Assembly: GCA_963840225.1 (NCBI GenBank) | Contig: CAWIYH010000002.1 | Coordinates: 519,934-583,933, forward strand | DNA from: an uncultured Acidobacteriota bacterium | Lineage (GTDB): Bacteria > Acidobacteriota > Vicinamibacteria > Vicinamibacterales > CAVVIG01 | Length of the DNA stretch: 64,000 nt | Direction: 5' to 3' | Shown here: in pieces, positions 1 to 64,000 of the stretch | Numbering within the stretch: position 1 is the stretch's first letter | Layout: each line of letters opens with the position of its first letter | The notes under the pieces: generated by a model | What the model saw: the letters and a program-made list of their open reading frames with translations, nothing else | What the model was told of the DNA's origin: nothing | Database searches by the model: none | Made by a program: the position numbers and the translations under genes

Positions 1-1898
1 CGACGAGCCGGATGCCCATCGTGCGCAGGTAGTCCGAGCCGACGCGGTCGAAGTACACGGTCATCTCTTCGCCCGGCGCGGGCGCATAGCCGTCAACCCT
101 TGCGCCGAAGTCGCTGCTGCTGCCGAGCCCTAGCGGGAATGCCGACGTCATCGTCGCGCCTTCGACGCCGGGCACCAGGCGCACCCGGGCGAGCAGGTCG
201 CGGAAGAGCGCCGTCCCCTTCGCGGCGTCGTATCCGGCCGGCAGCAGGTCGAGCGAAGCGACGAGGCCGCGGCGCAGCGAAAACCCGGGGTCGACCGCTT
301 CGGCGCGGCCGAGCGCGCGCAGGAACAATCCGGCCGAGACGAGAAGCACCAGCGACAGGGCCACCTGTGCGACGACGAGCGCCTGCCGCACGCGCGCGCG
401 CCGCGGGGCGGCGCCGACGGCGCCCGCTGCCTCCTTGAGAGCGACGACAAGGCGCGTTGTCGACCCCTGGAGGGCCGGGGCGAGCCCGAAGACCAACGCG
501 CAGCCGAGCGTGACGAGGGCGGCGAATGCCAGCACCGGTCCCCGCACCGAGGCGTCCACGGCGAGCGGCAGGCGCGTCGGCGGCAGGAACGCGGTCAGGA
601 TGCCCGCGGTCCACGTCGCCAGCACGGCTCCGACGGCGCCGCCCGCGATCGCGAGCAGCAGGCTCTCCGTCAGGAGCTGCTGGACGAGCCGCGCGCGGCT
701 GGCGCCGAGCGCGAGCCGCACCGCCGTCTCGCGCTGCCGGCCGACCGCGCGCGCGAGCAGCAGGTTCGCCACGTTGGCGCAGACGATGATCAGCACGACC
801 CCGACGACGCCCATCAGGACGGCGAGCACCGGCAGCATCATGGCGCTCGCCGTGCCCGGCGCCTTCCAGAGCGGATAGAGCCGCGCTCCCCGGCCGGCAT
901 CGTCGGGATACGCGGCGGCGAGTCGTGCGGCGAGGACGTCGACGTCGCGCTGCGCCCGCGCGACCGGCACGCCCGGTTTCAGCCGGGCCATTACCTGGAG
1001 CCAGCCGTTGCCTCGCTGCGCCAGCCGGTTGCCGGGCATCACGGCCGTCTGCATCATCATCGGCACCCAGACGTCGAAGGCCAGGCCGGCCGCGCTGCCG
1101 TGGAACGTCGGCGGCGCGATGCCGACGACCGTGAAGGCGCGGCCGTTCAGCGTGACCGTGCGGCCGATGATCGCGGGATCGCCGGCCAGGTGGTTGCGCC
1201 AGTACGCATGGCTGAAGACGGCCACCGGCGCCGTTCCGGGCGTGCGGTTCTCGTCGGGGAGGAAGGTCCGCCCGAGGATCGGCCTCACGCCGAGCGCGTC
1301 GAAGAAGTTGCCGCTGACGATCTGGCCCCAGACGCGCTCCGGATCGCCGGTCGTCCTCAGGTTCAGCGCGACGACACGCGAGGCGATCAGGTCGGCGACA
1401 GTATCGGGACGGCCGTTCCGCAGGTCGACGAAGTTCGGCCAGGACCAGCTGAGATCGCCCCGCGTGCGCGTCGTGCCGGCGAGGACCATCAGGCGGTCCT
1501 GTCCCTCGACCCCGCCGAGAGGCCGGAGGAGCAGCGCATCGATCCAGCTGTAGATGGTCACGTTGGCGCCGATCCCCAGGCCGAGCGTGAGCACGGCGAC
1601 CGCCGTGAAACCGGGCCGGCGCAGCATGAGACGCCATCCGTAGCGCAGGTCGTGCGAGACCATCTCCATCCTCCGGACGTGGCCGCGGAGCCACAGGGCA
1701 TGGCGCAGGGCGCCGGTCAGGTCGGCGAACGCGCGGAAGCCACCCGGTTCGGGCGTGCGCCCGGTCTGCCAGGCGTAGGCGAGGTCCGCATGCCACTGGC
1801 GGCGCCACTGGCGGCGCCGCGACGCCGGCACGATCGAATCGCAGGCGGTCGACGAGCGCGAGCAGCAGGGCGAGGGGAGGGCGCCGCGGGCGGCTCAT
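1..1898 (-). CDS. ADOP-family (MacB/FtsX-like) ABC-transporter permease; 3' end lies beyond the left window edge; 5' end frame-ambiguous
   Basis: The minus-strand frame is open from 1894 down to 2. It is absent from the ORF track because it has no stop inside the window. It reads ...[53 protein letters not shown]...[34 protein letters not shown]..., collinear with the complete paralog at 13598-16261. ATG 1898, 12 nt after the PadR stop, is one base out of frame. The first in-frame start is GTG 1831. Confidence 0.85.
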
Positions 1899-1910
1899 GA
1901 CACGGCTGCT

Positions 1911-2238
1911 TCAGGCCTCCGACGGCCGAATCCGCCAGGCGGCGAGCGAGACGGGCTTGAGGTTCTTGTAGCGCATGAGGCCCTCGGCGAGCGCGCGCGC
2001 GCCCTCCGCCGTGAGGTCGAAGTACCGCCGCGGCGGCCGCTTGTCGCGCCGCGCTTTCCGCGCGTCCTCCCAGCGGGAGGTGAGGCAGCCGATCGCCTCG
2101 AGCTTGTCGAGCGTCGGATACACCGTGCCCGAGGTGAGGCCCGTCGCCTCCATGATGTCGAAGCCGAAGCGGTTGCCGTCGGCGATCGGCGTGCAGCACG
2201 GCGACCTGGCCGAAGACGAGCGGAGCCGGTTTGCGCAT
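1911..2238 (-). pseudogene. PadR-family transcriptional regulator interrupted by an apparent 1-nt insertion near 2187
   Basis: ORF 1911-2153 gives ...FGFDIMEATGLTSGTVYPTLDKLEAIGCLTSRWED...PRRYFDLTAEGARAL, the PadR winged-helix core and RxYxLT motif, but lacks the first helix. The missing N-terminus MRKPAPLVFGQVAVLHA is encoded from ATG 2238 in the frame offset by one base. 328 nt minus 1 nt = 109 codons. Confidence 0.75.
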
Positions 2239-2293
2239 GGACTATATCTATCACCAATCTATGTTGGCATTCAAGATAGGTGACCTGGCTATC

Positions 2294-2986
2294 ATGGGAT
2301 CCATGAGTGCAGTGTCGGCCGTCGTCTTCGACTTCGACGGCGTCATCCTGGACAGCGAGACGCCGGAATTCGAGGCGCACCGGCGGATCTTCGACCGTTG
2401 CGGCCTGTCGCTGACCGCCGACGAATGGTGCGATCAGATCGGGTTGTGGTCCGAGGGCTACGAGGACCGCTGGTTCCGGCGGCTCTCCGAGCGGGCGGCG
2501 TCGGCGCCGGACCGGGCGGCCTTCGCCGCCGAGAAAGCGCGCCTGTTTCAGGAGCTCGTGTCGCCGGAGCCGATGCGTGGGATCAGGGACCTGCTCGACG
2601 CGCTCGCGGCGGCGTCGGTTCCCACGGCCATCGCGTCGAGCTCGCCAGCGCGGTGGGTCGTGCCGGCCGTCGAGCGGCTCGGGCTGGCGCACCGCTTTCA
2701 CGCGATCGTCACCGGCACGGACGTCGATCGCCGCAAGCCGGCGCCCGACGGCTATCTGGAGGCCATCCGGCGTCTCGGCGTCGATCCGCGCCGCGCGGTC
2801 GCGGTCGAGGACTCCGCACCCGGCATCCTGGCGGCGCGCGCCGCGGGCCTCAGGACCGTCGCGATTCCGCACTGGCTCACCGCGGCCCACGACCTGGCCG
2901 CCGCCGACCTGCGGCTGACCGACGCCGGCGAGCTGACGCTCGATCTGCTGGAGTCCCTCTGCCGTCCCGGCGCGGAGGCCGATTGA
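2294..2986 (+). CDS. HAD-superfamily hydrolase (subfamily IA, beta-phosphoglucomutase/phosphatase-like)
   Basis: Motif I VVFDFDGVILDSE, a conserved Lys region RRKPAPDGY and motif IV AVEDSAPGI. ATG 2294 or 2303 is a more plausible start than the track start at 2231. Confidence 0.85.
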   Translation: MGSMSAVSAVVFDFDGVILDSETPEFEAHRRIFDRCGLSLTADEWCDQIGLWSEGYEDRWFRRLSERAASAPDRAAFAAEKARLFQELVSPEPMRGIRDLLDALAAASVPTAIASSSPARWVVPAVERLGLAHRFHAIVTGTDVDRRKPAPDGYLEAIRRLGVDPRRAVAVEDSAPGILAARAAGLRTVAIPHWLTAAHDLAAADLRLTDAGELTLDLLESLCRPGAEAD

Positions 2987-3131
2987 CGCTCGAGCTGAGG
3001 GCGGACGATCGGGAGGTGCGTTTTCGCTGGCGGCCTCACTACAATAACAGCCACACCCATGAGCGACGAACACATCCCGGCGAGACGAACCGGCGCCGAC
3101 CGACTTCATTCGCGCCATCGTCCGCGACGAC

Positions 3132-4763
3132 GTGGCGGCGGGAAGGCACGGCGGCCGCGTCGCCACGCGCTTTCCACCCGAACCGAACGGCTACCTCCAT
3201 ATCGGGCACGCCAAGTCGATCTGCCTGAACTTCGGGATCGCCGCCGAGTACGGCGGCGCCTGCAACCTGCGGTTCGACGACACCAATCCGACCAAAGAGG
3301 ACGTCGAATACGTCGACGCCATCAAGGCGGACGTCGTCTGGCTCGGCTTCCACTGGCATGCCGAGCTCTACGCGTCGGATTATTTCGAGCAGCTGTATCG
3401 GTTCGCGGTCGAGTTGATCCGCAAGGAGCTGGCGTACGTCGACAGCCTGACGGCCGACGAGATTCGGGAGTATCGCGGGACGCCGACCGAACCCGGCCGC
3501 AACAGCCCGTATCGCGACCGGACGGTGGCCGAAAACCTGGACCTGTTCGCGGGTATGCGCGCCGGGGAGTTTCCCGACGGCGCGCACGTCCTGCGCGCGA
3601 AGATCGACATGGCGTCGCCGAACTTCAACATGCGCGATCCGACGCTGTATAGGATCCGGCGGGCCACGCACCACCGCACGGGCGATGCGTGGTGCATCTA
3701 TCCGATGTACGACTTCGCGCATCCGCTCTCGGACGCCATCGAGCGGATCACGCACTCGCTGTGCACCCTGGAGTTCGAGGACCATCGGCCGTTGTACGAC
3801 TGGCTGGTGGACCATCTCATCTCCGGCGACGAGCCCCGCCAATACGAGTTCGCGCGGCTCAACCTGAACTACACCGTGATGAGCAAGCGCAAGCTGCTCC
3901 AGCTCGTCCAGCAGCGGCACGTCTCCGGCTGGGACGATCCGCGGATGCCGACGATCTCCGGACTGCGGCGCCGCGGCTACACGCCGGAATCGATTCGCGA
4001 CTTCTGCACGCGGATCGGCGTGGCCAAGAAGGAGAACGTGATCGACGTCGCCCAGCTCGAGCACAGCATCCGCGAGGACCTCAACAGGCGCGCGCCGCGC
4101 GTGATGGCGGTGCTACGCCCGCTGCGCGTGGTGCTGACCAACTATCCCGAGGGGCAGGTCGAAGCGCTCGACGTCATCAACAACCCGGAGGATCCGTCGG
4201 CCGGCACCAGAAGGGTGCCGTTCTCGCGCGTCCTGTACGTCGAGCGGGACGATTTCCGCGAAGACCCGCCGAAGAAGTTCTTCCGCCTCGCGCCGGGACG
4301 GGAGGTGCGGCTGCGGTGCGCGTACTTCATCACCTGCACCGAGGTCGTCAAGGATGCGAACGGGGAGGTCGTGGAGCTTCGCTGCACGTACGATCCCGCG
4401 ACGCGCGGCGGAGACGCGCCCGACGGCCGGCGCGTGAAGGCGACGCTGCACTGGGTGTCCGCCGCCCACGCCGTGCCGCTCACCGTGCGGCTGTACGATC
4501 GGCTGTTCTCCGTGCCCGACCCCGAGAACGTGCCCGACGGCCTGACCTTCCTCGACCATCTCAACCCGAACTCGCTCGAGGCGATCTCGGACTGCCAGGG
4601 GGAGCCCGGCCTGGGGTCGGCGTCGCCCGGCTCCCGCGTCCAGTTCGAGCGGCTCGGGTACTTCGTGGTCGATCCCGACTCGGAGCCCGGGAAGCTCGTG
4701 TTCAATCGCACGGTGTCCCTCAAGGACACCTGGGCGAGGATTGAGGGGAAAGGGCGGGGGTGA
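3132..4763 (+). CDS. glnS: Glutamine--tRNA ligase (GlnRS); true 5' end probably upstream (see findings)
   Basis: Class I synthetase motifs [14 protein letters not shown] (HIGH) and VMSKR (KMSKS). Collinear with recalled E. coli GlnRS through to ...QFERLGYF...[15 protein letters not shown] 3132 is the first canonical in-frame start. However, the conserved residues [14 protein letters not shown] are encoded in the same frame at 3093-3131, behind an in-frame TGA at 3060-3062. Confidence 0.93.
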
Positions 4764-4792
4764 ATGGAACGGCGTCCATGGCCGATCGCTGA

Positions 4793-5701
4793 TTGCTGAT
4801 TGAGGGTTCTGACCGGGCACGCCTGGCGATCTCGATCGCGCTCGCCGCGATCACGGTCGCGCACGCCGCACGGTCCGACGTGCACGTGGGTCGGCTCGAC
4901 ATCCTGCACGTGCGCAGCCGGGCGCTCGGCGCGACGCGGACGGTACGCGTGTGGACCCCTGCGAGGCAGCCGCGCGGGGCGCGCTATGACGTCCTCTACC
5001 TGAACGACGGCCAGAATCTGTTCGGCGACGGCAGTCCGGACACCGGAGGCGTCGGCTGGCGCGCCGACGAAGCGGCCGCCGCGCTCATCGCGGCGCACCG
5101 GATCGGGCCGCTCATGATCGTCGGCATCGACAATGCGGGCGACCGCTCCCGCGGCGTCGACTACCTGCCGGTGCCCGATCCGTTCGAACCGCAGCCGGCG
5201 CCGCCTGGGGCCGACCGCTATCTTCGGTTCGTGATCGACGAGCTGATACCGCGGATCGACCGCTCGTATCCGACGGCGCGCGGAGCCGCCCACACCGGCT
5301 TCGGCGGGTCGTCGTACGGCGCCGTCGTCGCGTTCTACGCGGCGATGGCGCGGCCGGGCGTGTTCGGCCGTCTCCTTCTCGAGAGCCCGTCGGTCGGTGT
5401 CGGCGGTGGCGTCCTTCTCGATCGCGCGAGGGAGTTCTCTCGGTGGCCGGACCGCGTGGCGATGGGCGTCGGCACCGGCGAAGGGAGGGGCCGACGCGGG
5501 CCGAGCGCCGCGTTCCACACACTCGTGTCGATCCTCCGCCGCGCGGGGCTGGACGACCATCGACTGCAGGTCACAGTCGGCCAGGGTGCGGGCCACAACG
5601 AGGCGGCCTGGGCCGCGCGGCTGCCCGACGATCTCGCGTTCCTGTTTCGCCCGGCTGATGTCTCGCGCTCCGGCGCTCCTGCGCCCGCGCGCTCCCGGTG
5701 A
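4793..5701 (+). CDS. Alpha/beta hydrolase, putative esterase family (enterochelin-esterase-like)
   Basis: The segment YDVLYLNDGQNLF, the nucleophile elbow FGGSSYGAV and the C-terminal GAGHNEAAW are typical of the putative esterase fold. The N-terminus is hydrophobic and signal-like. The start (TTG 4793) is uncertain. Confidence 0.75.
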   Translation: MLIEGSDRARLAISIALAAITVAHAARSDVHVGRLDILHVRSRALGATRTVRVWTPARQPRGARYDVLYLNDGQNLFGDGSPDTGGVGWRADEAAAALIAAHRIGPLMIVGIDNAGDRSRGVDYLPVPDPFEPQPAPPGADRYLRFVIDELIPRIDRSYPTARGAAHTGFGGSSYGAVVAFYAAMARPGVFGRLLLESPSVGVGGGVLLDRAREFSRWPDRVAMGVGTGEGRGRRGPSAAFHTLVSILRRAGLDDHRLQVTVGQGAGHNEAAWAARLPDDLAFLFRPADVSRSGAPAPARSR

Positions 5702-5753
5702 AGGCGAGCCGGGACGGTCGCCCCGAGAGGAGCAGGGCGCTATACTCCGGCGC

Positions 5754-6752
5754 ATGAACCGCACCATCTCGGCCGTAGTCCTCGTGCTCGTGTCGGCCGC
5801 ACCGGCCTTCGCCCAGGCGGTCCGCTACGATCCGACCTTCAACGACCTGAAGTACGTCTACGCCACCGCGCCGGCGGTGGCGACGCTCAAGCCGGGCGAC
5901 ACGCTGGAGACGCGCACGTTCGATGCCTTCGGCAACGCCATTCGCAAGCCGGGAGACACGATGGCGATGGTGAAGGGCGACAACCCGCTGACCGGGCCGT
6001 TCGCGATAGCCGGCGCCGAGCCGGGCGACACTCTCGTCGTGAAGGTGCTCGAACTTGCCGTCGATTCGACGCAGGGCGTCGGCGCGCTCGCCCCCGGCTT
6101 CGGCGCGCTCAACACGACCACCTACACGCCGATGCTCAACCAGAACCTGCCGGAGAAAATCTGGTTCTACGACATCGACAACGCCGCGAACACGGCGACC
6201 TATCACGCCCTCGACTCGCCGTTTAGCGTGAGGATTCCGATGCACCCGTTCCTCGGCTGCATCGGCGTCGCGCCTTCCGGCGGCGAAGCCCGCAGCTCGG
6301 TCGTGCCGGCCGAATACGGCGGGAACATGGACGCGCCGGAAGCGAGCGTCGGCAACACCATTTACCTTCCGGTCAACGTTCCGGGGGCGCTCCTCTACTT
6401 CGGCGACGGCCACGCCGCTCAGGGCGACGGCGAGGTCGCCGGCACGGCCATCGAGGTGCCGCTGCGGGTCCGCCTCCAGGTGAACCTGATCAAGGGACAG
6501 CGGATCGCCTGGCCGCGATTCGAGAACGAGCACGCGATCATGGCGGTCGGCGCCTACCGTCCCCTCGACGATGCGCTGCGGATCGCGTTTACGGAGCTCG
6601 TCGGCTGGATTCACCGCGACTATGGCCTCTCGGACCTCGACGCGTACGAGCTGCTGTCGAAGACCGCGACCATTCACCTTGTGGAGATGGTCGATCCGAA
6701 CTACGTCGTGATTGCCGGGATCGACAAGAAATACCTGCCGGCCCGGAAGTAG
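5754..6752 (+). CDS. Acetamidase/formamidase-family amidohydrolase, secreted
   Basis: Starts at ATG 5754 with signal peptide MNRTISAVVLVLVSAAPAFAQA. Family signatures are GPFAIAGAEPGDTLVVKV, EYGGNMD and FGDGHAAQGDGEVAGTAIE. The 5' part of track ORF 5397-6752 is a non-coding extension. Confidence 0.85.
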   Translation: MNRTISAVVLVLVSAAPAFAQAVRYDPTFNDLKYVYATAPAVATLKPGDTLETRTFDAFGNAIRKPGDTMAMVKGDNPLTGPFAIAGAEPGDTLVVKVLELAVDSTQGVGALAPGFGALNTTTYTPMLNQNLPEKIWFYDIDNAANTATYHALDSPFSVRIPMHPFLGCIGVAPSGGEARSSVVPAEYGGNMDAPEASVGNTIYLPVNVPGALLYFGDGHAAQGDGEVAGTAIEVPLRVRLQVNLIKGQRIAWPRFENEHAIMAVGAYRPLDDALRIAFTELVGWIHRDYGLSDLDAYELLSKTATIHLVEMVDPNYVVIAGIDKKYLPARK

Positions 6753-6875
6753 TTGCGCCAGCTCGACGGCAGGCGTCCGCCCCCCCGACCTTACTGATGA
6801 GCTAAGAACGCCTCCCGGCGCCTCTGATCGAATCTCCGAAGCCCGGCGGGAACTCGTCTTGCTAATCGCGCCTGC

Positions 6876-8177
6876 ATGGACCCGCGCGAACGCTGGCAAG
6901 CTCTGCAGGCGCATCTCAACGCCGCACGGGCCGCACAGGCCCTCGGCGACCTCCCGCGCGCGCGGCTCGAGGTCGATGCCGCTCTGGCGATCGACCCCGA
7001 CTTTCTTGCGGCGCAGTCGCTGCGCGAGGATCTGCTCGTCGCTTCGGCCTACGATCAGTTGATCTCACCGCCGCCGGCCGGTCCGCCGGCCCCCTCGCCG
7101 AACCAGATGTCGGCCGAGGGCTATGCGCGGTTCGAAGAGCGCGCCCGGCGACGGCGGGCTGCGCGCCGGCTGGCGGCGGCGCGCGAGGCCCTGGCCGCCC
7201 ACCGTACGGCCGAGGCCCGCGATGCCCTGGACGAAGCGCGCCAGCTGGATCCGGATGCAGCCGACCTCGCCGACCTCAGGCTGGCTCCCGATACGGTCGA
7301 CATCGCGGAGCTGCCGCTGTTGATCAACGAACGATCGATGGCGGTGCGGCCGGCGCGTCACGGAGGCGCGCGGATGGCGGCCGCGCTGGCGTTTGCCGTG
7401 ACCTGCCTTGCCGCCACATGGCTGCAGGAGCCCTCGACGATCGCCGGCTATGACGTCGGACCGTCGTTCGCGTCGGCCTTGCCGGGCGTCGATTCGCTCT
7501 CGGCGATCGAAGCGGATCGGAAGGCATCGGTCGAGATGCCCGTGGGAACCGCGGGCCCCGTGATCGAGGATCGGGTGGTTCATCCCCGTCAGGTCATGAG
7601 CGCACCCGCGTCGAATCCGCCCTTGCCGGTCCCCGACCGCTCCGCGGCGCCTCCGCGCTCCGACGTGGCGGCGCCATCCGCCTCGACAGGGCCGGCGACC
7701 ACGGCCCGCGCCGAGGAGGTGAGGCCTGCCATGGCCGGGTCGGTGCCCACCGCGTCCGTCCCGCCCCCTCCTGCGGCGAGTGTCACGCCGTCGAGGCCGA
7801 CCGACGCTCCGGCCCCGCCCCCCGCCGCCGCTCCCGTCGTGCAGAACGACGAAGTGCTCGTGCGCGCCGCGCTCCAGCGATACCAAACGGCATACGACGG
7901 ACTCGACGCGCGCTCGGCGCAGGCCGTGTGGCCGGCGGTGGATGAAGCGGCGCTGGCGCGCGCCTTCGCCGGCCTGGCGTCGCAGCGGCTGGCGTTCGAC
8001 AGGTGTGACGTGCGGATGCTGCAGGGCGACGCGGCCGCCGCGGTGTGTCGCGGAAGGGCCACGTACGTCGCCAGGTACGGCAGCCGCGAGCCGCAGGTCG
8101 AACCCCGCGTGTGGCGGTTCACGCTTCGAAAGACTGGCGGCGGATGGCGGATCGAGTCGGCCCTGGCCGAGCGCTGA
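6876..8177 (+). CDS. Hypothetical membrane-anchored protein: helical-repeat N-terminus, one TM segment, Pro/Ala-rich linker, C-terminal NTF2/SnoaL-like domain
   Basis: 433-aa ORF. TM candidate is MAAALAFAVTCLAATWL. A long P/A/S linker follows. The C-terminal ~110 aa (VLVRAALQRYQTAYDGLDARSAQAVWP...WRFTLRKTGGGWRIES) resemble NTF2-like folds. No enzymatic motif was seen. Confidence 0.55.
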   Translation: MDPRERWQALQAHLNAARAAQALGDLPRARLEVDAALAIDPDFLAAQSLREDLLVASAYDQLISPPPAGPPAPSPNQMSAEGYARFEERARRRRAARRLAAAREALAAHRTAEARDALDEARQLDPDAADLADLRLAPDTVDIAELPLLINERSMAVRPARHGGARMAAALAFAVTCLAATWLQEPSTIAGYDVGPSFASALPGVDSLSAIEADRKASVEMPVGTAGPVIEDRVVHPRQVMSAPASNPPLPVPDRSAAPPRSDVAAPSASTGPATTARAEEVRPAMAGSVPTASVPPPPAASVTPSRPTDAPAPPPAAAPVVQNDEVLVRAALQRYQTAYDGLDARSAQAVWPAVDEAALARAFAGLASQRLAFDRCDVRMLQGDAAAAVCRGRATYVARYGSREPQVEPRVWRFTLRKTGGGWRIESALAER

Positions 8178-8185
8178 TCGAACCC

Positions 8186-9400
8186 TCAGGGCCTCGACGC
8201 CCGGTAGTCGTAGCTGTAGTCGAGTCCCACGAACGGCGTGACGGGGGAGGTCAGCCCCGCGCTCGTGAGCGGCAGCATCACGTTGGCCACCAGCACCCAG
8301 GTGCTCGCCACATTCCATTTGACGCCAGGCACGACCGTCACCAGATTCACGCGCGACCCGCTCGGCTCGAGCCGCAGCGTCTCCACGCCGGCGAGCGAGG
8401 GATGCGTCGCCGTGACCGGTACGATGCCGCCGGGCGTGTCGATCCAGCGGCCGAGGAGCTCGCCGCTCAGCGTGAGCCGTCCGGTGGCCGCCACGGTCGC
8501 GGCGCCCCCGTAGCTGATCTCGCGCGCGAGGCCGCCGACCGTGAATCCCGCGTTGAGGTACCCGCCGGCGCGCCCCCGTTCCAGCGATCCGATCCCCGCG
8601 AGCTTCAGCGAGGCGCGGCCGGTGCCAAGGAGATCCTCCTGCCGGCCTGTCGGCAACCGGACGTCGACCGCGGCAGCCAGCCCCGCACCTTCTTCCTGGA
8701 CGATCGAATATTTCGCGCGGGCGACCAGGTCCGCGAGGCCGACGGTCTTCGCCGAGGCGCTGGCCTGTGTGAATGTCTGTCCGCGATAGGTGTTGACGCG
8801 GCTCCCTTCGAGCCTGAGCGCGACGGCCGGTACGGCGACGCCGATCTCGAGCTGATCGGTCACCCCGACGGTCCCGTAGAACGTCGCGACGTCAGCGTCG
8901 ATGTCGAGCGCCAGGCGATCGACGTCGAACGGCGTCTGCTCGTCGACGAACTGATTCGCCGTCGTCACGAGCGAGCCGTCGCGCAGGTTGTGCCCGTCGA
9001 GCGACGTGAAGCGGAGATGCTGATACGTGAGGCCGAAGGCCGATCGTCCCCGGCCGGCGGTCAGGGAGCGCTCGACGAAGAACGGTCCGAAACTCGACGT
9101 CGCCCGCTCCACCGTGCCCAGCTCGGGATTCAGGCGGTAAAGGAACGCTCCCGACGAGGACGACACGGGCAGCGTGGCCAGGTTGGCCAGGAGCGCCCGG
9201 GATATCGTGTCGCTCGTGGCTTCGGCCGCCGCGGCATCGCGAGCCGGCGCGCCCGTGGCGATCGACTGGTTCGTGACCAGGAACGACAGGACCTGGGAGA
9301 CCGTCTGCTGAGCCGTGGCCGGACGTGCGCCGACGAGCAGGCCGATCGCTGCCGCGAGAAACCGACCGGCGTTACCTGTTCGCCGCATCGTTGTGGCCAT
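8186..9400 (-). CDS. Outer-membrane beta-barrel protein (transporter/MetA-pathway-like porin family)
   Basis: Signal peptide ...FLAAAIGLLVGARPATAQQ. Alternating hydrophobic beta-strand pattern throughout, Gly/Thr/Ser-rich turns, and an aromatic-rich C-terminal strand PFVGLDYSYDY. Confidence 0.65.
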   Translation of the reverse strand: MATTMRRTGNAGRFLAAAIGLLVGARPATAQQTVSQVLSFLVTNQSIATGAPARDAAAAEATSDTISRALLANLATLPVSSSSGAFLYRLNPELGTVERATSSFGPFFVERSLTAGRGRSAFGLTYQHLRFTSLDGHNLRDGSLVTTANQFVDEQTPFDVDRLALDIDADVATFYGTVGVTDQLEIGVAVPAVALRLEGSRVNTYRGQTFTQASASAKTVGLADLVARAKYSIVQEEGAGLAAAVDVRLPTGRQEDLLGTGRASLKLAGIGSLERGRAGGYLNAGFTVGGLAREISYGGAATVAATGRLTLSGELLGRWIDTPGGIVPVTATHPSLAGVETLRLEPSGSRVNLVTVVPGVKWNVASTWVLVANVMLPLTSAGLTSPVTPFVGLDYSYDYRASRP

Positions 9401-10349
9401 CCTTGCCTTTCAACTCGATCGACACCGCCTGGACGGCGCCGCCCAGAAGCGTCAGCCCGTCGACCCGTACCGCAGTGCCGTCCGCCAGGTCGCCGCACTG
9501 CCCGTGTTTGTAGCGCGTGAGCAGATCGGCGTCGACCGTCGTGCCGTTTACCTGAAACGTGACGGCCGGGCACTGTCCCGAGAGGCCCGACACGGCGCCG
9601 TCCAGCTGCACCGAGGTGCCGGGCGGAGGCGGAGGCGGAGGCTGAGGCGGTGGCGGTGGCGGTGGCGGTGGCGGTGGGGTTGGGGGTGGCGGCGTCGGAT
9701 CCGGCGGCGTGGGCGAAACCGCCGCGTCCTGCGAGACCGTGTAAGTCTGGCCGGCGATGTTCGCCGTGCCGACACGCGCCGCTCCCGTGTTGGCGGCGAC
9801 GTCGAGCGCGACCGTTCCGCTGGCGTTCGCGCTCTGGCCCGTCGAGATCGTGAGCCACGACGCCGAGCTCGTCGCGTGCCATTCGCACCCCGAGATCGTC
9901 GTCACGCCGACGGAGAGGTGTCCTCCCGCCGAGCCCACGTGATCGGCCGTTCGGCTCAGATCGAACCGGCACGCGGCGCCTGCCTGCGTGATGTTTGCGT
10001 GCTGGTCGGCCACCAGGAATGTGCCCGACCGGGGAGTCGGGCTGGGGTTCGCCTCGACGCTGAACGACACGATGCCGTCGCCCTGGCCTCCCCGGGATCC
10101 GTCGATGGTGACCCACGACGCGTTCGTGCTGGCCGACCAGGTGCAGTCGCGGTTGGTCGAGACGGTGATGGCCCCGGTACCGCCCGTCGCGGCGAACGAC
10201 GAAGCCGAGCTCGAGATGCCGACCTGGCACTTGTCCGTGCTCGGAGCGGTCACCGACGTCGAGGTCGAGGTGGATGTACACCCGGAGAGGCCACAGGCTG
10301 AGACGACGACGAGGGCGAAAATGGAAAACCTGTTCCTCGTGCCTTTCAT
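9372..10349 (-). CDS. Lipoprotein with two BACON-like Ig repeats, a poly-proline linker and a DUF5666-like C-terminal domain
   Basis: Lipobox in MKGTRNRFSIFALVVVSACGLSGC. Repeats contain CTWSASTNASWVTI and CEWHATSSASWLTIS. A stretch of about 35 residues is almost pure Pro. The C-terminus is GQCPAVTFQVNGTTVDADLLTRYKHGQCGDLADGTAVRVDG. Overlaps the start of the downstream OMP gene by 29 nt. Confidence 0.7.
   Translation of the reverse strand: MKGTRNRFSIFALVVVSACGLSGCTSTSTSTSVTAPSTDKCQVGISSSASSFAATGGTGAITVSTNRDCTWSASTNASWVTIDGSRGGQGDGIVSFSVEANPSPTPRSGTFLVADQHANITQAGAACRFDLSRTADHVGSAGGHLSVGVTTISGCEWHATSSASWLTISTGQSANASGTVALDVAANTGAARVGTANIAGQTYTVSQDAAVSPTPPDPTPPPPTPPPPPPPPPPPQPPPPPPPGTSVQLDGAVSGLSGQCPAVTFQVNGTTVDADLLTRYKHGQCGDLADGTAVRVDGLTLLGGAVQAVSIELKGKDGHNDAANR
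9621..9712. repeat. Low-complexity (GGN)n tract encoding the poly-Pro linker of the lipoprotein
   Basis: The forward strand reads gggcggaggcggaggcggaggctgaggcggtggcggtggcggtggcggtggcggtggggttgggggtggcgg..., which is CCN codons on the minus strand. Confidence 0.85.
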
Positions 10350-10479
10350 GGCCCCTGACGCCACGCGCCTGATGCACGCGCCTCGCCAATTCGGCCTTAG
10401 GGTGGCTCGGTGCGTCTGGTGCCAGGTGCTTTGGGGGGCTGGTGCTGAGCTGTTGGCGGGGTGAGCACACGCTGGGGTG

Positions 10480-10526
10480 TCAGGGGCCGGGAGCTGGCCG
10501 GGGGGGCCGGTACGGCCGGCCCCTGA
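10480..10526 (-). terminator. GC-rich hairpin about 30 nt downstream of the DinB gene stop (possible terminator; no U-tract)
   Basis: TCAGGGGCCGG (10480-10490) is the exact reverse complement of CCGGCCCCTGA (10516-10526). The 25-nt interior is itself GC self-complementary. Confidence 0.3.
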
Positions 10527-10556
10527 GCACCCTGGAAGGGGCTGTCTCGTGGGCCA

Positions 10557-11066
10557 CTAAGCGGTCGCCGTCACGCGCGCGAGTTGTGCGACGTGCCGGT
10601 TCACGTGGCCGGCCGCGAACTCCGCCAGCTCGAACAAGGACAAAATTCCGAATCGCATCTCGACGCAGAAGCCGCCGCCCCGCTCGGGCGTCAGCGAGGC
10701 TATCGCCTTCGACATGTGCTGGCCGCTGGCCCTCAGGCGCTCGAGCGCGACGTCGCGCCCCACGACGGGCGGCGGCTCCAGGGCCGATGACGTCTTGATC
10801 TTCGTCGGCAACGTGGTCGCGTTGAAGGTTTCCTTGAATCCGGACGGCACCGGCTGCGCCGAACCGGTCGAACCGGTGAGCACACCAGCGATCCATTCGT
10901 TCACCTGCGCCACATGCCAGCCAATCTGCGCAGCGCTCCAGGCCTCTTGGTCGGGCGGCTGTTCTGCGGTGGCCGCCGGCAGGTCGCGAAGCTTCACGGC
11001 CAGTGTGTGATGGGCGGCATTGAACCGGGCGAGAATCGTCGCTGCGCGATCTGGGGACACGGACAT
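10557..11066 (-). CDS. DinB-family (DinB_2/YfiT-like) four-helix-bundle protein
   Basis: 169 aa from ATG 11066, preceded by GGAGG. Has HxxxH-type metal-ligand spacing typical of DinB (WSAAQIGWHVAQV ... AAGHVNRHVAQL). The upstream 290 aa of track ORF 10557-11942 are antisense junk. Confidence 0.8.
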   Translation of the reverse strand: MSVSPDRAATILARFNAAHHTLAVKLRDLPAATAEQPPDQEAWSAAQIGWHVAQVNEWIAGVLTGSTGSAQPVPSGFKETFNATTLPTKIKTSSALEPPPVVGRDVALERLRASGQHMSKAIASLTPERGGGFCVEMRFGILSLFELAEFAAGHVNRHVAQLARVTATA

Positions 11067-11363
11067 GACGACCTCCGGATGAGTTGGCACACGGCCTACA
11101 TTGGTGAGGCGCTTTGTAGTCCAACTGCGGCCCCCGACGCAAGCGGCCCGGGTTGCCGCCCTCGGGCCTCCACCGTGGTCGTCCCATCCGGAGGTGTCAC
11201 AGGTCGGCCCGGTCGCTCGCCTCAGCCATATGCGGAGCGATACACCAACCGCCGTGCTCGTCCTGGCCCACGCGCGCCTGCCGCGCACGGACGCTCGTAC
11301 CAGTCCCGGACCAGACGGGGGTCCCGGGCGAGGCTGGGCCTCAGACGGTCGATCAGGTGTAAA

Positions 11364-11978
11364 ATGCCAGGTTTCAAACCCGTGAATTATCACATCACCC
11401 AGTACGACCTCGAACAGGGCGCCCTCGAGATTCAGTACATCGAGGAATACTTCGGCGAGTTCCCGCGCAAGAAGTCGGCGTCGGAGATCGTGCGTCGGCT
11501 GAGCGGCCGTTCGCACCTCATCCTGCTCGCCACGGCGCCGCTGCCCGACGATCCGGGCACGGTCGTGCCGGTGTCCTTCAAGGTGGCGCACGAGATCCGG
11601 TGCGACGAGCGCGAGCCGAAGCTGGCCGATCTGGTCAGCCGCCTCAACGGCTCGATCCTGTTCAGGGGCCGCCGGATCCTCTACACATGGATCGGCGGGA
11701 CGCGGCGCGACTGGCGCGGCCGCGGCTTCTTCCGCGCGCTCACCGAACAGCAGGAGCTGTGGGCGATTGCCCAGGGCTTCGACGAGATCCTGGTCAAGAC
11801 GAAGAACCGGTTCTACGAGATGCGCGGCACCCTCGACCACCTGCGGTTCGAGGTCGTGAAGTACGAGCGGCATATCGGCGACAACGCCGAGTCGAAGGTG
11901 TACCTGAGCAAGAAGCTGCTGCCGGAGATCCTCGAGCGGCACCGCAGCGCGAAGACCGTCGTTCAGATTCCGGTGTAA
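11364..11978 (+). CDS. GNAT-family N-acetyltransferase
   Basis: 204 aa from ATG 11364. The acetyl-CoA pocket motif is TRRDWRGRGFFRALTEQQELWA (Q/R-x-x-G-x-G/A). Confidence 0.75.
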   Translation: MPGFKPVNYHITQYDLEQGALEIQYIEEYFGEFPRKKSASEIVRRLSGRSHLILLATAPLPDDPGTVVPVSFKVAHEIRCDEREPKLADLVSRLNGSILFRGRRILYTWIGGTRRDWRGRGFFRALTEQQELWAIAQGFDEILVKTKNRFYEMRGTLDHLRFEVVKYERHIGDNAESKVYLSKKLLPEILERHRSAKTVVQIPV

Positions 11979-11982
11979 TCAC

Positions 11983-12465
11983 ATGCCCGCGACAACGCCC
12001 TACAGCAAGGACCTCGGCGATCGCGATCCGATTGCCGCGATGCGCGACACGGCCGATCGCGTCGCGAAGATGGTGGCCGCCTGGCCGTCCGACCGCTTCG
12101 ACCGCAGCTACGCGCCTGGCAAATGGAACGCGCGGCAGCTCCTCGCGCATCTGGCGCAGGGCGAACTGGCGCTCGGCAACCGCGCCCGCATGGCCCTCAC
12201 GACGCCGAACTACGCGGCGCAGGCGTTCGACCAGGACAAATGGCTCGATCGCGAGGCCGGGCTGAGCGGCGCCGAAGCGCTCGACGCGTTCCTGGCGCTC
12301 AGCCGCATGAACCGCGCTCTCTTTGCGGGGTTGTCGGACGCCGACCGCCAGATCGCGATGAGCCATCCCGAGTACGGCGCGATCACGGTGGACTGGGTGA
12401 TTCACACCATCGCCGGGCATCAGCTCCATCACCTCGCCCAGTTGGAGACGATCGACAGAAGCTAG
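11983..12465 (+). CDS. DinB-family protein
   Basis: WNARQLLAHLAQGE ... IAGHQLHHLAQL, the DinB His-triad pattern. Starts 4 nt after the GNAT stop. Confidence 0.8.
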   Translation: MPATTPYSKDLGDRDPIAAMRDTADRVAKMVAAWPSDRFDRSYAPGKWNARQLLAHLAQGELALGNRARMALTTPNYAAQAFDQDKWLDREAGLSGAEALDAFLALSRMNRALFAGLSDADRQIAMSHPEYGAITVDWVIHTIAGHQLHHLAQLETIDRS

Positions 12466-13601
12466 TGGCCCCCGAATCCTACCCGGCGGCACGATTCATC
12501 GCGCCCAGGGTCGCCGAGCATTTCGCGGCCCATGCCGCCGCCCGGCGCCCGGCCGCCGGGCCCGTGGCGGCGTCCCCCGACGCGACGACCGTCGAGAATC
12601 TGATCAGCACCGCGTTCTGGGCGAGCCTCCGCCGCGAGGAGGGGTACCTGCCGCGGATCTCGCTCGCCTACCTCGCGCCGGAGCAGTCGAGCAACCCGAT
12701 GCGGTTCGAGCGGCCGCTTCCGTTGACGGCCGGAGCGTTGACGAAGGTGTCTCCCGCCGTCGAGCGGGCCGGAATCCATCTCGGCGTCTGGCACGACCGC
12801 GACGGCTTGTCGGTGTGGGGCACCACCAGGACCCTGCCGCAGCTCGGCTTCGTGCTCGAAGTCGCCTCGCCGGGACTGCTCGTGGTCAAGCACCAGCGCG
12901 GCGAGGACGTCGGGAAGTTCGTCAACGTGGCGGTGCTCGAGGGCGACACCGTGAAGCTGGTGGACGAGACCGCCTCGTCGCTGCCCGACTGCCCCAAGCT
13001 TCTGACCTCCCTCCTCGGCTTCGGGTCGCCTGCCACGTGGGTGGACAGCGTGAACGTCCTCGTGCAGCTCGCCGTTTCCATGCGGGCGCACGGGCGCGGC
13101 GGCCTCCTGCTCGTCGTGCCCGCGGGAAGCGACGCCTGGCGCGAGTCGATCGTGCAGCCGATGCCGTACGGCGTCGCGCCGCCGTTTTCCGAACTGGCGG
13201 GCCTGGTCCTTAAGACGCCGGATCGCGAGGGGCGGCTGCCGTGGCTGGATGCCCTCGCGCGGTCGGTGGACGCGATGGCGGGTCTGACCGCCGTCGACGG
13301 CGCGACCGTCATGACCATGGACTACGACCTGCTCGCCTTCGGCGGGAAGATCGCGCGCCGGCGCGGCTGGCCGCCCGTCGAGCGCGTGTCGGTGACCGAA
13401 CCGGTCATCGGCGGCGCGGCGGCCGTCGTGCATCCGGCCAATCTTGGCGGGACGCGACATCTTTCGGCGGCGCAGTTCGTCCAGGACCAGCGCGACACGA
13501 TGGCGCTCGTGGCCTCCCAGGACGGACGGTTCACCGTCTTCGCCTGGTCGCCGGGCGAGGACATGGTCCACGCCCACCGCGTCGAGGCGCTGCTCCTCTA
13601 G
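12465..13601 (+). CDS. DAC-fold (DisA_N / diadenylate-cyclase-like) protein with an uncharacterised N-terminal sensor-like domain
   Basis: GTG 12465 overlaps the DinB stop (TAGTG). The C-terminal half aligns by eye to the DAC domain: HGRGGLLLVVP (compare GALIVI), LTAVDGATVM (DGA motif), and LGGTRHLSAAQF (TRHR motif with the last Arg replaced), then ALVASQDGRFTVF. The N-terminal ~200 aa are consistent with the sensor domains fused to DAC in databases. Confidence 0.7.
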   Translation: MAPESYPAARFIAPRVAEHFAAHAAARRPAAGPVAASPDATTVENLISTAFWASLRREEGYLPRISLAYLAPEQSSNPMRFERPLPLTAGALTKVSPAVERAGIHLGVWHDRDGLSVWGTTRTLPQLGFVLEVASPGLLVVKHQRGEDVGKFVNVAVLEGDTVKLVDETASSLPDCPKLLTSLLGFGSPATWVDSVNVLVQLAVSMRAHGRGGLLLVVPAGSDAWRESIVQPMPYGVAPPFSELAGLVLKTPDREGRLPWLDALARSVDAMAGLTAVDGATVMTMDYDLLAFGGKIARRRGWPPVERVSVTEPVIGGAAAVVHPANLGGTRHLSAAQFVQDQRDTMALVASQDGRFTVFAWSPGEDMVHAHRVEALLL

Positions 13602-16261
13602 TCGGTCCGCAGGGCCGCCATCGGATCGACCCGCGCGGCCCGCCGGGCGGGCAGGTAGCTCGCCGCCGCCGACACGCCGCCCAGCACCGCTCCGACCAGC
13701 GCGAAGGTTGCCGGATCCGTCGCCGTCACGCCGTACAGCAGCGACGCGAGCGTCCGGGTGGCGGCGAAGGCGCCGACAAGCCCCGCGCCAAGGCCGAGCG
13801 CCGAGAGGGCGAGCCCCTCCCGGAGGAACAACCCGACGACTCGTCCCGGCGACGCGCCGATCGCGAGGCGGACGCCGATCTCCTGCGTGCGCAGGCCGAC
13901 GAGATACGCCAGGACGCCGTAGATGCCGACGGCCGCCAGGACGACCGCGGCGCCGGCGAAGGCGGCAAGCAGCAGCATCGTGAAGCGGCGCTCGGCCACC
14001 GACGACCCGATGATCGTCGTCATCGGCTGGACGTTCGCGGCCGGGAGCTCGCGATCGAGCGCGGCCAGGTCGCGGCCGAGCGCCGGCGCGACGGCGAGCG
14101 GCTCGCCCCGGCTCCGCGCGACCACCGTCAGCGTGTCGACCGGATGCTGCGCATACGGCAGGTAGACCTCCGGCGGGGTCGCGCTGTCGAGGCTCGCGTA
14201 CTTCACGTCGCCGACGATGCCGACGATCGTCTTCTGGCCGCTCCTGACCTTGTCGCGCGTCAGCATGACGCCAATGTGAATCGTGCGACCGATTGGATTC
14301 TCGCCGGGCCAGTACCGCGCGGCGGCGGTCTCGTTGATCAGGACCACCTCGGGGCCGTTCGCGTCGTCGTGGGCGTCGAACCCGCGGCCCGCCTTGATCG
14401 GAATCGCCATCGTCTTGAAGTAGTCGGGCGTGACGAGGCGCATGCCGGCGCTCGGCGAGTCGGCGACGTCGTCGTCTCCGGGACGGGTGAAACTGGTGCT
14501 CGCGCTGAAATCGTCGGCGAAGGGCAGGCCGAACACGGCGGCGGCGTCGACGACGTCCGGCTCGGACCGGAGGCGATCCACGAGCGAGGTCACCAGGCCG
14601 GTGATGGCGTCGCCGGTCGGGTATTTCGCCGCCGGCAGCGACAGGTTGAACGTCACGACGTGTTCGGGATCGAAGCCGGGATTCACGCGCTGGAGCTCGT
14701 CGTAGCTGCGCAGCAGCAGACCCGCTCCGACGAGCAGGATGACGGCGAGCGCCGTTTCGCTGACCACGAGCACCTTGCGGAGCCGCGATCCGCCGCCGAC
14801 GATGCGGCCGCCGGCCACCAGCCGCGCGACAACGCCGCCGGTCGACGCGATTGCCGGCGCCAGACCGAAGACGACGCTCGTCGTGACGGCGAGCGCCGTC
14901 GTGAAGACGATGACCCGAATGTCGATGGCCACCTCGGTCAGCCGGGGGACTTCGGCCGGACCGAGCGCGGCGAGCGCCCGGAGGCAGAGGTAGGCGACGA
15001 TCAGGCCGCCCACCGCGCCGAGCGTCCCGAGCAGGAGGCTCTCGGACAGGAATTGCCGCACGAGCCGCGTGCGCCCTGCGCCGAGGGCCGCGCGCACGGC
15101 GACTTCGCGTCCGCGGGCCTGCGCGCGCGCGAGCAGAAGATTGGCGACGTTGACGCAGGCGATCAGCAGGACGAACCCGACCGCGCCGAGCAGCACGTAG
15201 AGCGTCATCCGGATGTTGCGGACCATCCGCTCCTGAAGCGGCGTTACGCTCGCGATCCGGCCGAGGTTGAACTTCGGATACTCGGCCGACAGCCGCTGCG
15301 CCACCGTGTGGACGGCCGCGTCGGCGCCCTGGAGGCTGATGTCCGGCGCGAGCCGCGCCAGCACGTTCACCCACTGCGCTCCCCGGGCGTTGGGCGAGAG
15401 GTCGGTCGACGTGAAGATGAGCGGCTGCCAGAACTGGGCGCCCCCGGGAAATTTCACAAAGGGAGGCGCGACGCCGACGATCGTGCACGGACGGCCGTCG
15501 AGCCGCAGGATCGTCCCCACGGCGTCGGGCCGTCCGCCGAACCGTCGCCGCCACAACCCATCGCTGATGACGACGACGTTGCCGTCGCCCTGCCCGTCGC
15601 CCTCGACGAAGCCGCGTCCGCGCCCCATCGTGACCTGCAGGACATCGAAGTAGTTCCACGAGACCCGCGCGCCGTCGATCCGCTCGGGCTCCCCTCCGCC
15701 CGTCAGGTTCACCGTCGTCGGCGCGAGCGCCGCCGACGCCTTGAAGGCCTGGCTCTCACGCGTCACGTCCTCGAAGTTGCGCGGCGAGAACCACGGGCTG
15801 AGGCGTCCGGGCCTGCCGTAAAGCAGCAGCACCAGCCGGTCCGGCTGGCCGTAGGGCAGGGGGCGGAGGAGGACGCCGTTGACGACGGTGAAGACGGCGG
15901 TGGTGGCGCCGATGCCGAGCGCGAGGGTGAGGATGGCGACGGCGGCGAAGCCGGGCTGGCGGCGGAGCAGGCGGCCGGCGTAGCGGAGGTCCTGCCAGAA
16001 GGTGCCCACGGGCTCTCTCCTTTCGAACGACAGGGAATCGGGGTCGGCGAGGCGCCGGGCGGCGCTGGCGGCGCGCGCCAGGTCGCCGAGCTCCCGGACG
16101 AGGAGAGCGGCGAGCGCGCACCGCCCACGGGCGGCGGCATCGCGGCACAGCGCGTCGAAGGTGGCACGCATCTCGGCGCCCCAGCGCCGCCGGAACGCGC
16201 GCGGACACAGCCGCAGCGCCAATCGATACGCCCGGGTGACCATCGAGCCGGCACGATCCAT
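13598..16261 (-). CDS. ADOP-family (MacB/FtsX-like) ABC-transporter permease, complete
   Basis: 887 aa. Cytoplasmic prefix domain, TM1 AVAILTLALGIGATTAVF, MacB-type periplasmic domain, and two FtsX 4-TM modules ([16 protein letters not shown]...; ...VLAYLVGLRTQEIGVRLAIGA). Confidence 0.92.
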   Translation of the reverse strand: MDRAGSMVTRAYRLALRLCPRAFRRRWGAEMRATFDALCRDAAARGRCALAALLVRELGDLARAASAARRLADPDSLSFERREPVGTFWQDLRYAGRLLRRQPGFAAVAILTLALGIGATTAVFTVVNGVLLRPLPYGQPDRLVLLLYGRPGRLSPWFSPRNFEDVTRESQAFKASAALAPTTVNLTGGGEPERIDGARVSWNYFDVLQVTMGRGRGFVEGDGQGDGNVVVISDGLWRRRFGGRPDAVGTILRLDGRPCTIVGVAPPFVKFPGGAQFWQPLIFTSTDLSPNARGAQWVNVLARLAPDISLQGADAAVHTVAQRLSAEYPKFNLGRIASVTPLQERMVRNIRMTLYVLLGAVGFVLLIACVNVANLLLARAQARGREVAVRAALGAGRTRLVRQFLSESLLLGTLGAVGGLIVAYLCLRALAALGPAEVPRLTEVAIDIRVIVFTTALAVTTSVVFGLAPAIASTGGVVARLVAGGRIVGGGSRLRKVLVVSETALAVILLVGAGLLLRSYDELQRVNPGFDPEHVVTFNLSLPAAKYPTGDAITGLVTSLVDRLRSEPDVVDAAAVFGLPFADDFSASTSFTRPGDDDVADSPSAGMRLVTPDYFKTMAIPIKAGRGFDAHDDANGPEVVLINETAAARYWPGENPIGRTIHIGVMLTRDKVRSGQKTIVGIVGDVKYASLDSATPPEVYLPYAQHPVDTLTVVARSRGEPLAVAPALGRDLAALDRELPAANVQPMTTIIGSSVAERRFTMLLLAAFAGAAVVLAAVGIYGVLAYLVGLRTQEIGVRLAIGASPGRVVGLFLREGLALSALGLGAGLVGAFAATRTLASLLYGVTATDPATFALVGAVLGGVSAAASYLPARRAARVDPMAALRTD
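15852..16204. repeat. 353-bp repeat, copy A (5' region of the ADOP gene at 13598-16261)
   Basis: Identical to 18518-18870 except for 2 mismatches that I could find by eye (ccgCccacgg vs ccgGccacgg; gtcgaaGgtgg vs gtcgaaAgtgg). Confidence 0.9.
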
Positions 16262-16264
16262 CGC

Positions 16265-18927
16265 TCATTCCATCCGGAGCGCCGTCATCGGATCGATTCT
16301 CGCGGCCCGCCGCGCCGGAAAGTAGCTCGCGGCCAGGGCCGTGGCGACCATCACGGCGGCCACGGCGAGATAGGTGAGTGGATCGTCGGCCGAGACGCCG
16401 AACAGCATTCGCGCCAGGCCGCGCGTGGCCGCGGCCGTCGCCGCGAGCCCGATGACGACGCCCGCCGCCGAGAGCCGCAGCGCGTCGCGGGTCACCATGC
16501 TCAGCACGTCGCGACCTTCGGCGCCGAGCGCCATGCGCAGGCCGATCTCGCGCGTCCGCTGGCTGACGGCGTACGACATCACGCCGTAGATGCCGATCGC
16601 GGCCAGTCCGACCGCGAGCGCCCCGAACACGCCGAGCAGGACGGTCGTGAAACGATCGCCGGCCACCGAGTCGGCGACGAGCGTGTCCATCGGCAGGGCG
16701 TCGGCCACGGGAAGGGCCGGGTCGATCGCGCGGATCCGGTCCTTGACGCTGCTCACCACCGACATCGGATCGCCGCGCGTCCTGGCGACGACCACCCCGA
16801 AGTCCATCGGCTGCTGATCGTAGGGAATGTAGATTTCCGGCTCCGTCTCGAGCGCCAGGCCGCGGTGTTTCACGTCGCCGATGACGCCGACCACGTCGCG
16901 GAACCCGTACTTCCCCGTGGCGAACGAGGCATGGACGCGGATGTGCTGTCCGATCGGGTTCTCGTTCGGGAAGTACCGCCGCGCGGCCGTCTCGTTGAGC
17001 ACGGCCACGAGGGGGGCCGCGGCGGTGTCCGCTTGTGTGAACCCGCGGCCGCGCCGCACCGGAATCCGCATCGCGCGCAGGTAGTCGCCGCCGATGACCC
17101 GGACGAAGGCGTTCTGGGCGTCTTCGTCAGCGGGATGGCGCCCCTCGATGCTGAACGTGCTGTGGCCGTTGAATTCCCCCAGCGGCAGCCCGAAGACGAG
17201 GCCGGCCGACTCGATGCCGGCGACGCCATCGAGCGACGGAAGGAGCTGGTGGTAGAACGTGGTGATCTGCTGGGGCGTCGTGTAGGACGCTTCGGGCAGG
17301 AACAGCGAGAACGTCAGCACATGGTCCGCCTGGTAGCCCGTGTCCACGTGCTGGAGGTTGTAGAGGCTCCGCATGAGCAGGCCGGCCGAGACGACCAGCA
17401 TGAGCGCCAGCGCCATCTCGGCGACGACGAGCGATGCGCGCAGGCGCCGCTGGCCGCCGCCGACCTGCCGCCCGCCGTCGCGCAGCGCCCGACTGATGTC
17501 GCCACGCGCCAGCTGCAGGGCCGGGGCGACGCCGAACACGAGTGCAGCCCCCAGGGCGACGACGGCAGCGAACGCGAACACTCGGGGCGTCAGCGCGACG
17601 TCGTGCGCGCGGGGAAGGGCGGCCGGATGCAGCGCGAGAAGGCCGTGGACGCTCCCGATGCCCAGGAGGAGGCCCGCCGCTCCCCCGCCGGCGCCGAGCA
17701 GGAGGCTCTCGGTCAGGAACTGACGCAGCAGGCGGCCGCGGCTGGCGCCCATCGAGGCGCGAATGGCCACCTCGGTCCGGCGTCCGGCGCCGCGGACCAG
17801 GAACAGGTTGGCGACGTTCGCGCACGCGATCAGCAGCACGAGTACCGACCGCGGCCTGCAGCACGATCAGCGCAGACCGCACGCCCTCGACCACGGTGTC
17901 GAGCAGCGGAACGAGCCGCGCGCGGTACTTCCCGTCCTTCTCCGGATGCGCGGCCGCCAGCGCGGTCGCGATGCTCGCGACTTCCGCGTTCGCCGCCGCG
18001 ATCGTCGCGCCGGCTTTCACGCGACCGATGGCCTGGATCCATCGCGCGCCGCGCTGGCTCTCCTCGAGCTGATGCGGCGTGAACACGAGCGGCAGCCACA
18101 GCTGGCTGCGAGCGGGAAATTCGAAGCCGGGCGGCATGACGCCCGTGACGACGTACGGGGTGCCGTCCAGCGTGACGGTGCGGCCGACGATGGAGGGGTC
18201 CGACCCGAACGCCCGCTGCCACAACCCGTGCCCGAGTACCTGCGTACTTGTCGTCAGCGGGGCCGGAGACCATGAACGGACGGCCGATGGCCGGCCGTAC
18301 CCCCATCACGTCGAAGAAATCGGACGTCACCACCTCGCCCGTCAGCCGCTCCGGCTCGCCGGTTCCCGTCAGCGCCACGTCCGCACGCGTAAACGCCGCG
18401 GCGTGCGCGAGCCTTGTCGACTGGCGCTCGTAGTCGGTGAAATCGAGCGGCGACAGCGACCATGACCGGCCGGACGGCGCGATGGTCTGGAGCTCGACGA
18501 TCCGGTCGGCTCCGGGATAGGGCAGGGGGCGGAGGAGGACGCCGTTGACGACGGTGAAGACGGCGGTGGTGGCGCCGATGCCGAGCGCGAGGGTGAGGAT
18601 GGCGACGGCGGCGAAGCCGGGCTGGCGGCGGAGCAGGCGGCCGGCGTAGCGGAGGTCCTGCCAGAAGGTGCCCACGGGCTCTCTCCTTTCGAACGACAGG
18701 GAATCGGGGTCGGCGAGGCGCCGGGCGGCGCTGGCGGCGCGCGCCAGGTCGCCGAGCTCCCGGACGAGGAGAGCGGCGAGCGCGCACCGGCCACGGGCGG
18801 CGGCATCGCGGCACAGCGCGTCGAAAGTGGCACGCATCTCGGCGCCCCAGCGCCGCCGGAACGCGCGCGGGGAGAGACAGAGCGCGGCCCGATAGATTGC
18901 GCCGGCCAGCGCTTCGACGCGCGGCAT
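16265..18927 (-). pseudogene. ADOP-family permease split over three frames by two apparent 1-nt insertions
   Basis: The N-terminal part is in track ORF 17830-19008 (MPRVEALAGAIY...GRPFMVSGPADDKYA). The middle part is in ORF 17127-18224 (LWQRAFGSDPSIVGRTVTLDG...VRSALIVLQAAV). The C-terminal part is in ORF 16265-17839 (LLIACANVANLFLVRGAG...). The breaks lie at about 18239 and 17845. 2663 nt minus 2 nt = 887 codons, one codon fewer than its neighbour (888 including the stop). Confidence 0.9.
18518..18870. repeat. 353-bp repeat, copy B (5' region of the frameshifted ADOP gene)
   Basis: See copy A. The two copies are direct repeats 2666 bp apart. Confidence 0.9.
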
Positions 18928-18955
18928 CCAGCTCACGTGCGTGCGCTCCTGGCGG

Positions 18956-19324
18956 TCATCGCGCCGTGGCCGGGCGGCGGACCACCTGGATGCCCTTCTC
19001 GCGCGCATGGCGGACCAGTGCGTCGAGGCGGGCGGTTTCGGCTTCGAGCACCGCGCGGCCGAGGGACGTCAGCCGGTAGTAGCGCCGCCGCTCGTCGTCC
19101 TTGTCGTCGCGGGCCGGCCGGCGCGGGCTCTCGGCAATGAGCCCGAGCGCGAGGAGGCGCGCCACGGCGGTATAGAGCGTGCCTGTCCCGAGCCGGACCG
19201 CGCCGCCGGTCCGGCCGGCGATGTCGAGGATGAGGCCGTAGCCGTGCCGGTCGCCGTCGGTGAGGGCGAGCAGGATGTGAAACTGCTGCGGCGTGAGCGG
19301 GAGGTAGCGTCGCGGGTCGTCCAT
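18956..19324 (-). CDS. PadR-family transcriptional regulator
   Basis: MDDPRRYLPLTPQQFHILLALTDGDRHGYGLILDIAGRTGGAVRLGTGTLYTAVARLLALGLI...RRRYYRLTSLGRAVL is a full PadR winged helix. ATG 19324 is preferred over the TTG at 19345 used by the track. Confidence 0.88.
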   Translation of the reverse strand: MDDPRRYLPLTPQQFHILLALTDGDRHGYGLILDIAGRTGGAVRLGTGTLYTAVARLLALGLIAESPRRPARDDKDDERRRYYRLTSLGRAVLEAETARLDALVRHAREKGIQVVRRPATAR

Positions 19325-19327
19325 GGC

Positions 19328-19367
19328 GGCTACATCATAGCTCAATACATCGAGCTTAGACGTAGCC
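19328..19367. promoter_or_regulatory. Nested inverted repeats immediately upstream of the PadR start (candidate operator)
   Basis: GGCTAC-atcat-AGCTC-aatacatc-GAGCT-tagac-GTAGCC. Both arm pairs are exact reverse complements. The region is AT-rich relative to its surroundings and sits between divergent PadR and methyltransferase genes. Confidence 0.35.
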
Positions 19368-19530
19368 GCGCCGGCAATGGTTGGCCCGGGTCCACCCCGT
19401 CATCAGGCCGCCCTGCTACAATTCCGCCTCGCCGAGCTGTGTGCGGCGCAGCCGGCCCATTCCGGAGCGTCGACATCGCCGGATCGTGCGCGGGTGCGCC
19501 GGAGTCCTGCGCAATCGGAGCCGCCAGCCC

Positions 19531-20199
19531 ATGGCGGAAACCCTGACACCAGCCCAGGCCAGAGCCTTCTACGATCGATTCGGCGCCCTGCAGGATTCGC
19601 AGGCGTTCTACGAGGACCGCGCGCTCGACGAGCTCGTCGCGTACTCGGCGTTCGACGAAGCGCACAGCGTCTTCGAATTCGGGTGTGGAACGGGCCGCTT
19701 CGCGGCCCGCCTCCTGGCGTCCTGCCTGCCGGACTCGGCGGAGTACCACGGAGTCGACATCAGCAGCACGATGGTCGAGCTGGCCCGCAAGCGGCTCGCG
19801 CCGTTCGGGTCGAGAGCGCGCGTGCGACTGACAGAGGGCCCCAACCCGTTTGCCGGCCTCGAGCGGCCGGTCGACCGCGTCGTCAGCACATACGTGCTCG
19901 ACCTGCTGCCTGAGGGCGACATCGCGGCCTTCGTGGCCGGCAGCGCGGCGGCCCTCGGCCCGCACGGGCGGATCTGCCTCGTCAGCCTCACGAACGGCAG
20001 GCGGCCGCTGTCGCGCATGCTGTCGGCCGCCTGGCGCGCGGCGTTCAGCGTGTCGGCGCGTCTCGTGGGTGGCTGCCGGCCGATCGAGCTCCGGGAGCAT
20101 CTGCGGCCGGACGCGTGGCGGATCGCGCATCACGCGGTCGTGACGGCATGGGCCGTGCCCTCCGAAGTGGTCGTGGCCGAGAAGCGCGGGCCGCGCTGA
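19531..20199 (+). CDS. Class I SAM-dependent methyltransferase
   Basis: Motif I VFEFGCGTGRF, and a post-I acidic residue in YHGVDIS. ATG 19531 gives 222 aa. The upstream 50 codons of the track ORF are Arg-rich filler. Confidence 0.8.
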   Translation: MAETLTPAQARAFYDRFGALQDSQAFYEDRALDELVAYSAFDEAHSVFEFGCGTGRFAARLLASCLPDSAEYHGVDISSTMVELARKRLAPFGSRARVRLTEGPNPFAGLERPVDRVVSTYVLDLLPEGDIAAFVAGSAAALGPHGRICLVSLTNGRRPLSRMLSAAWRAAFSVSARLVGGCRPIELREHLRPDAWRIAHHAVVTAWAVPSEVVVAEKRGPR

Positions 20200-20210
20200 G
20201 CCCGCCGCGC

Positions 20211-21590
20211 TTACTTCAGGGTCTCCTTCAACGCTTCGAAGAACACCCGGGCGGCTTCCTGCACGCCGTCGAGCGGCACGTGCTCGCCGTCGCTGTGCAT
20301 GCTGGCGACGATGTCGGCCGGGAGGATGGCGGGGAAGATGCCGTAGCTCTTCACGCCGTGGGGGCGGAACGCGTTGGAATCTGTGCCGTATGGAATCAGG
20401 ATCGGCGTTACGACCGCATCGGGGTGGAGGCGCTTGATGGCCGCCTCGAGGCTCCGGTAGAGCGGTGTGTCGGACGGGGTCACGACGGGATCGTCGGACT
20501 CGCTGACCAGCTCCACCTTCAGCGACGGATCGCCGAGCTTCTCCTTCACCTCGGCGATCCACTGGTCGCGCGTCGTTCCCGGCATCAGCCGGCAGTCGAG
20601 TCCGGCCTCGGCCACCGACGGGATCACGTTGATCTTCGGCGGTTCGCCGACGCCGGACCGGAGCCAGGTGAGCGAGATCGTCGAGTGCTGAATGGCGTTG
20701 GTGAACTTGTTGTCGGCGAACGTCCCGACCTCCTCCTTCATCGTCCGCACGACGGAGAAGTCGCTGGTCGGGGCGGGCTGTCCGATCAGGCGCGCGAGCG
20801 CCCTGGCGAGATGATCGTTCGGGTTCTGCGGATTGGGCTGGCTGCCGTGGCCGGCTACGCCTTCGGCGCGCACTTTCAGCCAGACGATCTTCTTTTCGGC
20901 GACCGAGATGCCGTAGACCAGCTTGCCCGGCGCGAACACGTCCCGGCTGGCGAAGCCGCCTTCGTCGAGGACGTATTCGGGATCGAGCTCGGCGAGGTGG
21001 TGGGCGATCATCCAGCGCGCGCCGACGCCGCCGCCCATCTCCTCGTCGGGATTCGCGAGCAGGATGACGTCGCGCGCGAGGGGCACGTGCTGGCGCTTCA
21101 GCTCGAGAAACGCCATCAGGTGCGCGACCCCGAGTCCCTTCATGTCCATCGACCCGCGGCCCCAGAGCTCGTGGCCTCGGATGACCGCGGCGAACGGATC
21201 CATCGGCCAGCGCGTCTTGTCGGCCGGCACCACGTCCATGTGGTGCATGAGGACGATCGCCTTGCCGCGCGGCGGCGAAACGGTCGCCTTGAGGCGCGCG
21301 AGGATGATCGCCTTGGTCGGCTCGGACTCGTACCGGGTGAACGGAATGCCTTCGCGCTGGAGGATCGCGGCCAGGAAATCGGCAGACTTGCGCGTGTCGC
21401 CCGGCGGGTCCGACGTGTCGATCCGGACGTAGTCCTGCAGGACGCGCGTCGCCTCCTCGCCGACGGCGCTCCAGTTGGGCGGCTGCGCGACCTGGGCCGC
21501 AGCGACGATGGCAAGCGTCGCGAACGACAAGGCGGCAACGGATGCGAATGGGGGGAGATGGAAGCCTCGCGCTGCCGTGGGAGTTCGCAT
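20211..21590 (-). CDS. M20-family metallopeptidase (secreted dipeptidase/carboxypeptidase-like)
   Basis: Signal peptide, then LMHHMDVVPAD ... ELWGRGSMDMKG ... NPDEEMGG, which are the M20 metal-ligand motifs. Confidence 0.85.
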   Translation of the reverse strand: MRTPTAARGFHLPPFASVAALSFATLAIVAAAQVAQPPNWSAVGEEATRVLQDYVRIDTSDPPGDTRKSADFLAAILQREGIPFTRYESEPTKAIILARLKATVSPPRGKAIVLMHHMDVVPADKTRWPMDPFAAVIRGHELWGRGSMDMKGLGVAHLMAFLELKRQHVPLARDVILLANPDEEMGGGVGARWMIAHHLAELDPEYVLDEGGFASRDVFAPGKLVYGISVAEKKIVWLKVRAEGVAGHGSQPNPQNPNDHLARALARLIGQPAPTSDFSVVRTMKEEVGTFADNKFTNAIQHSTISLTWLRSGVGEPPKINVIPSVAEAGLDCRLMPGTTRDQWIAEVKEKLGDPSLKVELVSESDDPVVTPSDTPLYRSLEAAIKRLHPDAVVTPILIPYGTDSNAFRPHGVKSYGIFPAILPADIVASMHSDGEHVPLDGVQEAARVFFEALKETLK

Positions 21591-21600
21591 GCCGGAGAGG

Positions 21601-23346
21601 CTACGGTACGACCCGGCGCCTGGTCAACCGCGGCGCCGCGATCAACGCGCCGCCATAGAGCGCGAGCGCCAGAAACAGGGTGGCGGGCCGCGATTGCGGC
21701 ATGTCCTCGACGAGCAGCTTGATGCCGCCGGCGATCAGCACGGGATAGAGGAGCCACGCCGCCTCGCGGAAGCGGGCGTGACGTCCCGCCCACGCCAGCC
21801 CCAGCGCGCCGCCGGCGAGGATGGCCGTCCGGATGGTCGCGACGATACCGACGTCTGCGCCGCCGTCAGGGGTCAGCGAGAGGAGGGGCGTCAAGAGGCT
21901 CACCAGCCAGCCCGACAGCGACCAGACGAGGACCGCCGCCAGGGCCACCCGCGGCATGCGCGCGTAGAGCCCGGCGTGTGCGGTCTGACGCGCGGGCGGG
22001 ATCGCCCAGCAGACGGCAATCGCCGTCAAGACCACGATCGCCGCCGGCGTGAACGCGCCCCAGGCACTCGTGACCGGACCAACCAGGGCGTACGCGGAGG
22101 CCGTGAGCAGCCCCGAGGCCGCCGCGGAAGCGATGGCGTAAACCGCAGCGTGCAGACCGAGCAGCGCCCGCTGCAGCTCGCGCGCCAGCCACGCGGTCAG
22201 CATCGCGACCGCCGCCCATGCCAGCGCGACGGTCGAAGCGCCGAGCAGCAGATTGCTGCTCACGAGGACGAGCACGAGCCCGAGGGACGTATAGAAGTAG
22301 AAGTTGCGGCGCAGGCCCTGGCGTCGCGCGACGAACGCATAGGCCACACCGTAGCAGCCGGCCCCGATCATCAGGTTTACCAACGCCAGGACCACGATGA
22401 CGCCCGACCCGGTCACGCGGGCGACGTACACGGCGCCCCCAAAGCCGACGGCGAGGGCCGCGATCGACTGCGCGACTTCGAAGACGTTCACATCGCGGGC
22501 GCGGACCAGCGTGCGGGTGGCGATGCTCGCGAGATAGCCGGTCAGGAGCAGCAGCTGGACGGCGACGACTGGCGCGGGCAGTTCGTCCCAGCTGCGGTTC
22601 GAGACGCGAAGCGTCAGAGCCAGGACGGTGATGTCGGCCACGAGCGCCACCGGCCAGCGCAGCAGCACCCATTCGAGCGCGTACCCGATCCACAACGTGC
22701 CGACGCCGAGGAGGATCAGGAACACGGCGACCGGGATCACGACGCCCGTGACACCCACGAGAGCGAGGACGGTCGGGAGCGCGGCCAGTGTCACGATCCA
22801 CGCGAGCGACTGGAACCGCTGCCGCACGGCGACGCCGAGCGCGAGGCTCGTCACGACCGTAATCGCGGCGGCGCTCTCGGCCGGTCCGAGGAACCTGAAC
22901 CGAACCGTCGCTTCCCACAACAGCGGAAACGCGATCGTCGACGCGACCAGGACATGGAAGGCGGCGCTCATGCGGCGGCCCGCCGAGCTGGCGAGGTCGG
23001 CCATGACGAGCCACGACAGGGCGTAGGCCAGACCGAGCGCGATGCCGGTCGACTGCGGCAGGATCGCCGAGTCGGTCAATGCGCGCAGCAGGTAGGCGCC
23101 GCCGAGTGCGACGAAGCTGCGGCCGATGAGCGAGAGGACACCGACGAAATCGTCCCGCACGACGGGCGGCGCCGCAGAGGCGTCCGGCGAGGTGTCGAAC
23201 ACGGGCGCCGCGCCCGCCGGCTCGGTGCGGTCGGCCGCAGCGGTCGGCGCCGCCCGTTCGAGTGCCGCGAGCCGCGCTTCGACAAAGGCCAGCGATCGTT
23301 CGAGCTCCCGGACCGTCGATTCGACGTGCGACAGTCGATCGTCCAT
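21601..23346 (-). CDS. DUF2339-like polytopic membrane protein
   Basis: N-terminal coiled-coil segment (LSHVESTVRELERSLAFVEARLAALE) followed by about 15 or more hydrophobic helices. No catalytic motif was seen. Confidence 0.65.
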   Translation of the reverse strand: MDDRLSHVESTVRELERSLAFVEARLAALERAAPTAAADRTEPAGAAPVFDTSPDASAAPPVVRDDFVGVLSLIGRSFVALGGAYLLRALTDSAILPQSTGIALGLAYALSWLVMADLASSAGRRMSAAFHVLVASTIAFPLLWEATVRFRFLGPAESAAAITVVTSLALGVAVRQRFQSLAWIVTLAALPTVLALVGVTGVVIPVAVFLILLGVGTLWIGYALEWVLLRWPVALVADITVLALTLRVSNRSWDELPAPVVAVQLLLLTGYLASIATRTLVRARDVNVFEVAQSIAALAVGFGGAVYVARVTGSGVIVVLALVNLMIGAGCYGVAYAFVARRQGLRRNFYFYTSLGLVLVLVSSNLLLGASTVALAWAAVAMLTAWLARELQRALLGLHAAVYAIASAAASGLLTASAYALVGPVTSAWGAFTPAAIVVLTAIAVCWAIPPARQTAHAGLYARMPRVALAAVLVWSLSGWLVSLLTPLLSLTPDGGADVGIVATIRTAILAGGALGLAWAGRHARFREAAWLLYPVLIAGGIKLLVEDMPQSRPATLFLALALYGGALIAAPRLTRRRVVP

Positions 23347-23389
23347 CGGGTTCCCCGATCGTCCTCCAGGCTCCCGCCGCAGGCGCGGC

Positions 23390-24697
23390 CTACTGGTGCG
23401 TCGCGCGTGAGGCGGTGCGGCGATCGATCTGCCGCACCTTGAGCGCCAGTGCGATCGCGAAGACCAGCATCGCGCCGAACGACACGGCGAGGCCGCGGCG
23501 ACGGAACTGCAGCTCCGCGACGCCCTTCCGACCGTCTTCGTCCACGTGCGCCACGATCTCCATGCCGGTGGTGATGACCGGGTCGACCTGGGCAGGGTCC
23601 GAGGTGTGCATCTCGGTGCGCGCCAGCGTCAGCTTGGTGCGCGCTTCACGCAGCGCCAGCTCGTCGTCGCTGACCTCGATGCCGGCGTTCTTCACGCGCG
23701 CGGTCAGCGCACCGGCCTGGGCGATGGCGTCCTTGAGTCTGTCGATGTCGCCGCGCATCCGATCGGCGCCGGCCGCCCCCTTGTCGTCCGATCCGCTGTG
23801 ACAGGTGGCGCAGATGGTGCCGGCGCCGCTGCCGAGCATCTCGTCGGAGGGCTTCAGGACGGCGTGGTTGGCGTGGCACTGGACGCAGCCCTGGTCGAAG
23901 ATCTGGCTGTGCACGCTCGCCTGGAACTTCTGCGCGAACACCGCGTGGCACGTGCCGCAGACGTTCGCGATCGAGCCGACGCCGGGCGGCACGGCGCCGT
24001 GGTTGCCGTGACAGTCGTTGCAGGTCGGCGCCGAGAGGTCGTTGTCCCTGGTGAGAGCGGCGAAGTGCACGCTCTTCTGGTAGTCGGCGAACTGATTCGT
24101 CGGGAGCGCGGAACCGTCGGCGGCCGTGTAGCCCGCCATGTGCGTCGGGTCGGCGTGGCATGCGGCGCAGGTGCGGGCGACGTTGGTCGGGAAGACGGGC
24201 GACTCGGCGTCGGTCACCTGCCGGATCCCGTGTGCGCCATGGCAGCTGATGCACGTCGCCACCTTCGTGTCGCCCTTCGCGAGCTGCTTCCCGTGCACAC
24301 TCGTCGCGTACTCGGCGGCCTGGTCGACGCGCTCTTTCGGCGCGAAGCGGCGCATGAGGTCCGCGTCGCTGTGGCAGCGCGCGCACGTGGTGATGATCGC
24401 TTCACCGACCGGCCTGCCCGTGAAGCCGCTCTTGACGTCGTGCGCCCGCGCGGCGTCGCCGGCGGCCGGATCGCCGCCGTGGCAGTTGACGCAGGCGAAC
24501 CCCTTGTCGCGGTGCACGTCAGTCCCGCTGAACAACTTCGCGGGCGTGGCCAGCCGCGTGTCGGTGAGCGCGGCGTGGCACGACACGCACCCGTTGGGCG
24601 CGGCGACGGCCGGCCCTTGTGCCCGCGCGGTGGCGGCTCCGAGGGACAGCGCTGCGGCCGCGAGGACGATGATCGTGGAGCGCAACGGAATGAGCAT
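23390..24697 (-). CDS. Nonaheme c-type cytochrome with C-terminal coiled coil and membrane anchor
   Basis: From ATG 24697, with signal peptide MLIPLRSTIIVLAAAALSLGAATARA. Nine CxxCH motifs: CVSCH, CVNCH, CARCH, CISCH, CAACH, CNDCH, CGTCH, CVQCH and CATCH. C-terminal TM segment LAVSFGAMLVFAIALAL. Confidence 0.88.
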   Translation of the reverse strand: MLIPLRSTIIVLAAAALSLGAATARAQGPAVAAPNGCVSCHAALTDTRLATPAKLFSGTDVHRDKGFACVNCHGGDPAAGDAARAHDVKSGFTGRPVGEAIITTCARCHSDADLMRRFAPKERVDQAAEYATSVHGKQLAKGDTKVATCISCHGAHGIRQVTDAESPVFPTNVARTCAACHADPTHMAGYTAADGSALPTNQFADYQKSVHFAALTRDNDLSAPTCNDCHGNHGAVPPGVGSIANVCGTCHAVFAQKFQASVHSQIFDQGCVQCHANHAVLKPSDEMLGSGAGTICATCHSGSDDKGAAGADRMRGDIDRLKDAIAQAGALTARVKNAGIEVSDDELALREARTKLTLARTEMHTSDPAQVDPVITTGMEIVAHVDEDGRKGVAELQFRRRGLAVSFGAMLVFAIALALKVRQIDRRTASRATHQ

Positions 24698-24705
24698 GGC
24701 AGCGC

Positions 24706-25785
24706 CTACTTGGCGTAGTGGCCGACGATGGTGAACACGATCAGGTAGAGCAGCCCGAGGGCCGCGATTGCCGTGAACACCGGACTGCGCTCGCCGCGCG
24801 ACGCGCGCCGATCCAGGAAGGGCACGAACACGAGGAACGCGGCCATGAGGCCGAACCCCATCACACCGAGCCGTTCGCCCTCGAAGCCGAAGACGTGGCT
24901 CGGGATGAGCTTCAGCGTGTGGAACATGGCGAGGAAATACCATTCAGGCCGGATGCCGGGCGGCACCACCGAGAAGGGATCCGCCTTGGTGCCCAGCTCC
25001 CATGGATAGAAGAGCGCGAGCGCGGCCAGCAGCGCAATCGCGGCATACCAGAAGAGGACGTCGCGCAGGATGTAGTTCGGGAAGAACGGCATCTGCGGCA
25101 GCGCCTGGCCTGGTTTCATCTTCCGCTCGATGCTCGGCGGCACGCTCATGCCCTGCCGCTGGATGAACAGGAGATGCACGACGACGAGCGCGGTCGTCAT
25201 CGCCGGCAGCACCGCGACGTGCAGGCCGTAGAAGCGCGACAGCGTGGCGCCCGTCACGTCGTCGCCGCCGCGCAGGAGGCGCAGCGCGAACTTGCCGACG
25301 AGCGGCACCGCGCCGGCGATCCCCGTGCCGACCTTGGTGGCGAAGAACGACAGTTCGTTCCACGGCAGCAGATAGCCGCTGAACCCGAAGCCGAGCATCA
25401 GGAAAAGCAGCAGGATGCCACTCACCCAGGTCAGCTCCCGCGGCTTGCGGTAGGACTTCAGAAAGAACACGCTGAAGAAGTGCGCGAAGACGACCAGAAT
25501 CAGCAGGTTGGCCGACCAGCTGTGGATGTTGCGAATGAGCCAGCCGAACTGCACCTTGGTGACGATGAACTGCACGCTCTCGTACGCTTCGGCCGCCGAC
25601 GGCCGATAGTAGAGCAGGAGGAGGATGCCGGTGAAGATCTGGACACCCAGCAGGAAGAGCGTCAGCCCGCCCAGGTAGTACCAGATCTTCTGGGTGTGGA
25701 CGGGAACGCCTTTCTCGGCGATGAAGTGCTTGACGTCGCTGAGGTCGAGCCGTTCGTCCAGCCAGTCGACGGTGCGCTGCAGCAT
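24706..25785 (-). CDS. Cytochrome b (fused b6 plus subunit IV type) of a Rieske/cytochrome b complex
   Basis: [26 protein letters not shown]...[21 protein letters not shown]...[16 protein letters not shown]...[16 protein letters not shown], including the PEWY Qo motif. Confidence 0.92.
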
Positions 25786-25800
25786 GGTGATCGTCCTCGG

Positions 25801-26277
25801 CTAGCCCCGCGACACGACGATGTCTTGATCGCCAGGCTCGCCGCGCAGATTCACGACGAACTTCTCGAGCGGGCGGGGCGGCGGCCCCGACACGACGTTG
25901 CCGCCCAGGTCGTACATGCCGTTGTGGCAGGCGCACCAGAGCAGCGACGTGTCCGCCCTGAATTGCACGGTGCACTCCAGGTGCGTGCAGACGGCACTGA
26001 ACGCGCGCACGTCGCCGTCGGCGGTGCGCACGACGATGCCCGGACGACTGCCGAACTTGAAGATCTTCCCCGAGTTTGGCTTCAGCTCGGCTGCCTTGCA
26101 GGCGACCACGCTCGCCGTCTCGGGCCCCCCGCTGGCCGGCGGCACCAGGTAGCTCGCGACGGGATAGGCGATGGCCACCGCCGTCGACACGAACCCGATC
26201 GCCAGCAGCGAGTCGAGGAAGGTGCGACGGTCGAATGCCGGGGTTTCGACCCTCGAGGATTCACGCGGCAATGTCAT
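25801..26277 (-). CDS. Rieske 2Fe-2S subunit (Tat-exported)
   Basis: From ATG 26277. Twin-arginine motif FDRRTFL. Cluster boxes CTHLEC and CACHNG. Confidence 0.9.
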   Translation of the reverse strand: MTLPRESSRVETPAFDRRTFLDSLLAIGFVSTAVAIAYPVASYLVPPASGGPETASVVACKAAELKPNSGKIFKFGSRPGIVVRTADGDVRAFSAVCTHLECTVQFRADTSLLWCACHNGMYDLGGNVVSGPPPRPLEKFVVNLRGEPGDQDIVVSRG

Positions 26278-26291
26278 GACGGCCTTCCGTC

Positions 26292-26660
26292 CTACTTCTC
26301 CGCGTTCCCCGTGGCGGGCGCCTTCTGGCTCTCGAGAAAGGCCACCAGCGACTCGACCTGATCCGTCGACAGATGAAGCTGCTTCATCGCCGGCGTGCGG
26401 GTCGCCTTGGCCTTCGCGCGCATTTCGTCCGGATTCGTCAGCCATTGCCGGATGTCATCGATCTTCAGCTTCGCGCCGACCCCGTCGAGCGGGCCCTTCC
26501 TGTTCCCCTTCGTTCCCACCGAGTGGCACATCACGCAGTGCTGCGAGCTGAAGAGCGCCGCGCCCTGCTGCACCTTCGCCGCGCCCTGCGCGGCGACCGG
26601 CAGGGCCGGCGACAGACAGACACCGGTGGCGACGGCCAATGTGGCGAGCGTGCGAATCAT
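26292..26660 (-). CDS. Monoheme class I c-type cytochrome
   Basis: 122 aa from ATG 26660, with GAGGGA upstream. Has a signal peptide, a single CVMCH motif and a distal Met candidate in TPAMKQ. Confidence 0.85.
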   Translation of the reverse strand: MIRTLATLAVATGVCLSPALPVAAQGAAKVQQGAALFSSQHCVMCHSVGTKGNRKGPLDGVGAKLKIDDIRQWLTNPDEMRAKAKATRTPAMKQLHLSTDQVESLVAFLESQKAPATGNAEK

Positions 26661-26879
26661 GACGGTTCCCTCTGGTAGGAGTGTCTCCGGCGGCTCCTGA
26701 AGGAGCCGTGCCCAGCCGCAGAGCAAAGTCGACGCCACCGCAGAGGAGCGGCGATCTCGGCCGAAAATCCGAACGCCGGTCGGCTCGCCGCACCGCGGCC
26801 GCGCGTCCTGCCGGAAATCCGGTAGACCCCATGCCGCCGATCCGACGACCATGCGCGTGACCCCAAAAGATCCGGATCG

Positions 26880-29533
26880 TCAATTCGACGTCTTGGTGCC
26901 GGTGCCGTCGCGCGCCGACAGATAGAGCGCGTTGAACAGCATCGGGAACGTCGCGTGCGTCTGCGCCCGGTGCTGCGGCCGGAGACCGAACAGCACGACC
27001 CGGCCGGGGTGCATGTCGACCGAGACCACCGCGGCGCGGCCCGTCATGTACTCCTCGCCCTTCAGCCAGCCCGACGCGACGACGTCGGCGTTCGGATACC
27101 GGGCCACGACCGTCGTCGTCTGCGACGCGAAGCCCTCGCTCAGACTGAAGAAGGGGCTGTTGATGTAGAACCCGTAGGTCTCGGGCGACATGCCGTACCC
27201 GATAGGGTTCGCGGTGTCCACCTCCACCTTGAGGATCGCGCCGGGCGCGAAGTGCTGGTCGCGCGTCAGCCCCTTCTTGAGATCCCTGACCGGGATCGGC
27301 AGCTTCTCGATGGCGAGGTCGCACGCGTTACCCAGCGCGATCAGCGTTCCGCCGTCGGCGACGAAGGCCTTCAGCTGTTCCAGGCCCTCGTCGCCGATGC
27401 CGCCGCGGTATCGGGGCGGATCGCGGGCGCGTCGAAGCCGTTCAGGATGTCGCGGGGACTCTGATCGGCGAGGATGATCGCGTCGAAGCGCTGGCGGAGC
27501 TTGCCCGCCTTGATGTCGGCGTTGTGAATCGGCGTGTTGGCGAAGCCGTACTGCTCGAGGACCCAGCGCGTCCACCCTTCGTCCATGTTGCCGCCGGTCC
27601 ACGGCTGGTACATCCCGATCCGCGGCGCATGAAATGCGATGGCGCCGAGGCTGGAGGCTGGAGGCTGGGGACTGGGACTGGACGTCACGTGGAGGCCGTA
27701 GTCCTTCGCGACCTGCTCCAGCTTCCCGGCGGCGACGTTCGTCGCCAGGACGTGCGACGGCGCGTCGAACGCGAGGTGGGCGCCGTCCTTGAGGAGCCGG
27801 TTCATCGCCGCCGCGGTGTCGGGCCCCTTGTACTCGAATCCGAACCGCGAGCCGCCGCCTTTGACCTCGCCCGGGAGCCCCGGCAGATCGGTGACGGCGG
27901 TCATCTTCAGCCCGCCCGGCAGCGGCTTGTGGACGAACACGCTGTCGACGCCGAGGAGCATGCCGAGCGACCAGGCCGTCACGTCGTACGGCGGCTCGGG
28001 CGGCTCGTTCGGGGCGCGTCGCACCTCGGGGTACGTCTGCTTCTCGAGCATGTCCTTCGCGTATCGCGCGAACACCTGGTTCATCGGGATGACGAACGTC
28101 CCGGCGTCGTACGACTGGCCGTCGGCTTCGAAGGGCGCGTCGGCGCGATACACGTCGACGCCGCCCAGGTGCAGCCGGTCCACGAGGTGCGCCGCCTCGC
28201 GCGGGTCGTGCTGGCCGGCGAGCGGAACGAGGATCGCCGAGGGGTTGCTGGTCCTGCCGTTTTCGACGGTGAGCCGGTTCACGTCGTAGATCTGGCGGTT
28301 GATGGTCTCGCGCTCGTCGGCCACGGTCCGGAGCAGGGCCATGGTCGCGATCATCTCGTAGTCCACGATGTCGTGGAGCGTCCAGTGGCCGCCCATCCAC
28401 GGCCGCGGATACTCCGTCCGGGAGTTGATGTCGGTCGGCGGTGGCAGCGGCTTGTTGTCGAAGGTCCGGAAGCCGCCCCGCCCTCCCCCCTCCTGACGCG
28501 GCGGCGTCCGGCCCGGTACGGCCATCTCCTGATCGATCGGCGCCGCGACGCGAACGCTCGCGACCTCGGTGAGGAGCCCCACCTCGTTGTGCCACCACCC
28601 GCTCCACGCCATCGCGCCTTCCCAGAAGTTCGTGTAGGTGGAGTTGTAGATGATGCCGCTCTTGCCGGCCGCTTCGAGCGCCGCCGCCTGCGACTGGCCG
28701 AGGATGCCGTTCCACCGGTAGATCACCGGATGGACGTTCATGTTGATCGGGTCGGTGGCCGGCATCGTGAAAATGCGCGGGCCGTTGCTGCCCATCTGAT
28801 GCTCGTCGAGCCACACGGTCGGGAACCAGTCGTGCCACAGCAGCTGCGCCGTGTACTGGCTCTCCTTCTGCGTGAACATGTACATGTCGCGATTGTTGTC
28901 GTGGCCGACGTAGGGGTGATAGAGGAACGGGATCGGGCTCGGCTCGTAGGGGGTGCCGACGTTCTTGTTGAACCAGTCGGTCACCATGATCTGTCCGTCC
29001 GGATTCAGGCTCGGCACGAGGAGGAAGATCACGTTGTCGAGGATCTTCTTCACGTCGGGCGAGTCATCGGTCGCCAGCCGGTGCACGAGCTCGACCGACA
29101 TCTGCGACGCCCCGATCTCGGTCGCGTGGATGCTGCAGGTGATGAGGAGCACCAGCTTGCCCTGCCTGAAGATCTCGTCGCGCTCGGCGTCGGTCGGCGC
29201 GCCGCCCTGGAAGTAAAGCTTCCGCTCCATCGCCTTGTACTTGTCGAGGTTCTTCAGGGTGTCGGCCGAGCTGATCTCGAGGACGATGAACGGATTGCCG
29301 TTCGAGGTCTTGCCCAGCTCCCGGTAGCGCACGCGGTCGGAGTCGACGGCCGCCAGCTTCATGTACTCGACGATCTTGTCCCAGCGAAGCAGCTTGTTGT
29401 CCGCGCCAATGGGGAATCCGGCGAACTGTTGCGGGGCGGGCAGCGTGGCGGCCGCGGTGAGGCGATTCGAGCCCGTGAGGCCGGCGCTCAGGGCGACGGC
29501 CACGACGAGCGTCAGCAGGCGGCGTGTGATCAT
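26880..29533 (-). pseudogene. M14-family zinc carboxypeptidase with C-terminal GATase1-like domain; one apparent missing base near 27411-27425
   Basis: The N-terminal part is in track ORF 27371-29581, from MITRRLLTLVVAVALSAG, with zinc motif CSIHATEIG. The C-terminal part is in ORF 26880-28838 (PPRYRGGIGDEGLEQLKAFVADGGTLIALGNACD...). 2654 nt plus 1 nt = 885 codons. Confidence 0.85.
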
Positions 29534-29634
29534 GGCGCTCTTCTCCAGCCCGAAACTATAACCCAAGCCAAGCAGTGACAACGATTTACAAACCGACGCC
29601 GTTCCCCCGTGGTAAGTACTGGGCGGTCAACGCC

Positions 29635-30811
29635 ATGCCCCAGTCCCTGAGATATCAGAGCCGGATGGACGCCGTCCAGGCGCCGATCGTCCCGGTCATC
29701 GGCCAGATCATCCGCCAGGTTCCGGACACCATCTCGCTCGGACAGGGCGCGGTGCACTACGGCCCGCCGCGCGAGGCCATCGAGGCGGCGCGGCAGGCGC
29801 TCGGCGACCCGGCCACGCACGAGTACCAGCCGGGCGACGGGCTGCCGGCGCTCGTCGCGCGGCTCGAGCGCAAGCTCGCCCGGGAAAACGGCATCGACGT
29901 CGCCCGCGGCAGCCGCGTGATGGTGACGGCCGGGGCGAACATGGCGTTCGTGCACGCCGTGCTCGCCGTCACCGAGCCCGGCGACGAGGTCATCCTGCCG
30001 GTCCCGTTCTATTTCAACCACGAGATGGCGATCGAGATGGCCGGTTGCCGGGCGGTGCGCGTCCCGACCGACGAGCGGTACCAGCTCCGGCTCGATGCCC
30101 TCGCCACCGCCGTCACGGACCGCACCCGTGCCATCGTCACGGTGTCGCCGAACAATCCGAGCGGTGCGGTGTTCACCGAAGCCTCGCTGCGCGCCGTCAA
30201 CACGCTCTGCCGCGAGCGCGGCCTGTATCACCTCGCCGACGAGGTGTACCAGGTACTTCACCTACGGCCGGGCGACGCACGTGTCGCCGGGGTCGTTTCC
30301 CGACGCCGCCGAGCACACGATCTCGATGTATTCGCTGTCGAAGGCGTACGGCTTCGCCGGATGGCGCATCGGGTACATGGCGTATCCCGCGCATCTCGAG
30401 GCGGCGATGTCGAAGGCGCAGGACACCATTCTGGTCTGTCCGACGGTCATCTCGCAGATTGCCGCCGCGGCGGCGCTCGACGCCGGCCGGGCGTACGCGG
30501 CGCCGTACGTGACCGAGCTCGCTTTGATCCACGACGATGTCGTCGCCCGCCTGGCGGATCTCGCGCCGCTGGCGACGGTGCCCGCCGCCGAGGGCGCGTT
30601 CTACGTGCTGCTGAGGGTCCACACCGGCCTCGATCCGATGCGGCTGGCCGAGCGTCTGATCCGCGAGCACAAGGTCGCCGTGATGCCCGGTCCCGCCTTC
30701 GGCATGACCGACGGATGCTACTTCCGCGTCGCGTACGGCTCCCTCAGGAAGGACACGGTGGCCGAAGGCGTCGGACGGCTCGTCGGCGGCCTCCGCGCGA
30801 TTCTCGGCTGA
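29635..30811 (+). pseudogene. Class I/II PLP-dependent aminotransferase; apparent 1-nt insertion at about 30253
   Basis: The N-terminal part is in ORF 29575-32028 (...VTVSPNNPSGAVF...LADEVYQ). The C-terminal part is in ORF 30095-30811 (YFTYG...ISMYSLSKAYGFAGWRIGY, containing the PLP lysine). 1177 nt minus 1 nt = 392 codons. Confidence 0.88.
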
Positions 30812-30822
30812 CCCGTTCGGCG

Positions 30823-32127
30823 CTACCGGGACGCCTTGTCGCGGTACATCCGCTGGTCGGCGTCGTGGAGGAGCGGCAACAGATCGGTGGTGCCGGCCGG
30901 CACCTCCGCCCACCCGACGCTCAGCCCGAGACCGGGCGGCACATCCGAGATTTCCCCCGCGGTGGCGAACGCCACCTTGAGCGCGGTCGCCTTGCGCCGC
31001 GCTTCGTCCCCCGAGCAGGTGATCAGCACGAGGAACTCGTCGCCCCCCCACCTGAAGATGTAATCCGCCTCGCGGATCCGGCCCTTCAGGAAGCGGGCGA
31101 CGAACTGCAGGACGCGGTCGCCGGCGTCGTGGCCCAGGGTGTCGTTGATCCGCTTGAACTGGTTCACGTCGATGAACAGGAGCGAGAGCGGCAGGTCGAA
31201 ACGGGCGTGGCGCTGCAGCTCGCGGTCGATGACCTGGTCGAGAAAGCGGCGGTTGTGGCACCCGGTCAACGGATCGGTGATGGCCGCCTGCAGCAGCTCC
31301 TCCTGGGCCGCCTCGAGGCGCCGGTTCGTCACCCGCAGCTCGTAGGTCATGTCCTCGAAGATGAAGAGGTGGATGCCGGCCGCGGCGCAGGCGTACAGGA
31401 TGCCGTTCAGGACCATCACGAGCGTGAACGGGTTGCTCACGGCCCTCTGCGACAGCGCGTACGCCGTCGTCATGCTCGAGACGGCGAGACCGAACAGGAC
31501 GAAGGCCACCAGGCCAGCGCCGATCATGCGGCGCTCGATCAGCACGGCCACGTACATCGAACCCGCGCCGACGAGCAAGGCCGTCTGGATTATGTAGCCG
31601 GGCGTCATCACGGCGCCGGTGCCGAGCACGAGCGGCGCGCAGAGAAACCACGCGGCCAGCGCCGCGATGCCGCGCAGGCGCTTCGTGTCGATGTAGCCGG
31701 TCTGCCGGTAGACGTCGGCGCTCCACAGGAACAGAGTGGCCGTACAGATGCCCAGCCACTGCGACAGGCCTGCGGCCGCGCGGCCCGCCAGGGGACTGGT
31801 GTAGTCGCGCGCCACGACGAGCATCGCCGGGGCGATCAGCAGCCAGCCGGCCGCCCAGAGGAGGATGAAGAGCTGACGCCGGTGGGCGTACTGGAGCAGG
31901 AGCAGGCCGCAGACGACGAGCGCGGCGACCGCCGTCGCGCGGCGCGGTGCGACGGCAACCGGGGCCGGATTGGGCACCCCTTCCGGCGGGGCGGCGCGCG
32001 GGATGCCGGCGCCAGCGACTGGCGGTGAAGCGGGCGGCTGCAACGCCGGCACGCCGGAGAGCGCCAGCGCGGAGAGCGCCAGCCCGACCGCGGCCAACCG
32101 ACGCACGAAGGGCATGACGGCCGTCAT
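30823..32127 (-). CDS. Membrane-bound diguanylate cyclase (multi-TM sensor plus GGDEF domain)
   Basis: About 6-7 TM helices, then DPLTGCHNRRF...LLFIDVNQFKRINDTLGHDAGD...RWGGDEFLV. The start is uncertain (ATG 32127 or 32115). Confidence 0.88.
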   Translation of the reverse strand: MTAVMPFVRRLAAVGLALSALALSGVPALQPPASPPVAGAGIPRAAPPEGVPNPAPVAVAPRRATAVAALVVCGLLLLQYAHRRQLFILLWAAGWLLIAPAMLVVARDYTSPLAGRAAAGLSQWLGICTATLFLWSADVYRQTGYIDTKRLRGIAALAAWFLCAPLVLGTGAVMTPGYIIQTALLVGAGSMYVAVLIERRMIGAGLVAFVLFGLAVSSMTTAYALSQRAVSNPFTLVMVLNGILYACAAAGIHLFIFEDMTYELRVTNRRLEAAQEELLQAAITDPLTGCHNRRFLDQVIDRELQRHARFDLPLSLLFIDVNQFKRINDTLGHDAGDRVLQFVARFLKGRIREADYIFRWGGDEFLVLITCSGDEARRKATALKVAFATAGEISDVPPGLGLSVGWAEVPAGTTDLLPLLHDADQRMYRDKASR

Positions 32128-32162
32128 AGGACGCGCAAGGCAGCGAGAGTACGCTGCCGTCA

Positions 32163-33188
32163 ATGGCCAGACGAGTGTACTCTCGGCGGCAGCCCGACGG
32201 CACGCCTCTCCTGCGGCGGGGCATCCCGTGCGGCTTCCTGCTGCTGAACCTGTGGATTGGCGCCCGTTTCTACCTCTTCGTCCGCTACTGGGAGACCGGG
32301 GGGCAGTCGATCGACGTCCCGCGACCGCCGGGGGTCGAGGGCTGGTTGCCGATCACCGGCCTGATGAACCTCAAGTACGTCCTGGCCACGGGCGCCTGGC
32401 CGGAGGTGCACGCGGCCGGCTTTGCGCTGTTCGTCGCCTTCCTGGCCATCTCCCTCGTGTTCCGGAAGGCCTTCTGCAGCTGGCTGTGCCCGATCGGCAC
32501 ACTGTCGGAATGGCTGTGGGAGGGCGGGCGGGAGCTCTTCGGTCGGATCTGGACGCCGCCCCGCTGGATCGACGTGCCGCTGCGCGCGCCGAAGTACATC
32601 CTGCTCGGCCTGTTCGCATACGCGGTCCTCGGCATGTCGAGCGTGGAGATCGCCGGATTTCTGCGGAGCCCGTACGGCCTCATCGCCGACGTCAAGCTGC
32701 TGGACTTCTTTCGCACGCTGAGCATGACGGCCGCCCTCGTCATCCTGCTGTTCGTGGTCGCGTCGGTGTTTCTGAAGAACCCGTGGTGCCGGTATTTCTG
32801 TCCGTACGGCGCGCTGCTCGGGCTCGTGTCGATGTTCAGTCCGGTTCGCATCGTGCGGAATCCGGTCAGCTGCATCGACTGCGACAAGTGCACGAAGGCG
32901 TGCCCTTCGCTCATCCCGGTTGCGGCTCTGGGGAGCGTGCGGACGCCGGAGTGCACCGGTTGCTACGAGTGCGTGGCGGCGTGCCTGGTAGCCGACGCGC
33001 TGGAGCTCCGGCTCATGCCGGCTCGCCGCGCGCTGCCGAAGCGCGCGCTCGCCCTGGGGATCGCGGCGCTTTTCCTCCTGATCGTCGGCTATGCGCGGGT
33101 CACCGGCCACTGGTATCCGCGGCTGCCCCAGTACGTCTACATGAATTTGATTCCCGAGGCCGAAGCGGTGGCTCATCCCGGACGATAG
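32163..33188 (+). CDS. Polytopic 4Fe-4S ferredoxin-type membrane protein (NapH/MauN-like)
   Basis: TM helices, the CSWLCPIG and CRYFCPYG motifs, and the ferredoxin boxes CIDCDKCTKACP and CTGCYECVAAC. Confidence 0.8.
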   Translation: MARRVYSRRQPDGTPLLRRGIPCGFLLLNLWIGARFYLFVRYWETGGQSIDVPRPPGVEGWLPITGLMNLKYVLATGAWPEVHAAGFALFVAFLAISLVFRKAFCSWLCPIGTLSEWLWEGGRELFGRIWTPPRWIDVPLRAPKYILLGLFAYAVLGMSSVEIAGFLRSPYGLIADVKLLDFFRTLSMTAALVILLFVVASVFLKNPWCRYFCPYGALLGLVSMFSPVRIVRNPVSCIDCDKCTKACPSLIPVAALGSVRTPECTGCYECVAACLVADALELRLMPARRALPKRALALGIAALFLLIVGYARVTGHWYPRLPQYVYMNLIPEAEAVAHPGR

Positions 33189-33238
33189 CCGCGCGACGGG
33201 CTGGCGCCAGGCACCGAGGGCATGAGGGACCGCGGCGG

Positions 33239-34942
33239 CTACTTCACGCTCGGCACGCCCGCCGGCACGATCTGCGGCTTGCTCGACGTGCCGCCGATGT
33301 GGAACGGGACGCGAATCGTGCCGACGTTCCGACGCAGCGCTCCGGAGACCGCGCCCCTCGCCGCGCTCTTCAGCATCGACAGGGGATTCGAGGGCTGCTG
33401 CGGCGCGTCCGGCGCCGATCCCTGCTCGCCAGGCTGATAAACGGCCGTGCCCTTGTAGTCGAGCGTGCCGTCGAAGCCGGCGCTGCCCTGCAGGGTGACG
33501 TCAAGCCCCTGGCCGTCGAGCGCAATCTGGTTGCTCGAGATCCGCCGGTTCGCGATGCGGTAGTCACCCGTGAGGCTGGTGAAGTGCGTGTCGCCCTGGG
33601 GCACGTCCAGCTGCAACAAGGTATTCATCTTCGCCAGCGCCGCCTGCATGTTGAGCCCGGGGAACGTCCCGTTCCGAACGGCCAACCGGCCGGTGCCGGC
33701 GAGCGAGCGATCGAGGCTCGAGGGTGACGCCCGGAGGTCGCCCGTCAGCTCGAGCGTGCCGCTGAGCGACGTCTTCCCGCCGTTTCCGTAGGCCTGGAGC
33801 GCCTGCGCGACGTCGATGCCCTTCGCCTCCAGCGTCAGCCGAAGGCCCTGGGCCGCGGACGTATCGACCGTTGCCGAGCCGTTGACCAATCCGCCGTACG
33901 CCCGGAACGAGAACGGGTCGAGGCTCGAGCGCCCGCCGAGCGCCATCCTCGCCGTGAACTGGCGCGCCTCAAGGCCCGCGGCCTTCAGCGTGCCGATCTT
34001 CAGGGTTCCGCTGACGATCGGCTCGGCGCCGGAGGACGGCGATCCAGCGGTCTGACCGCCGCCGGCGACCAGCGCGCCGAGCGCCGCCGCGTCGACGGTC
34101 GGGATGTCGAGGTCGAGTCCGACCTTGGGATTCGCGATGTCGGGCACGCGAAGCTGTCCCTTCATCGAGATGTCCCGGAGCCGCGCGTCGAAGCTCCCCT
34201 TGACGCCGCCCGATTCCACGACGATCTCGCCGGATGAAAACTGGAGCGGCGCCGTCAGCGCGGCGGCCGCCACCGATGCGCCGTCCAGCCCCACCACGAC
34301 GCGCAGGTGCTTCATCAGGTCGGGCTGACCGATCGCCGACAGGTTCTCGAGCCTCGCCGAGAGGCCCGAGATCGTCGCCACCGGCGTGATCTTCAGGCCC
34401 GGGCCGAATGAGTTGATGACCACCGCCACCGGACTCGCCGCGATGGGCGCGCCCGGCTCGAAGGAAAACGGAGGCTCGGCGTCTTCCGCGGCCGGCGCAG
34501 GCTCGTCACGTGGCGCCGTCCCGCCTTGCGCGCCCGCGCGTCCGCTCCCGCCCTGCACCGGCACGGCGGGAATGGCGTTCGCCCGCACATCCTTCAGCGT
34601 CAGCCCCGTCACGTGGACGTGCTTCCGCAGGAGCGGCGCGATCGCGACGTCGAGATCGGTGCGCCCGACCGACAGCAGTTCGCCGCCCGGCAGTCCGGGC
34701 GGAGTCCTCAGCCTGAGATCGTCCACCTCGAGGTGGACGGTCGGGAGCAGCTTCAGGTGCAGGCCACCGATTTCGACACGGTACCCGGTGCGCTCCTGGA
34801 TGGCAGAGACGATGGTCGGTCTGAAGCTGTCGACCGGGACGAGAAAGGCAGCCAGCAGAAGAACGACGATCACGACGACGACCGCCAGGGCGGCGATCGT
34901 GAGACCGCGAGCGAGACGTCCGGCGGGGAGTGGTGTGGTCAT
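33239..34942 (-). CDS. AsmA-family protein
   Basis: N-terminal anchor LTIAALAVVVVIVVLLLAAFL followed by FRPTIVSAIQERTGYRVEIGGLHLKLLPTVHLEVDDLRL and a long beta-rich body. Confidence 0.75.
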   Translation of the reverse strand: MTTPLPAGRLARGLTIAALAVVVVIVVLLLAAFLVPVDSFRPTIVSAIQERTGYRVEIGGLHLKLLPTVHLEVDDLRLRTPPGLPGGELLSVGRTDLDVAIAPLLRKHVHVTGLTLKDVRANAIPAVPVQGGSGRAGAQGGTAPRDEPAPAAEDAEPPFSFEPGAPIAASPVAVVINSFGPGLKITPVATISGLSARLENLSAIGQPDLMKHLRVVVGLDGASVAAAALTAPLQFSSGEIVVESGGVKGSFDARLRDISMKGQLRVPDIANPKVGLDLDIPTVDAAALGALVAGGGQTAGSPSSGAEPIVSGTLKIGTLKAAGLEARQFTARMALGGRSSLDPFSFRAYGGLVNGSATVDTSAAQGLRLTLEAKGIDVAQALQAYGNGGKTSLSGTLELTGDLRASPSSLDRSLAGTGRLAVRNGTFPGLNMQAALAKMNTLLQLDVPQGDTHFTSLTGDYRIANRRISSNQIALDGQGLDVTLQGSAGFDGTLDYKGTAVYQPGEQGSAPDAPQQPSNPLSMLKSAARGAVSGALRRNVGTIRVPFHIGGTSSKPQIVPAGVPSVK

Positions 34943-35106
34943 GGCAGGCTCCTGGCCGACCTGAAGCGCGCCCCACGCCGCTCCGCTTCGGCCCGCCGCG
35001 GCCGCCGCGCGCTTGCACCTCGCGCGCTTTCGTTCGGCGTCGGGTGAAACTGCGGAAGGGCCTTACACAACGCTATGCTACTCCAAGGAGCAGTTGTGGA
35101 GGGGCC

Positions 35107-37017
<1,911 letters not shown>

Positions 37018-37322
37018 GCAGCCCGATTGTACCAACAGTCCCGGACCTCGTTAGGTAGTGTCCGGTTTCAGCCAGACCCGTTCAGCGCCACCGCCGGACG
37101 GCCCGCGGTGGCGGGACCGGACGGGCGACCGGGGCCGCGTCCGCGACCCCGGTTCGCAGGCCGGCGGACGCCGAGAGGAAGAACAGCACCACGAACGCGA
37201 GCACCTTGGGGGCGCCCGACACCGACAGCAGGAACGTCCACGGCGGTATTCGCGTGCCGTTCGCGCCGCGGGAGATGGTGCGGAACAGAGCGGTTGTCTT
37301 TTCCGGACCGCGCGGGGATCGG

Positions 37323-39380
37323 TTACTGCGTCTGGCCGCCTTTCGCCTTGAGGTACTTCGAGTACCACGCGATGTAGCGCTCGTACCGATCCTTCTGGAA
37401 ACTGGGGCGCCGGATGGCGTGGAACTCGCCCGGGTACACCACGAGCTCGGTCTGGCGTCCGAGGCGCTTCAGTCCCTGGTAGAGCTGCTCGCCGCCGATG
37501 ATCGGCACGTTGACGTCGGCGCTGCCGCCCATGACGAGCGTCGGCGTCACGATCTTGTCCATGCGGAAGAAGGGCGAGATCTTCATCCAGAGCTGCGCGT
37601 TGCGCCAGGGCAGCCCGAGCTCGCCCTCCCACTGCCGCTGGTAGTGGTCCGTGCCGTAGTTGGCCAGATAGTTGAATTCGCTCGCGCCCGACACGGCCGC
37701 TTTGAAGCGGTCGGTCCTGGAGATCACGTGATCGGTCAGAATGCCGCCGTAGCTCCAGCCGCCGACCCCGAGCCGGTCCGGATCGGCCACGCCCATGGCG
37801 ATCGCCGTGTCGACCGCCGCCATGACGTCGTCGAAGTCCTTGTTGCCCCAGTCGGCGAAGATCGCGCGGCTGAAGTCGCGGCCGTAGCCCGACGACCCGC
37901 GCGGGTTGGCAGCCACGACCGCGAATCCCTGCGCAGCGAGTAACTGCCACTCGAGCTCGAAGCCGGTCGAGAACTGGCTGACCGGACCGCCGTGGATGCG
38001 GAGGATCGTCGGCAGCTTGCGTCCCGCCGGCGCGTTCGGCGGCCGCGTGAGGAAGGCGTCGATCATGGTGCCGTCGGCGCTCTTCGCCTTGAAGCGCTCG
38101 ACCGGGCCGAGCGCGATCTTCGCCAGGAACTCGTCGTTGGTGTGCGTCAGGCGCACCGGTTCGGCGCCGCTTCGCGGTCCTCCCAGCAGATACACTTCCG
38201 CCGGACGCTGCGGCTGGCTGTCGAGAAACGCCATGTCGCCGTTCTTCGCAACGTCCAGCCGCTCCACGTCGTGCTCGCCGTCGAGGACGCGCGCGAGCGC
38301 GCCGCCCCCTGTCGGGATCCGGGCGATGTGCGTGTTGCCGCCCTCTTCGATGAGCGCGTAGACGGCGGAGCCGTCGGGCGCGAAGAACGGCCGATCGAAA
38401 TTGCGATCGACGGCCTGGGTGAGGATGCGCGGCGCGCCGCCGGCCACCGGGACGACGGCGATGTCGTTCGTGTCGTACCAGACGTCTTTGGGATCGCCCC
38501 CCTGGATGTAGGCAATCGACTTGCCGTCGGGGCTGAACGCCGGCGAGGCGTCGGCGACCGGCGAGGTGGTCACCCGCCGCGGCGTCGCGCCCGCCTTCGG
38601 CTCGACGACGAAGATGTCGGTGTTCTCGTTGCCGTCCGGGTTGTCGGTGCGGTTCGACGCGAACGCGATGAGCAATCCGTCCGGCGACCACACCGGCGGG
38701 CCGTCGTCATGTTTCGGGTCGGTCAGGATCTGCGTGTCGGTCTTCGTCGCGATGTCGAAGACGTGCAGATGCTGGCGCACGTCGTGGAGATAGCCGATGC
38801 CGTCCCGCATGAACTGCAGGCGATCGATGACGATCGGCTTCGGCTTCTTGTCGCCCTCGTCCTTGCCGTCCTTGTTCTCTTCCGGCTCGTTCGGATCCGG
38901 GTCGGACTCGATGAGCGCCAGCCTGCTGCTGTCGGGCGACCAGGCGAACGACGACACGCCGTTCTTGGAATCGGTGAGCCGCTCGGCGTCGCCGCCGCGG
39001 CGGTCCAGCCGGTACAGCTGCGTCTTCTTGTCGTCGCGCGCCGACAGGAACGCGAGGTACTTGCCGTCGGGACTCCACCGGGGCGCGGTCTCGGCCTTCT
39101 TGCCGGCGGTCAGCCTGACCGGCGTGCCACCGTCGGCCGGCACCATGTAGATGTCGGTGTCCGACTTGTCCGCCTTCTCGTCCATCGAGGAGACGGTGTA
39201 GGCAATCCAGGTTCCGTCAGGGCTGATGTGCGGGTCGCCCACGCCCTTCAGGGCGAAGATGTCGGCCGGCTGCAGCGGCCGGCGCTCCTGCGCCTGCGCC
39301 ACCCGCCCGGGCGCGCCCAGGCCGGACAACGCGAACACAACGCCGAACGCGAGCGCCCCCGCCGCGACACGTCTCGTCAT
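37323..39380 (-). CDS. S9-family serine peptidase (TolB-like beta-propeller plus prolyl oligopeptidase/acylaminoacyl-peptidase domain), secreted
   Basis: Signal peptide from ATG 39380. Repeated SPDG propeller motifs. Nucleophile elbow GGWSYGG. Confidence 0.88.
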   Translation of the reverse strand: MTRRVAAGALAFGVVFALSGLGAPGRVAQAQERRPLQPADIFALKGVGDPHISPDGTWIAYTVSSMDEKADKSDTDIYMVPADGGTPVRLTAGKKAETAPRWSPDGKYLAFLSARDDKKTQLYRLDRRGGDAERLTDSKNGVSSFAWSPDSSRLALIESDPDPNEPEENKDGKDEGDKKPKPIVIDRLQFMRDGIGYLHDVRQHLHVFDIATKTDTQILTDPKHDDGPPVWSPDGLLIAFASNRTDNPDGNENTDIFVVEPKAGATPRRVTTSPVADASPAFSPDGKSIAYIQGGDPKDVWYDTNDIAVVPVAGGAPRILTQAVDRNFDRPFFAPDGSAVYALIEEGGNTHIARIPTGGGALARVLDGEHDVERLDVAKNGDMAFLDSQPQRPAEVYLLGGPRSGAEPVRLTHTNDEFLAKIALGPVERFKAKSADGTMIDAFLTRPPNAPAGRKLPTILRIHGGPVSQFSTGFELEWQLLAAQGFAVVAANPRGSSGYGRDFSRAIFADWGNKDFDDVMAAVDTAIAMGVADPDRLGVGGWSYGGILTDHVISRTDRFKAAVSGASEFNYLANYGTDHYQRQWEGELGLPWRNAQLWMKISPFFRMDKIVTPTLVMGGSADVNVPIIGGEQLYQGLKRLGRQTELVVYPGEFHAIRRPSFQKDRYERYIAWYSKYLKAKGGQTQ

Positions 39381-39396
39381 GATGTCCTCTTCTTTA

Positions 39397-39554
39397 ACTT
39401 GCGGCGGGGCCCCACCCCCGCCGCGCGCTGACGCCGATGCCTTGCCTCGGAGAGTCATCGTCCTCGGCGCGGCATGGCCGCAGGCGCCGTCATCGTCTAC
39501 TTGCGGCGGGGCCCCACCCCCGCCGCGCGCTGACGCCGATGCCGCGCCTCGGCG
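39397..39554. repeat. Two direct copies (102-bp period) of an approximately 56-bp intergenic element containing a 9-bp GC hairpin
   Basis: ACTTGCGGCGGGGCCCCACCCCCGCCGCGCGCTGACGCCGATGCC occurs identically at 39397-39441 and 39499-39543, and similarity continues about 11 nt further. GCGGCGGGG / CCCCGCCGC form a perfect stem around a C-rich loop. Confidence 0.85.
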
Positions 39555-39563
39555 TGCCTGGAC

Positions 39564-41021
39564 CTACACGTTCCCGCTGTCGTCGGGATTCTCGACCGCC
39601 GCGGCCTTCTTGGACCGGGACGACCGGCGCGGGGTCGCCGCCTTGCGCACGGCGGCCTTCCGGGTGCCTCGCGGCGCCGACGCGGCGCCGGCCGATCCGG
39701 CTCGCGCCCGGCCCGCGGCCGCACGCGGCTTGCGCGGCCTCGTGCCGAGCAGTTCCGCCGTCGTGTCGACCGGCATCGGCTCGCGCGAGGCCGAGTCCTG
39801 CTCGGCCTCTTCGACCGGATGACGGACCGCCTCGCCCGGCTGCGTTTCAGCTGCCTCGCTCTCGACGTCCAGGGGCACGGCGACGGGCCCGGCCTGCGCG
39901 GTGCGCTGGAGGTTCTGGCCGGGGAACACGCGAAGGCCTCCACGGCGGTCGCGCTCCATGCGCACGAGGCCTTCGCGCTGGCAGGCCCGCAGCAGGTCCA
40001 TCAGGCCGCCGAATCCGTAGCGGCGCTCGTCGAACCCGCCGTCGGCGGCGCGGAGGATCTGCTTGACGTTCCGCAGATACATCGGCCATCGTGCGCCGCC
40101 GGCGGCCCCCAGGATCCGCCCGACACGCAGGACGCCCTCGGCGTTGTCGCCCACGGGCGGCAGGGGCTCCTGGGCGTCGGCGGCGGCCGGCTGCAGGGGT
40201 TCCTGCGGCTGCGGCGTGTCGCTGCCGGCGGGGGCCGCGTCGCGGACGCTGCCCTCGTCGAAGCTCTCGTTCAGCTCCACCATGACGCTCCTGCCGGCGT
40301 GCTTCAGCTGGACGAGGCCGGCCTTGGCGAGCTTCTCGACGAAGTCCAGGAACGAGCTGGCGCCGTAGTTCCGCTCCGAGAAGGTCGAGTCGAGCTGCAG
40401 CAGCGTGCTCTTCAGCAGCCCGGTCTGCGGGGACACCTCGCGGTCGGACAGGATCTTGAGAGCCCGGCGGACGATGGCGAATGCCTGGGCGATGGGGGCA
40501 GCGGCCGTGGGGACCGGCTGGCGTCCGCCCTTGACGACCGCGCCTCGCGAGCGGGTCAGGTTCTCGTAGGCGATGAACTCATGGCAGTTGCGCTGCAGGA
40601 TCACGCTCGTGAACCCGCGGCCGCCGACCACGAACACCTTCTTGTCGTACTGCTTCAGTTTTTCGACCAGCGACAGGAAGTCGCTGTCGCCGCCCACGAT
40701 CACGTAGGCGTTGATGTGCGGGTGGGTGAACGCCATTTCGAGCGCATCGAGCGCCAGGTTGATGTCGGCGCCGTTCTTGTCGCCGCCCGGGGTGAGGTTG
40801 CGCTGGACGAGCCTGATCGCGTGCTGCGTCAGGTGCCGGCTGTACTCGCCGGCGCGGGTCCAGTCGGCATAGGCGATCTTGGTGACGACCTCGCCGCGCT
40901 CCTTGATGGCATCCAGGATGGTGCCGACGTCGAAGTGTTCGTTGAGGGTGCTCTTGACGCCGATCTCGATGTTGTCGAAATCGACGAAAACAGCGATGTT
41001 GAGACGGTCTTGATGAGGCAA
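39564..41021 (-). CDS. NYN-domain (LabA/PIN-like RNase fold) protein with two OST-HTH/LOTUS domains and a basic tail
   Basis: IAVFVDFDNIEIG...YADW...GDKNGADINLALDALEMAF...YVIVGGDSDFLSLVEKLKQYDKKVFVVG is the NYN acidic core. Two ~70-aa segments are LOTUS-like (for example GLLKSTLLQLDSTFSERNYGASSFLDFVEKLAKAGLVQL). The C-terminus is an Arg/Lys/Ala-rich tail. Confidence 0.78.
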   Translation of the reverse strand: MPHQDRLNIAVFVDFDNIEIGVKSTLNEHFDVGTILDAIKERGEVVTKIAYADWTRAGEYSRHLTQHAIRLVQRNLTPGGDKNGADINLALDALEMAFTHPHINAYVIVGGDSDFLSLVEKLKQYDKKVFVVGGRGFTSVILQRNCHEFIAYENLTRSRGAVVKGGRQPVPTAAAPIAQAFAIVRRALKILSDREVSPQTGLLKSTLLQLDSTFSERNYGASSFLDFVEKLAKAGLVQLKHAGRSVMVELNESFDEGSVRDAAPAGSDTPQPQEPLQPAAADAQEPLPPVGDNAEGVLRVGRILGAAGGARWPMYLRNVKQILRAADGGFDERRYGFGGLMDLLRACQREGLVRMERDRRGGLRVFPGQNLQRTAQAGPVAVPLDVESEAAETQPGEAVRHPVEEAEQDSASREPMPVDTTAELLGTRPRKPRAAAGRARAGSAGAASAPRGTRKAAVRKAATPRRSSRSKKAAAVENPDDSGNV

Positions 41022-41247
41022 ATGGTCCTTCCCGATGTTGATGGGCAGATATGCGGAAGCAGATGGCGTCCGGCGCCATTGCGAACGGCTCAGCCGGGCT
41101 CACGCCGGGCGGGGCCGACACCATTATCCACCAGGAGCGCGCGCTTCGCCACCCATTCGTGCGGTCCGCCAGCCCGCGTCCGACTGGGTCATGGCGCGGG
41201 CCCTTCGTGAAGGAGCCGATGAGCGCGCGGTCGGGGCGTGATGATCC

Positions 41248-43698
<2,451 letters not shown>

Positions 43699-43795
43699 GT
43701 GGGGATTGTACCGTGAAGGGACCGGCGGGCCAGGCCGGGCGGGGAGGGGCCGGCGGGCGGGAAGGGCCGGCGCGATCCCCTCCCGCCCCAGGACC

Positions 43796-45976
43796 TTACT
43801 TGATGAACAGCATCTCGCGATAGGTCGCAAGCGGCCACGTCTCGTGCGGCATCACGACCTCGAGCCGATCGCCCGCCTCCCGGAGCGCGCCCATGGCGGG
43901 AATGACGACGTCGCGGAAGTGCCGGGCGTGCTGTTCCGCCGACCCGTTGTCGTCGTGGTCGAGCGCCGACTGGAGCTTGTCGGTGCGGCGACCGAGCTCG
44001 TCGACGAGCCTGGTCACCCTGTCGAGCGTCTTCTTCGACTCGGCCAATCGACCGCCCGCCGCCTTGACCGCGGCGACGCCCTGCGCCACCTGCTTCTGGT
44101 AGTCGAGCCCGGCCGGCAGGATGTAGCGGTTGGCCATCAGCACCATCAGCTGCCCTTCGACGTTGACCGTCTTGATGTACTGCTCGACCATCACCTCGTA
44201 GCGCGCGTGCAGCTCGCGCGCGTTGAGCACCTTGTACTTCTCGAAGAGGGCGATCGCCTCCTTCGACGTGAGCTGGGGCAGCGCGTCGATGGTGTTCTTG
44301 AGGTTCAGCAGGCCGCGCTTGGCCGCCTCCTTCTCCCACTCCTTCGAGTAGTTGTTGCCGTTGAAGACGATCCGCTTGTTCTCCTTGATTACCTTCGGCA
44401 GCAGCGCGGCGAGAGCCTGCTCGATGGACTTGCCCGCCTTGGTCGCCTTCTCCAGCTCCGTCGCCATGTAGTCGAGCGACTCGGTCACGGCGACGTTCAG
44501 CGCGATGTTCGGGTACGCGATGCTCTGGTTGGCCGACACGGCCCGGAACTCGAACTTGTTGCCGGTGAAGGCGAAGGGGCTCGTCCGATTGCGGTCGCCG
44601 GCGTCGCGCGGGAGCTTGGGCAGCGCCAGCACGCCGGTGTCGAGCTCGCCGCCGTGTCTGGTCGACCTTGCGCGCCCCTTCTCGATCTGCTCGAAGATGT
44701 CGGTCAACATGTCGCCAAGGAACACCGAGATGATCGCCGGCGGCGCCTCGTTCGCGCCGAGCCGGTGGTCGTTGCCGGCGCTCGCGATGGCGGCCCGCAG
44801 CAGCCCCTGCCAGTTGTTCACGGCCCGGATGACGGCCGTGCAGAAGACCAGGAACTGCATGTTGTCGTGCGGGTTCGCGCCCGGCGACAGCAGGTTGTGC
44901 CCCTCGTCGTCGCTCATCGACCAGTTCAGGTGCTTGCCAGACCCGTTGACGCCGGCGAACGGCTTCTCGTGGAGCAGACAGGCGAGACCGAACTTCGGCG
45001 CGGTGCGCTTGAGCGTCTCCATCATCATCATCTGATGATCGGTCGCCACGTTGGCGTTCTCGAACACCGGCGCGATCTGGTACTGGCTCGGCGCCACCTC
45101 GTTGTGCCGCGTCTTGACCGGCACGCCGACCTTGTACAGCTCGCCCTCGACCTCGGACATGAAGGCCATCACGCGATCGGGAATCGCCCCGAAGTACTGA
45201 TCTTCGAGCTCCTGGCCCTTGGGCGGGCGGGCGCCGAAGAGCGTGCGCCCGGCGTTGATGAGATCCGGGCGGGAGAGATAGAAGTAGCGGTCGATCAGGA
45301 AGTACTCCTGCTCGGGACCGCACGTGGTGATCACCCGCTCGGCGGTCGAGCCGAACAGCTTGAGGACCCGCACCGCCTGCCTGGACAGCGCCTCCATGGA
45401 GCGCAGGAGCGGCGTCTTCTTGTCGAGCGCCTCGCCGGTCCAGCTCACGAACGCCGTCGGGATGACCAGCGTCACCGAGTTCCCGCTCTTCAACAGCCAC
45501 GGAGGACTGGTCGGATCCCACGCCGTGTAGCCGCGGGCCTCGAAGGTGGACCGCATCCCGCCCGAGGGAAAGCTGGACGCGTCCGGCTCGCCCTTGATCA
45601 GCTCCTTGCCCGAGAACTCGGCCACCGCCTTGCCGTCGTTGGTCGGCGTGAGAAACGAGTCGTGCTTCTCGGCCGTGATGCCGGTCAGCGGCTGGAACCA
45701 GTGCGTGTAGTGCGTGGCGCCGTGCTCGACGGCCCATTCCTTCATCGCCGACGCCACGGCGTCGGCGACCGACAGATCGAGCGCCTCGCCGTGGGTGATG
45801 GTCCGCCGCAGGGCGTGGTAGACGGCCTTCGGCAGCCGCGCCTGCTGGACCTCGTCGTTGAACACCAGGCTGCCGAACGACTCGGTGGCGCGCATCGTCC
45901 GCGCCGGTTCCTTCGCCTCGTTCATCGACCAGCCGCGGATGGCGGTGATCGCCTCCCCCAGAACTGAGGAACCCAT
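43796..45976 (-). CDS. glnN: Type III glutamine synthetase
   Basis: 726 aa from ATG 45976 (RBS GGAAGAGAGG). N-terminal [20 protein letters not shown]..., then [11 protein letters not shown] and a long C-terminal extension typical of GSIII rather than GSI. Confidence 0.88.
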
Positions 45977-46308
45977 CGTACGCCTCTCTTCCTTATGCGC
46001 GTCCTTATGCGCGTCGGGCTCCACCCCCAACGCGACTGCCCAACTGACGCTCTCCGTCGGTTATCACCGCTCGCGGGCCCATCCCCGCTCGCACTCGCCC
46101 GCGGTCACGCCGAAACGCCCGGCTGTACCCTCACCGCCGTTCGGCGGGCACGCGCACGGCGCAGCATATCGCCGTCGCCGCGAGACGGAAATTGTCTCTC
46201 GTTTCGTGCATGGAATGCAATCAATTGGCAACTTTTGACGCTAGTTGGCTGAAATATTGCCGACGTGAACAGATATCGGAGCATAAAAGGCAATATCTCT
46301 GGATCGCT

Positions 46309-46944
46309 CTAGGCTGCGGGACCGGGCCAGCCCAGCAGGGCCAGGAACTCGGCCAGCACCATGGCCGTCGCGCCCCAGATTTCGGCGTCGGCGACACTGA
46401 ACAGCGGGATGGTGAGGGCGCGCCCGTCGCGCACCCGCTCCACGCGACCCAGCCGCTCCGGATCGATCAGCGCTTCGACCGCCACCTCGAGGATCCGCTC
46501 CACTTCTGAGTCGGCCGGCGAGAGGGCCGGCCGCTTCCCGGCGGCCGCGACGATCGGATGCAGGCGGAAGCCGCTCACGGGGATGTCGAGTGGCGTGAGC
46601 GCGCCGAGCACGCGAACCGAGCCCGGATCGAGTCCCACTTCTTCCTGCGCTTCGCGCAGCGCGGCCTGTTGGTAGGTCTCGCCCGGGTCGAGCACGCCTC
46701 CCGGCAGCGACACCTGCCCGCGGTGGCGCCCGAGCGTGTTCGCACGGAGCGTGAGGATGACGTGCGGGCGCCGCTCGATTGGAAAAAGAAGCAGTAGACC
46801 GGCTGCGCGCCGCACGCGCGCGGGGTTGAAGCCGGCCGGCCAGTCGCGCCGCGGCTGCGGCGCCATCAGCCACTGCGCGGAAGGGCCCGGCAAGGGGGCC
46901 GCGAACGCCGCCTCCAGTCGGCGGAGCGCGTCGTCGTATGTCAC
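46309..46944 (-). CDS. NUDIX hydrolase (CoA pyrophosphatase-like)
   Basis: Nudix box GGVLDPGETYQQAALREAQEEVG. GTG start at 46944. Confidence 0.85.
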   Translation of the reverse strand: MTYDDALRRLEAAFAAPLPGPSAQWLMAPQPRRDWPAGFNPARVRRAAGLLLLFPIERRPHVILTLRANTLGRHRGQVSLPGGVLDPGETYQQAALREAQEEVGLDPGSVRVLGALTPLDIPVSGFRLHPIVAAAGKRPALSPADSEVERILEVAVEALIDPERLGRVERVRDGRALTIPLFSVADAEIWGATAMVLAEFLALLGWPGPAA

Positions 46945-47289
46945 CGCCGGGTGCCGGGATCGAGGGACGTTCCGGGGCGCAGGACGTCGAGCGATCGACA
47001 GCCGATCGCCCCGTTCCGTTCCTCGGAAACGGCGACGCGCCCGTTGGCTGTTTGTATCGTCCGTGCAACGACGACGAGAGGAGAGACGATTTTCATGATG
47101 CGAAAGTCATTCGAGCGCCGCAACGATTCGGGGACCATCGGCGTCTAGCAATGATGGCAGCGGTCTGGCAACACGTCGGACGTCGGTGCCTCCGAGCGGC
47201 CGACCTCGATCCGCAATTTTGGAGTACAGCTGGCTGAGCCAGAAAACGTTCAGCTGACCGTCGGCCGGCGGGCGTCGTCCTTAATTAGA

Positions 47290-47883
47290 ATGACATGGAT
47301 CCGGGAGAACTGGTTGCGACTGCTGAAGCTGCTGCGGACGGTGCAGGCAACGGCCGGCGCGGTAATGATTGGCGGCGTGCGGGCGATCTTCGGCGGCGTC
47401 GGTGGTCGGATCGATCTGGCGCCTGGTGATCTCGCGCCCGACTTCGAGCTCGCCGGTTCCGACGGGCGGACCCACCGGCTGTCGACGCTGCGTGGCCGCA
47501 CGGTCGTCATCGCGTGGTTCCCCAAGGCGTTCACGGGCGGGTGAACGGCCGAGTGTCGATCGCTCGGATCGAGCGATGAAGACCTCGACCGGTTCGACGT
47601 GAAGTACTTCGCGGCGAGCACGGACGCGCCGGCGACGAATCGATCGTTTGCCGAGTCGCTCGCGCTCGATTATCCGATACTGAGCGATCCGGCCGGAGCC
47701 GTGGCGCGCGCGTATGGCGTCCTCGGGCGTGCCGGTTATGCGTCGCGCTGGACGTTCTACGTCGGGGCGGACGGACGCGTGGCCGACATCGACCGCCAGG
47801 TGGCGCCCGGATCGCACGGACCGGCGGTCGTCGAGAAACTGCGAGCGCTGGGAGTTCCCGAGGTTTCATCTCGGCAGGCCTGA
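47290..47883 (+). CDS. PrxQ/Bcp-type peroxiredoxin with in-frame TGA (47542-47544) at the peroxidatic position: candidate selenocysteine protein
   Basis: Track ORFs 47290-47544 and 47599-47883 are in the same frame and are separated only by one TGA. Read-through gives ...DLAPDFELAGSDGRTHRLSTLRGRTVVIAWFPKAFTGG[U]TAECRSLGSSDEDLDRFDVKYFAASTDAPATNRSFAESLALDYPILSDPAGAVARAYGV...RWTFYVGADGRV..., collinear with the AhpC/TSA fold. Confidence 0.7.
47559..47577 (+). promoter_or_regulatory. SECIS-like hairpin 15 nt downstream of the in-frame UGA
   Basis: ATCGCTC-GGATC-GAGCGAT: a perfect 7-bp stem with a G-rich 5-nt apical loop. An alternative overlapping hairpin is CCGAGTG-TCGAT-CGCTCGG at 47549-47567. 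Confidence 0.45.
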
Positions 47884-47934
47884 GGCGATCGGGTCTGCCC
47901 TCACAAGCTGGCCGCGTGGCGGCCAGGCTGGAGC

Positions 47935-50718
47935 GTGGCCATGGCACTGCTCGATCGTTTTCGCGCCCAATCCCGTCACAAGCACCCCGATCCGCTGGTC
48001 CGGCTCGAAGCGGTCGCCGAGGTCCCGATCGACGATCGTGACCTCATCGCGGCGATCGCCCGGGAGGACGAGGATCCACGCGTGCGCCGCGCCGCCGTCG
48101 CCAAGCTGCTCGATCCGGCGGCGCTCGCGAGCGTGGCGCGCGGGGACGCCGACGACGGCGTGCGGGCGCAGGCGGTCGCGATGCTTCGCGACATCGCGCT
48201 CGACGCCTTCGAGGGGCTCGGCGAAGCCGACAGCCTCGCTGCCCTCGAATCGCTGGATGAGGGGCGCGCGCTCGCGCAGGTGGCCAAGGAGGCCCCGCGG
48301 GAGGCGATCGCGATGGCGGCACTCGCGCGCGTGACCGACGGCCGCGCCCGGGCGGCGATCGCGCGGCACGCGGGGGCGGAAGTCGTGCGGCTGGCGGCGC
48401 TCTCGGGCGTCATGGAGCCGGGCGACGTCCTCGAGGTCGCGCTCAATTCAGAGTTCAAGGACGTGGCGCTCGCCGCCGTGGAGCGTCTGACCGAGCGCGC
48501 CGAGCTCGAGCAGACGGCGTCCCGCGCCAGGAACAAGAGCGCGTCGAAGCGGGCGCGGGCGATCCTGCGCGAGCAGGAGGAGCGCGCGCTGGCCGCCGCG
48601 GCGCCCGCGGCTCCCGATCCGATCGAGCTGGCGCGCGCCGAGCGCCTCCAGATCGTCCAGCGCGTCGAGGCCCTGGCGAACGCCGACCTGGTCGACGCCG
48701 CGGCGGCGGCGCTCGCCGAGGCCGACGCCGCCTGGGCGTCGATGGACGGCGAAGCCGACGCGCTGACGGCCGCTCGCTTTTCGACGGCAGTCGGCGTCGC
48801 GCGTGAGCGCGTGGCGGCGCTGCGCGACCGGGACGCGCGCGCGGAAGGGGCCGCCGAGCTGGCGCGCCGCCGCGACGAGGAACTGGCGGGCGAGCGCGCG
48901 CGGGCGACCGCGGAGGCCGAATCGGCGGCGCGCGCGGCCGCGGAAAAGGACCAGGAGCGGCGGCGGCTGCGGATGGAGGAGCTCGTGCCCGAAGCCGAAG
49001 CGGCCGCCGCCGACGAGGACCTCGCCTCCGCGCGCCGGCGGTTCGCCCTGGTCCGGCACGAGTGGCGCGACCTGGGCGCCGGTCCGGCGATTGATGCCGC
49101 CCTCGCCGAGCGGTACGCCGCCGCCGACGCGCGGCTGGCGGCGCGCGACACCGAGGCGCAGGACGCCGAGGCCCGCGCGCGGCGCGAGGGCCTGCACCGC
49201 ATGACGCAGCTCCTCGCCCGCATCGAACCGCTCGCCGCGCGGTCCGATCTCTCTCTGAAGGCGGGCGAGCGTGCGCTGCGCGACGCCCGCGCGGCGCTCG
49301 CCGACGTGCCGCCGCTCCCCTCCAAGCAGGACTTCGACGATGTCAGCCGACGCCTCAAGGAGGCGGTCTCCGCGCTGTCGCCGCGGGTCCAGGAGCTGCG
49401 TGATGCCGACGAATGGCGGCGCTTCGCCAACGTCGCGATCCAGGAGCGGCTCTGCGCCAAGATGGAGGCGCTCAAGACGGTTGAGGATCCCGAGGAGATC
49501 GCGCACCAGGTCCGTGACCTGCAGCAGCAGTGGCGGCAGGCGGCCGACGTGCCGCGCGCGCAGGCCGAGGCGCTCTGGCATCGCTTCAAGGCGGCGCACG
49601 ACCAGGTCTGGCCGCGCTGCGAAGCACACTTCTCGGCGGAGAACGAGTCGCGGCGCGCCAACCTCGCGGGCAAGCTCGCGCTGTGCGAGCGCGCCGAGGC
49701 GCTCGCCGACTCGAGCAACTGGATCCAGACCGCCGAAGCCATCAAGGCGCTCCAGGCTGAATGGAAGGCCATCGGGCCGGTGACGCGCGGCCAGGAGAAG
49801 GCGGTCTGGGAGCGGTTCCGCACCGCCTGCGATCGCTTCTTCACCCGTCGCCACGCCGACCTGGCGGACCGCAAGAAGGTGTGGGGCGAGAACATGGCCC
49901 GGAAGGTCGCGCTCTGCGAGCGTGCCGAGGCGCTCGCCGAGTCGACCGACTGGGACGCCGCCGCGGCCGAGCTCAAGCGGCTGCAGGCCGAGTGGAAGAC
50001 CATCGGCCCGGTCAAGAAGAGCCGCTCCGAGGCCATCTGGCAGCGCTTCCGGACCGGCTGCGACCGCTTCTTCTCCCGATACGCCCACCGCTACGACATC
50101 GCGCTCGCCGAGCGCATCGGCGCGCGCGAGTCCATCTGCGCCGAGCTCGAAGCGCTCGCCTCCGCCGAGAGCGCGGATCCGCCCGCCGACCTGCTCGCCC
50201 TCGTCCGCGGCATCCGCGCCCGCTGGCAGCAGCAGATCGCCGGCCGCGGCGTCGACCGCGACCACGCCGTCGCGCTCGACCAGCGCTTCGCCGACGCCTT
50301 CGCCCGCATCGTGTCGCGCTGGCCCGACGCCTTCGCCAACACCGATCTCGATCCCGACGCGAACCGCAAGCGGATGGAGACGCTGGTCCGGCGGATCGAG
50401 GAGCTCGCCGGCTCGCTGAGCCGGGCCCAGCCGGGGGGCGCCGACGAGTCACTCTCGCCGACGACGCGGCTGGCGGCGATGCTCAAGGAGGCGCTCGCCG
50501 CGAACACGATCGGCGGCAAGGCGGACGAGGACAGCCGCTGGCGCGCCGCTGCCGAGGACGTCCGCCAGGCGCAGGCGGCGCTCTCGCGCATCGGGCCGGT
50601 GCCCGACGCCGCGCGCCGCGCGCTGAGCGATCGGTTCCAGCGGGCGAGCCGCCGCATCATGGAGCGCGCCGGCGGCCCCGCCCGATCGGGCGCGCCGCGG
50701 CGGCCTACTGGATCTTGA
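47935..50718 (+). CDS. DUF349-repeat protein with HEAT-like N-terminus
   Basis: Several repeats of the pattern W(R/K)..G......E.(L/A)W.RF+.ACD.FF.R, for example LQAEWKAIGPVTRGQEKAVWERFRTACDRFFTRR. Confidence 0.75.
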   Translation: MAMALLDRFRAQSRHKHPDPLVRLEAVAEVPIDDRDLIAAIAREDEDPRVRRAAVAKLLDPAALASVARGDADDGVRAQAVAMLRDIALDAFEGLGEADSLAALESLDEGRALAQVAKEAPREAIAMAALARVTDGRARAAIARHAGAEVVRLAALSGVMEPGDVLEVALNSEFKDVALAAVERLTERAELEQTASRARNKSASKRARAILREQEERALAAAAPAAPDPIELARAERLQIVQRVEALANADLVDAAAAALAEADAAWASMDGEADALTAARFSTAVGVARERVAALRDRDARAEGAAELARRRDEELAGERARATAEAESAARAAAEKDQERRRLRMEELVPEAEAAAADEDLASARRRFALVRHEWRDLGAGPAIDAALAERYAAADARLAARDTEAQDAEARARREGLHRMTQLLARIEPLAARSDLSLKAGERALRDARAALADVPPLPSKQDFDDVSRRLKEAVSALSPRVQELRDADEWRRFANVAIQERLCAKMEALKTVEDPEEIAHQVRDLQQQWRQAADVPRAQAEALWHRFKAAHDQVWPRCEAHFSAENESRRANLAGKLALCERAEALADSSNWIQTAEAIKALQAEWKAIGPVTRGQEKAVWERFRTACDRFFTRRHADLADRKKVWGENMARKVALCERAEALAESTDWDAAAAELKRLQAEWKTIGPVKKSRSEAIWQRFRTGCDRFFSRYAHRYDIALAERIGARESICAELEALASAESADPPADLLALVRGIRARWQQQIAGRGVDRDHAVALDQRFADAFARIVSRWPDAFANTDLDPDANRKRMETLVRRIEELAGSLSRAQPGGADESLSPTTRLAAMLKEALAANTIGGKADEDSRWRAAAEDVRQAQAALSRIGPVPDAARRALSDRFQRASRRIMERAGGPARSGAPRRPTGS

Positions 50719-51502
50719 GGAGCTCGACGTCGAAGACGAGCATGCCGTACGGCGGGCTCTCGCCCTTGTAGGCGAGCTTCTCGGGAATCCAGAAGCGCAC
50801 CTTCTCGCCCTCGACCATCAGCTGGAGGCCTTCGGTCCATCCGGGAATGACGCCGTCGACCGAAAACGACGCCGTGCCGCCGTGGACGACCGAGCTGTCG
50901 AACATCTTGCCGTCGGTCGTCCAGCCGGTGTAAGCCACGGTCACCATGCTGCTGCTCTTCGGATGGCGGCCGCCGACCCCTTCCTTCAGCACCTTGTACG
51001 CCAGTCCGCTGTGCGTGCGGGTCGCGTCGGCGGGCGGCGCCTTCACGTCGCCCGGCGCGCGGTTGGGAATGGCCAGCAGCTCGAGATCGAAGACGAGCGT
51101 GCCCTTCGGCTTGCCGTCCTGCCCCTTGTAGGCGAGCGACTCGGGAACCCAGATCCGGCGCTTCTCGCCCGGGACCATCAGCTGCACGCCTTCGCTGAAT
51201 CCCGGAATGACGCGGTTGACGGGAAAGGTCGACGGCGTCCCCCGGACGATCGTGCTGTCGAACATCCTGCCGTCGGCGGTCCAGCCCGTGTAGTTGAGCG
51301 TCACCAGGTCGGCGGGGGTGGGGTGGTCGCTCCCGCTGCCCGGCGCCAGTACCTTCGTCACGAGCCCGTCGGCGGTCTTGGTGGCGTCGGCGGGTGGCGC
51401 GGCCACATCCGGCGGCGCGGGCACGGTCTTGGGCGGCGGCGTCTGAGCGGACGACACGGCGGCGACGAACACGATCGCGAGCGCGGACAGGAAGACACGC
51501 AT
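50705..51502 (-). CDS. Periplasmic FKBP-type peptidyl-prolyl isomerase with two FKBP domains
   Basis: Two copies of the FKBP core: VTLNYTGWTADGRMFDS...VIPGFSEGVQLMVPGEKRRIWVP and VTVAYTGWTTDGKMFDS...VIPGWTEGLQLMVEGEKVRFWIP. The signal peptide runs from ATG 51502. ATG 51526 is an alternative start. Confidence 0.88.
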   Translation of the reverse strand: MRVFLSALAIVFVAAVSSAQTPPPKTVPAPPDVAAPPADATKTADGLVTKVLAPGSGSDHPTPADLVTLNYTGWTADGRMFDSTIVRGTPSTFPVNRVIPGFSEGVQLMVPGEKRRIWVPESLAYKGQDGKPKGTLVFDLELLAIPNRAPGDVKAPPADATRTHSGLAYKVLKEGVGGRHPKSSSMVTVAYTGWTTDGKMFDSSVVHGGTASFSVDGVIPGWTEGLQLMVEGEKVRFWIPEKLAYKGESPPYGMLVFDVELLKIQ

Positions 51503-51736
51503 CAGGCCAATCCTTTCCCCGGGCATTCTACCTTCGAGCGCCGTGCGCCTCGAATCCCCCAGTCAAAAGAGCCCCAATCACAAATCCCCAATCACAATCA
51601 GCAATCATCAATTTCATGGTATCGTTCCTCCGTACCTAGCGGGGTCCGCCGTTCTCAGCCAGGACCCCTACCCGCGCCCTCGCCCTCGCCGAGCGCCCGG
51701 ATGTAGGCATCACGCGAGCACCCTCCGAGGTGTGCG

Positions 51737-52138
51737 ATGCCCACGTTCACGAAGCTCACCCCCAATCTCGTCGTCGCCGATGTCGAGCGCAGCCTCGCGT
51801 TCTATGCCGATCTGCTCGGATTCTCGCGCGCCCTCCACGTGCCCGACGAGTCGCCGTACGTCTTTGCGTCGGTCACCAGCGGGCCGCTGGAGATCTTCCT
51901 GAACCTGACCGAGGCGGTGATCAAGGACCATCCGGAATGGGCGGGGAAGACCGCCGCGTCGCCGGGCCACTCGCTGTTCATCGAGGTGGAAGGCGTCGAC
52001 GCGCTCTACGAGCGCCTCGAGGCGCGCACGAAGGTCGTGATGCCCATCGTGACGCAGTGGTACGGCATGCGGGAGTTCGGCATCGAGGATCCCGACGGCC
52101 ACGTGATCCTGTTCGCCGAGCGGGTGACGCCGGCCTGA
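51737..52138 (+). CDS. VOC-family (glyoxalase/bleomycin-resistance fold) protein
   Basis: LTPNLVVADVERSLAFYADLLGF ... YGMREFGIEDPDGHVILF. Confidence 0.8.
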   Translation: MPTFTKLTPNLVVADVERSLAFYADLLGFSRALHVPDESPYVFASVTSGPLEIFLNLTEAVIKDHPEWAGKTAASPGHSLFIEVEGVDALYERLEARTKVVMPIVTQWYGMREFGIEDPDGHVILFAERVTPA

Positions 52139-52144
52139 ACGGCG

Positions 52145-54958
52145 TCAGCGCCGATCCTTCGCCAGCTGATCGAGCTTCTGCTTCAGGGCTTCGAGCTTCT
52201 GCCCGGCCTCGCCGAGCTTGCCTTCGGCCGTCAGCCGCTGGTAGTCGGCGAGGTCACGGGCGGCCCCGGCGATCAGCGCGCGGGTCGCCTCGGAGGCAGC
52301 CGGGGCCTGCGGCGGTCCCGCCGGCGGCGCGCCCGCGGCCGCGCCGCCGGCGGGCGCCGCGGCCTGCGCGGCCTCTGCTCCGAAGAGCTGCGTCAACGCC
52401 GACGAGAAGCTCGGGGCGTACACGAGGCGATCCTGCGTGGCGAGCACGACCAGCCTGAGCTCCGGCATCGGGCTGCGCTCGGCCTGCAGGTAGATGGGCT
52501 CGGCGTAGAGCAGCGACCTGCCGATCGGGATGACGAGCAGGTTGCCGCGCCGCACGTGCGATCCCTGCTGATTCCAGAGCGACAACTGTCCGGACAGCTG
52601 CGCATTCTGGTCAATCCGCGCCTCCACCTGCAGCGGGCCGTCGATGAGCCGGGTCTTCGGGAAGTCGTACACGACCGCCGTGCCGTAGTTCGGCTCGTCG
52701 CTGCGGCCGGCGATCCATCCGATGAGGTTGTTGCGGTTGGCCGGCGTGAAGGGCAGGATTTCCACATACTCGAGCGTCCGTTCGCCGGGCAGCGTCATCA
52801 GGACGAAGTTCGGCTCCATCGGCTCGGTGGCCTGCTCGCCGCGCGGCGTCAGGCCGACCTCGCTCGCCACCGTCCACAGATCCTCGCGGTTGTAGAACGT
52901 CTCGGGGTTGGTCATGTGATACAGGCCGTACACGTCCGCCTGCACCTTCAGCAGCAGCTCGGGGTACCGCACGTGCCGGCGCAATTCCGGCGACATCGCC
53001 GAAACGTCCTTGAACAGGGTGGGGAAGATGGCCCGGTAGGCCGCCACGATCGGATCGGCGGGATCGAAGACATAGAACGTCGTCGTGCCGTTGTAGGCGT
53101 CGATGACGACCTTCACGCTGTTCCGCAGGTAGTTGACGCGATCGCGATCGAGCTGATAGTGGCGCGCGTACGGATAGCTGTCGGACGTCATGAAGCCGTC
53201 CATGATCCAGAACAGCCGTCCTTCGTCGCTGACGACGATGTACGGATCGGGGTCGAAGGTGATGAAGGGAGCGAGCTGACCGACGCGGTTCCGCACGTCG
53301 CGCCGCATCAGCAGCCGGCTGTCGGCGCTCACGTCGTCGCTGAACGGGAGCTTGGCCAGGTCGCCGCGGTCGAGCGCGATGATCAGGCGCCGGAAGAAGC
53401 CGCCCAGGACGATGCCGCCGGTGCCGTCGTAGGCGGTGAAGCTGTTGTTCTCGCCGTGCGGATAGTTGAACTCCTGCTGACGCGTCTTGACGTACACGTC
53501 GGTGTTGGTGAGCTCACCGAAGTAGATCTCGGGACGCGTCACCTTCAGGTCCGGCGCGGCGCTTTCCACCGGCATGTTCGACAGCAGGAGGTCGGGCAGT
53601 CCCTCCGGCGTGAAGCCGTTCACCGGATTCATCGTGACGCCGTAGCCGTGCGTGTAGATCAGCTTCTCGTTGATCCAGTTGCGGCTGCTCTCGGGCAGCT
53701 TGGCGACGCTCAGCTCCCGCGCGGCGAGCATCATCTGGCGCATCTGCCCGCCGACCTCGTACCGGTCGATGTCGATGTCCGGGAAGTCGTAGTAGGTGCG
53801 GATCTCCTGGACCTGCCGGAGGGTATCCTGGAGCGCGCGCCAGTCCCACAGCCGGATGTTCTGGATGGTCGCCTGGTTCCGCGTCGCGTCGATCCCGGCG
53901 ACGCCTCCCTCCGCGGGGAAGTCGTGCCGCGTGACCCGGTCGAGCGCGAAGGCGGCCCGGGTGGCCTGGATGTTGTTCGCGATGAACGGCTTCTCGCGCA
54001 CCAGCTCGTTCGGCTTGACGATGAAGCTGGTCACGTACCAGGACGAGAGGCCGACGGCGAGATAGCAGACCGCGGCGGGAACGATGGCCGCGGCGAGCCA
54101 GCGCAGCCTGGGCGGCGACACCACGTTGACGAGCGCGATCAGCGCGCCGAGGACGAGCGCGCCCGCGACGATCAGCATGCCGGGGATCGTGATGTGCGCG
54201 TCGGCATAGGTGACGCCGGCGAAGATGGTGTGGTCGTCGAACAGCAGGTCGAACCGGCCCAGATAGACGCGGACGGCCAGGACGAGCAGCAGCACCGCGA
54301 AGGCGATCGACAGCGCCCGCCACGTCGTGCGCAGCTCGCTCTCCGCGCGCCGCCGCGTCAGTACCTGCGATCCGCCCGCCACCATGACGAAGAACACACC
54401 GATTACGCAGGCGATCACGGCAAGCGTCATGATCCAGCCCGACAGGAGCTCCCACGCCGGCAGCGTGAAGAGATAGAACGCGATCGGCCGATGGAACACG
54501 GCATCCGCCGCGCCCGCAGCAGGCGGCGCGTACCAGTACAACGCGAGCACCGGCCACTCGGCCATCAGCCCGGCGCCCGTGGCGAGCGCGATGACCGCCG
54601 CGCCCCCGAGCGCAATCGCGCGAAGCGCCGGCTCGAGCGGCAGCCTGAGCGGCTGGCCGTTGATGAGGACGATGCGCGTCGTCGCGAGCTCGGCGAGCCG
54701 CGCGGGCTTCATGGCGAGGAAGGACCCGTAGAGGGCCAGGAAGGTGACGCCGGCGAAGCCGGAGAAGACCAGAGACTGGAGCTTCAGCGTCTTCCAGAAG
54801 ACGTCGAGGTAGCCGAGCGACTCGAACCAGAGCGCGTCGACGTAGTAGGAGAGCGCGGTCCCGCCGGCCAGGAGGGCGAAGGCGACGAGGGCGAAGAGGA
54901 AGACCAGAGCGCCCCGTCGGGGCGGCCGCGGCGGCGGCCAGTCGATCGTTTCAGGCAT
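52145..54958 (-). CDS. UPF0182-family large membrane protein
   Basis: From ATG 54958. About 7 N-terminal TM helices, YYVDALWFESLGYLDVFWKTL, and a large extracytoplasmic domain ending in a coiled-coil tail. Confidence 0.82.
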   Translation of the reverse strand: MPETIDWPPPRPPRRGALVFLFALVAFALLAGGTALSYYVDALWFESLGYLDVFWKTLKLQSLVFSGFAGVTFLALYGSFLAMKPARLAELATTRIVLINGQPLRLPLEPALRAIALGGAAVIALATGAGLMAEWPVLALYWYAPPAAGAADAVFHRPIAFYLFTLPAWELLSGWIMTLAVIACVIGVFFVMVAGGSQVLTRRRAESELRTTWRALSIAFAVLLLVLAVRVYLGRFDLLFDDHTIFAGVTYADAHITIPGMLIVAGALVLGALIALVNVVSPPRLRWLAAAIVPAAVCYLAVGLSSWYVTSFIVKPNELVREKPFIANNIQATRAAFALDRVTRHDFPAEGGVAGIDATRNQATIQNIRLWDWRALQDTLRQVQEIRTYYDFPDIDIDRYEVGGQMRQMMLAARELSVAKLPESSRNWINEKLIYTHGYGVTMNPVNGFTPEGLPDLLLSNMPVESAAPDLKVTRPEIYFGELTNTDVYVKTRQQEFNYPHGENNSFTAYDGTGGIVLGGFFRRLIIALDRGDLAKLPFSDDVSADSRLLMRRDVRNRVGQLAPFITFDPDPYIVVSDEGRLFWIMDGFMTSDSYPYARHYQLDRDRVNYLRNSVKVVIDAYNGTTTFYVFDPADPIVAAYRAIFPTLFKDVSAMSPELRRHVRYPELLLKVQADVYGLYHMTNPETFYNREDLWTVASEVGLTPRGEQATEPMEPNFVLMTLPGERTLEYVEILPFTPANRNNLIGWIAGRSDEPNYGTAVVYDFPKTRLIDGPLQVEARIDQNAQLSGQLSLWNQQGSHVRRGNLLVIPIGRSLLYAEPIYLQAERSPMPELRLVVLATQDRLVYAPSFSSALTQLFGAEAAQAAAPAGGAAAGAPPAGPPQAPAASEATRALIAGAARDLADYQRLTAEGKLGEAGQKLEALKQKLDQLAKDRR

Positions 54959-54974
54959 GGTTGGAATCGTTTCG

Positions 54975-57144
54975 CTAACCCCTCGCGCTCGATCGAGAGG
55001 ACCCGGGCAGCCCCTTCGGCACCATGGGCATCGATCGGATTCGGACGCCGGTCGCATGGAAGATGGCGTTGCCGATGGCCGGCGCGACGCCCACAATCGG
55101 CGTCTCGCCGGCGCCGGCCGGCCGGATGTCGCGCCGGTCCACCAGCACCACCTCGATGTCCGGGAGGTCGCTGAATCGCGGCACCCGGTAGCTCTCGAAG
55201 CGTCCGTTGGTCAGACGTCCCTCGTCGAAGTCGATGGCTTCGAACAACGCGCCGCCCAGCCCCTGGACGACGGACCCGGACACCTGGTTGTTCAGGCCGT
55301 CGGGGTTGACGATGGCTCCGCATTCGAAGGCGACGACGATGCGGCGGACCTTCACGCGCCCCTCCGGGCGATCCACCTGGACCTCGGCGCAGAGCGCCGT
55401 GTAGCCGCCCTTCTCGACCCCGCAGGCGAGGCCGCGGCCCCGCACCACGTCGTCGGCTGCGGCGGGCTGCGGCCATCCGAAACGCCGCGCCGCCGCCTCG
55501 AGCACGGCGGCAAGACGTTCGTCCTTCAGGTTCTTCAATCGGAACGCGAGCGGATCCATCCCGACCGCATGGGCGAGGTCGTCCATGTGCGACTCGCGCG
55601 CGAAGTGATTGGCCGTGGCGGCGAGCCCCCGATACGACCCCTGTCGCAGGGGCGACTGCGCCGGGTGGAACTCGACGTGCTGGTTGGGCACCTCGTACGG
55701 CGTCTGGATGCCCGACGGCCCCGAGTTGTAGTTGTGGTGCTCCCAGGCGGTGAGCGTGCCGTCCTTGCGCGCGCCGCCCCGCACCTCGATGACGCCCGCC
55801 GGGCGGAAGTAGGCCCAGGCGAACTCCTCGGCGCGGGACCACACCAGCTTGACCGGACGGTTCGCCGCGCGAGCAAGGCGCGCGGCCTCGACGGCCGCGT
55901 CTCCGGTGTGCTTGCCTCCGTAGGCCGACCCGGTGTCGGGAACCACGACGCGCACGCGATCGGCCGGGAGATGAAACGCCTGCATCAGCTCCTGCTGCAC
56001 ACCGAAGGGACGCTGGGTGCCGGTCCACACGGTCAGCCCGCCGTCATGCCACTCGGCGACCGCGGCGCGCGGCTCGAGCGGCGCATGCGCGATGTAGGCG
56101 ATGGTGTACTCGGCGGACAGCTTCGCGTCGGCGGCGGCGAGCCCTTCGTCCACCGATCCCCTCGTCGTGGGACGGCTTCGTCCCCCGGGCTCCGTGTGGG
56201 TCTTCAGAATCCGCGAACAGGGTGCGTGCGGAAGCGCCGGACCCCGCGGTCCATTCGGCCTTGATGGCGGCGGCCGCGTCATCGGCGCTCGCGGCGGACG
56301 GCGCGGCGACGCCGACGAAGTCGTTGTCGTGGACCACTGTCACGCCGGCCAGTGCCTCGGCGGCGGCCGTATCCAGGCTCTTGAGGCCCGCGCCGTACGC
56401 GGGCGGACGCACGATCCGTGCGTGGAGCATGCCCGGACGCACGACGTCGGCGGCATAGCGGTGGCGTCCCGTGACGAAGGCGCGGCCGTCGACCTTGGGG
56501 GCCGGCGCGCCCGCGATCGTCCAGTCCTTCGGCGCGCGCAGCGCCGTGTCCTCGCTCACCGTCGCCACCAGCGGTGCGCCGGCCATCAGTGCGCCGAACC
56601 CGAGCGATTGTCCCGACGGTCCGTGAATCAATCCGTCCTTGACGGTCACCGACGCGGCGTCGGCCTTCCAGCGCGCCCGCGCCCGCTCGACGAGGACGCC
56701 GCGGGCGGCGGCGGCGACCTTGCGCAGCTGCAGGTTCATGGTCGGGGTCGTGCGGCTGCCGAACGTGCCCATGTCGAAGGGCGTCGCGGCGGTGTCGGCC
56801 ATGACGAGGGTGATGGCCGCAACCGGCGCGCCGAGCTCCTCGGCCACGGCCTGGGTCAGCGACGTGCGGATGTTCTGGCCGATCTCGGTCTTGCCGGTGA
56901 ACACGGTCACCTGGCCGTCCTCGGCGACGTGCAGCCAGGCGTTGACGGCGGCTGGCATCCTGTCGCCGGCGAACGCCGCCCGACCTGATTCCTGCGCGCC
57001 CGCGAGTCGGGGCGAGACGAGCAGCACGACGAGGCCGGTGCCGAACGTCTTCAGGAAGTCGCGCCGATCGAACGCGAAATGGTACCGCGCGTCGGCGAAC
57101 AGCTCGTACCGCTCGAGCTCGATGACCTCGACCGCATCACGCAC
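54975..57144 (-). pseudogene. Molybdopterin-binding large subunit of an IorB/aldehyde-oxidase-type dehydrogenase; apparent 1-nt insertion at about 56211
   Basis: The N-terminal part is in ORF 56044-57264, from GTG 57144, with Tat motif FDRRDFLKTFG. The C-terminal part is in ORF 54975-56282 (...AEYTIAYIAHAPLEP...GGKHTG...). 2170 nt minus 1 nt = 723 codons. Confidence 0.85.
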
Positions 57145-57592
57145 GGGCCACCTCCCTGATCGCCGCGAGGATGCGCGGATAGGTGCCGCACCGGCAGACG
57201 TTCTTGTCCATGGCCCTGACGATGTCCGCGTCGGACGGACGGGGCGAGGCCTGGAGGAGGCCAACAGCGGTCATGATCATGCCCGACGTGCAGTACCCGC
57301 ACTGGAGCGCTTCGTGCTGGAGAAAGGCCTGCTGCACCGGGTGCAGGCGCCCGTCCTGCTCGAGCGACTCGATGGTCGAAATCGCGCGACGCTGGACGAG
57401 CGACGCGCGGGTCTGGCATGACTTGACGGCGACGTTGTCGACCAGCACCGTGCACGCGCCGCACTGGCCTTCGCCGCACCCGTACTTGGTGCCGGTCAGG
57501 TCGAGCCGGTCGTGGAGCGCCGACAGGAGTGTCTCGGTGGGAGCGACGTCCAGATCGTGGGAGGTGCCGTTCACGCGCAGTGTGACCTTCAT
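57137..57592 (-). CDS. (2Fe-2S)-binding small subunit of the molybdenum dehydrogenase (IorA/CoxS-like)
   Basis: Plant-type box CGEGQCGACTV and second cluster box CGYCTSGMIM...CRCGTY. Confidence 0.9.
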   Translation of the reverse strand: MKVTLRVNGTSHDLDVAPTETLLSALHDRLDLTGTKYGCGEGQCGACTVLVDNVAVKSCQTRASLVQRRAISTIESLEQDGRLHPVQQAFLQHEALQCGYCTSGMIMTAVGLLQASPRPSDADIVRAMDKNVCRCGTYPRILAAIREVARA

Positions 57593-57675
57593 GGTTCCCT
57601 TACCCTATCTTCAGTTCACCAGAGCAGGGCTTCAACAACCTTACCGCGTTCGACGACCCGGATCATCTATTACTC

Positions 57676-57698
57676 CGCGTGGGGCCCCACCCCGCGCG
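57676..57698. repeat. Third copy of the GGGGCCCCACCCC hairpin element
   Basis: CGCGTGGGG-CCCCA-CCCCGCGCG: a 9-bp stem (one G-U pair) with the same loop as the copies at 39401-39424 and 39503-39526, followed by a similar ...GCTGACGC tail. Confidence 0.6.
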
Positions 57699-57758
57699 CA
57701 GCCGTCGCTGACGCTCCGGATCCTGGTTGTCGGGCCTCGGGCAAAACACGGCTGCTGG

Positions 57759-58370
57759 TCACTTGCTGCTCCCGTAGTCCCTGCCGCCGTAGTCCTGGTC
57801 GACGGCGCCCGGCACGGTGACGGCCGGGGCGCTGGTCCGATCGGGAATCCGGTGGTGCACCGGCTTGAGGTGACGGAGGTACACGACGACGGCCCGCAGG
57901 TCCTCTTCGGTCCAGTTCGAGAAGTTCGCCCACGGCATCACGGTATGCGACGTCACGTGGCCGTCGGGGAACAGCCCGCTGCGCAGCACGCGCACGATTT
58001 CGGCGTCGGTCCGACCGCCGATGCCGGTTTCGCGATCCGGCGTCAGGTTGCGGCTGACGAAGGTGCCGTGCCGGGTCTGGATCTTGAGTCCGCCGGCGAG
58101 ATACCGGCTCCAGTCCGGCCCCTGCGGTCCGGGCGTCCCGTGGCAGCCGATGCAGCCGGTGGTCATGACGAGATATCGGCCCCGCTCGGCCAGCGCGCGT
58201 TCGACCGGGTCCGTGATGTCGTTGACGCCCGGCGTGTTCGGCGCGACGTCCTTGGAGAACGCCTCGGGCGGCGCGATGAAGAAGGGCGGAATGAAATAGA
58301 GGAACGCCAGGAAGGCCAGGATCGCCAGCGAGGAAAGCACCACGGCCGTCCGCTTGACGATCGTGCTCAT
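57759..58370 (-). CDS. Membrane-anchored monoheme c-type cytochrome
   Basis: ATG 58370 overlaps the stop of the upstream cytochrome gene (ATGA). TM segment VVLSSLAILAFLAFLYFI. Single CIGCH motif. Confidence 0.8.
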   Translation of the reverse strand: MSTIVKRTAVVLSSLAILAFLAFLYFIPPFFIAPPEAFSKDVAPNTPGVNDITDPVERALAERGRYLVMTTGCIGCHGTPGPQGPDWSRYLAGGLKIQTRHGTFVSRNLTPDRETGIGGRTDAEIVRVLRSGLFPDGHVTSHTVMPWANFSNWTEEDLRAVVVYLRHLKPVHHRIPDRTSAPAVTVPGAVDQDYGGRDYGSSK

Positions 58371-59699
58371 CGCTGAGCTTCCTTCCGGGTCGTCCCGGCA
58401 TTGCCCGGAAAGAAGACGATAGGCGGGTCCTCTTTGAGCATGAGCATCTTGAACTTGCCCCACAGGTAGAGCGGCAGGATGGCGCGCCGGGGCCTGGGCA
58501 CCTTGTTGTAGACGGGCGGCACGGTGCGAAGATACGCGACGATCGCGTCGAGATCCTCCGGGCGCAGCGTCGAGTACCGACGGCCAGTCCATCGGGTACG
58601 GCAGCATCCGGGTGCCGTCAGGCAGGGTGCCGGTCGTGAGGACGCGCTTGATCTGGTCGTCGGTCCAGTTGCCGAGGCCCGTTTCCTTGTCGGAGGTCAG
58701 GTTCCCGGTCGGATAGTCGCCGAATGGCTCGAGCCGCAGGCGAAGACCGCCCGCCATCAGCATTCCCGGGAGAATCCGCTTTTGCTCGTCGGCGGGCGAG
58801 TGGCACAGCGCGCAGGCCATTCCGTTGACGAGATAGCGTCCGCGCCGGACCGGGTCCTTCTTCGCCTCGGCCGCCTGCCGCGCATACAGTCCCTTGATCT
58901 CGTCGGCGTTCATCTGCCAGGCGGGCTTCCGCGCGAGCGAGAGGACGTAGTTGGCGAGGTCCCACATCTCGCCGTCGCTCGCCGAATCGGTAAACGACGG
59001 CATCGGCGTGCCGGACATCCCGGTCCGGAAGCGCAGGTACACCTCGCGCGTGGACGCGCCGCCGTGGAACATCCAGGGCTCGGTGAGATCCGCGGCGTTC
59101 AAGGGCTGGCCCCAGTCGTCCTCGAACTCGGTCGCAATCGCGTCGGTGCCGTGGCCGTCGGTGCCGTGGCAGCCCGAACACTGCAGCTTGTCGTACACCA
59201 GGCGTCCGCGGGCGATGCTCTCCGGCGATTCCAGCACCTCGGGACCGAGCGTCACAGGCTGGGGCGGCGTCTGAAACTTCGGCGACAGCGTCTTGAGATA
59301 ACTGACGACGGCCGCGATGTCGTCATCCGAAAGGACGCCCTGCCATCCCGGCATCGCCAATCCGTACAGCCCCTCGCGGACCGATCGAATCAGGTCGTCG
59401 TCGGTCGGCACGCTGCCGGTGTCGGTCGAGCGGATCTTGTACTTGCCGCTGGTGAAGTCGAGCGGCCGCGGCGTCATGAGCAGCGCCGCCGGCCCGTCGC
59501 CGCGACCCGTGTCGCCGTGGCATTCGACGCATTTGGCTTCGTAGACGACCTTGCCGCGCGCGACGAGGATCCCGTCCGGCGCCGGAGCCGCCGGAGGTTG
59601 CGCGTCCAGTCCGCGTCCCCGCACGGCCAGCGCCACACCGCCCGCCAGCAGGACCGCGAGCGCGATGGTGCGGCCGGGCCGCGACAACAGCCAGTTCAT
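58367..59699 (-). pseudogene. Triheme c-type cytochrome (dehydrogenase cytochrome c subunit-like); apparent 1-nt insertion at about 58577
   Basis: CVECH, CSGCH and CALCH lie in the 57759-59699 frame up to ...LPYPMDWPS. The continuation YSTLRPEDLDAIVAYLRTVPPVYNKVPRPRRAILPLYLWGKFKMLMLKEDPPIVFFPGNAGTTRKEAQR-stop is in the frame offset by one base. 1333 nt minus 1 nt = 444 codons. Confidence 0.82.
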
Positions 59700-60706
59700 A
59701 GGCCGATACCTGGTGAGCGGACTCCGCCGGAGTCCGACGGTGTCAACACGATCTTTCCGAAGGCGCCCGGCTCCATCACGATCTGGTGGGCGCGCGGCGC
59801 CTGGACGAGCGGCAGCTCACGCCCGACGACCGGATTCAGCGTGCCGTTCTCCAGGCCCGCCACCAGGGCCGCGTGGATGGAGCGCAGATCCTCGGGCGAG
59901 ACGTTGAACAGTGTCATGCCGAGAATCGCCGCGTCGCGCGACATCGCCCGGCGCGCGTCGATCTCGACGCGCCCGCGGTTGCCGATCGCGACGACGCGGC
60001 CGCGCGGCGCCAGGAGGTTGAGGTCGTCGTCGAGGTTCAGGTGCGTCGCCATCTCGAGCACGACGTCGACGCCGCGGCCGGCCGTCGCCTTGATGATCTC
60101 GTCGAGATAGCCGGGGGCCCGATGGTTGACGACGACATTGGCGCCGTGCTCGCGCGCGGCCTCCATGCCTCTCTCGGTGCCGCCCGTGCCGACGACGAAC
60201 ATGCCGTGGGCGTGCGCCAGCTCGACGGCCGCCAGGCCGACTCCGCCGGTCGCGCCGTGGACCAGCACGGTCTCGGCCGGCCGGGCCGCGGCGCGGTGGA
60301 ACAGCGCCCGATAGGCGGTCGCGTACGGCACGCCAAGGGCGGCGCCCTGCGCGAACGAGACGCGATAGGGGAGCGGATGCACCTGGGCCAGGGCGCAGAC
60401 GGCGTTCTCGGCATACGTGCCCTGCTGCCGATCGGCGGTCCCGATGACATAGACGCGATCGCCGACGGCGACGCCGGTGATTCCGGCCCCGACGGCTTCG
60501 ATGACGCCTGCCGCGTCGGTTCCCGGGGTGTAGGGCAGCGACGGCAGACGGGCATACGCGCCGGCGCGGACGTAGGTCTCCACCGGGTTGACGCCGCAGG
60601 CGTGGATGCGGACGAGCACCTGCCCCGGGCCCGGCGCCGGGTCGGAGACGCTCGCGAGCTGCATCACGTCGGGGTCGCCGAACTGCCGGATGACGATGGC
60701 GCGCAT
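59696..60706 (-). CDS. NADPH:quinone oxidoreductase / zeta-crystallin-type medium-chain dehydrogenase
   Basis: [17 protein letters not shown]..., the cofactor loop [17 protein letters not shown], and no structural-zinc Cys cluster. Confidence 0.85.
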
Positions 60707-60738
60707 GCGTCGAATGCTATCATGGGCGTTCAGCCTCC

Positions 60739-61965
60739 ATGAGCCTCGTGCGCCTCCACAAGACGGTCGGCGTGAGGGTGGGCCGCGTCCAGATTGGCGG
60801 CGGCGCGCCGGTCGTCGTCCAGTCGATGACGATGACCGACACGGCCGACGCGCGCGCGACGGCTCAGCAGTGCATCGAGCTCGCGGAGGCGGGCTCCGAG
60901 CTCGTGCGCGTCACCGTCAATCTGCCCGAAGCGGCGGCGGCGGTGCCCGAGATCAGGCAGCGGATGCTCGACGCCGGCTGCACCGCGCCGCTCATCGGCG
61001 ACTTTCATTACAACGGGCACCTCCTCCTCACGAAGTTTCCCGCCTGCGCGCGCGCGCTCGACAAGTACCGCATCAACCCGGGGAATGTCGGCACGGGCCG
61101 CCGGCGCGACGAACAGTTCGCCACCATCTGCAAGGTGGCGGTCGACAACGGCAAGCCGGTCCGCATCGGCGTGAACGGGGGCTCCCTCAATCAGGAGCTC
61201 GTCGTCGCCAAGATGCAGGAGAACACCGACCGCGATCTCGGCCGCACCTCCGAGGAGATCATCAACGAGTGCCTGGTGCTCTCTGCGCTCGAGTCGACCG
61301 CGCTGGCGATCGAGAGCGGGCTCGCACGGGACCAGATCATCATCTCGTGCAAGACGTCGCGCCCCAACGACCTCATCGCCGTCTACCGCGAGCTTGCCCG
61401 CCGCACGGATCAGCCGCTCCATCTCGGGCTCACCGAGGCCGGCATGGGCGTCAAGGGGCTGGTCTGGTCGGCGGCGGCGATGGGCGTGCTGCTCAACGAG
61501 GGCATCGGCGACACCATCCGCGTCTCGCTGACGCCGCGGCCCGGCGGCGACCGCCGCGAGGAGGTGTACGCCGCCTGCGAGCTCCTGCAGTCGCTCGGGC
61601 TGCGCTCGTTCTCGCCGAGCGTCACGGCCTGCCCGGGCTGCGGCCGGACGACGAGTGCGACGTTCCAGGAGCTCGCCGAGCGCATCCAGGGGTACGTCCG
61701 CGAGCGGATGCCGGTCTGGAAGACCGAGTACGACGGTGTCGAGACGATGACGCTCGCCGTGATGGGATGCGTGGTGAACGGCCCGGGAGAATCGAAGGCG
61801 GCGAACATCGGCATCAGCCTCCCCGGGACGGGCGAGGCGCCGAACTGCCCGGTCTTCATCGACGGCGTGCACGCCACGACGCTGAGGGGGACGTACGACG
61901 AGCTGGCCGCGGCCTTTCAGCGTCTGGTCGATGAGTACGTCGAGACCCGCTACGCCCGGCGCTGA
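60739..61965 (+). CDS. ispG: 4-hydroxy-3-methylbut-2-en-1-yl diphosphate synthase (flavodoxin)
   Basis: [27 protein letters not shown], the Cys ligands in ACPGCGRT, and GCVVNGPGE. Confidence 0.92.
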
Positions 61966-63799
61966 GGCTGCCGCCGACCTCGCGCTCGCCGACGCCCTGC
62001 ACCGCGTCTGGGGGTTTTCCACCTTTCGTCCGCTGCAGCGCGAGGCGATGCACGCCATCCTGGGCGGCCGTGACAGCCTCGTCGTCCTGCCGACGGGCGG
62101 CGGCAAGTCGCTGTGCTTTCAGGCGCCGGCGCTCGTCGAGGGGCCGGCGCCCCGCCGCGGGTTCGCGCTCGTGGTGTCGCCGCTCATCTCGCTGATGAAG
62201 GATCAGGTGGACGGCCTGCGGGTGGACGGCGTCGCCGCGGCGTACCTGAACAGCACGCTCACGTACGAAGAGCGCGATGCGGTGATGGGGGAGCTGCGCA
62301 GCGACCGGATCCGCCTGCTCTACGTGTCGCCCGAGCGGCTCGTCGGCGAAGGCAGCCAGGGGTTCCGCCGGTCGCTGCAGCAGTCGGGCGTCCGCTTCAT
62401 CGCGATCGACGAGGCGCACTGCATCAGCCAGTGGGGGCACGACTTCCGGCCCGAGTACCGCCAGCTCGGCCGCCTGCGCGACGACTTTCCCGGCGTGTCG
62501 CTGCACGCGTTCACCGCGACGGCCACCGAGCGGGTCCGCCGCGACATCGTCGAGGAGCTCCGGCTGGCCGATCCCGACCTGCTCGTCGGATCGTTCGACC
62601 GGCCGAACCTGACCTACCGCGTGCTCCGCCGCGCGAACCTGCCGCGCCAGCTGTTCGACATCATCGGACGCCACGACGGGGAGGCGGGGATCGTCTATTG
62701 TCCGTCGCGCCGCGAGGTCGAGTCGCTCGCGGCCGCGCTCGAGGCCGAAGGTCTGCGCGCGCTCCCGTATCACGCCGGGCTGACCGATGCCGTGCGCAGC
62801 CGCAACCAGGAGGCCTTCCTCGACGAGCGCGTCGACATCGTCGTCGCCACCGTCGCGTTCGGGATGGGGATCGATCGCTCGAACGTCCGGTTCGTGGTCC
62901 ACGCCGGGGCGCCGCGGTCGCTCGAGCACTACCAGCAGGAGTCGGGGCGCGCGGGGCGGGACGGGCTGCCGGCGGAATGCGTCCTGATCTACTCGGGCGG
63001 CGACTTCCTGCGGTGGCGGCAGATGCTCGAGGCGAACGGCGAGTGGAGCGACAGCGCGCGGACCCTGCTGCGCGACATGGAGCGGTACGCGTCGGGCACG
63101 CGCTGCCGCCATCGCGCGATCCTCGAGTACTTCGGCGAGACGGACCGACGGCACGGCTGCGCGGCGTGCGACTGGTGTCTCAGGGAGCTCGACGAGGTGC
63201 CCGACGCGACCATCGTCGCGCAGAAGATCCTGTCGTGCGTCGCGCGCGTGAAGCAGACGTGGGGCATTGCCCACGTCACCGACGTGCTGATCGGCCGCGC
63301 GACGGAGAAGGTGGTGGCCGCGCGCCACCACGAGCTCTCGACGTTCGGGCTGCTCAAGGAGGAGCCGGCCACCGCGATCCGGGGCTTCGTCGAACAGCTC
63401 GTCGGCGACGGGCTGCTCGCGCGCGAGGGCGATCCCTATCCGGTGCTCCGGCTGACCGCGGCGGGGACCGCGCTCCTGCGGGGCGAGGGCGCCTGCACGC
63501 TCTACCGCGAAATCCGTCCGCCCTCGTCGAGGCGATCGCGCGGCCGCGGGCGCGTCGAGGCGCCGGCGACGGTGGATGAAGCGCTCTTCACCGCGCTTCG
63601 CGAGGTGCGGCTGCGCCTGGCGCGCGAGCGCGGCGTCCCGCCCTACGTCATCTTCCACGACACGACGCTGCGCGACATGGTCGCCCGCCGCCCGCGCACG
63701 GTTGACGACCTCTACGAGGTGTACGGCGTCGGCGCGCGAAAGGCCGCCGACTTCGGCGACGCCTTCCTCGACGCGATCAGGACGTTCGGGAAAGGCTGA
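61931..63799 (+). CDS. recQ: ATP-dependent DNA helicase RecQ
   Basis: FRPLQREAM...[29 protein letters not shown], the zinc-binding Cys cluster [12 protein letters not shown]...CAACDWC, and a C-terminal HRDC ([14 protein letters not shown]). The start is uncertain. ATG 61931 overlaps ispG by 35 nt. Confidence 0.9.
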
Positions 63800-63820
63800 G
63801 GCTCAGGCGGAGAACGTCTC

Positions 63821-64000
63821 TCAGTGAATCGTGTACGGCTCGTGCAGCGCGAACGGCGCGATCTCGATGTCGAAGTGATTGCCGTCCTCGGTGACCATCT
63901 GGTAGCTGCCGTGCATCACGCCGGTGGAGGTCGGCAGGGGACAGCCCGAGGTGTACTGGAACGTCTCGCCCGGCGCGAGGACCGGCTGCTCGCCCACGAC
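63821..64000 (-). CDS. apaG: ApaG-like protein (DUF525), C-terminal fragment; 5' part beyond right edge
   Basis: The minus-strand frame is open to the window edge and is not in the ORF track. It reads [59 protein letters not shown]-stop, matching the conserved ApaG C-terminus (GEQP.L.PGE.F.YTS...G.M.G.Y.M....G..F...I..F.L). Confidence 0.75.

Follow-up and report, generated by a model that had tools for sequence, protein, structure and literature searches.

Probable one-base consensus insertions at an AGTACC/GGTACT word in the assembled genome of an uncultured Acidobacteriota bacterium

Errors in the length of homopolymer runs are characteristic of long-read and flow-based sequencing, and genuine shifts of the reading frame occur in programmed +1 ribosomal frameshifting, for example, in prfB, where a fixed mRNA motif and phase operate in one conserved gene. 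The assembled genome analyzed here presents a pattern that partly resembles each of these. As with homopolymer errors, the length of a run is off by one base, and the outcome is isolated frameshifts in intact genes; unlike homopolymer errors, the run in this case goes from one base to two, and a specific flanking word is required. As in programmed +1 frameshifting, the protein continues in the new frame after the shift; unlike prfB, approximately 100 unrelated genes are involved, either orientation and every phase is represented, and the orthologues do not share the shift.

Nanopore sequencing presents further parallels. Consensus errors in nanopore assemblies concentrate in methylation motifs, such as the Dcm motif CCWGG (Wick, Judd & Holt 2019, PMC6591954), modification-mediated errors, which arise from unfamiliar modifications, are bound in Listeria to the short motifs GCAGC and GCTGG (Chiou et al. 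2023, PMC10687267), and strand-specific mismatches are found at modified sites (PMC11610603). The modification-linked nanopore errors described in these papers are mainly substitutions, with indels stated not to be the source in two of them (PMC10687267, PMC11610603), and run-length errors of long-read sequencing are described as well (PMC6591954, PMC10687267). Like the Dcm errors (PMC6591954), the pattern reported here involves one short word genome-wide, survives into the consensus, is independent of the gene in which it occurs, and dominates the residual error; unlike those, it consists in a one-base insertion that results in a frameshift. Like the Listeria errors (PMC10687267) and the mismatches at modified sites (PMC11610603), it is motif-bound, confined to a particular lineage or assembly, and correctable by homologues, a comparison that was performed here by hand for four sites; it differs from the mismatch excess described in both papers in that the signal is an insertion. 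A limited literature search recovered no report of insertions at GTAC, and the string GTAC is absent from PMC11610603.

Frame breaks in the 64-kb window

The genome (G000) consists of 5.99 Mb in 8 contigs, with 69% G+C, and resembles a metagenome bin, with the completeness estimated at 97.28% and the contamination at 0.33%. The window, that is, the whole stretch of 64,000 nucleotides that was analyzed, corresponds to G000:C2:519934-583933. An earlier note on this stretch had described four +1 breaks that share GGTACT, and its coordinates and sequences all turned out to be as written when rechecked: CGAGTACC is found at 18233-18240 and CGAGTACCGAC at 17839-17849, the + strand reads AGTACC at 58573-58578 and GGTACT at 30252-30257, and the coding strand carries GGTACT in each of the four cases (Table 1). 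Three-frame translation reveals one surplus base, that is, a +1 change of frame, at each of the four sites, and agrees with the family-typical peptides that the note had quoted across the junctions. The surplus base lies ahead of GTA-CTC in two of the sites and ahead of TAC in the other two, so that the codon phase differs among the four. The count of about nine break points given in the note could not be reproduced: apart from these four, there are two further real breaks, and whatever else was flagged corresponds to the ends of genes.

Table 1. Broken genes and frame breaks in the window, in positions of the 64-kb stretch
Feature	Position	Strand
ADOP-type (MacB_PCD/FtsX) permease gene, in three frames, otherwise intact; start approximate	16265..19008	-
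ADOP break 1, +1; AGTACC on the + strand, GGTACT in the coding strand, one surplus G/C	18235..18240	-
ADOP break 2, +1; same word as break 1 (CGAGTACCGAC on the + strand)	17841..17846	-
Class I/II aminotransferase gene (~29635-30811), +1 break	30252..30257	+
Multihaem cytochrome c gene (at least 58367-59399), +1 break	58573..58578	-
Molybdopterin-binding oxidoreductase gene, second +1 context GATTCTG (CAGAATC on the + strand)	56205..56211	-
-1 break at a CCCC run, ordinary homopolymer case	27413-27416	

The ADOP permease gene, upstream of which lies a PadR-like gene, changes from frame 2 to frame 0 at ~18240 and from frame 0 to frame 1 at ~17846 in three-frame translation. Pfam matches to MacB_PCD cover profile positions 2-112 and 124-206 on the two sides of the former break; at the latter, MacB_PCD is located upstream and FtsX begins, from profile position 6, immediately downstream. 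By the same translation, the aminotransferase passes from frame 0 to frame 1 at 30252, with Aminotran_1_2 matched at 2-189 and 207-361 across the break, and the cytochrome c passes from frame 1 to frame 2 at 58578.

A comparison with relatives could be made for four sites, namely, those in the aminotransferase and cytochrome c genes and two in rpoB, and at each of them the relatives keep the frame. In the cytochrome c gene, the same-genus assembly G001 has GGCCGTC-GTACTCGAC, which is shorter than the window by exactly one G, and the extra base is absent in three more distant relatives as well. At the aminotransferase site, all seven relatives read TACGAGTACTTC as against TACCAGGTACTTC in the window, which is one base longer and also shows a G to C difference (GAG in the relatives versus CAGG in the window); judging from the alignment, this difference would represent either a true E-to-Q change plus an insertion or a compound error. 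For the ADOP permease, the search of five relatives for an orthologue yielded paralogue fragments only (the best with 73-75% identity over ~200-270 bases), so the two ADOP sites are left without a base-by-base comparison. The four genes of the window that appear broken are almost certainly intact.

Distribution, orientation and codon phase of the word

For the genome as a whole, frame switches were sought with a codon log-odds table trained on 1751 long ORFs of G000 with high GC3. Every position on both strands received a score from the 50 codons that precede it in a given frame and the 50 codons that follow it, read in that frame or in the +1 or -1 frame; the +1 signature is defined by an old frame that scores well before the point and badly after it, together with a new (+1) frame that scores badly before the point and well after it, and any candidate whose old frame meets a stop within 12 nt was set aside. 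This scheme replaced a seven-state Viterbi path over the codon scores, which had produced 2354 same-strand frame switches, mostly gene boundaries within operons. Clustering yielded 669 +1 candidates, of which 374 have no old-frame stop within 12 nt. The detector does give false positives, one of the 60 sites that were scanned against Pfam resembling a boundary between two genes (GHMP kinase and PolX).

All four reported sites of the window carry the +1 signature. The hexamer occurs 21 times in the window, counting both strands, and the remaining 17 copies lack the signature, among them those at 2021 and 37361, in the PadR and S9 peptidase genes, respectively, where the earlier note had likewise found GGTACT to be in frame. 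This exceeds chance: given the genome-wide baseline of 0.53% of sites, the probability of at least 4 flagged copies among 21 is 4.4e-6.

The genome-wide enrichment test that the note had proposed came out strongly positive. AGTACC is present within 20 nt of 39 of the 374 candidates and GGTACT within 20 nt of 30, each against an expectation of 1.9. In a site-centred scan that took in all 6-mers, 7-mers and 8-mers, GGTACT/AGTACC ranks first, with 83 of its 1739 copies flagged (4.8%, versus the baseline of 0.53%; p ~9e-50). Sharper contexts include AGTACCGA (20 of 88 copies flagged), AGTACCTG (25 of 257) and CAGTACC (43 of 550); for GTACC altogether, 144 of the 7866 copies are flagged versus 41.7 expected, an excess of some 100 breaks. 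Flagged GTACC sites are present on all 8 contigs and are proportionally fewer on C7 (2 of 157). The 74 motif-bearing candidates represent 73 distinct loci, one having been detected on both strands; AGTACC is preceded by C or G in 65 of the 74 and followed by G or T in 63. When the flagged copies of the two 7-mers are set against the words that would be read there without the surplus base, namely, 20 copies of AGTACCGA against 488 of unbroken AGTACGA and 25 copies of AGTACCTG against 218 of unbroken AGTACTG, the counts suggest that ~4% and ~10% of the candidate sites, respectively, are affected.

The orientation of the word relative to the gene is mixed. Of the 83 flagged sites, 43 have AGTACC and 40 have GGTACT in the coding strand; among the 29 split genes that were verified with Pfam, the corresponding numbers are 11 and 18; the 74 candidates split 41 to 33, and unbroken AGTAC[GT] in genes 1848 to 1291. 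The commonest codon phase accounts for 36 of the 41 and 24 of the 33 candidates, but the minority phases occur too, so that all three are seen; the unbroken word has the same skew (1806 of 1848 and 1174 of 1291), which arises from the TAC codon. With both orientations and all phases represented, the event belongs to the DNA sequence as written rather than to its expression: it is a DNA-level event and not an mRNA signal.

These observations bear directly on the idea that the genome truly contains the extra bases and that expression gets around them, either by programmed +1 frameshifting at GGUACU or by removal of a base at the level of the transcript. The family-typical protein does resume right after each site, as it would at a programmed frameshift site, but a message signal needs the coding strand and a fixed phase, whereas the breaks found here are almost evenly divided between the two orientations and extend over the three phases; both orientations even occur within rpoB itself. 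Furthermore, the reading frame runs undisturbed through 1656 of the 1739 copies, and orthologues in the relatives do not have the shift at the positions compared. Bypass of either kind is thus exceedingly improbable, orientation and phase together leaving practically no room for a recoding signal. A minimal probability attaches also to a variant in which the extra bases are real and the frame is restored by a process that recognizes the GTAC core, a palindrome, whichever way the gene runs; one nucleotide could, for instance, be removed or skipped at the site as the gene is transcribed, and if such a process existed, about 100 genes, rpoB among them, would depend on it.

Split genes, rpoB and cysS, and other assemblies

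Of the 74 motif-bearing candidates, the 60 with the highest scores were scanned against Pfam, with the unaltered upstream and downstream pieces searched separately. For 29 of these, both sides of the break match one family or the domains of a single known architecture; a family is recognized on one side only in 23 and on neither side in 7, and the last one is the apparent two-gene boundary. The profile coordinates are often contiguous, as in cysS (tRNA-synt_1e, 3-44 and 46-300), PEP-utilizers_C (10-209 and 210-291), ActD (1-69 and 70-169), HXXSHH (7-111 and 112-305), ACR_tran (458-853 and 858-1019) and MacB_PCD (1-117 and 121-206). There is no decay past the breaks, where the Pfam profiles continue and the codon signal is intact.

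Two of the broken genes are essential. The rpoB gene is divided into three frames by two sites, at C1:667186 and C1:665303, with the motif in opposite orientations, and cysS has one break; tblastn with a piece of each gene recovers a single locus in the genome. A cell with these lesions in rpoB and cysS is not viable. At rpoB site A, G001, G003 and G012 read GAGTA-CTCG, and G004 and G006 have a variant with T; the extra base is present in none of the five relatives aligned at this site and in none of the four aligned at site B.

The codon model trained on G000 was also applied to two other assemblies. In 773 kb of G001, an assembly from the same genus that is fragmented into 150 contigs, the signature was found at 0 of 200 copies of AGTACC, 0 of 42 copies of GTACCGA and 0 of 88 copies of CAGAATC; at the rate observed in G000, the probability of 0 of 200 for AGTACC is 5.7e-5. 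In 800 kb of G012, which represents another genus of the family and consists of 4 contigs, AGTACC is the top-ranked 6-mer (13 of 220, against a baseline of 1.5%), and GTACCGA and CAGAATC are flagged at 5 of 42 and 6 of 70 copies, respectively. Being absent from the fragmented assembly and present in the contiguous one, the pattern tracks the kind of assembly and not the lineage, from which we infer a cause linked to assembly; the high contiguity is a hint of a long-read origin.

It is against this background that a genuine mutational origin has to be weighed, that is, a hotspot, for instance, a lesion or slip at GTAC, that would have acted at about 100 sites and turned the genes into true pseudogenes. 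The extra base does stand in the assembled sequence, and the involvement of one word irrespective of gene orientation is what would be expected of a mutational process at the DNA level as well. However, the single-copy rpoB would be broken twice and cysS once in a cell that could not live, the downstream parts of the genes have not decayed by either the Pfam or the codon criterion, only one type of lesion is seen, with no comparable motif among the -1 candidates, and the same words are flagged in a contiguous assembly from another genus while the fragmented assembly from the same genus has none. In the light of rpoB, cysS and the comparison of assemblies, a real hotspot is very unlikely. The resemblance of the genome to a metagenome bin also brings to mind the co-assembly of two strains, with the extra base contributed by a minority haplotype. 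Strain variation, though, would not be limited to one inserted base at one hexamer, rpoB would not be broken in either strain, and the estimated contamination is low; we consider such a mixture highly improbable.

The putative error, its trigger and other frame errors

The surplus bases are, then, very probably errors of the assembled consensus that are absent from the DNA of the organism. A context-specific consensus or base-calling artefact was the explanation that the earlier note had placed first, and it has gained support from the genome-wide enrichment, the indifference to orientation and phase, the condition of rpoB and cysS, and the contrast between assemblies. The error would consist in a single C falsely added after AGTAC, which on the opposite strand corresponds to a G ahead of GTACT. 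Most of these additions would fall where C or G precedes the word and the base that truly follows it is G or T; a run of one base would become a run of two, and the affected gene would be shifted by +1. The local DNA word alone, and not the coding strand or the codon position, would decide whether the error arises, and a minority of the candidate sites would carry it into the consensus. The cause presumably lies in the read chemistry, the base-caller or the polisher of a long-read pipeline.

What triggers the error is a separate matter, and the verdict of an artefact is independent of it. We regard base modification at GTAC (and GATC) and miscalling of the words themselves as about equally probable, and the recurrence of the same two words in another genus (G012) would be compatible both with GTAC/GATC modification being widespread and with a base-caller or polisher that is simply biased toward certain words. 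Genes of DNA methyltransferase families are present in the genome, namely, two of PF01555 (over the cut-off), one of PF02086 and one of PF00145. The solved structure considered as a candidate GTAC methylase turned out to be M.RsrI, and the best solved relatives, M.RsrI and others, are uninformative with regard to GTAC specificity. Should base modification be the trigger, the error pattern would hint indirectly that this uncultured lineage from soil modifies its DNA at GTAC (and GATC).

The consequences are practical. About 100 genes that are in all likelihood intact, including rpoB, cysS, lpxK, transporters and the four of the window, would enter an annotation as split ORFs or pseudogenes. A rule for targeted correction can be formulated, namely, to look for a surplus C after [C/G]AGTAC and before G or T and, in addition, for the CAGAATC context. 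More generally, the pattern cautions against taking frameshifts for biology in similar contiguous assemblies of this family.

The CAGAATC context is the second to be associated with +1 breaks. In the window, it occurs in the oxidoreductase gene listed in Table 1, where MoCoBD_2 is matched upstream and MoCoBD_1 downstream of the break; genome-wide, 15 of its 603 copies are flagged (p 1.3e-6). An insertion inside a GANTC site was considered as a reading of this context. However, one of the genes broken at this word encodes a kinase with an HxDLKPxN loop, and here both the frame and the catalytic Asp of the loop are kept only if a T of GATTC is surplus. As read from this gene, the evidence points to GATCTG as the true word at the CAGAATC context, although a single kinase example is not proof.

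The 354 -1 candidates show no motif comparable to the GTAC word; instead, Shine-Dalgarno-like words (GGAGG and similar) are enriched among them, which implies that these candidates are mostly gene starts. Runs of at least four G or C are no commoner at the +1 sites than in the background (13.9% versus 14.3%) and are only weakly enriched at the -1 candidates (18.6% versus 14.3%); it follows that the assembly is generally clean and that word-specific insertions are its main frameshift error.

Variants of the GTAC context

The surplus-base context GGTACT/AGTACC is overrepresented in the whole window (21 copies observed against 5.5 expected from dinucleotide shuffles), and the majority of these copies are in frame. 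This excess probably stems from codon usage, because in-frame AGTAC[GT] falls in the NAG-TAC phase in 1806 of 1848 cases. At the aminotransferase break, the forward strand at window 30241-30257 contains a pair of GTAC words with 7-base spacing, GTGTACCAGGTACTT; given that relatives read GTnTACGAGTACTT here, this stretch may combine a substitution with the insertion or carry a true Glu-to-Gln change. Outside the window, near position ~151028 of the same contig (C2 of G000, the genome under study), a minus-strand +1 break falls on GCGTACCGACC, the GTACCGA variant of the GTAC context, and is the only flagged +1 switch (in the codon-score scan) within ~2 kb.

Other probable indel errors

The break in the molybdopterin-binding oxidoreductase gene falls within another error context that recurs, CAGAATC; this word is flagged at 15 of 603 sites genome-wide in G000, at 6 of 70 in G012, a 4-contig relative from another genus, and at 0 of 88 in the same-genus assembly G001. 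In one kinase gene, GATCTG appears to be the true word, with the surplus T/A lying within GATC. The -1 break at the CCCC run, on neither side of which the gene has a Pfam match, looks like an ordinary homopolymer undercall. Judging from the alignment, the G012 assembly likewise has indel errors in essential genes: its rpoB (L127, contig C4) has its own one-base insertion (TGCGGAC versus AGC-GAC in five other genomes), ~35 bases upstream of site A, a broken rpoB position in G000.

Candidate methyltransferases and a neighboring gene

The end of a PadR-like regulator gene (window ~18957-19099, minus strand) lies directly upstream of the ADOP permease gene. Should the errors be triggered by base modification, four DNA methyltransferase-family genes of G000, a pair of N6_N4_Mtase genes plus a D12-class and a C5 gene, become candidates.

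Frame breaks and methyltransferase-family genes in G000
Feature	Location	Strand	Word
+1 break, molybdopterin-binding oxidoreductase gene	window 56205-56211	-	GATTCTG
-1 frame break	window 27413-27416	-	CCCC
DNA methyltransferase-family gene	C2:1415191-1415865		
DNA methyltransferase-family gene	C4:1010197-1010922		
DNA methyltransferase-family gene	C3:215007-215765		
DNA methyltransferase-family gene	C2:416524-417561

Follow-up and report, generated by a model that had tools for sequence, protein, structure and literature searches.

In a peroxiredoxin gene from a soil acidobacterium, the internal stop codon almost certainly encodes selenocysteine

Within the window, by which we mean the whole 64-kb stretch of DNA that was analysed, positions 47290-47883 very probably form one intact gene. 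It would encode a selenocysteine (Sec)-containing peroxiredoxin (Prx) of the BCP/PrxQ-AhpE-like type in an acidobacterium of subdivision 6 (Vicinamibacteria). The internal stop codon of this gene, a TGA at 47542-47544, is almost certainly read as Sec, like the corresponding codons of hundreds of related genes. The analysis established the architecture of the gene, the pairing of Sec with Cys in related proteins, the recurrence of the TGA in orthologues and the conservation and covariation of a hairpin that follows it.

Architecture of the interrupted gene

The initial annotation had described two ORFs that lie in one frame, are separated by a single TGA and, when joined, give an AhpC/TSA protein of 197 residues. 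The layout of the frame and a Pfam match confirm this description. The frame is opened by an ATG at 47290, meets its first TGA at 47542-47544 (5' part, ORF 47290-47544, 84 aa) and is then open to a TGA at 47881-47883. The second ORF (47599-47883) is the GTG-initiated tail of the same frame, with an offset of 309 nt or 103 codons. With read-through, the product amounts to 84 + 1 + 112 = 197 codons. The features of the gene and its surroundings are given below.

43796-46060, minus strand: type III glutamine synthetase (GS-III) in the neighbourhood of the gene
46309-46944, minus strand: NUDIX hydrolase (Pfam NUDIX, E = 4.4e-15), divergently oriented; syntenic context outside the recoding element, adjoins Sec- and Cys-form orthologues
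47290-47883, plus strand: predicted Sec-Prx coding sequence, AhpC/TSA (BCP/PrxQ-like), 197 codons with Sec at codon 85, followed by the terminal TGA
47290-47409, plus strand: N-terminal extension of about 40 residues (LLRTVQATAGAVMIGGVRAIFGGVGG), kept in homologues of the clade
47542-47544, plus strand: UGA, predicted Sec85, at the peroxidatic position of PxxxTxxU (P78, T82, U85), a Cys column in homologues
47542-47596, plus strand: extended lower helix of the candidate SECIS, including the UGA; predicted from the single sequence only
47554-47556, plus strand: Cys89 codon (TGT), four residues past the Sec position, candidate resolving Cys according to the alignment
47559-47577, plus strand: upper stem-loop of the candidate SECIS, 7-bp stem AUCGCUC/GAGCGAU with the 5-nt loop GGAUC, supported by the family register, covariation and the bSECIS criteria
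47746-47748, plus strand: Arg153 codon (CGC), conserved active-site Arg of peroxiredoxins (SRWTF), invariant in alignment A1 and aligned with 5epf
47935-50718, plus strand: DUF349 repeat protein of 927 aa (Pfam DUF349, E = 1.1e-71); syntenic context downstream of Sec- and Cys-form orthologues

The 112 codons downstream of the TGA contain neither frameshifts nor extra stops, and their GC3 (0.76) is coding-like. The Pfam AhpC-TSA profile (PF00578) matches residues 45-166 of the joined protein (profile positions 1-123 of 124, E = 1.4e-27, 96.5 bits with the cutoff at 26), and the domain therefore straddles the stop. It is complete only in the joined protein and in neither half alone.

An independent view of the locus is given by the Logan assembly of run ERR11718635. 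One of its contigs is 99.97% identical to positions 45707-48620 of the window (2914 nt). The TGA is present there as well, which argues against a consensus error. The proteins called on it are the exact 84-residue N-terminal fragment and, separately, a 94-residue ORF. Gene callers thus split the Prx gene into two pieces of 84 and 94 aa, the kind of mis-annotation that the initial annotation had foreseen. A sequencing or assembly error, with TGC or TGT as the true codon, would be conceivable because TGA and TGC are one base apart and because the source is possibly a long-read assembly. However, such an error would have to be shared by the Logan assembly, down to the gene calls, and to have arisen again at each of 240 or more other loci. 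We therefore regard it as scarcely credible.

The window was also scanned for further recoded TGA codons with coding-like GC3 on both flanks. It gave a match at 9940 (plus strand) but no other convincing case in the window. Two same-frame abutting ORF pairs on the minus strand, 16264/16265 and 39563/39564, were considered as extra in-frame stops and rejected as ordinary gene ends. In one of them a new ATG comes after a TGA, and the other has a TAG.

Position of the stop in the active site

At E <= 0.001, a search of a protein collection with the joined sequence yielded 2953 homologues, the best of which are about 60% identical over their full length and comprise 180-198 residues. From 29 full-length homologues and the window's protein, an alignment of 30 sequences was built (A1). 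According to the initial annotation, the stop falls on the peroxidatic Cys of a BCP/PrxQ-like Prx, and the alignment bears this out. The stop column is occupied by Cys in all 29 homologues, within an invariant WFPKAFTGG-C-TAEC block, and it aligns with the peroxidatic Cys of the solved peroxiredoxins 5epf and 2ywn. The surrounding residues P78-K-A-F-T82-G-G-U85 represent the PxxxTxxU signature. Arg153 is invariant in A1 as well, and its counterpart in 5epf is the Arg of 'KRTTF'. Among solved structures, the best matches were BCP-type peroxiredoxins (5epf, 2ywn/4g2e) and the mycobacterial AhpE (1xvw).

A possible resolving Cys four residues behind the stop had been proposed as well, and this part of the description stands with a restriction. 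Cys89 (U-T-A-E-C, +4) is present and invariant in A1, but it does not show the resolving-Cys spacing CxxxxC (+5) of BCP/PrxQ proteins and aligns one residue before the +5 Cys of 5epf. Moreover, it is lost in some clades of Sec forms, being replaced by Leu in Myxococcota and by Gly in Actinomycetota. From its place in the alignment, Cys89 is a plausible resolving Cys.

The NCBIfam models gave scores below their cutoffs. The Bcp equivalog NF006960 reached 70.6 bits (cutoff 140), the BCP/PrxQ model NF053650 58.2 bits (cutoff 260) and the PrxU model NF040737 42.5 bits (cutoff 270). Going by the active site and these scores, the window's protein is BCP/PrxQ-like but an equivalog of neither Bcp nor PrxU.

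Recurrence of the TGA and synteny

For the detection of further Prx genes with a TGA at this position, the degenerate pattern TGGTTYCCNAARGCNTTYACNNNNGGNTGAAC (W-F-P-K-A-F-T-x-G-TGA-T) was applied to the species-representative genomes of GTDB and to metagenome contigs of JGI. A TGA in the peroxidatic column was found at no fewer than 120 loci in the GTDB genomes and at no fewer than 120 loci in the JGI contigs, which gives a total of at least 240 independent TGA-Prx loci. The genome matches listed are MAGs of Acidobacteriota (many of them Vicinamibacterales), Planctomycetota, Verrucomicrobiota, Gammaproteobacteria, Myxococcota and Actinomycetota. Past the TGA, the frame stays open for about 105-115 codons in nearly all listed loci, and the sequence is conserved (…TAECKSLRESG…FAESL…YPILSDP…). 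In the initial annotation the question had been raised whether orthologues carry Cys or TGA in this column and whether conservation goes on beyond the stop. Both states occur, and conservation extends over some 110 codons. The TGA-Prx loci bear the classic signature of a Sec/Cys pair. Because the TGA recurs and the downstream sequence is conserved, a private sequencing error or a pseudogene is excluded as an explanation for the family as a whole.

The genomic context points in the same direction. At least 13 TGA loci share the GS-III / NUDIX / Prx / DUF349 neighbourhood with the window, each with one to three of the flanking genes as the contigs allow. TGA is thus in use in true orthologues, and the window can be assigned to subdivision 6 of the Acidobacteriota. 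Among the syntenic loci are one from a Vicinamibacterales MAG (L072) and, with L074 and L081, two from MAGs of 'Acidobacteria gp6'. The glutamine synthetase of the syntenic loci is up to 88% identical to that of the window.

A conserved hairpin behind the UGA

The UGA is followed by a hairpin at 47559-47577, in which the arms AUCGCUC and GAGCGAU form seven perfect base pairs around the loop GGAUC. The initial annotation had reported this perfect stem with a start 15 nt past the UGA; the start is in fact 14 nt past it, a trivial difference. The spacing between the UGA and the loop is 21 nt, and the 19-nt hairpin has a minimum free energy (MFE) of -10.3 kcal/mol. The published bSECIS consensus has a loop of 3-9 nt, a stem of 4-16 bp, a G in the first two loop positions, a spacing of 16-37 nt and an MFE of <= -7.5 kcal/mol (PMC13188914, Fig. 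2A). With 7 bp, GGAUC, 21 nt and -10.3 kcal/mol, the hairpin of the window lies within this consensus on every count. The earlier comparison of its geometry with the SECIS of the fdhF type was thus appropriate, all the more as its position is conserved in the family and its arms covary.

The significance of the hairpin comes from the comparative data only and not from the fold of the single sequence, since the 70-nt fold by itself is unremarkable (z = -1.9; 10 of 200 shuffles fold equally well). An extended lower helix is predicted for the 62 nt that start at the UGA (MFE -27.4 kcal/mol). No RNA family was detected in the window at the Rfam gathering threshold, and when 47400-47750 was scanned permissively, the Rfam matches were all chance ones to miRNA and snoRNA families (E > 1), with none to a bacterial SECIS model.

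Of 229 unique sequences from across the family, 197 have a best hairpin after the UGA whose apical loop starts at offset 24-25. The stems mostly comprise 7-8 bp. The first two loop positions include a G in 206 of the 222 sequences that have a hairpin. The family consensus is G-UCGCUC-[CGUGA]-GAGCGG-C, and the hairpin of the window occurs in exactly the same register (offsets 17-23 with 29-35), with GGA in its loop where the family loop has G-U. Covariation was analysed in 107 distinct sequences aligned without gaps (A2), with 500 shuffles as background. Paired cells account for 89.6% in A2 against 75.9% in the shuffles, and 83 cells with double changes were observed where 19 were expected. Compensatory changes occur in five of the seven pairs. 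None of the 500 shuffles reached the observed values, and pairing drops to 29-65% when the register is slid. For example, the third position of a Leu codon (C/G) tracks the third position of a Glu/Asp codon in the other arm (G/C).

These data also bear on the decoding of the UGA by something other than Sec. Some bacterial lineages reassign UGA, so a genome-wide use for Trp or Gly might be considered, as might a SECIS-independent read-through with Cys or Trp. In the window's genome, however, UGA does not appear to be reassigned, since TGA is the ordinary terminator of 18 of the 37 coding-like ORFs in the 64-kb window, including the Prx gene itself at its own end. Furthermore, a UGA in the column of a redox-active Cys together with a covarying hairpin of the SECIS type is a signature of Sec and not of reassignment. 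Non-Sec decoding is thus extremely unlikely.

Selenocysteine and cysteine forms in the clade

The DNA of Cys-form homologues was taken as a control expected to lack the hairpin. The five closest Cys orthologues, all syntenic (L243-L247), nevertheless retain 6, 7, 6, 7 and 5 of the seven pairs. Two more distant Cys orthologues (L249 and L250) have three of seven, close to the approximately 2.6 pairs that are expected by chance according to a rough estimate. The mean for Sec forms is 6.5 of seven. From this distribution, the hairpin is tied to the UGA over evolutionary time, but Cys alleles that were converted recently still carry it. In this clade, a live Sec codon and a fresh change of TGC to TGA can therefore not be told apart by the hairpin alone.

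A neighbour-joining tree of the clade was calculated from 153 sequences, 37 Sec forms and 116 Cys forms. The two forms interleave, and the Fitch minimum is 13 changes of state. The relatives of the window's protein are at best about 70% identical to it. A ranking by raw identity is uninformative, with values of about 0.66-0.70 to both Sec and Cys forms. On the tree, eight of its 12 nearest neighbours are Sec forms, although these make up only 24% of the clade sample.

This pattern has to be weighed against a recent nonsense mutation, in which a Cys orthologue with a leftover hairpin changed TGC to TGA and now yields an inactive 84-residue fragment. With five to seven pairs kept in the closest Cys orthologues, a hairpin would be expected at the locus in any case; at least 13 switches between interleaved Sec and Cys forms also speak for such an event, and the Sec machinery is not seen within the 64-kb window. 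On the other hand, the event would require one specific substitution at one specific codon of 197, and the 112 downstream codons show no decay. The hairpin of the window is perfect (7/7 pairs). In addition, the nearest neighbours on the tree are mostly Sec forms, and Sec is common among the syntenic orthologues, with at least 13 Sec loci against six sampled Cys loci. Taken together, a nonsense mutation is very unlikely, and we retain the reading of the TGA as a functional Sec codon.

It is a tentative idea, and on balance an unlikely one, that single-base changes make the Prx gene of this clade toggle again and again between Sec and Cys, that the SECIS decays later in Cys alleles and that the family is largely exported (periplasmic). 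If this were true, Cys genes with a kept hairpin would be 'SECIS-ready' and could regain Sec by one mutation, and the switching would perhaps track the availability of selenium in soil. There would then also be a largely exported family of seleno-peroxidases, common among aerobic bacteria of soils and waters and fragmented in the gene calls examined.

Relation to known selenoproteins

Peroxiredoxins containing Sec (PF00578/COG1225, TxxU) have been catalogued since 2001-2005 and are among the most abundant and longest-known families of bacterial selenoproteins (PMC1088965, PMC2398784, PMC1794560). The family comprises 253 genes in GOS (PMC2398784) and was found in 78 sequenced bacteria (PMC5029168). 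Conversions between Sec and Cys in Prx were analysed in 2006 (PMC1794560). The family is also listed as validated by experiment, on the strength of PrxU from Eubacterium acidaminophilum (PMC13188914). The window's protein shares the PF00578 domain with the catalogued members, as well as Sec at the peroxidatic position of PxxxTxxU, widespread Cys homologues and a SECIS that follows the UGA directly within the ORF. Repeated exchanges of Sec and Cys are documented for the family. There is no difference of kind, although the window's protein is distinguished by its +4 Cys and by some 40 additional residues at the N-terminus. By these defining features, the gene is almost certainly an unannotated member of this long-known family and neither a broken gene nor a new system.

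The other closest systems differ in several respects. PrxU of E. acidaminophilum (NF040737), for which Sec was shown experimentally, likewise has Sec in place of the peroxidatic Cys and is thioredoxin-dependent. However, it belongs to another Prx subfamily, and the window's protein reaches 42.5 bits with its model against the cutoff of 270. BCP/PrxQ (E. coli Bcp, NF006960; PDB 5epf, 2ywn and 3drn) and AhpE (1xvw) give the best matches by sequence among NCBIfam models and solved structures, and their Pro, Thr, Cys(Sec) and Arg of the active site align. Here the window's protein differs by Sec instead of Cys, by the spacing of +4 instead of the BCP +5, by its N-terminal extension and by a score below the cutoff. 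The SECIS of E. coli fdhF, represented by the bSECIS model (Zhang and Gladyshev, PMC13188914), is also a stem-loop located in the ORF just 3' of the UGA, but its primary sequence is unrelated to that of the candidate SECIS in the window.

The locus should accordingly be annotated as one selenoprotein of 197 residues (transl_except Sec at 47542-47544) instead of a pseudogene or a pair of fragments. Hundreds of orthologues in MAGs of Acidobacteriota, Planctomycetota, Verrucomicrobiota and others call for the same correction. The gene marks the organism as a probable user of Sec and is a further indication that soil Acidobacteriota commonly have Sec-peroxiredoxins. No new mechanism comes to light, as Sec-Prx with a SECIS inside the ORF has been known for two decades.

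Proposed mechanism and selenocysteine machinery

For the insertion of Sec, the reductant and the localisation of the window's Prx, we infer the following. In line with the established bacterial pathway, the UGA at 47542-47544 would be read during translation by a Sec-tRNA(Sec) that SelB brings in. The hairpin within the ORF (47559-47577) would attract SelB to the mRNA and serve as a bacterial SECIS 21 nt downstream. Sec85 would replace the peroxidatic Cys in PxxxTxxU, and from what is known of the Prx family, Thr82 and Arg153 would be its catalytic partners. It would reduce peroxides via a selenenic-acid intermediate, whose resolution would fall to Cys89 (+4) or, directly, to a thioredoxin-like reductant.

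The N-terminal extension is weakly hydrophobic, with a Kyte-Doolittle maximum of 1.46 as an average over 17 residues, and may be a signal anchor. This suggests that the protein is membrane-anchored or exported. Most Sec forms from other phyla have classical signal peptides at the position of the extension.

Genes of the Sec machinery were searched for around the Prx genes. In the 64-kb window, which is a small part of the genome, selA, selB and selD were not found by tblastn with queries from E. coli and from the acidobacterial locus L084. ARAGORN found no tRNA in the window, and there was no match to the tRNA-Sec model of Rfam either. A tRNA-Sec was likewise absent from the 240 TGA-Prx loci that were fetched and analysed with a local ARAGORN. 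Indirect evidence for the Sec machinery is provided by locus L084 of an uncultured acidobacterium, where selA, selB and selD are located about 1.2 kb upstream of the TGA-Prx gene. The selD gene of this locus has an in-frame stop of its own at the position equivalent to Cys17 of E. coli SelD, a known Sec site.

Genomic context of the TGA-peroxiredoxin genes

In locus L084 (1-5200 of CADEDC010000036.1), which belongs to the uncultured Acidobacteria RBC058, the TGA of the peroxiredoxin gene lies at 4849, and the gene is located about 1.2 kb downstream of three Sec machinery genes on a common strand.

Sec machinery genes in L084 (CADEDC010000036.1)
1-474, same strand as selB and selD, selA (partial)
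525-2438, same strand as selA and selD, selB
2630-3634, same strand as selA and selB, selD

The SelD frame itself carries an in-frame stop (…AAG*AAK…) where the E. coli protein has Cys17, and SelD of this locus is therefore probably a selenoprotein too. Two TGA-peroxiredoxin genes (L054 and L059) were found about 8.5 Mb apart on a single chromosome, the 10.2 Mb Candidatus Marinacidobacterales chromosome OZ253507.1.

The genes surrounding the peroxiredoxin gene of the window, at 35107-46060 (-) and 50705-55210, are housekeeping genes, and none of them is selenium-related. They also include an S9 peptidase, an NYN/OST-HTH protein, an FKBP isomerase, a glyoxalase-family protein and UPF0182.

Housekeeping genes near the peroxiredoxin gene
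35107-37050 (-), gyrB-like
41248-43851 (-), gyrA-like
43796-46060 (-), type III glutamine synthetase

Other in-frame stops in the window

Two further sites resemble recoded stops at first sight. At 13598-17866 (-), two large coding-like ORFs, 534 and 889 codons long, lie end to end in a shared frame. The end of the first reads …DPMTALRME-TGA, and an ATG opens the next one 4 nt downstream. These appear to be tandem genes and not a case of recoding. At 9940 (+), a TGA lies within one frame between a 65-codon and a 173-codon segment, both high in GC3. Translations on either side look low-complexity, and the site is therefore probably a gene-start region and not one of recoding.

Variation among the Sec forms

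A classical signal peptide, such as MNKTLRRLLLGLGLGTLCGLAQA, stands at the N-terminus of most Sec forms of other phyla (among them L005, L006, L011, L017, L031 and L050) and points to export of the peroxidase. No signal peptide was seen in the short upstream frame recovered for the Actinomycetota forms L008 and L028. In place of a classical signal peptide, the window clade has a roughly 40-residue extension of weak hydrophobicity (47290-47409 in the window).

An insertion of about 22 residues (…SLRVSVIDDPLSVTMLGGKEVNVAPRAAGSGLDKYNV…), a few codons past the SECIS region, occurs in L012, L015, L047, L093 and L125 and is not present in the other clades; L012, L047 and L093 derive from Planctomycetota MAGs. 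The candidate resolving Cys at +4 is missing from Sec forms of Myxococcota/deltaproteobacterial MAGs (L031, L046, L049, L050, L058, L073) and Actinomycetota MAGs (L008, L028, L035, L082, L114), which read U-T-A-E-L or U-T-x-E-G. These proteins would have to use a 1-Sec peroxiredoxin mode.

Apparent switching between Sec and Cys

The closest Cys-form orthologues (L243-L247) keep five to seven of the seven hairpin pairs, and more distant ones (L249, L250) only three. Judged from these sequences, the pattern looks like the decay of a ‘fossil SECIS’ following Sec-to-Cys conversion. On the neighbour-joining tree, the clade requires at least 13 Sec/Cys switches.
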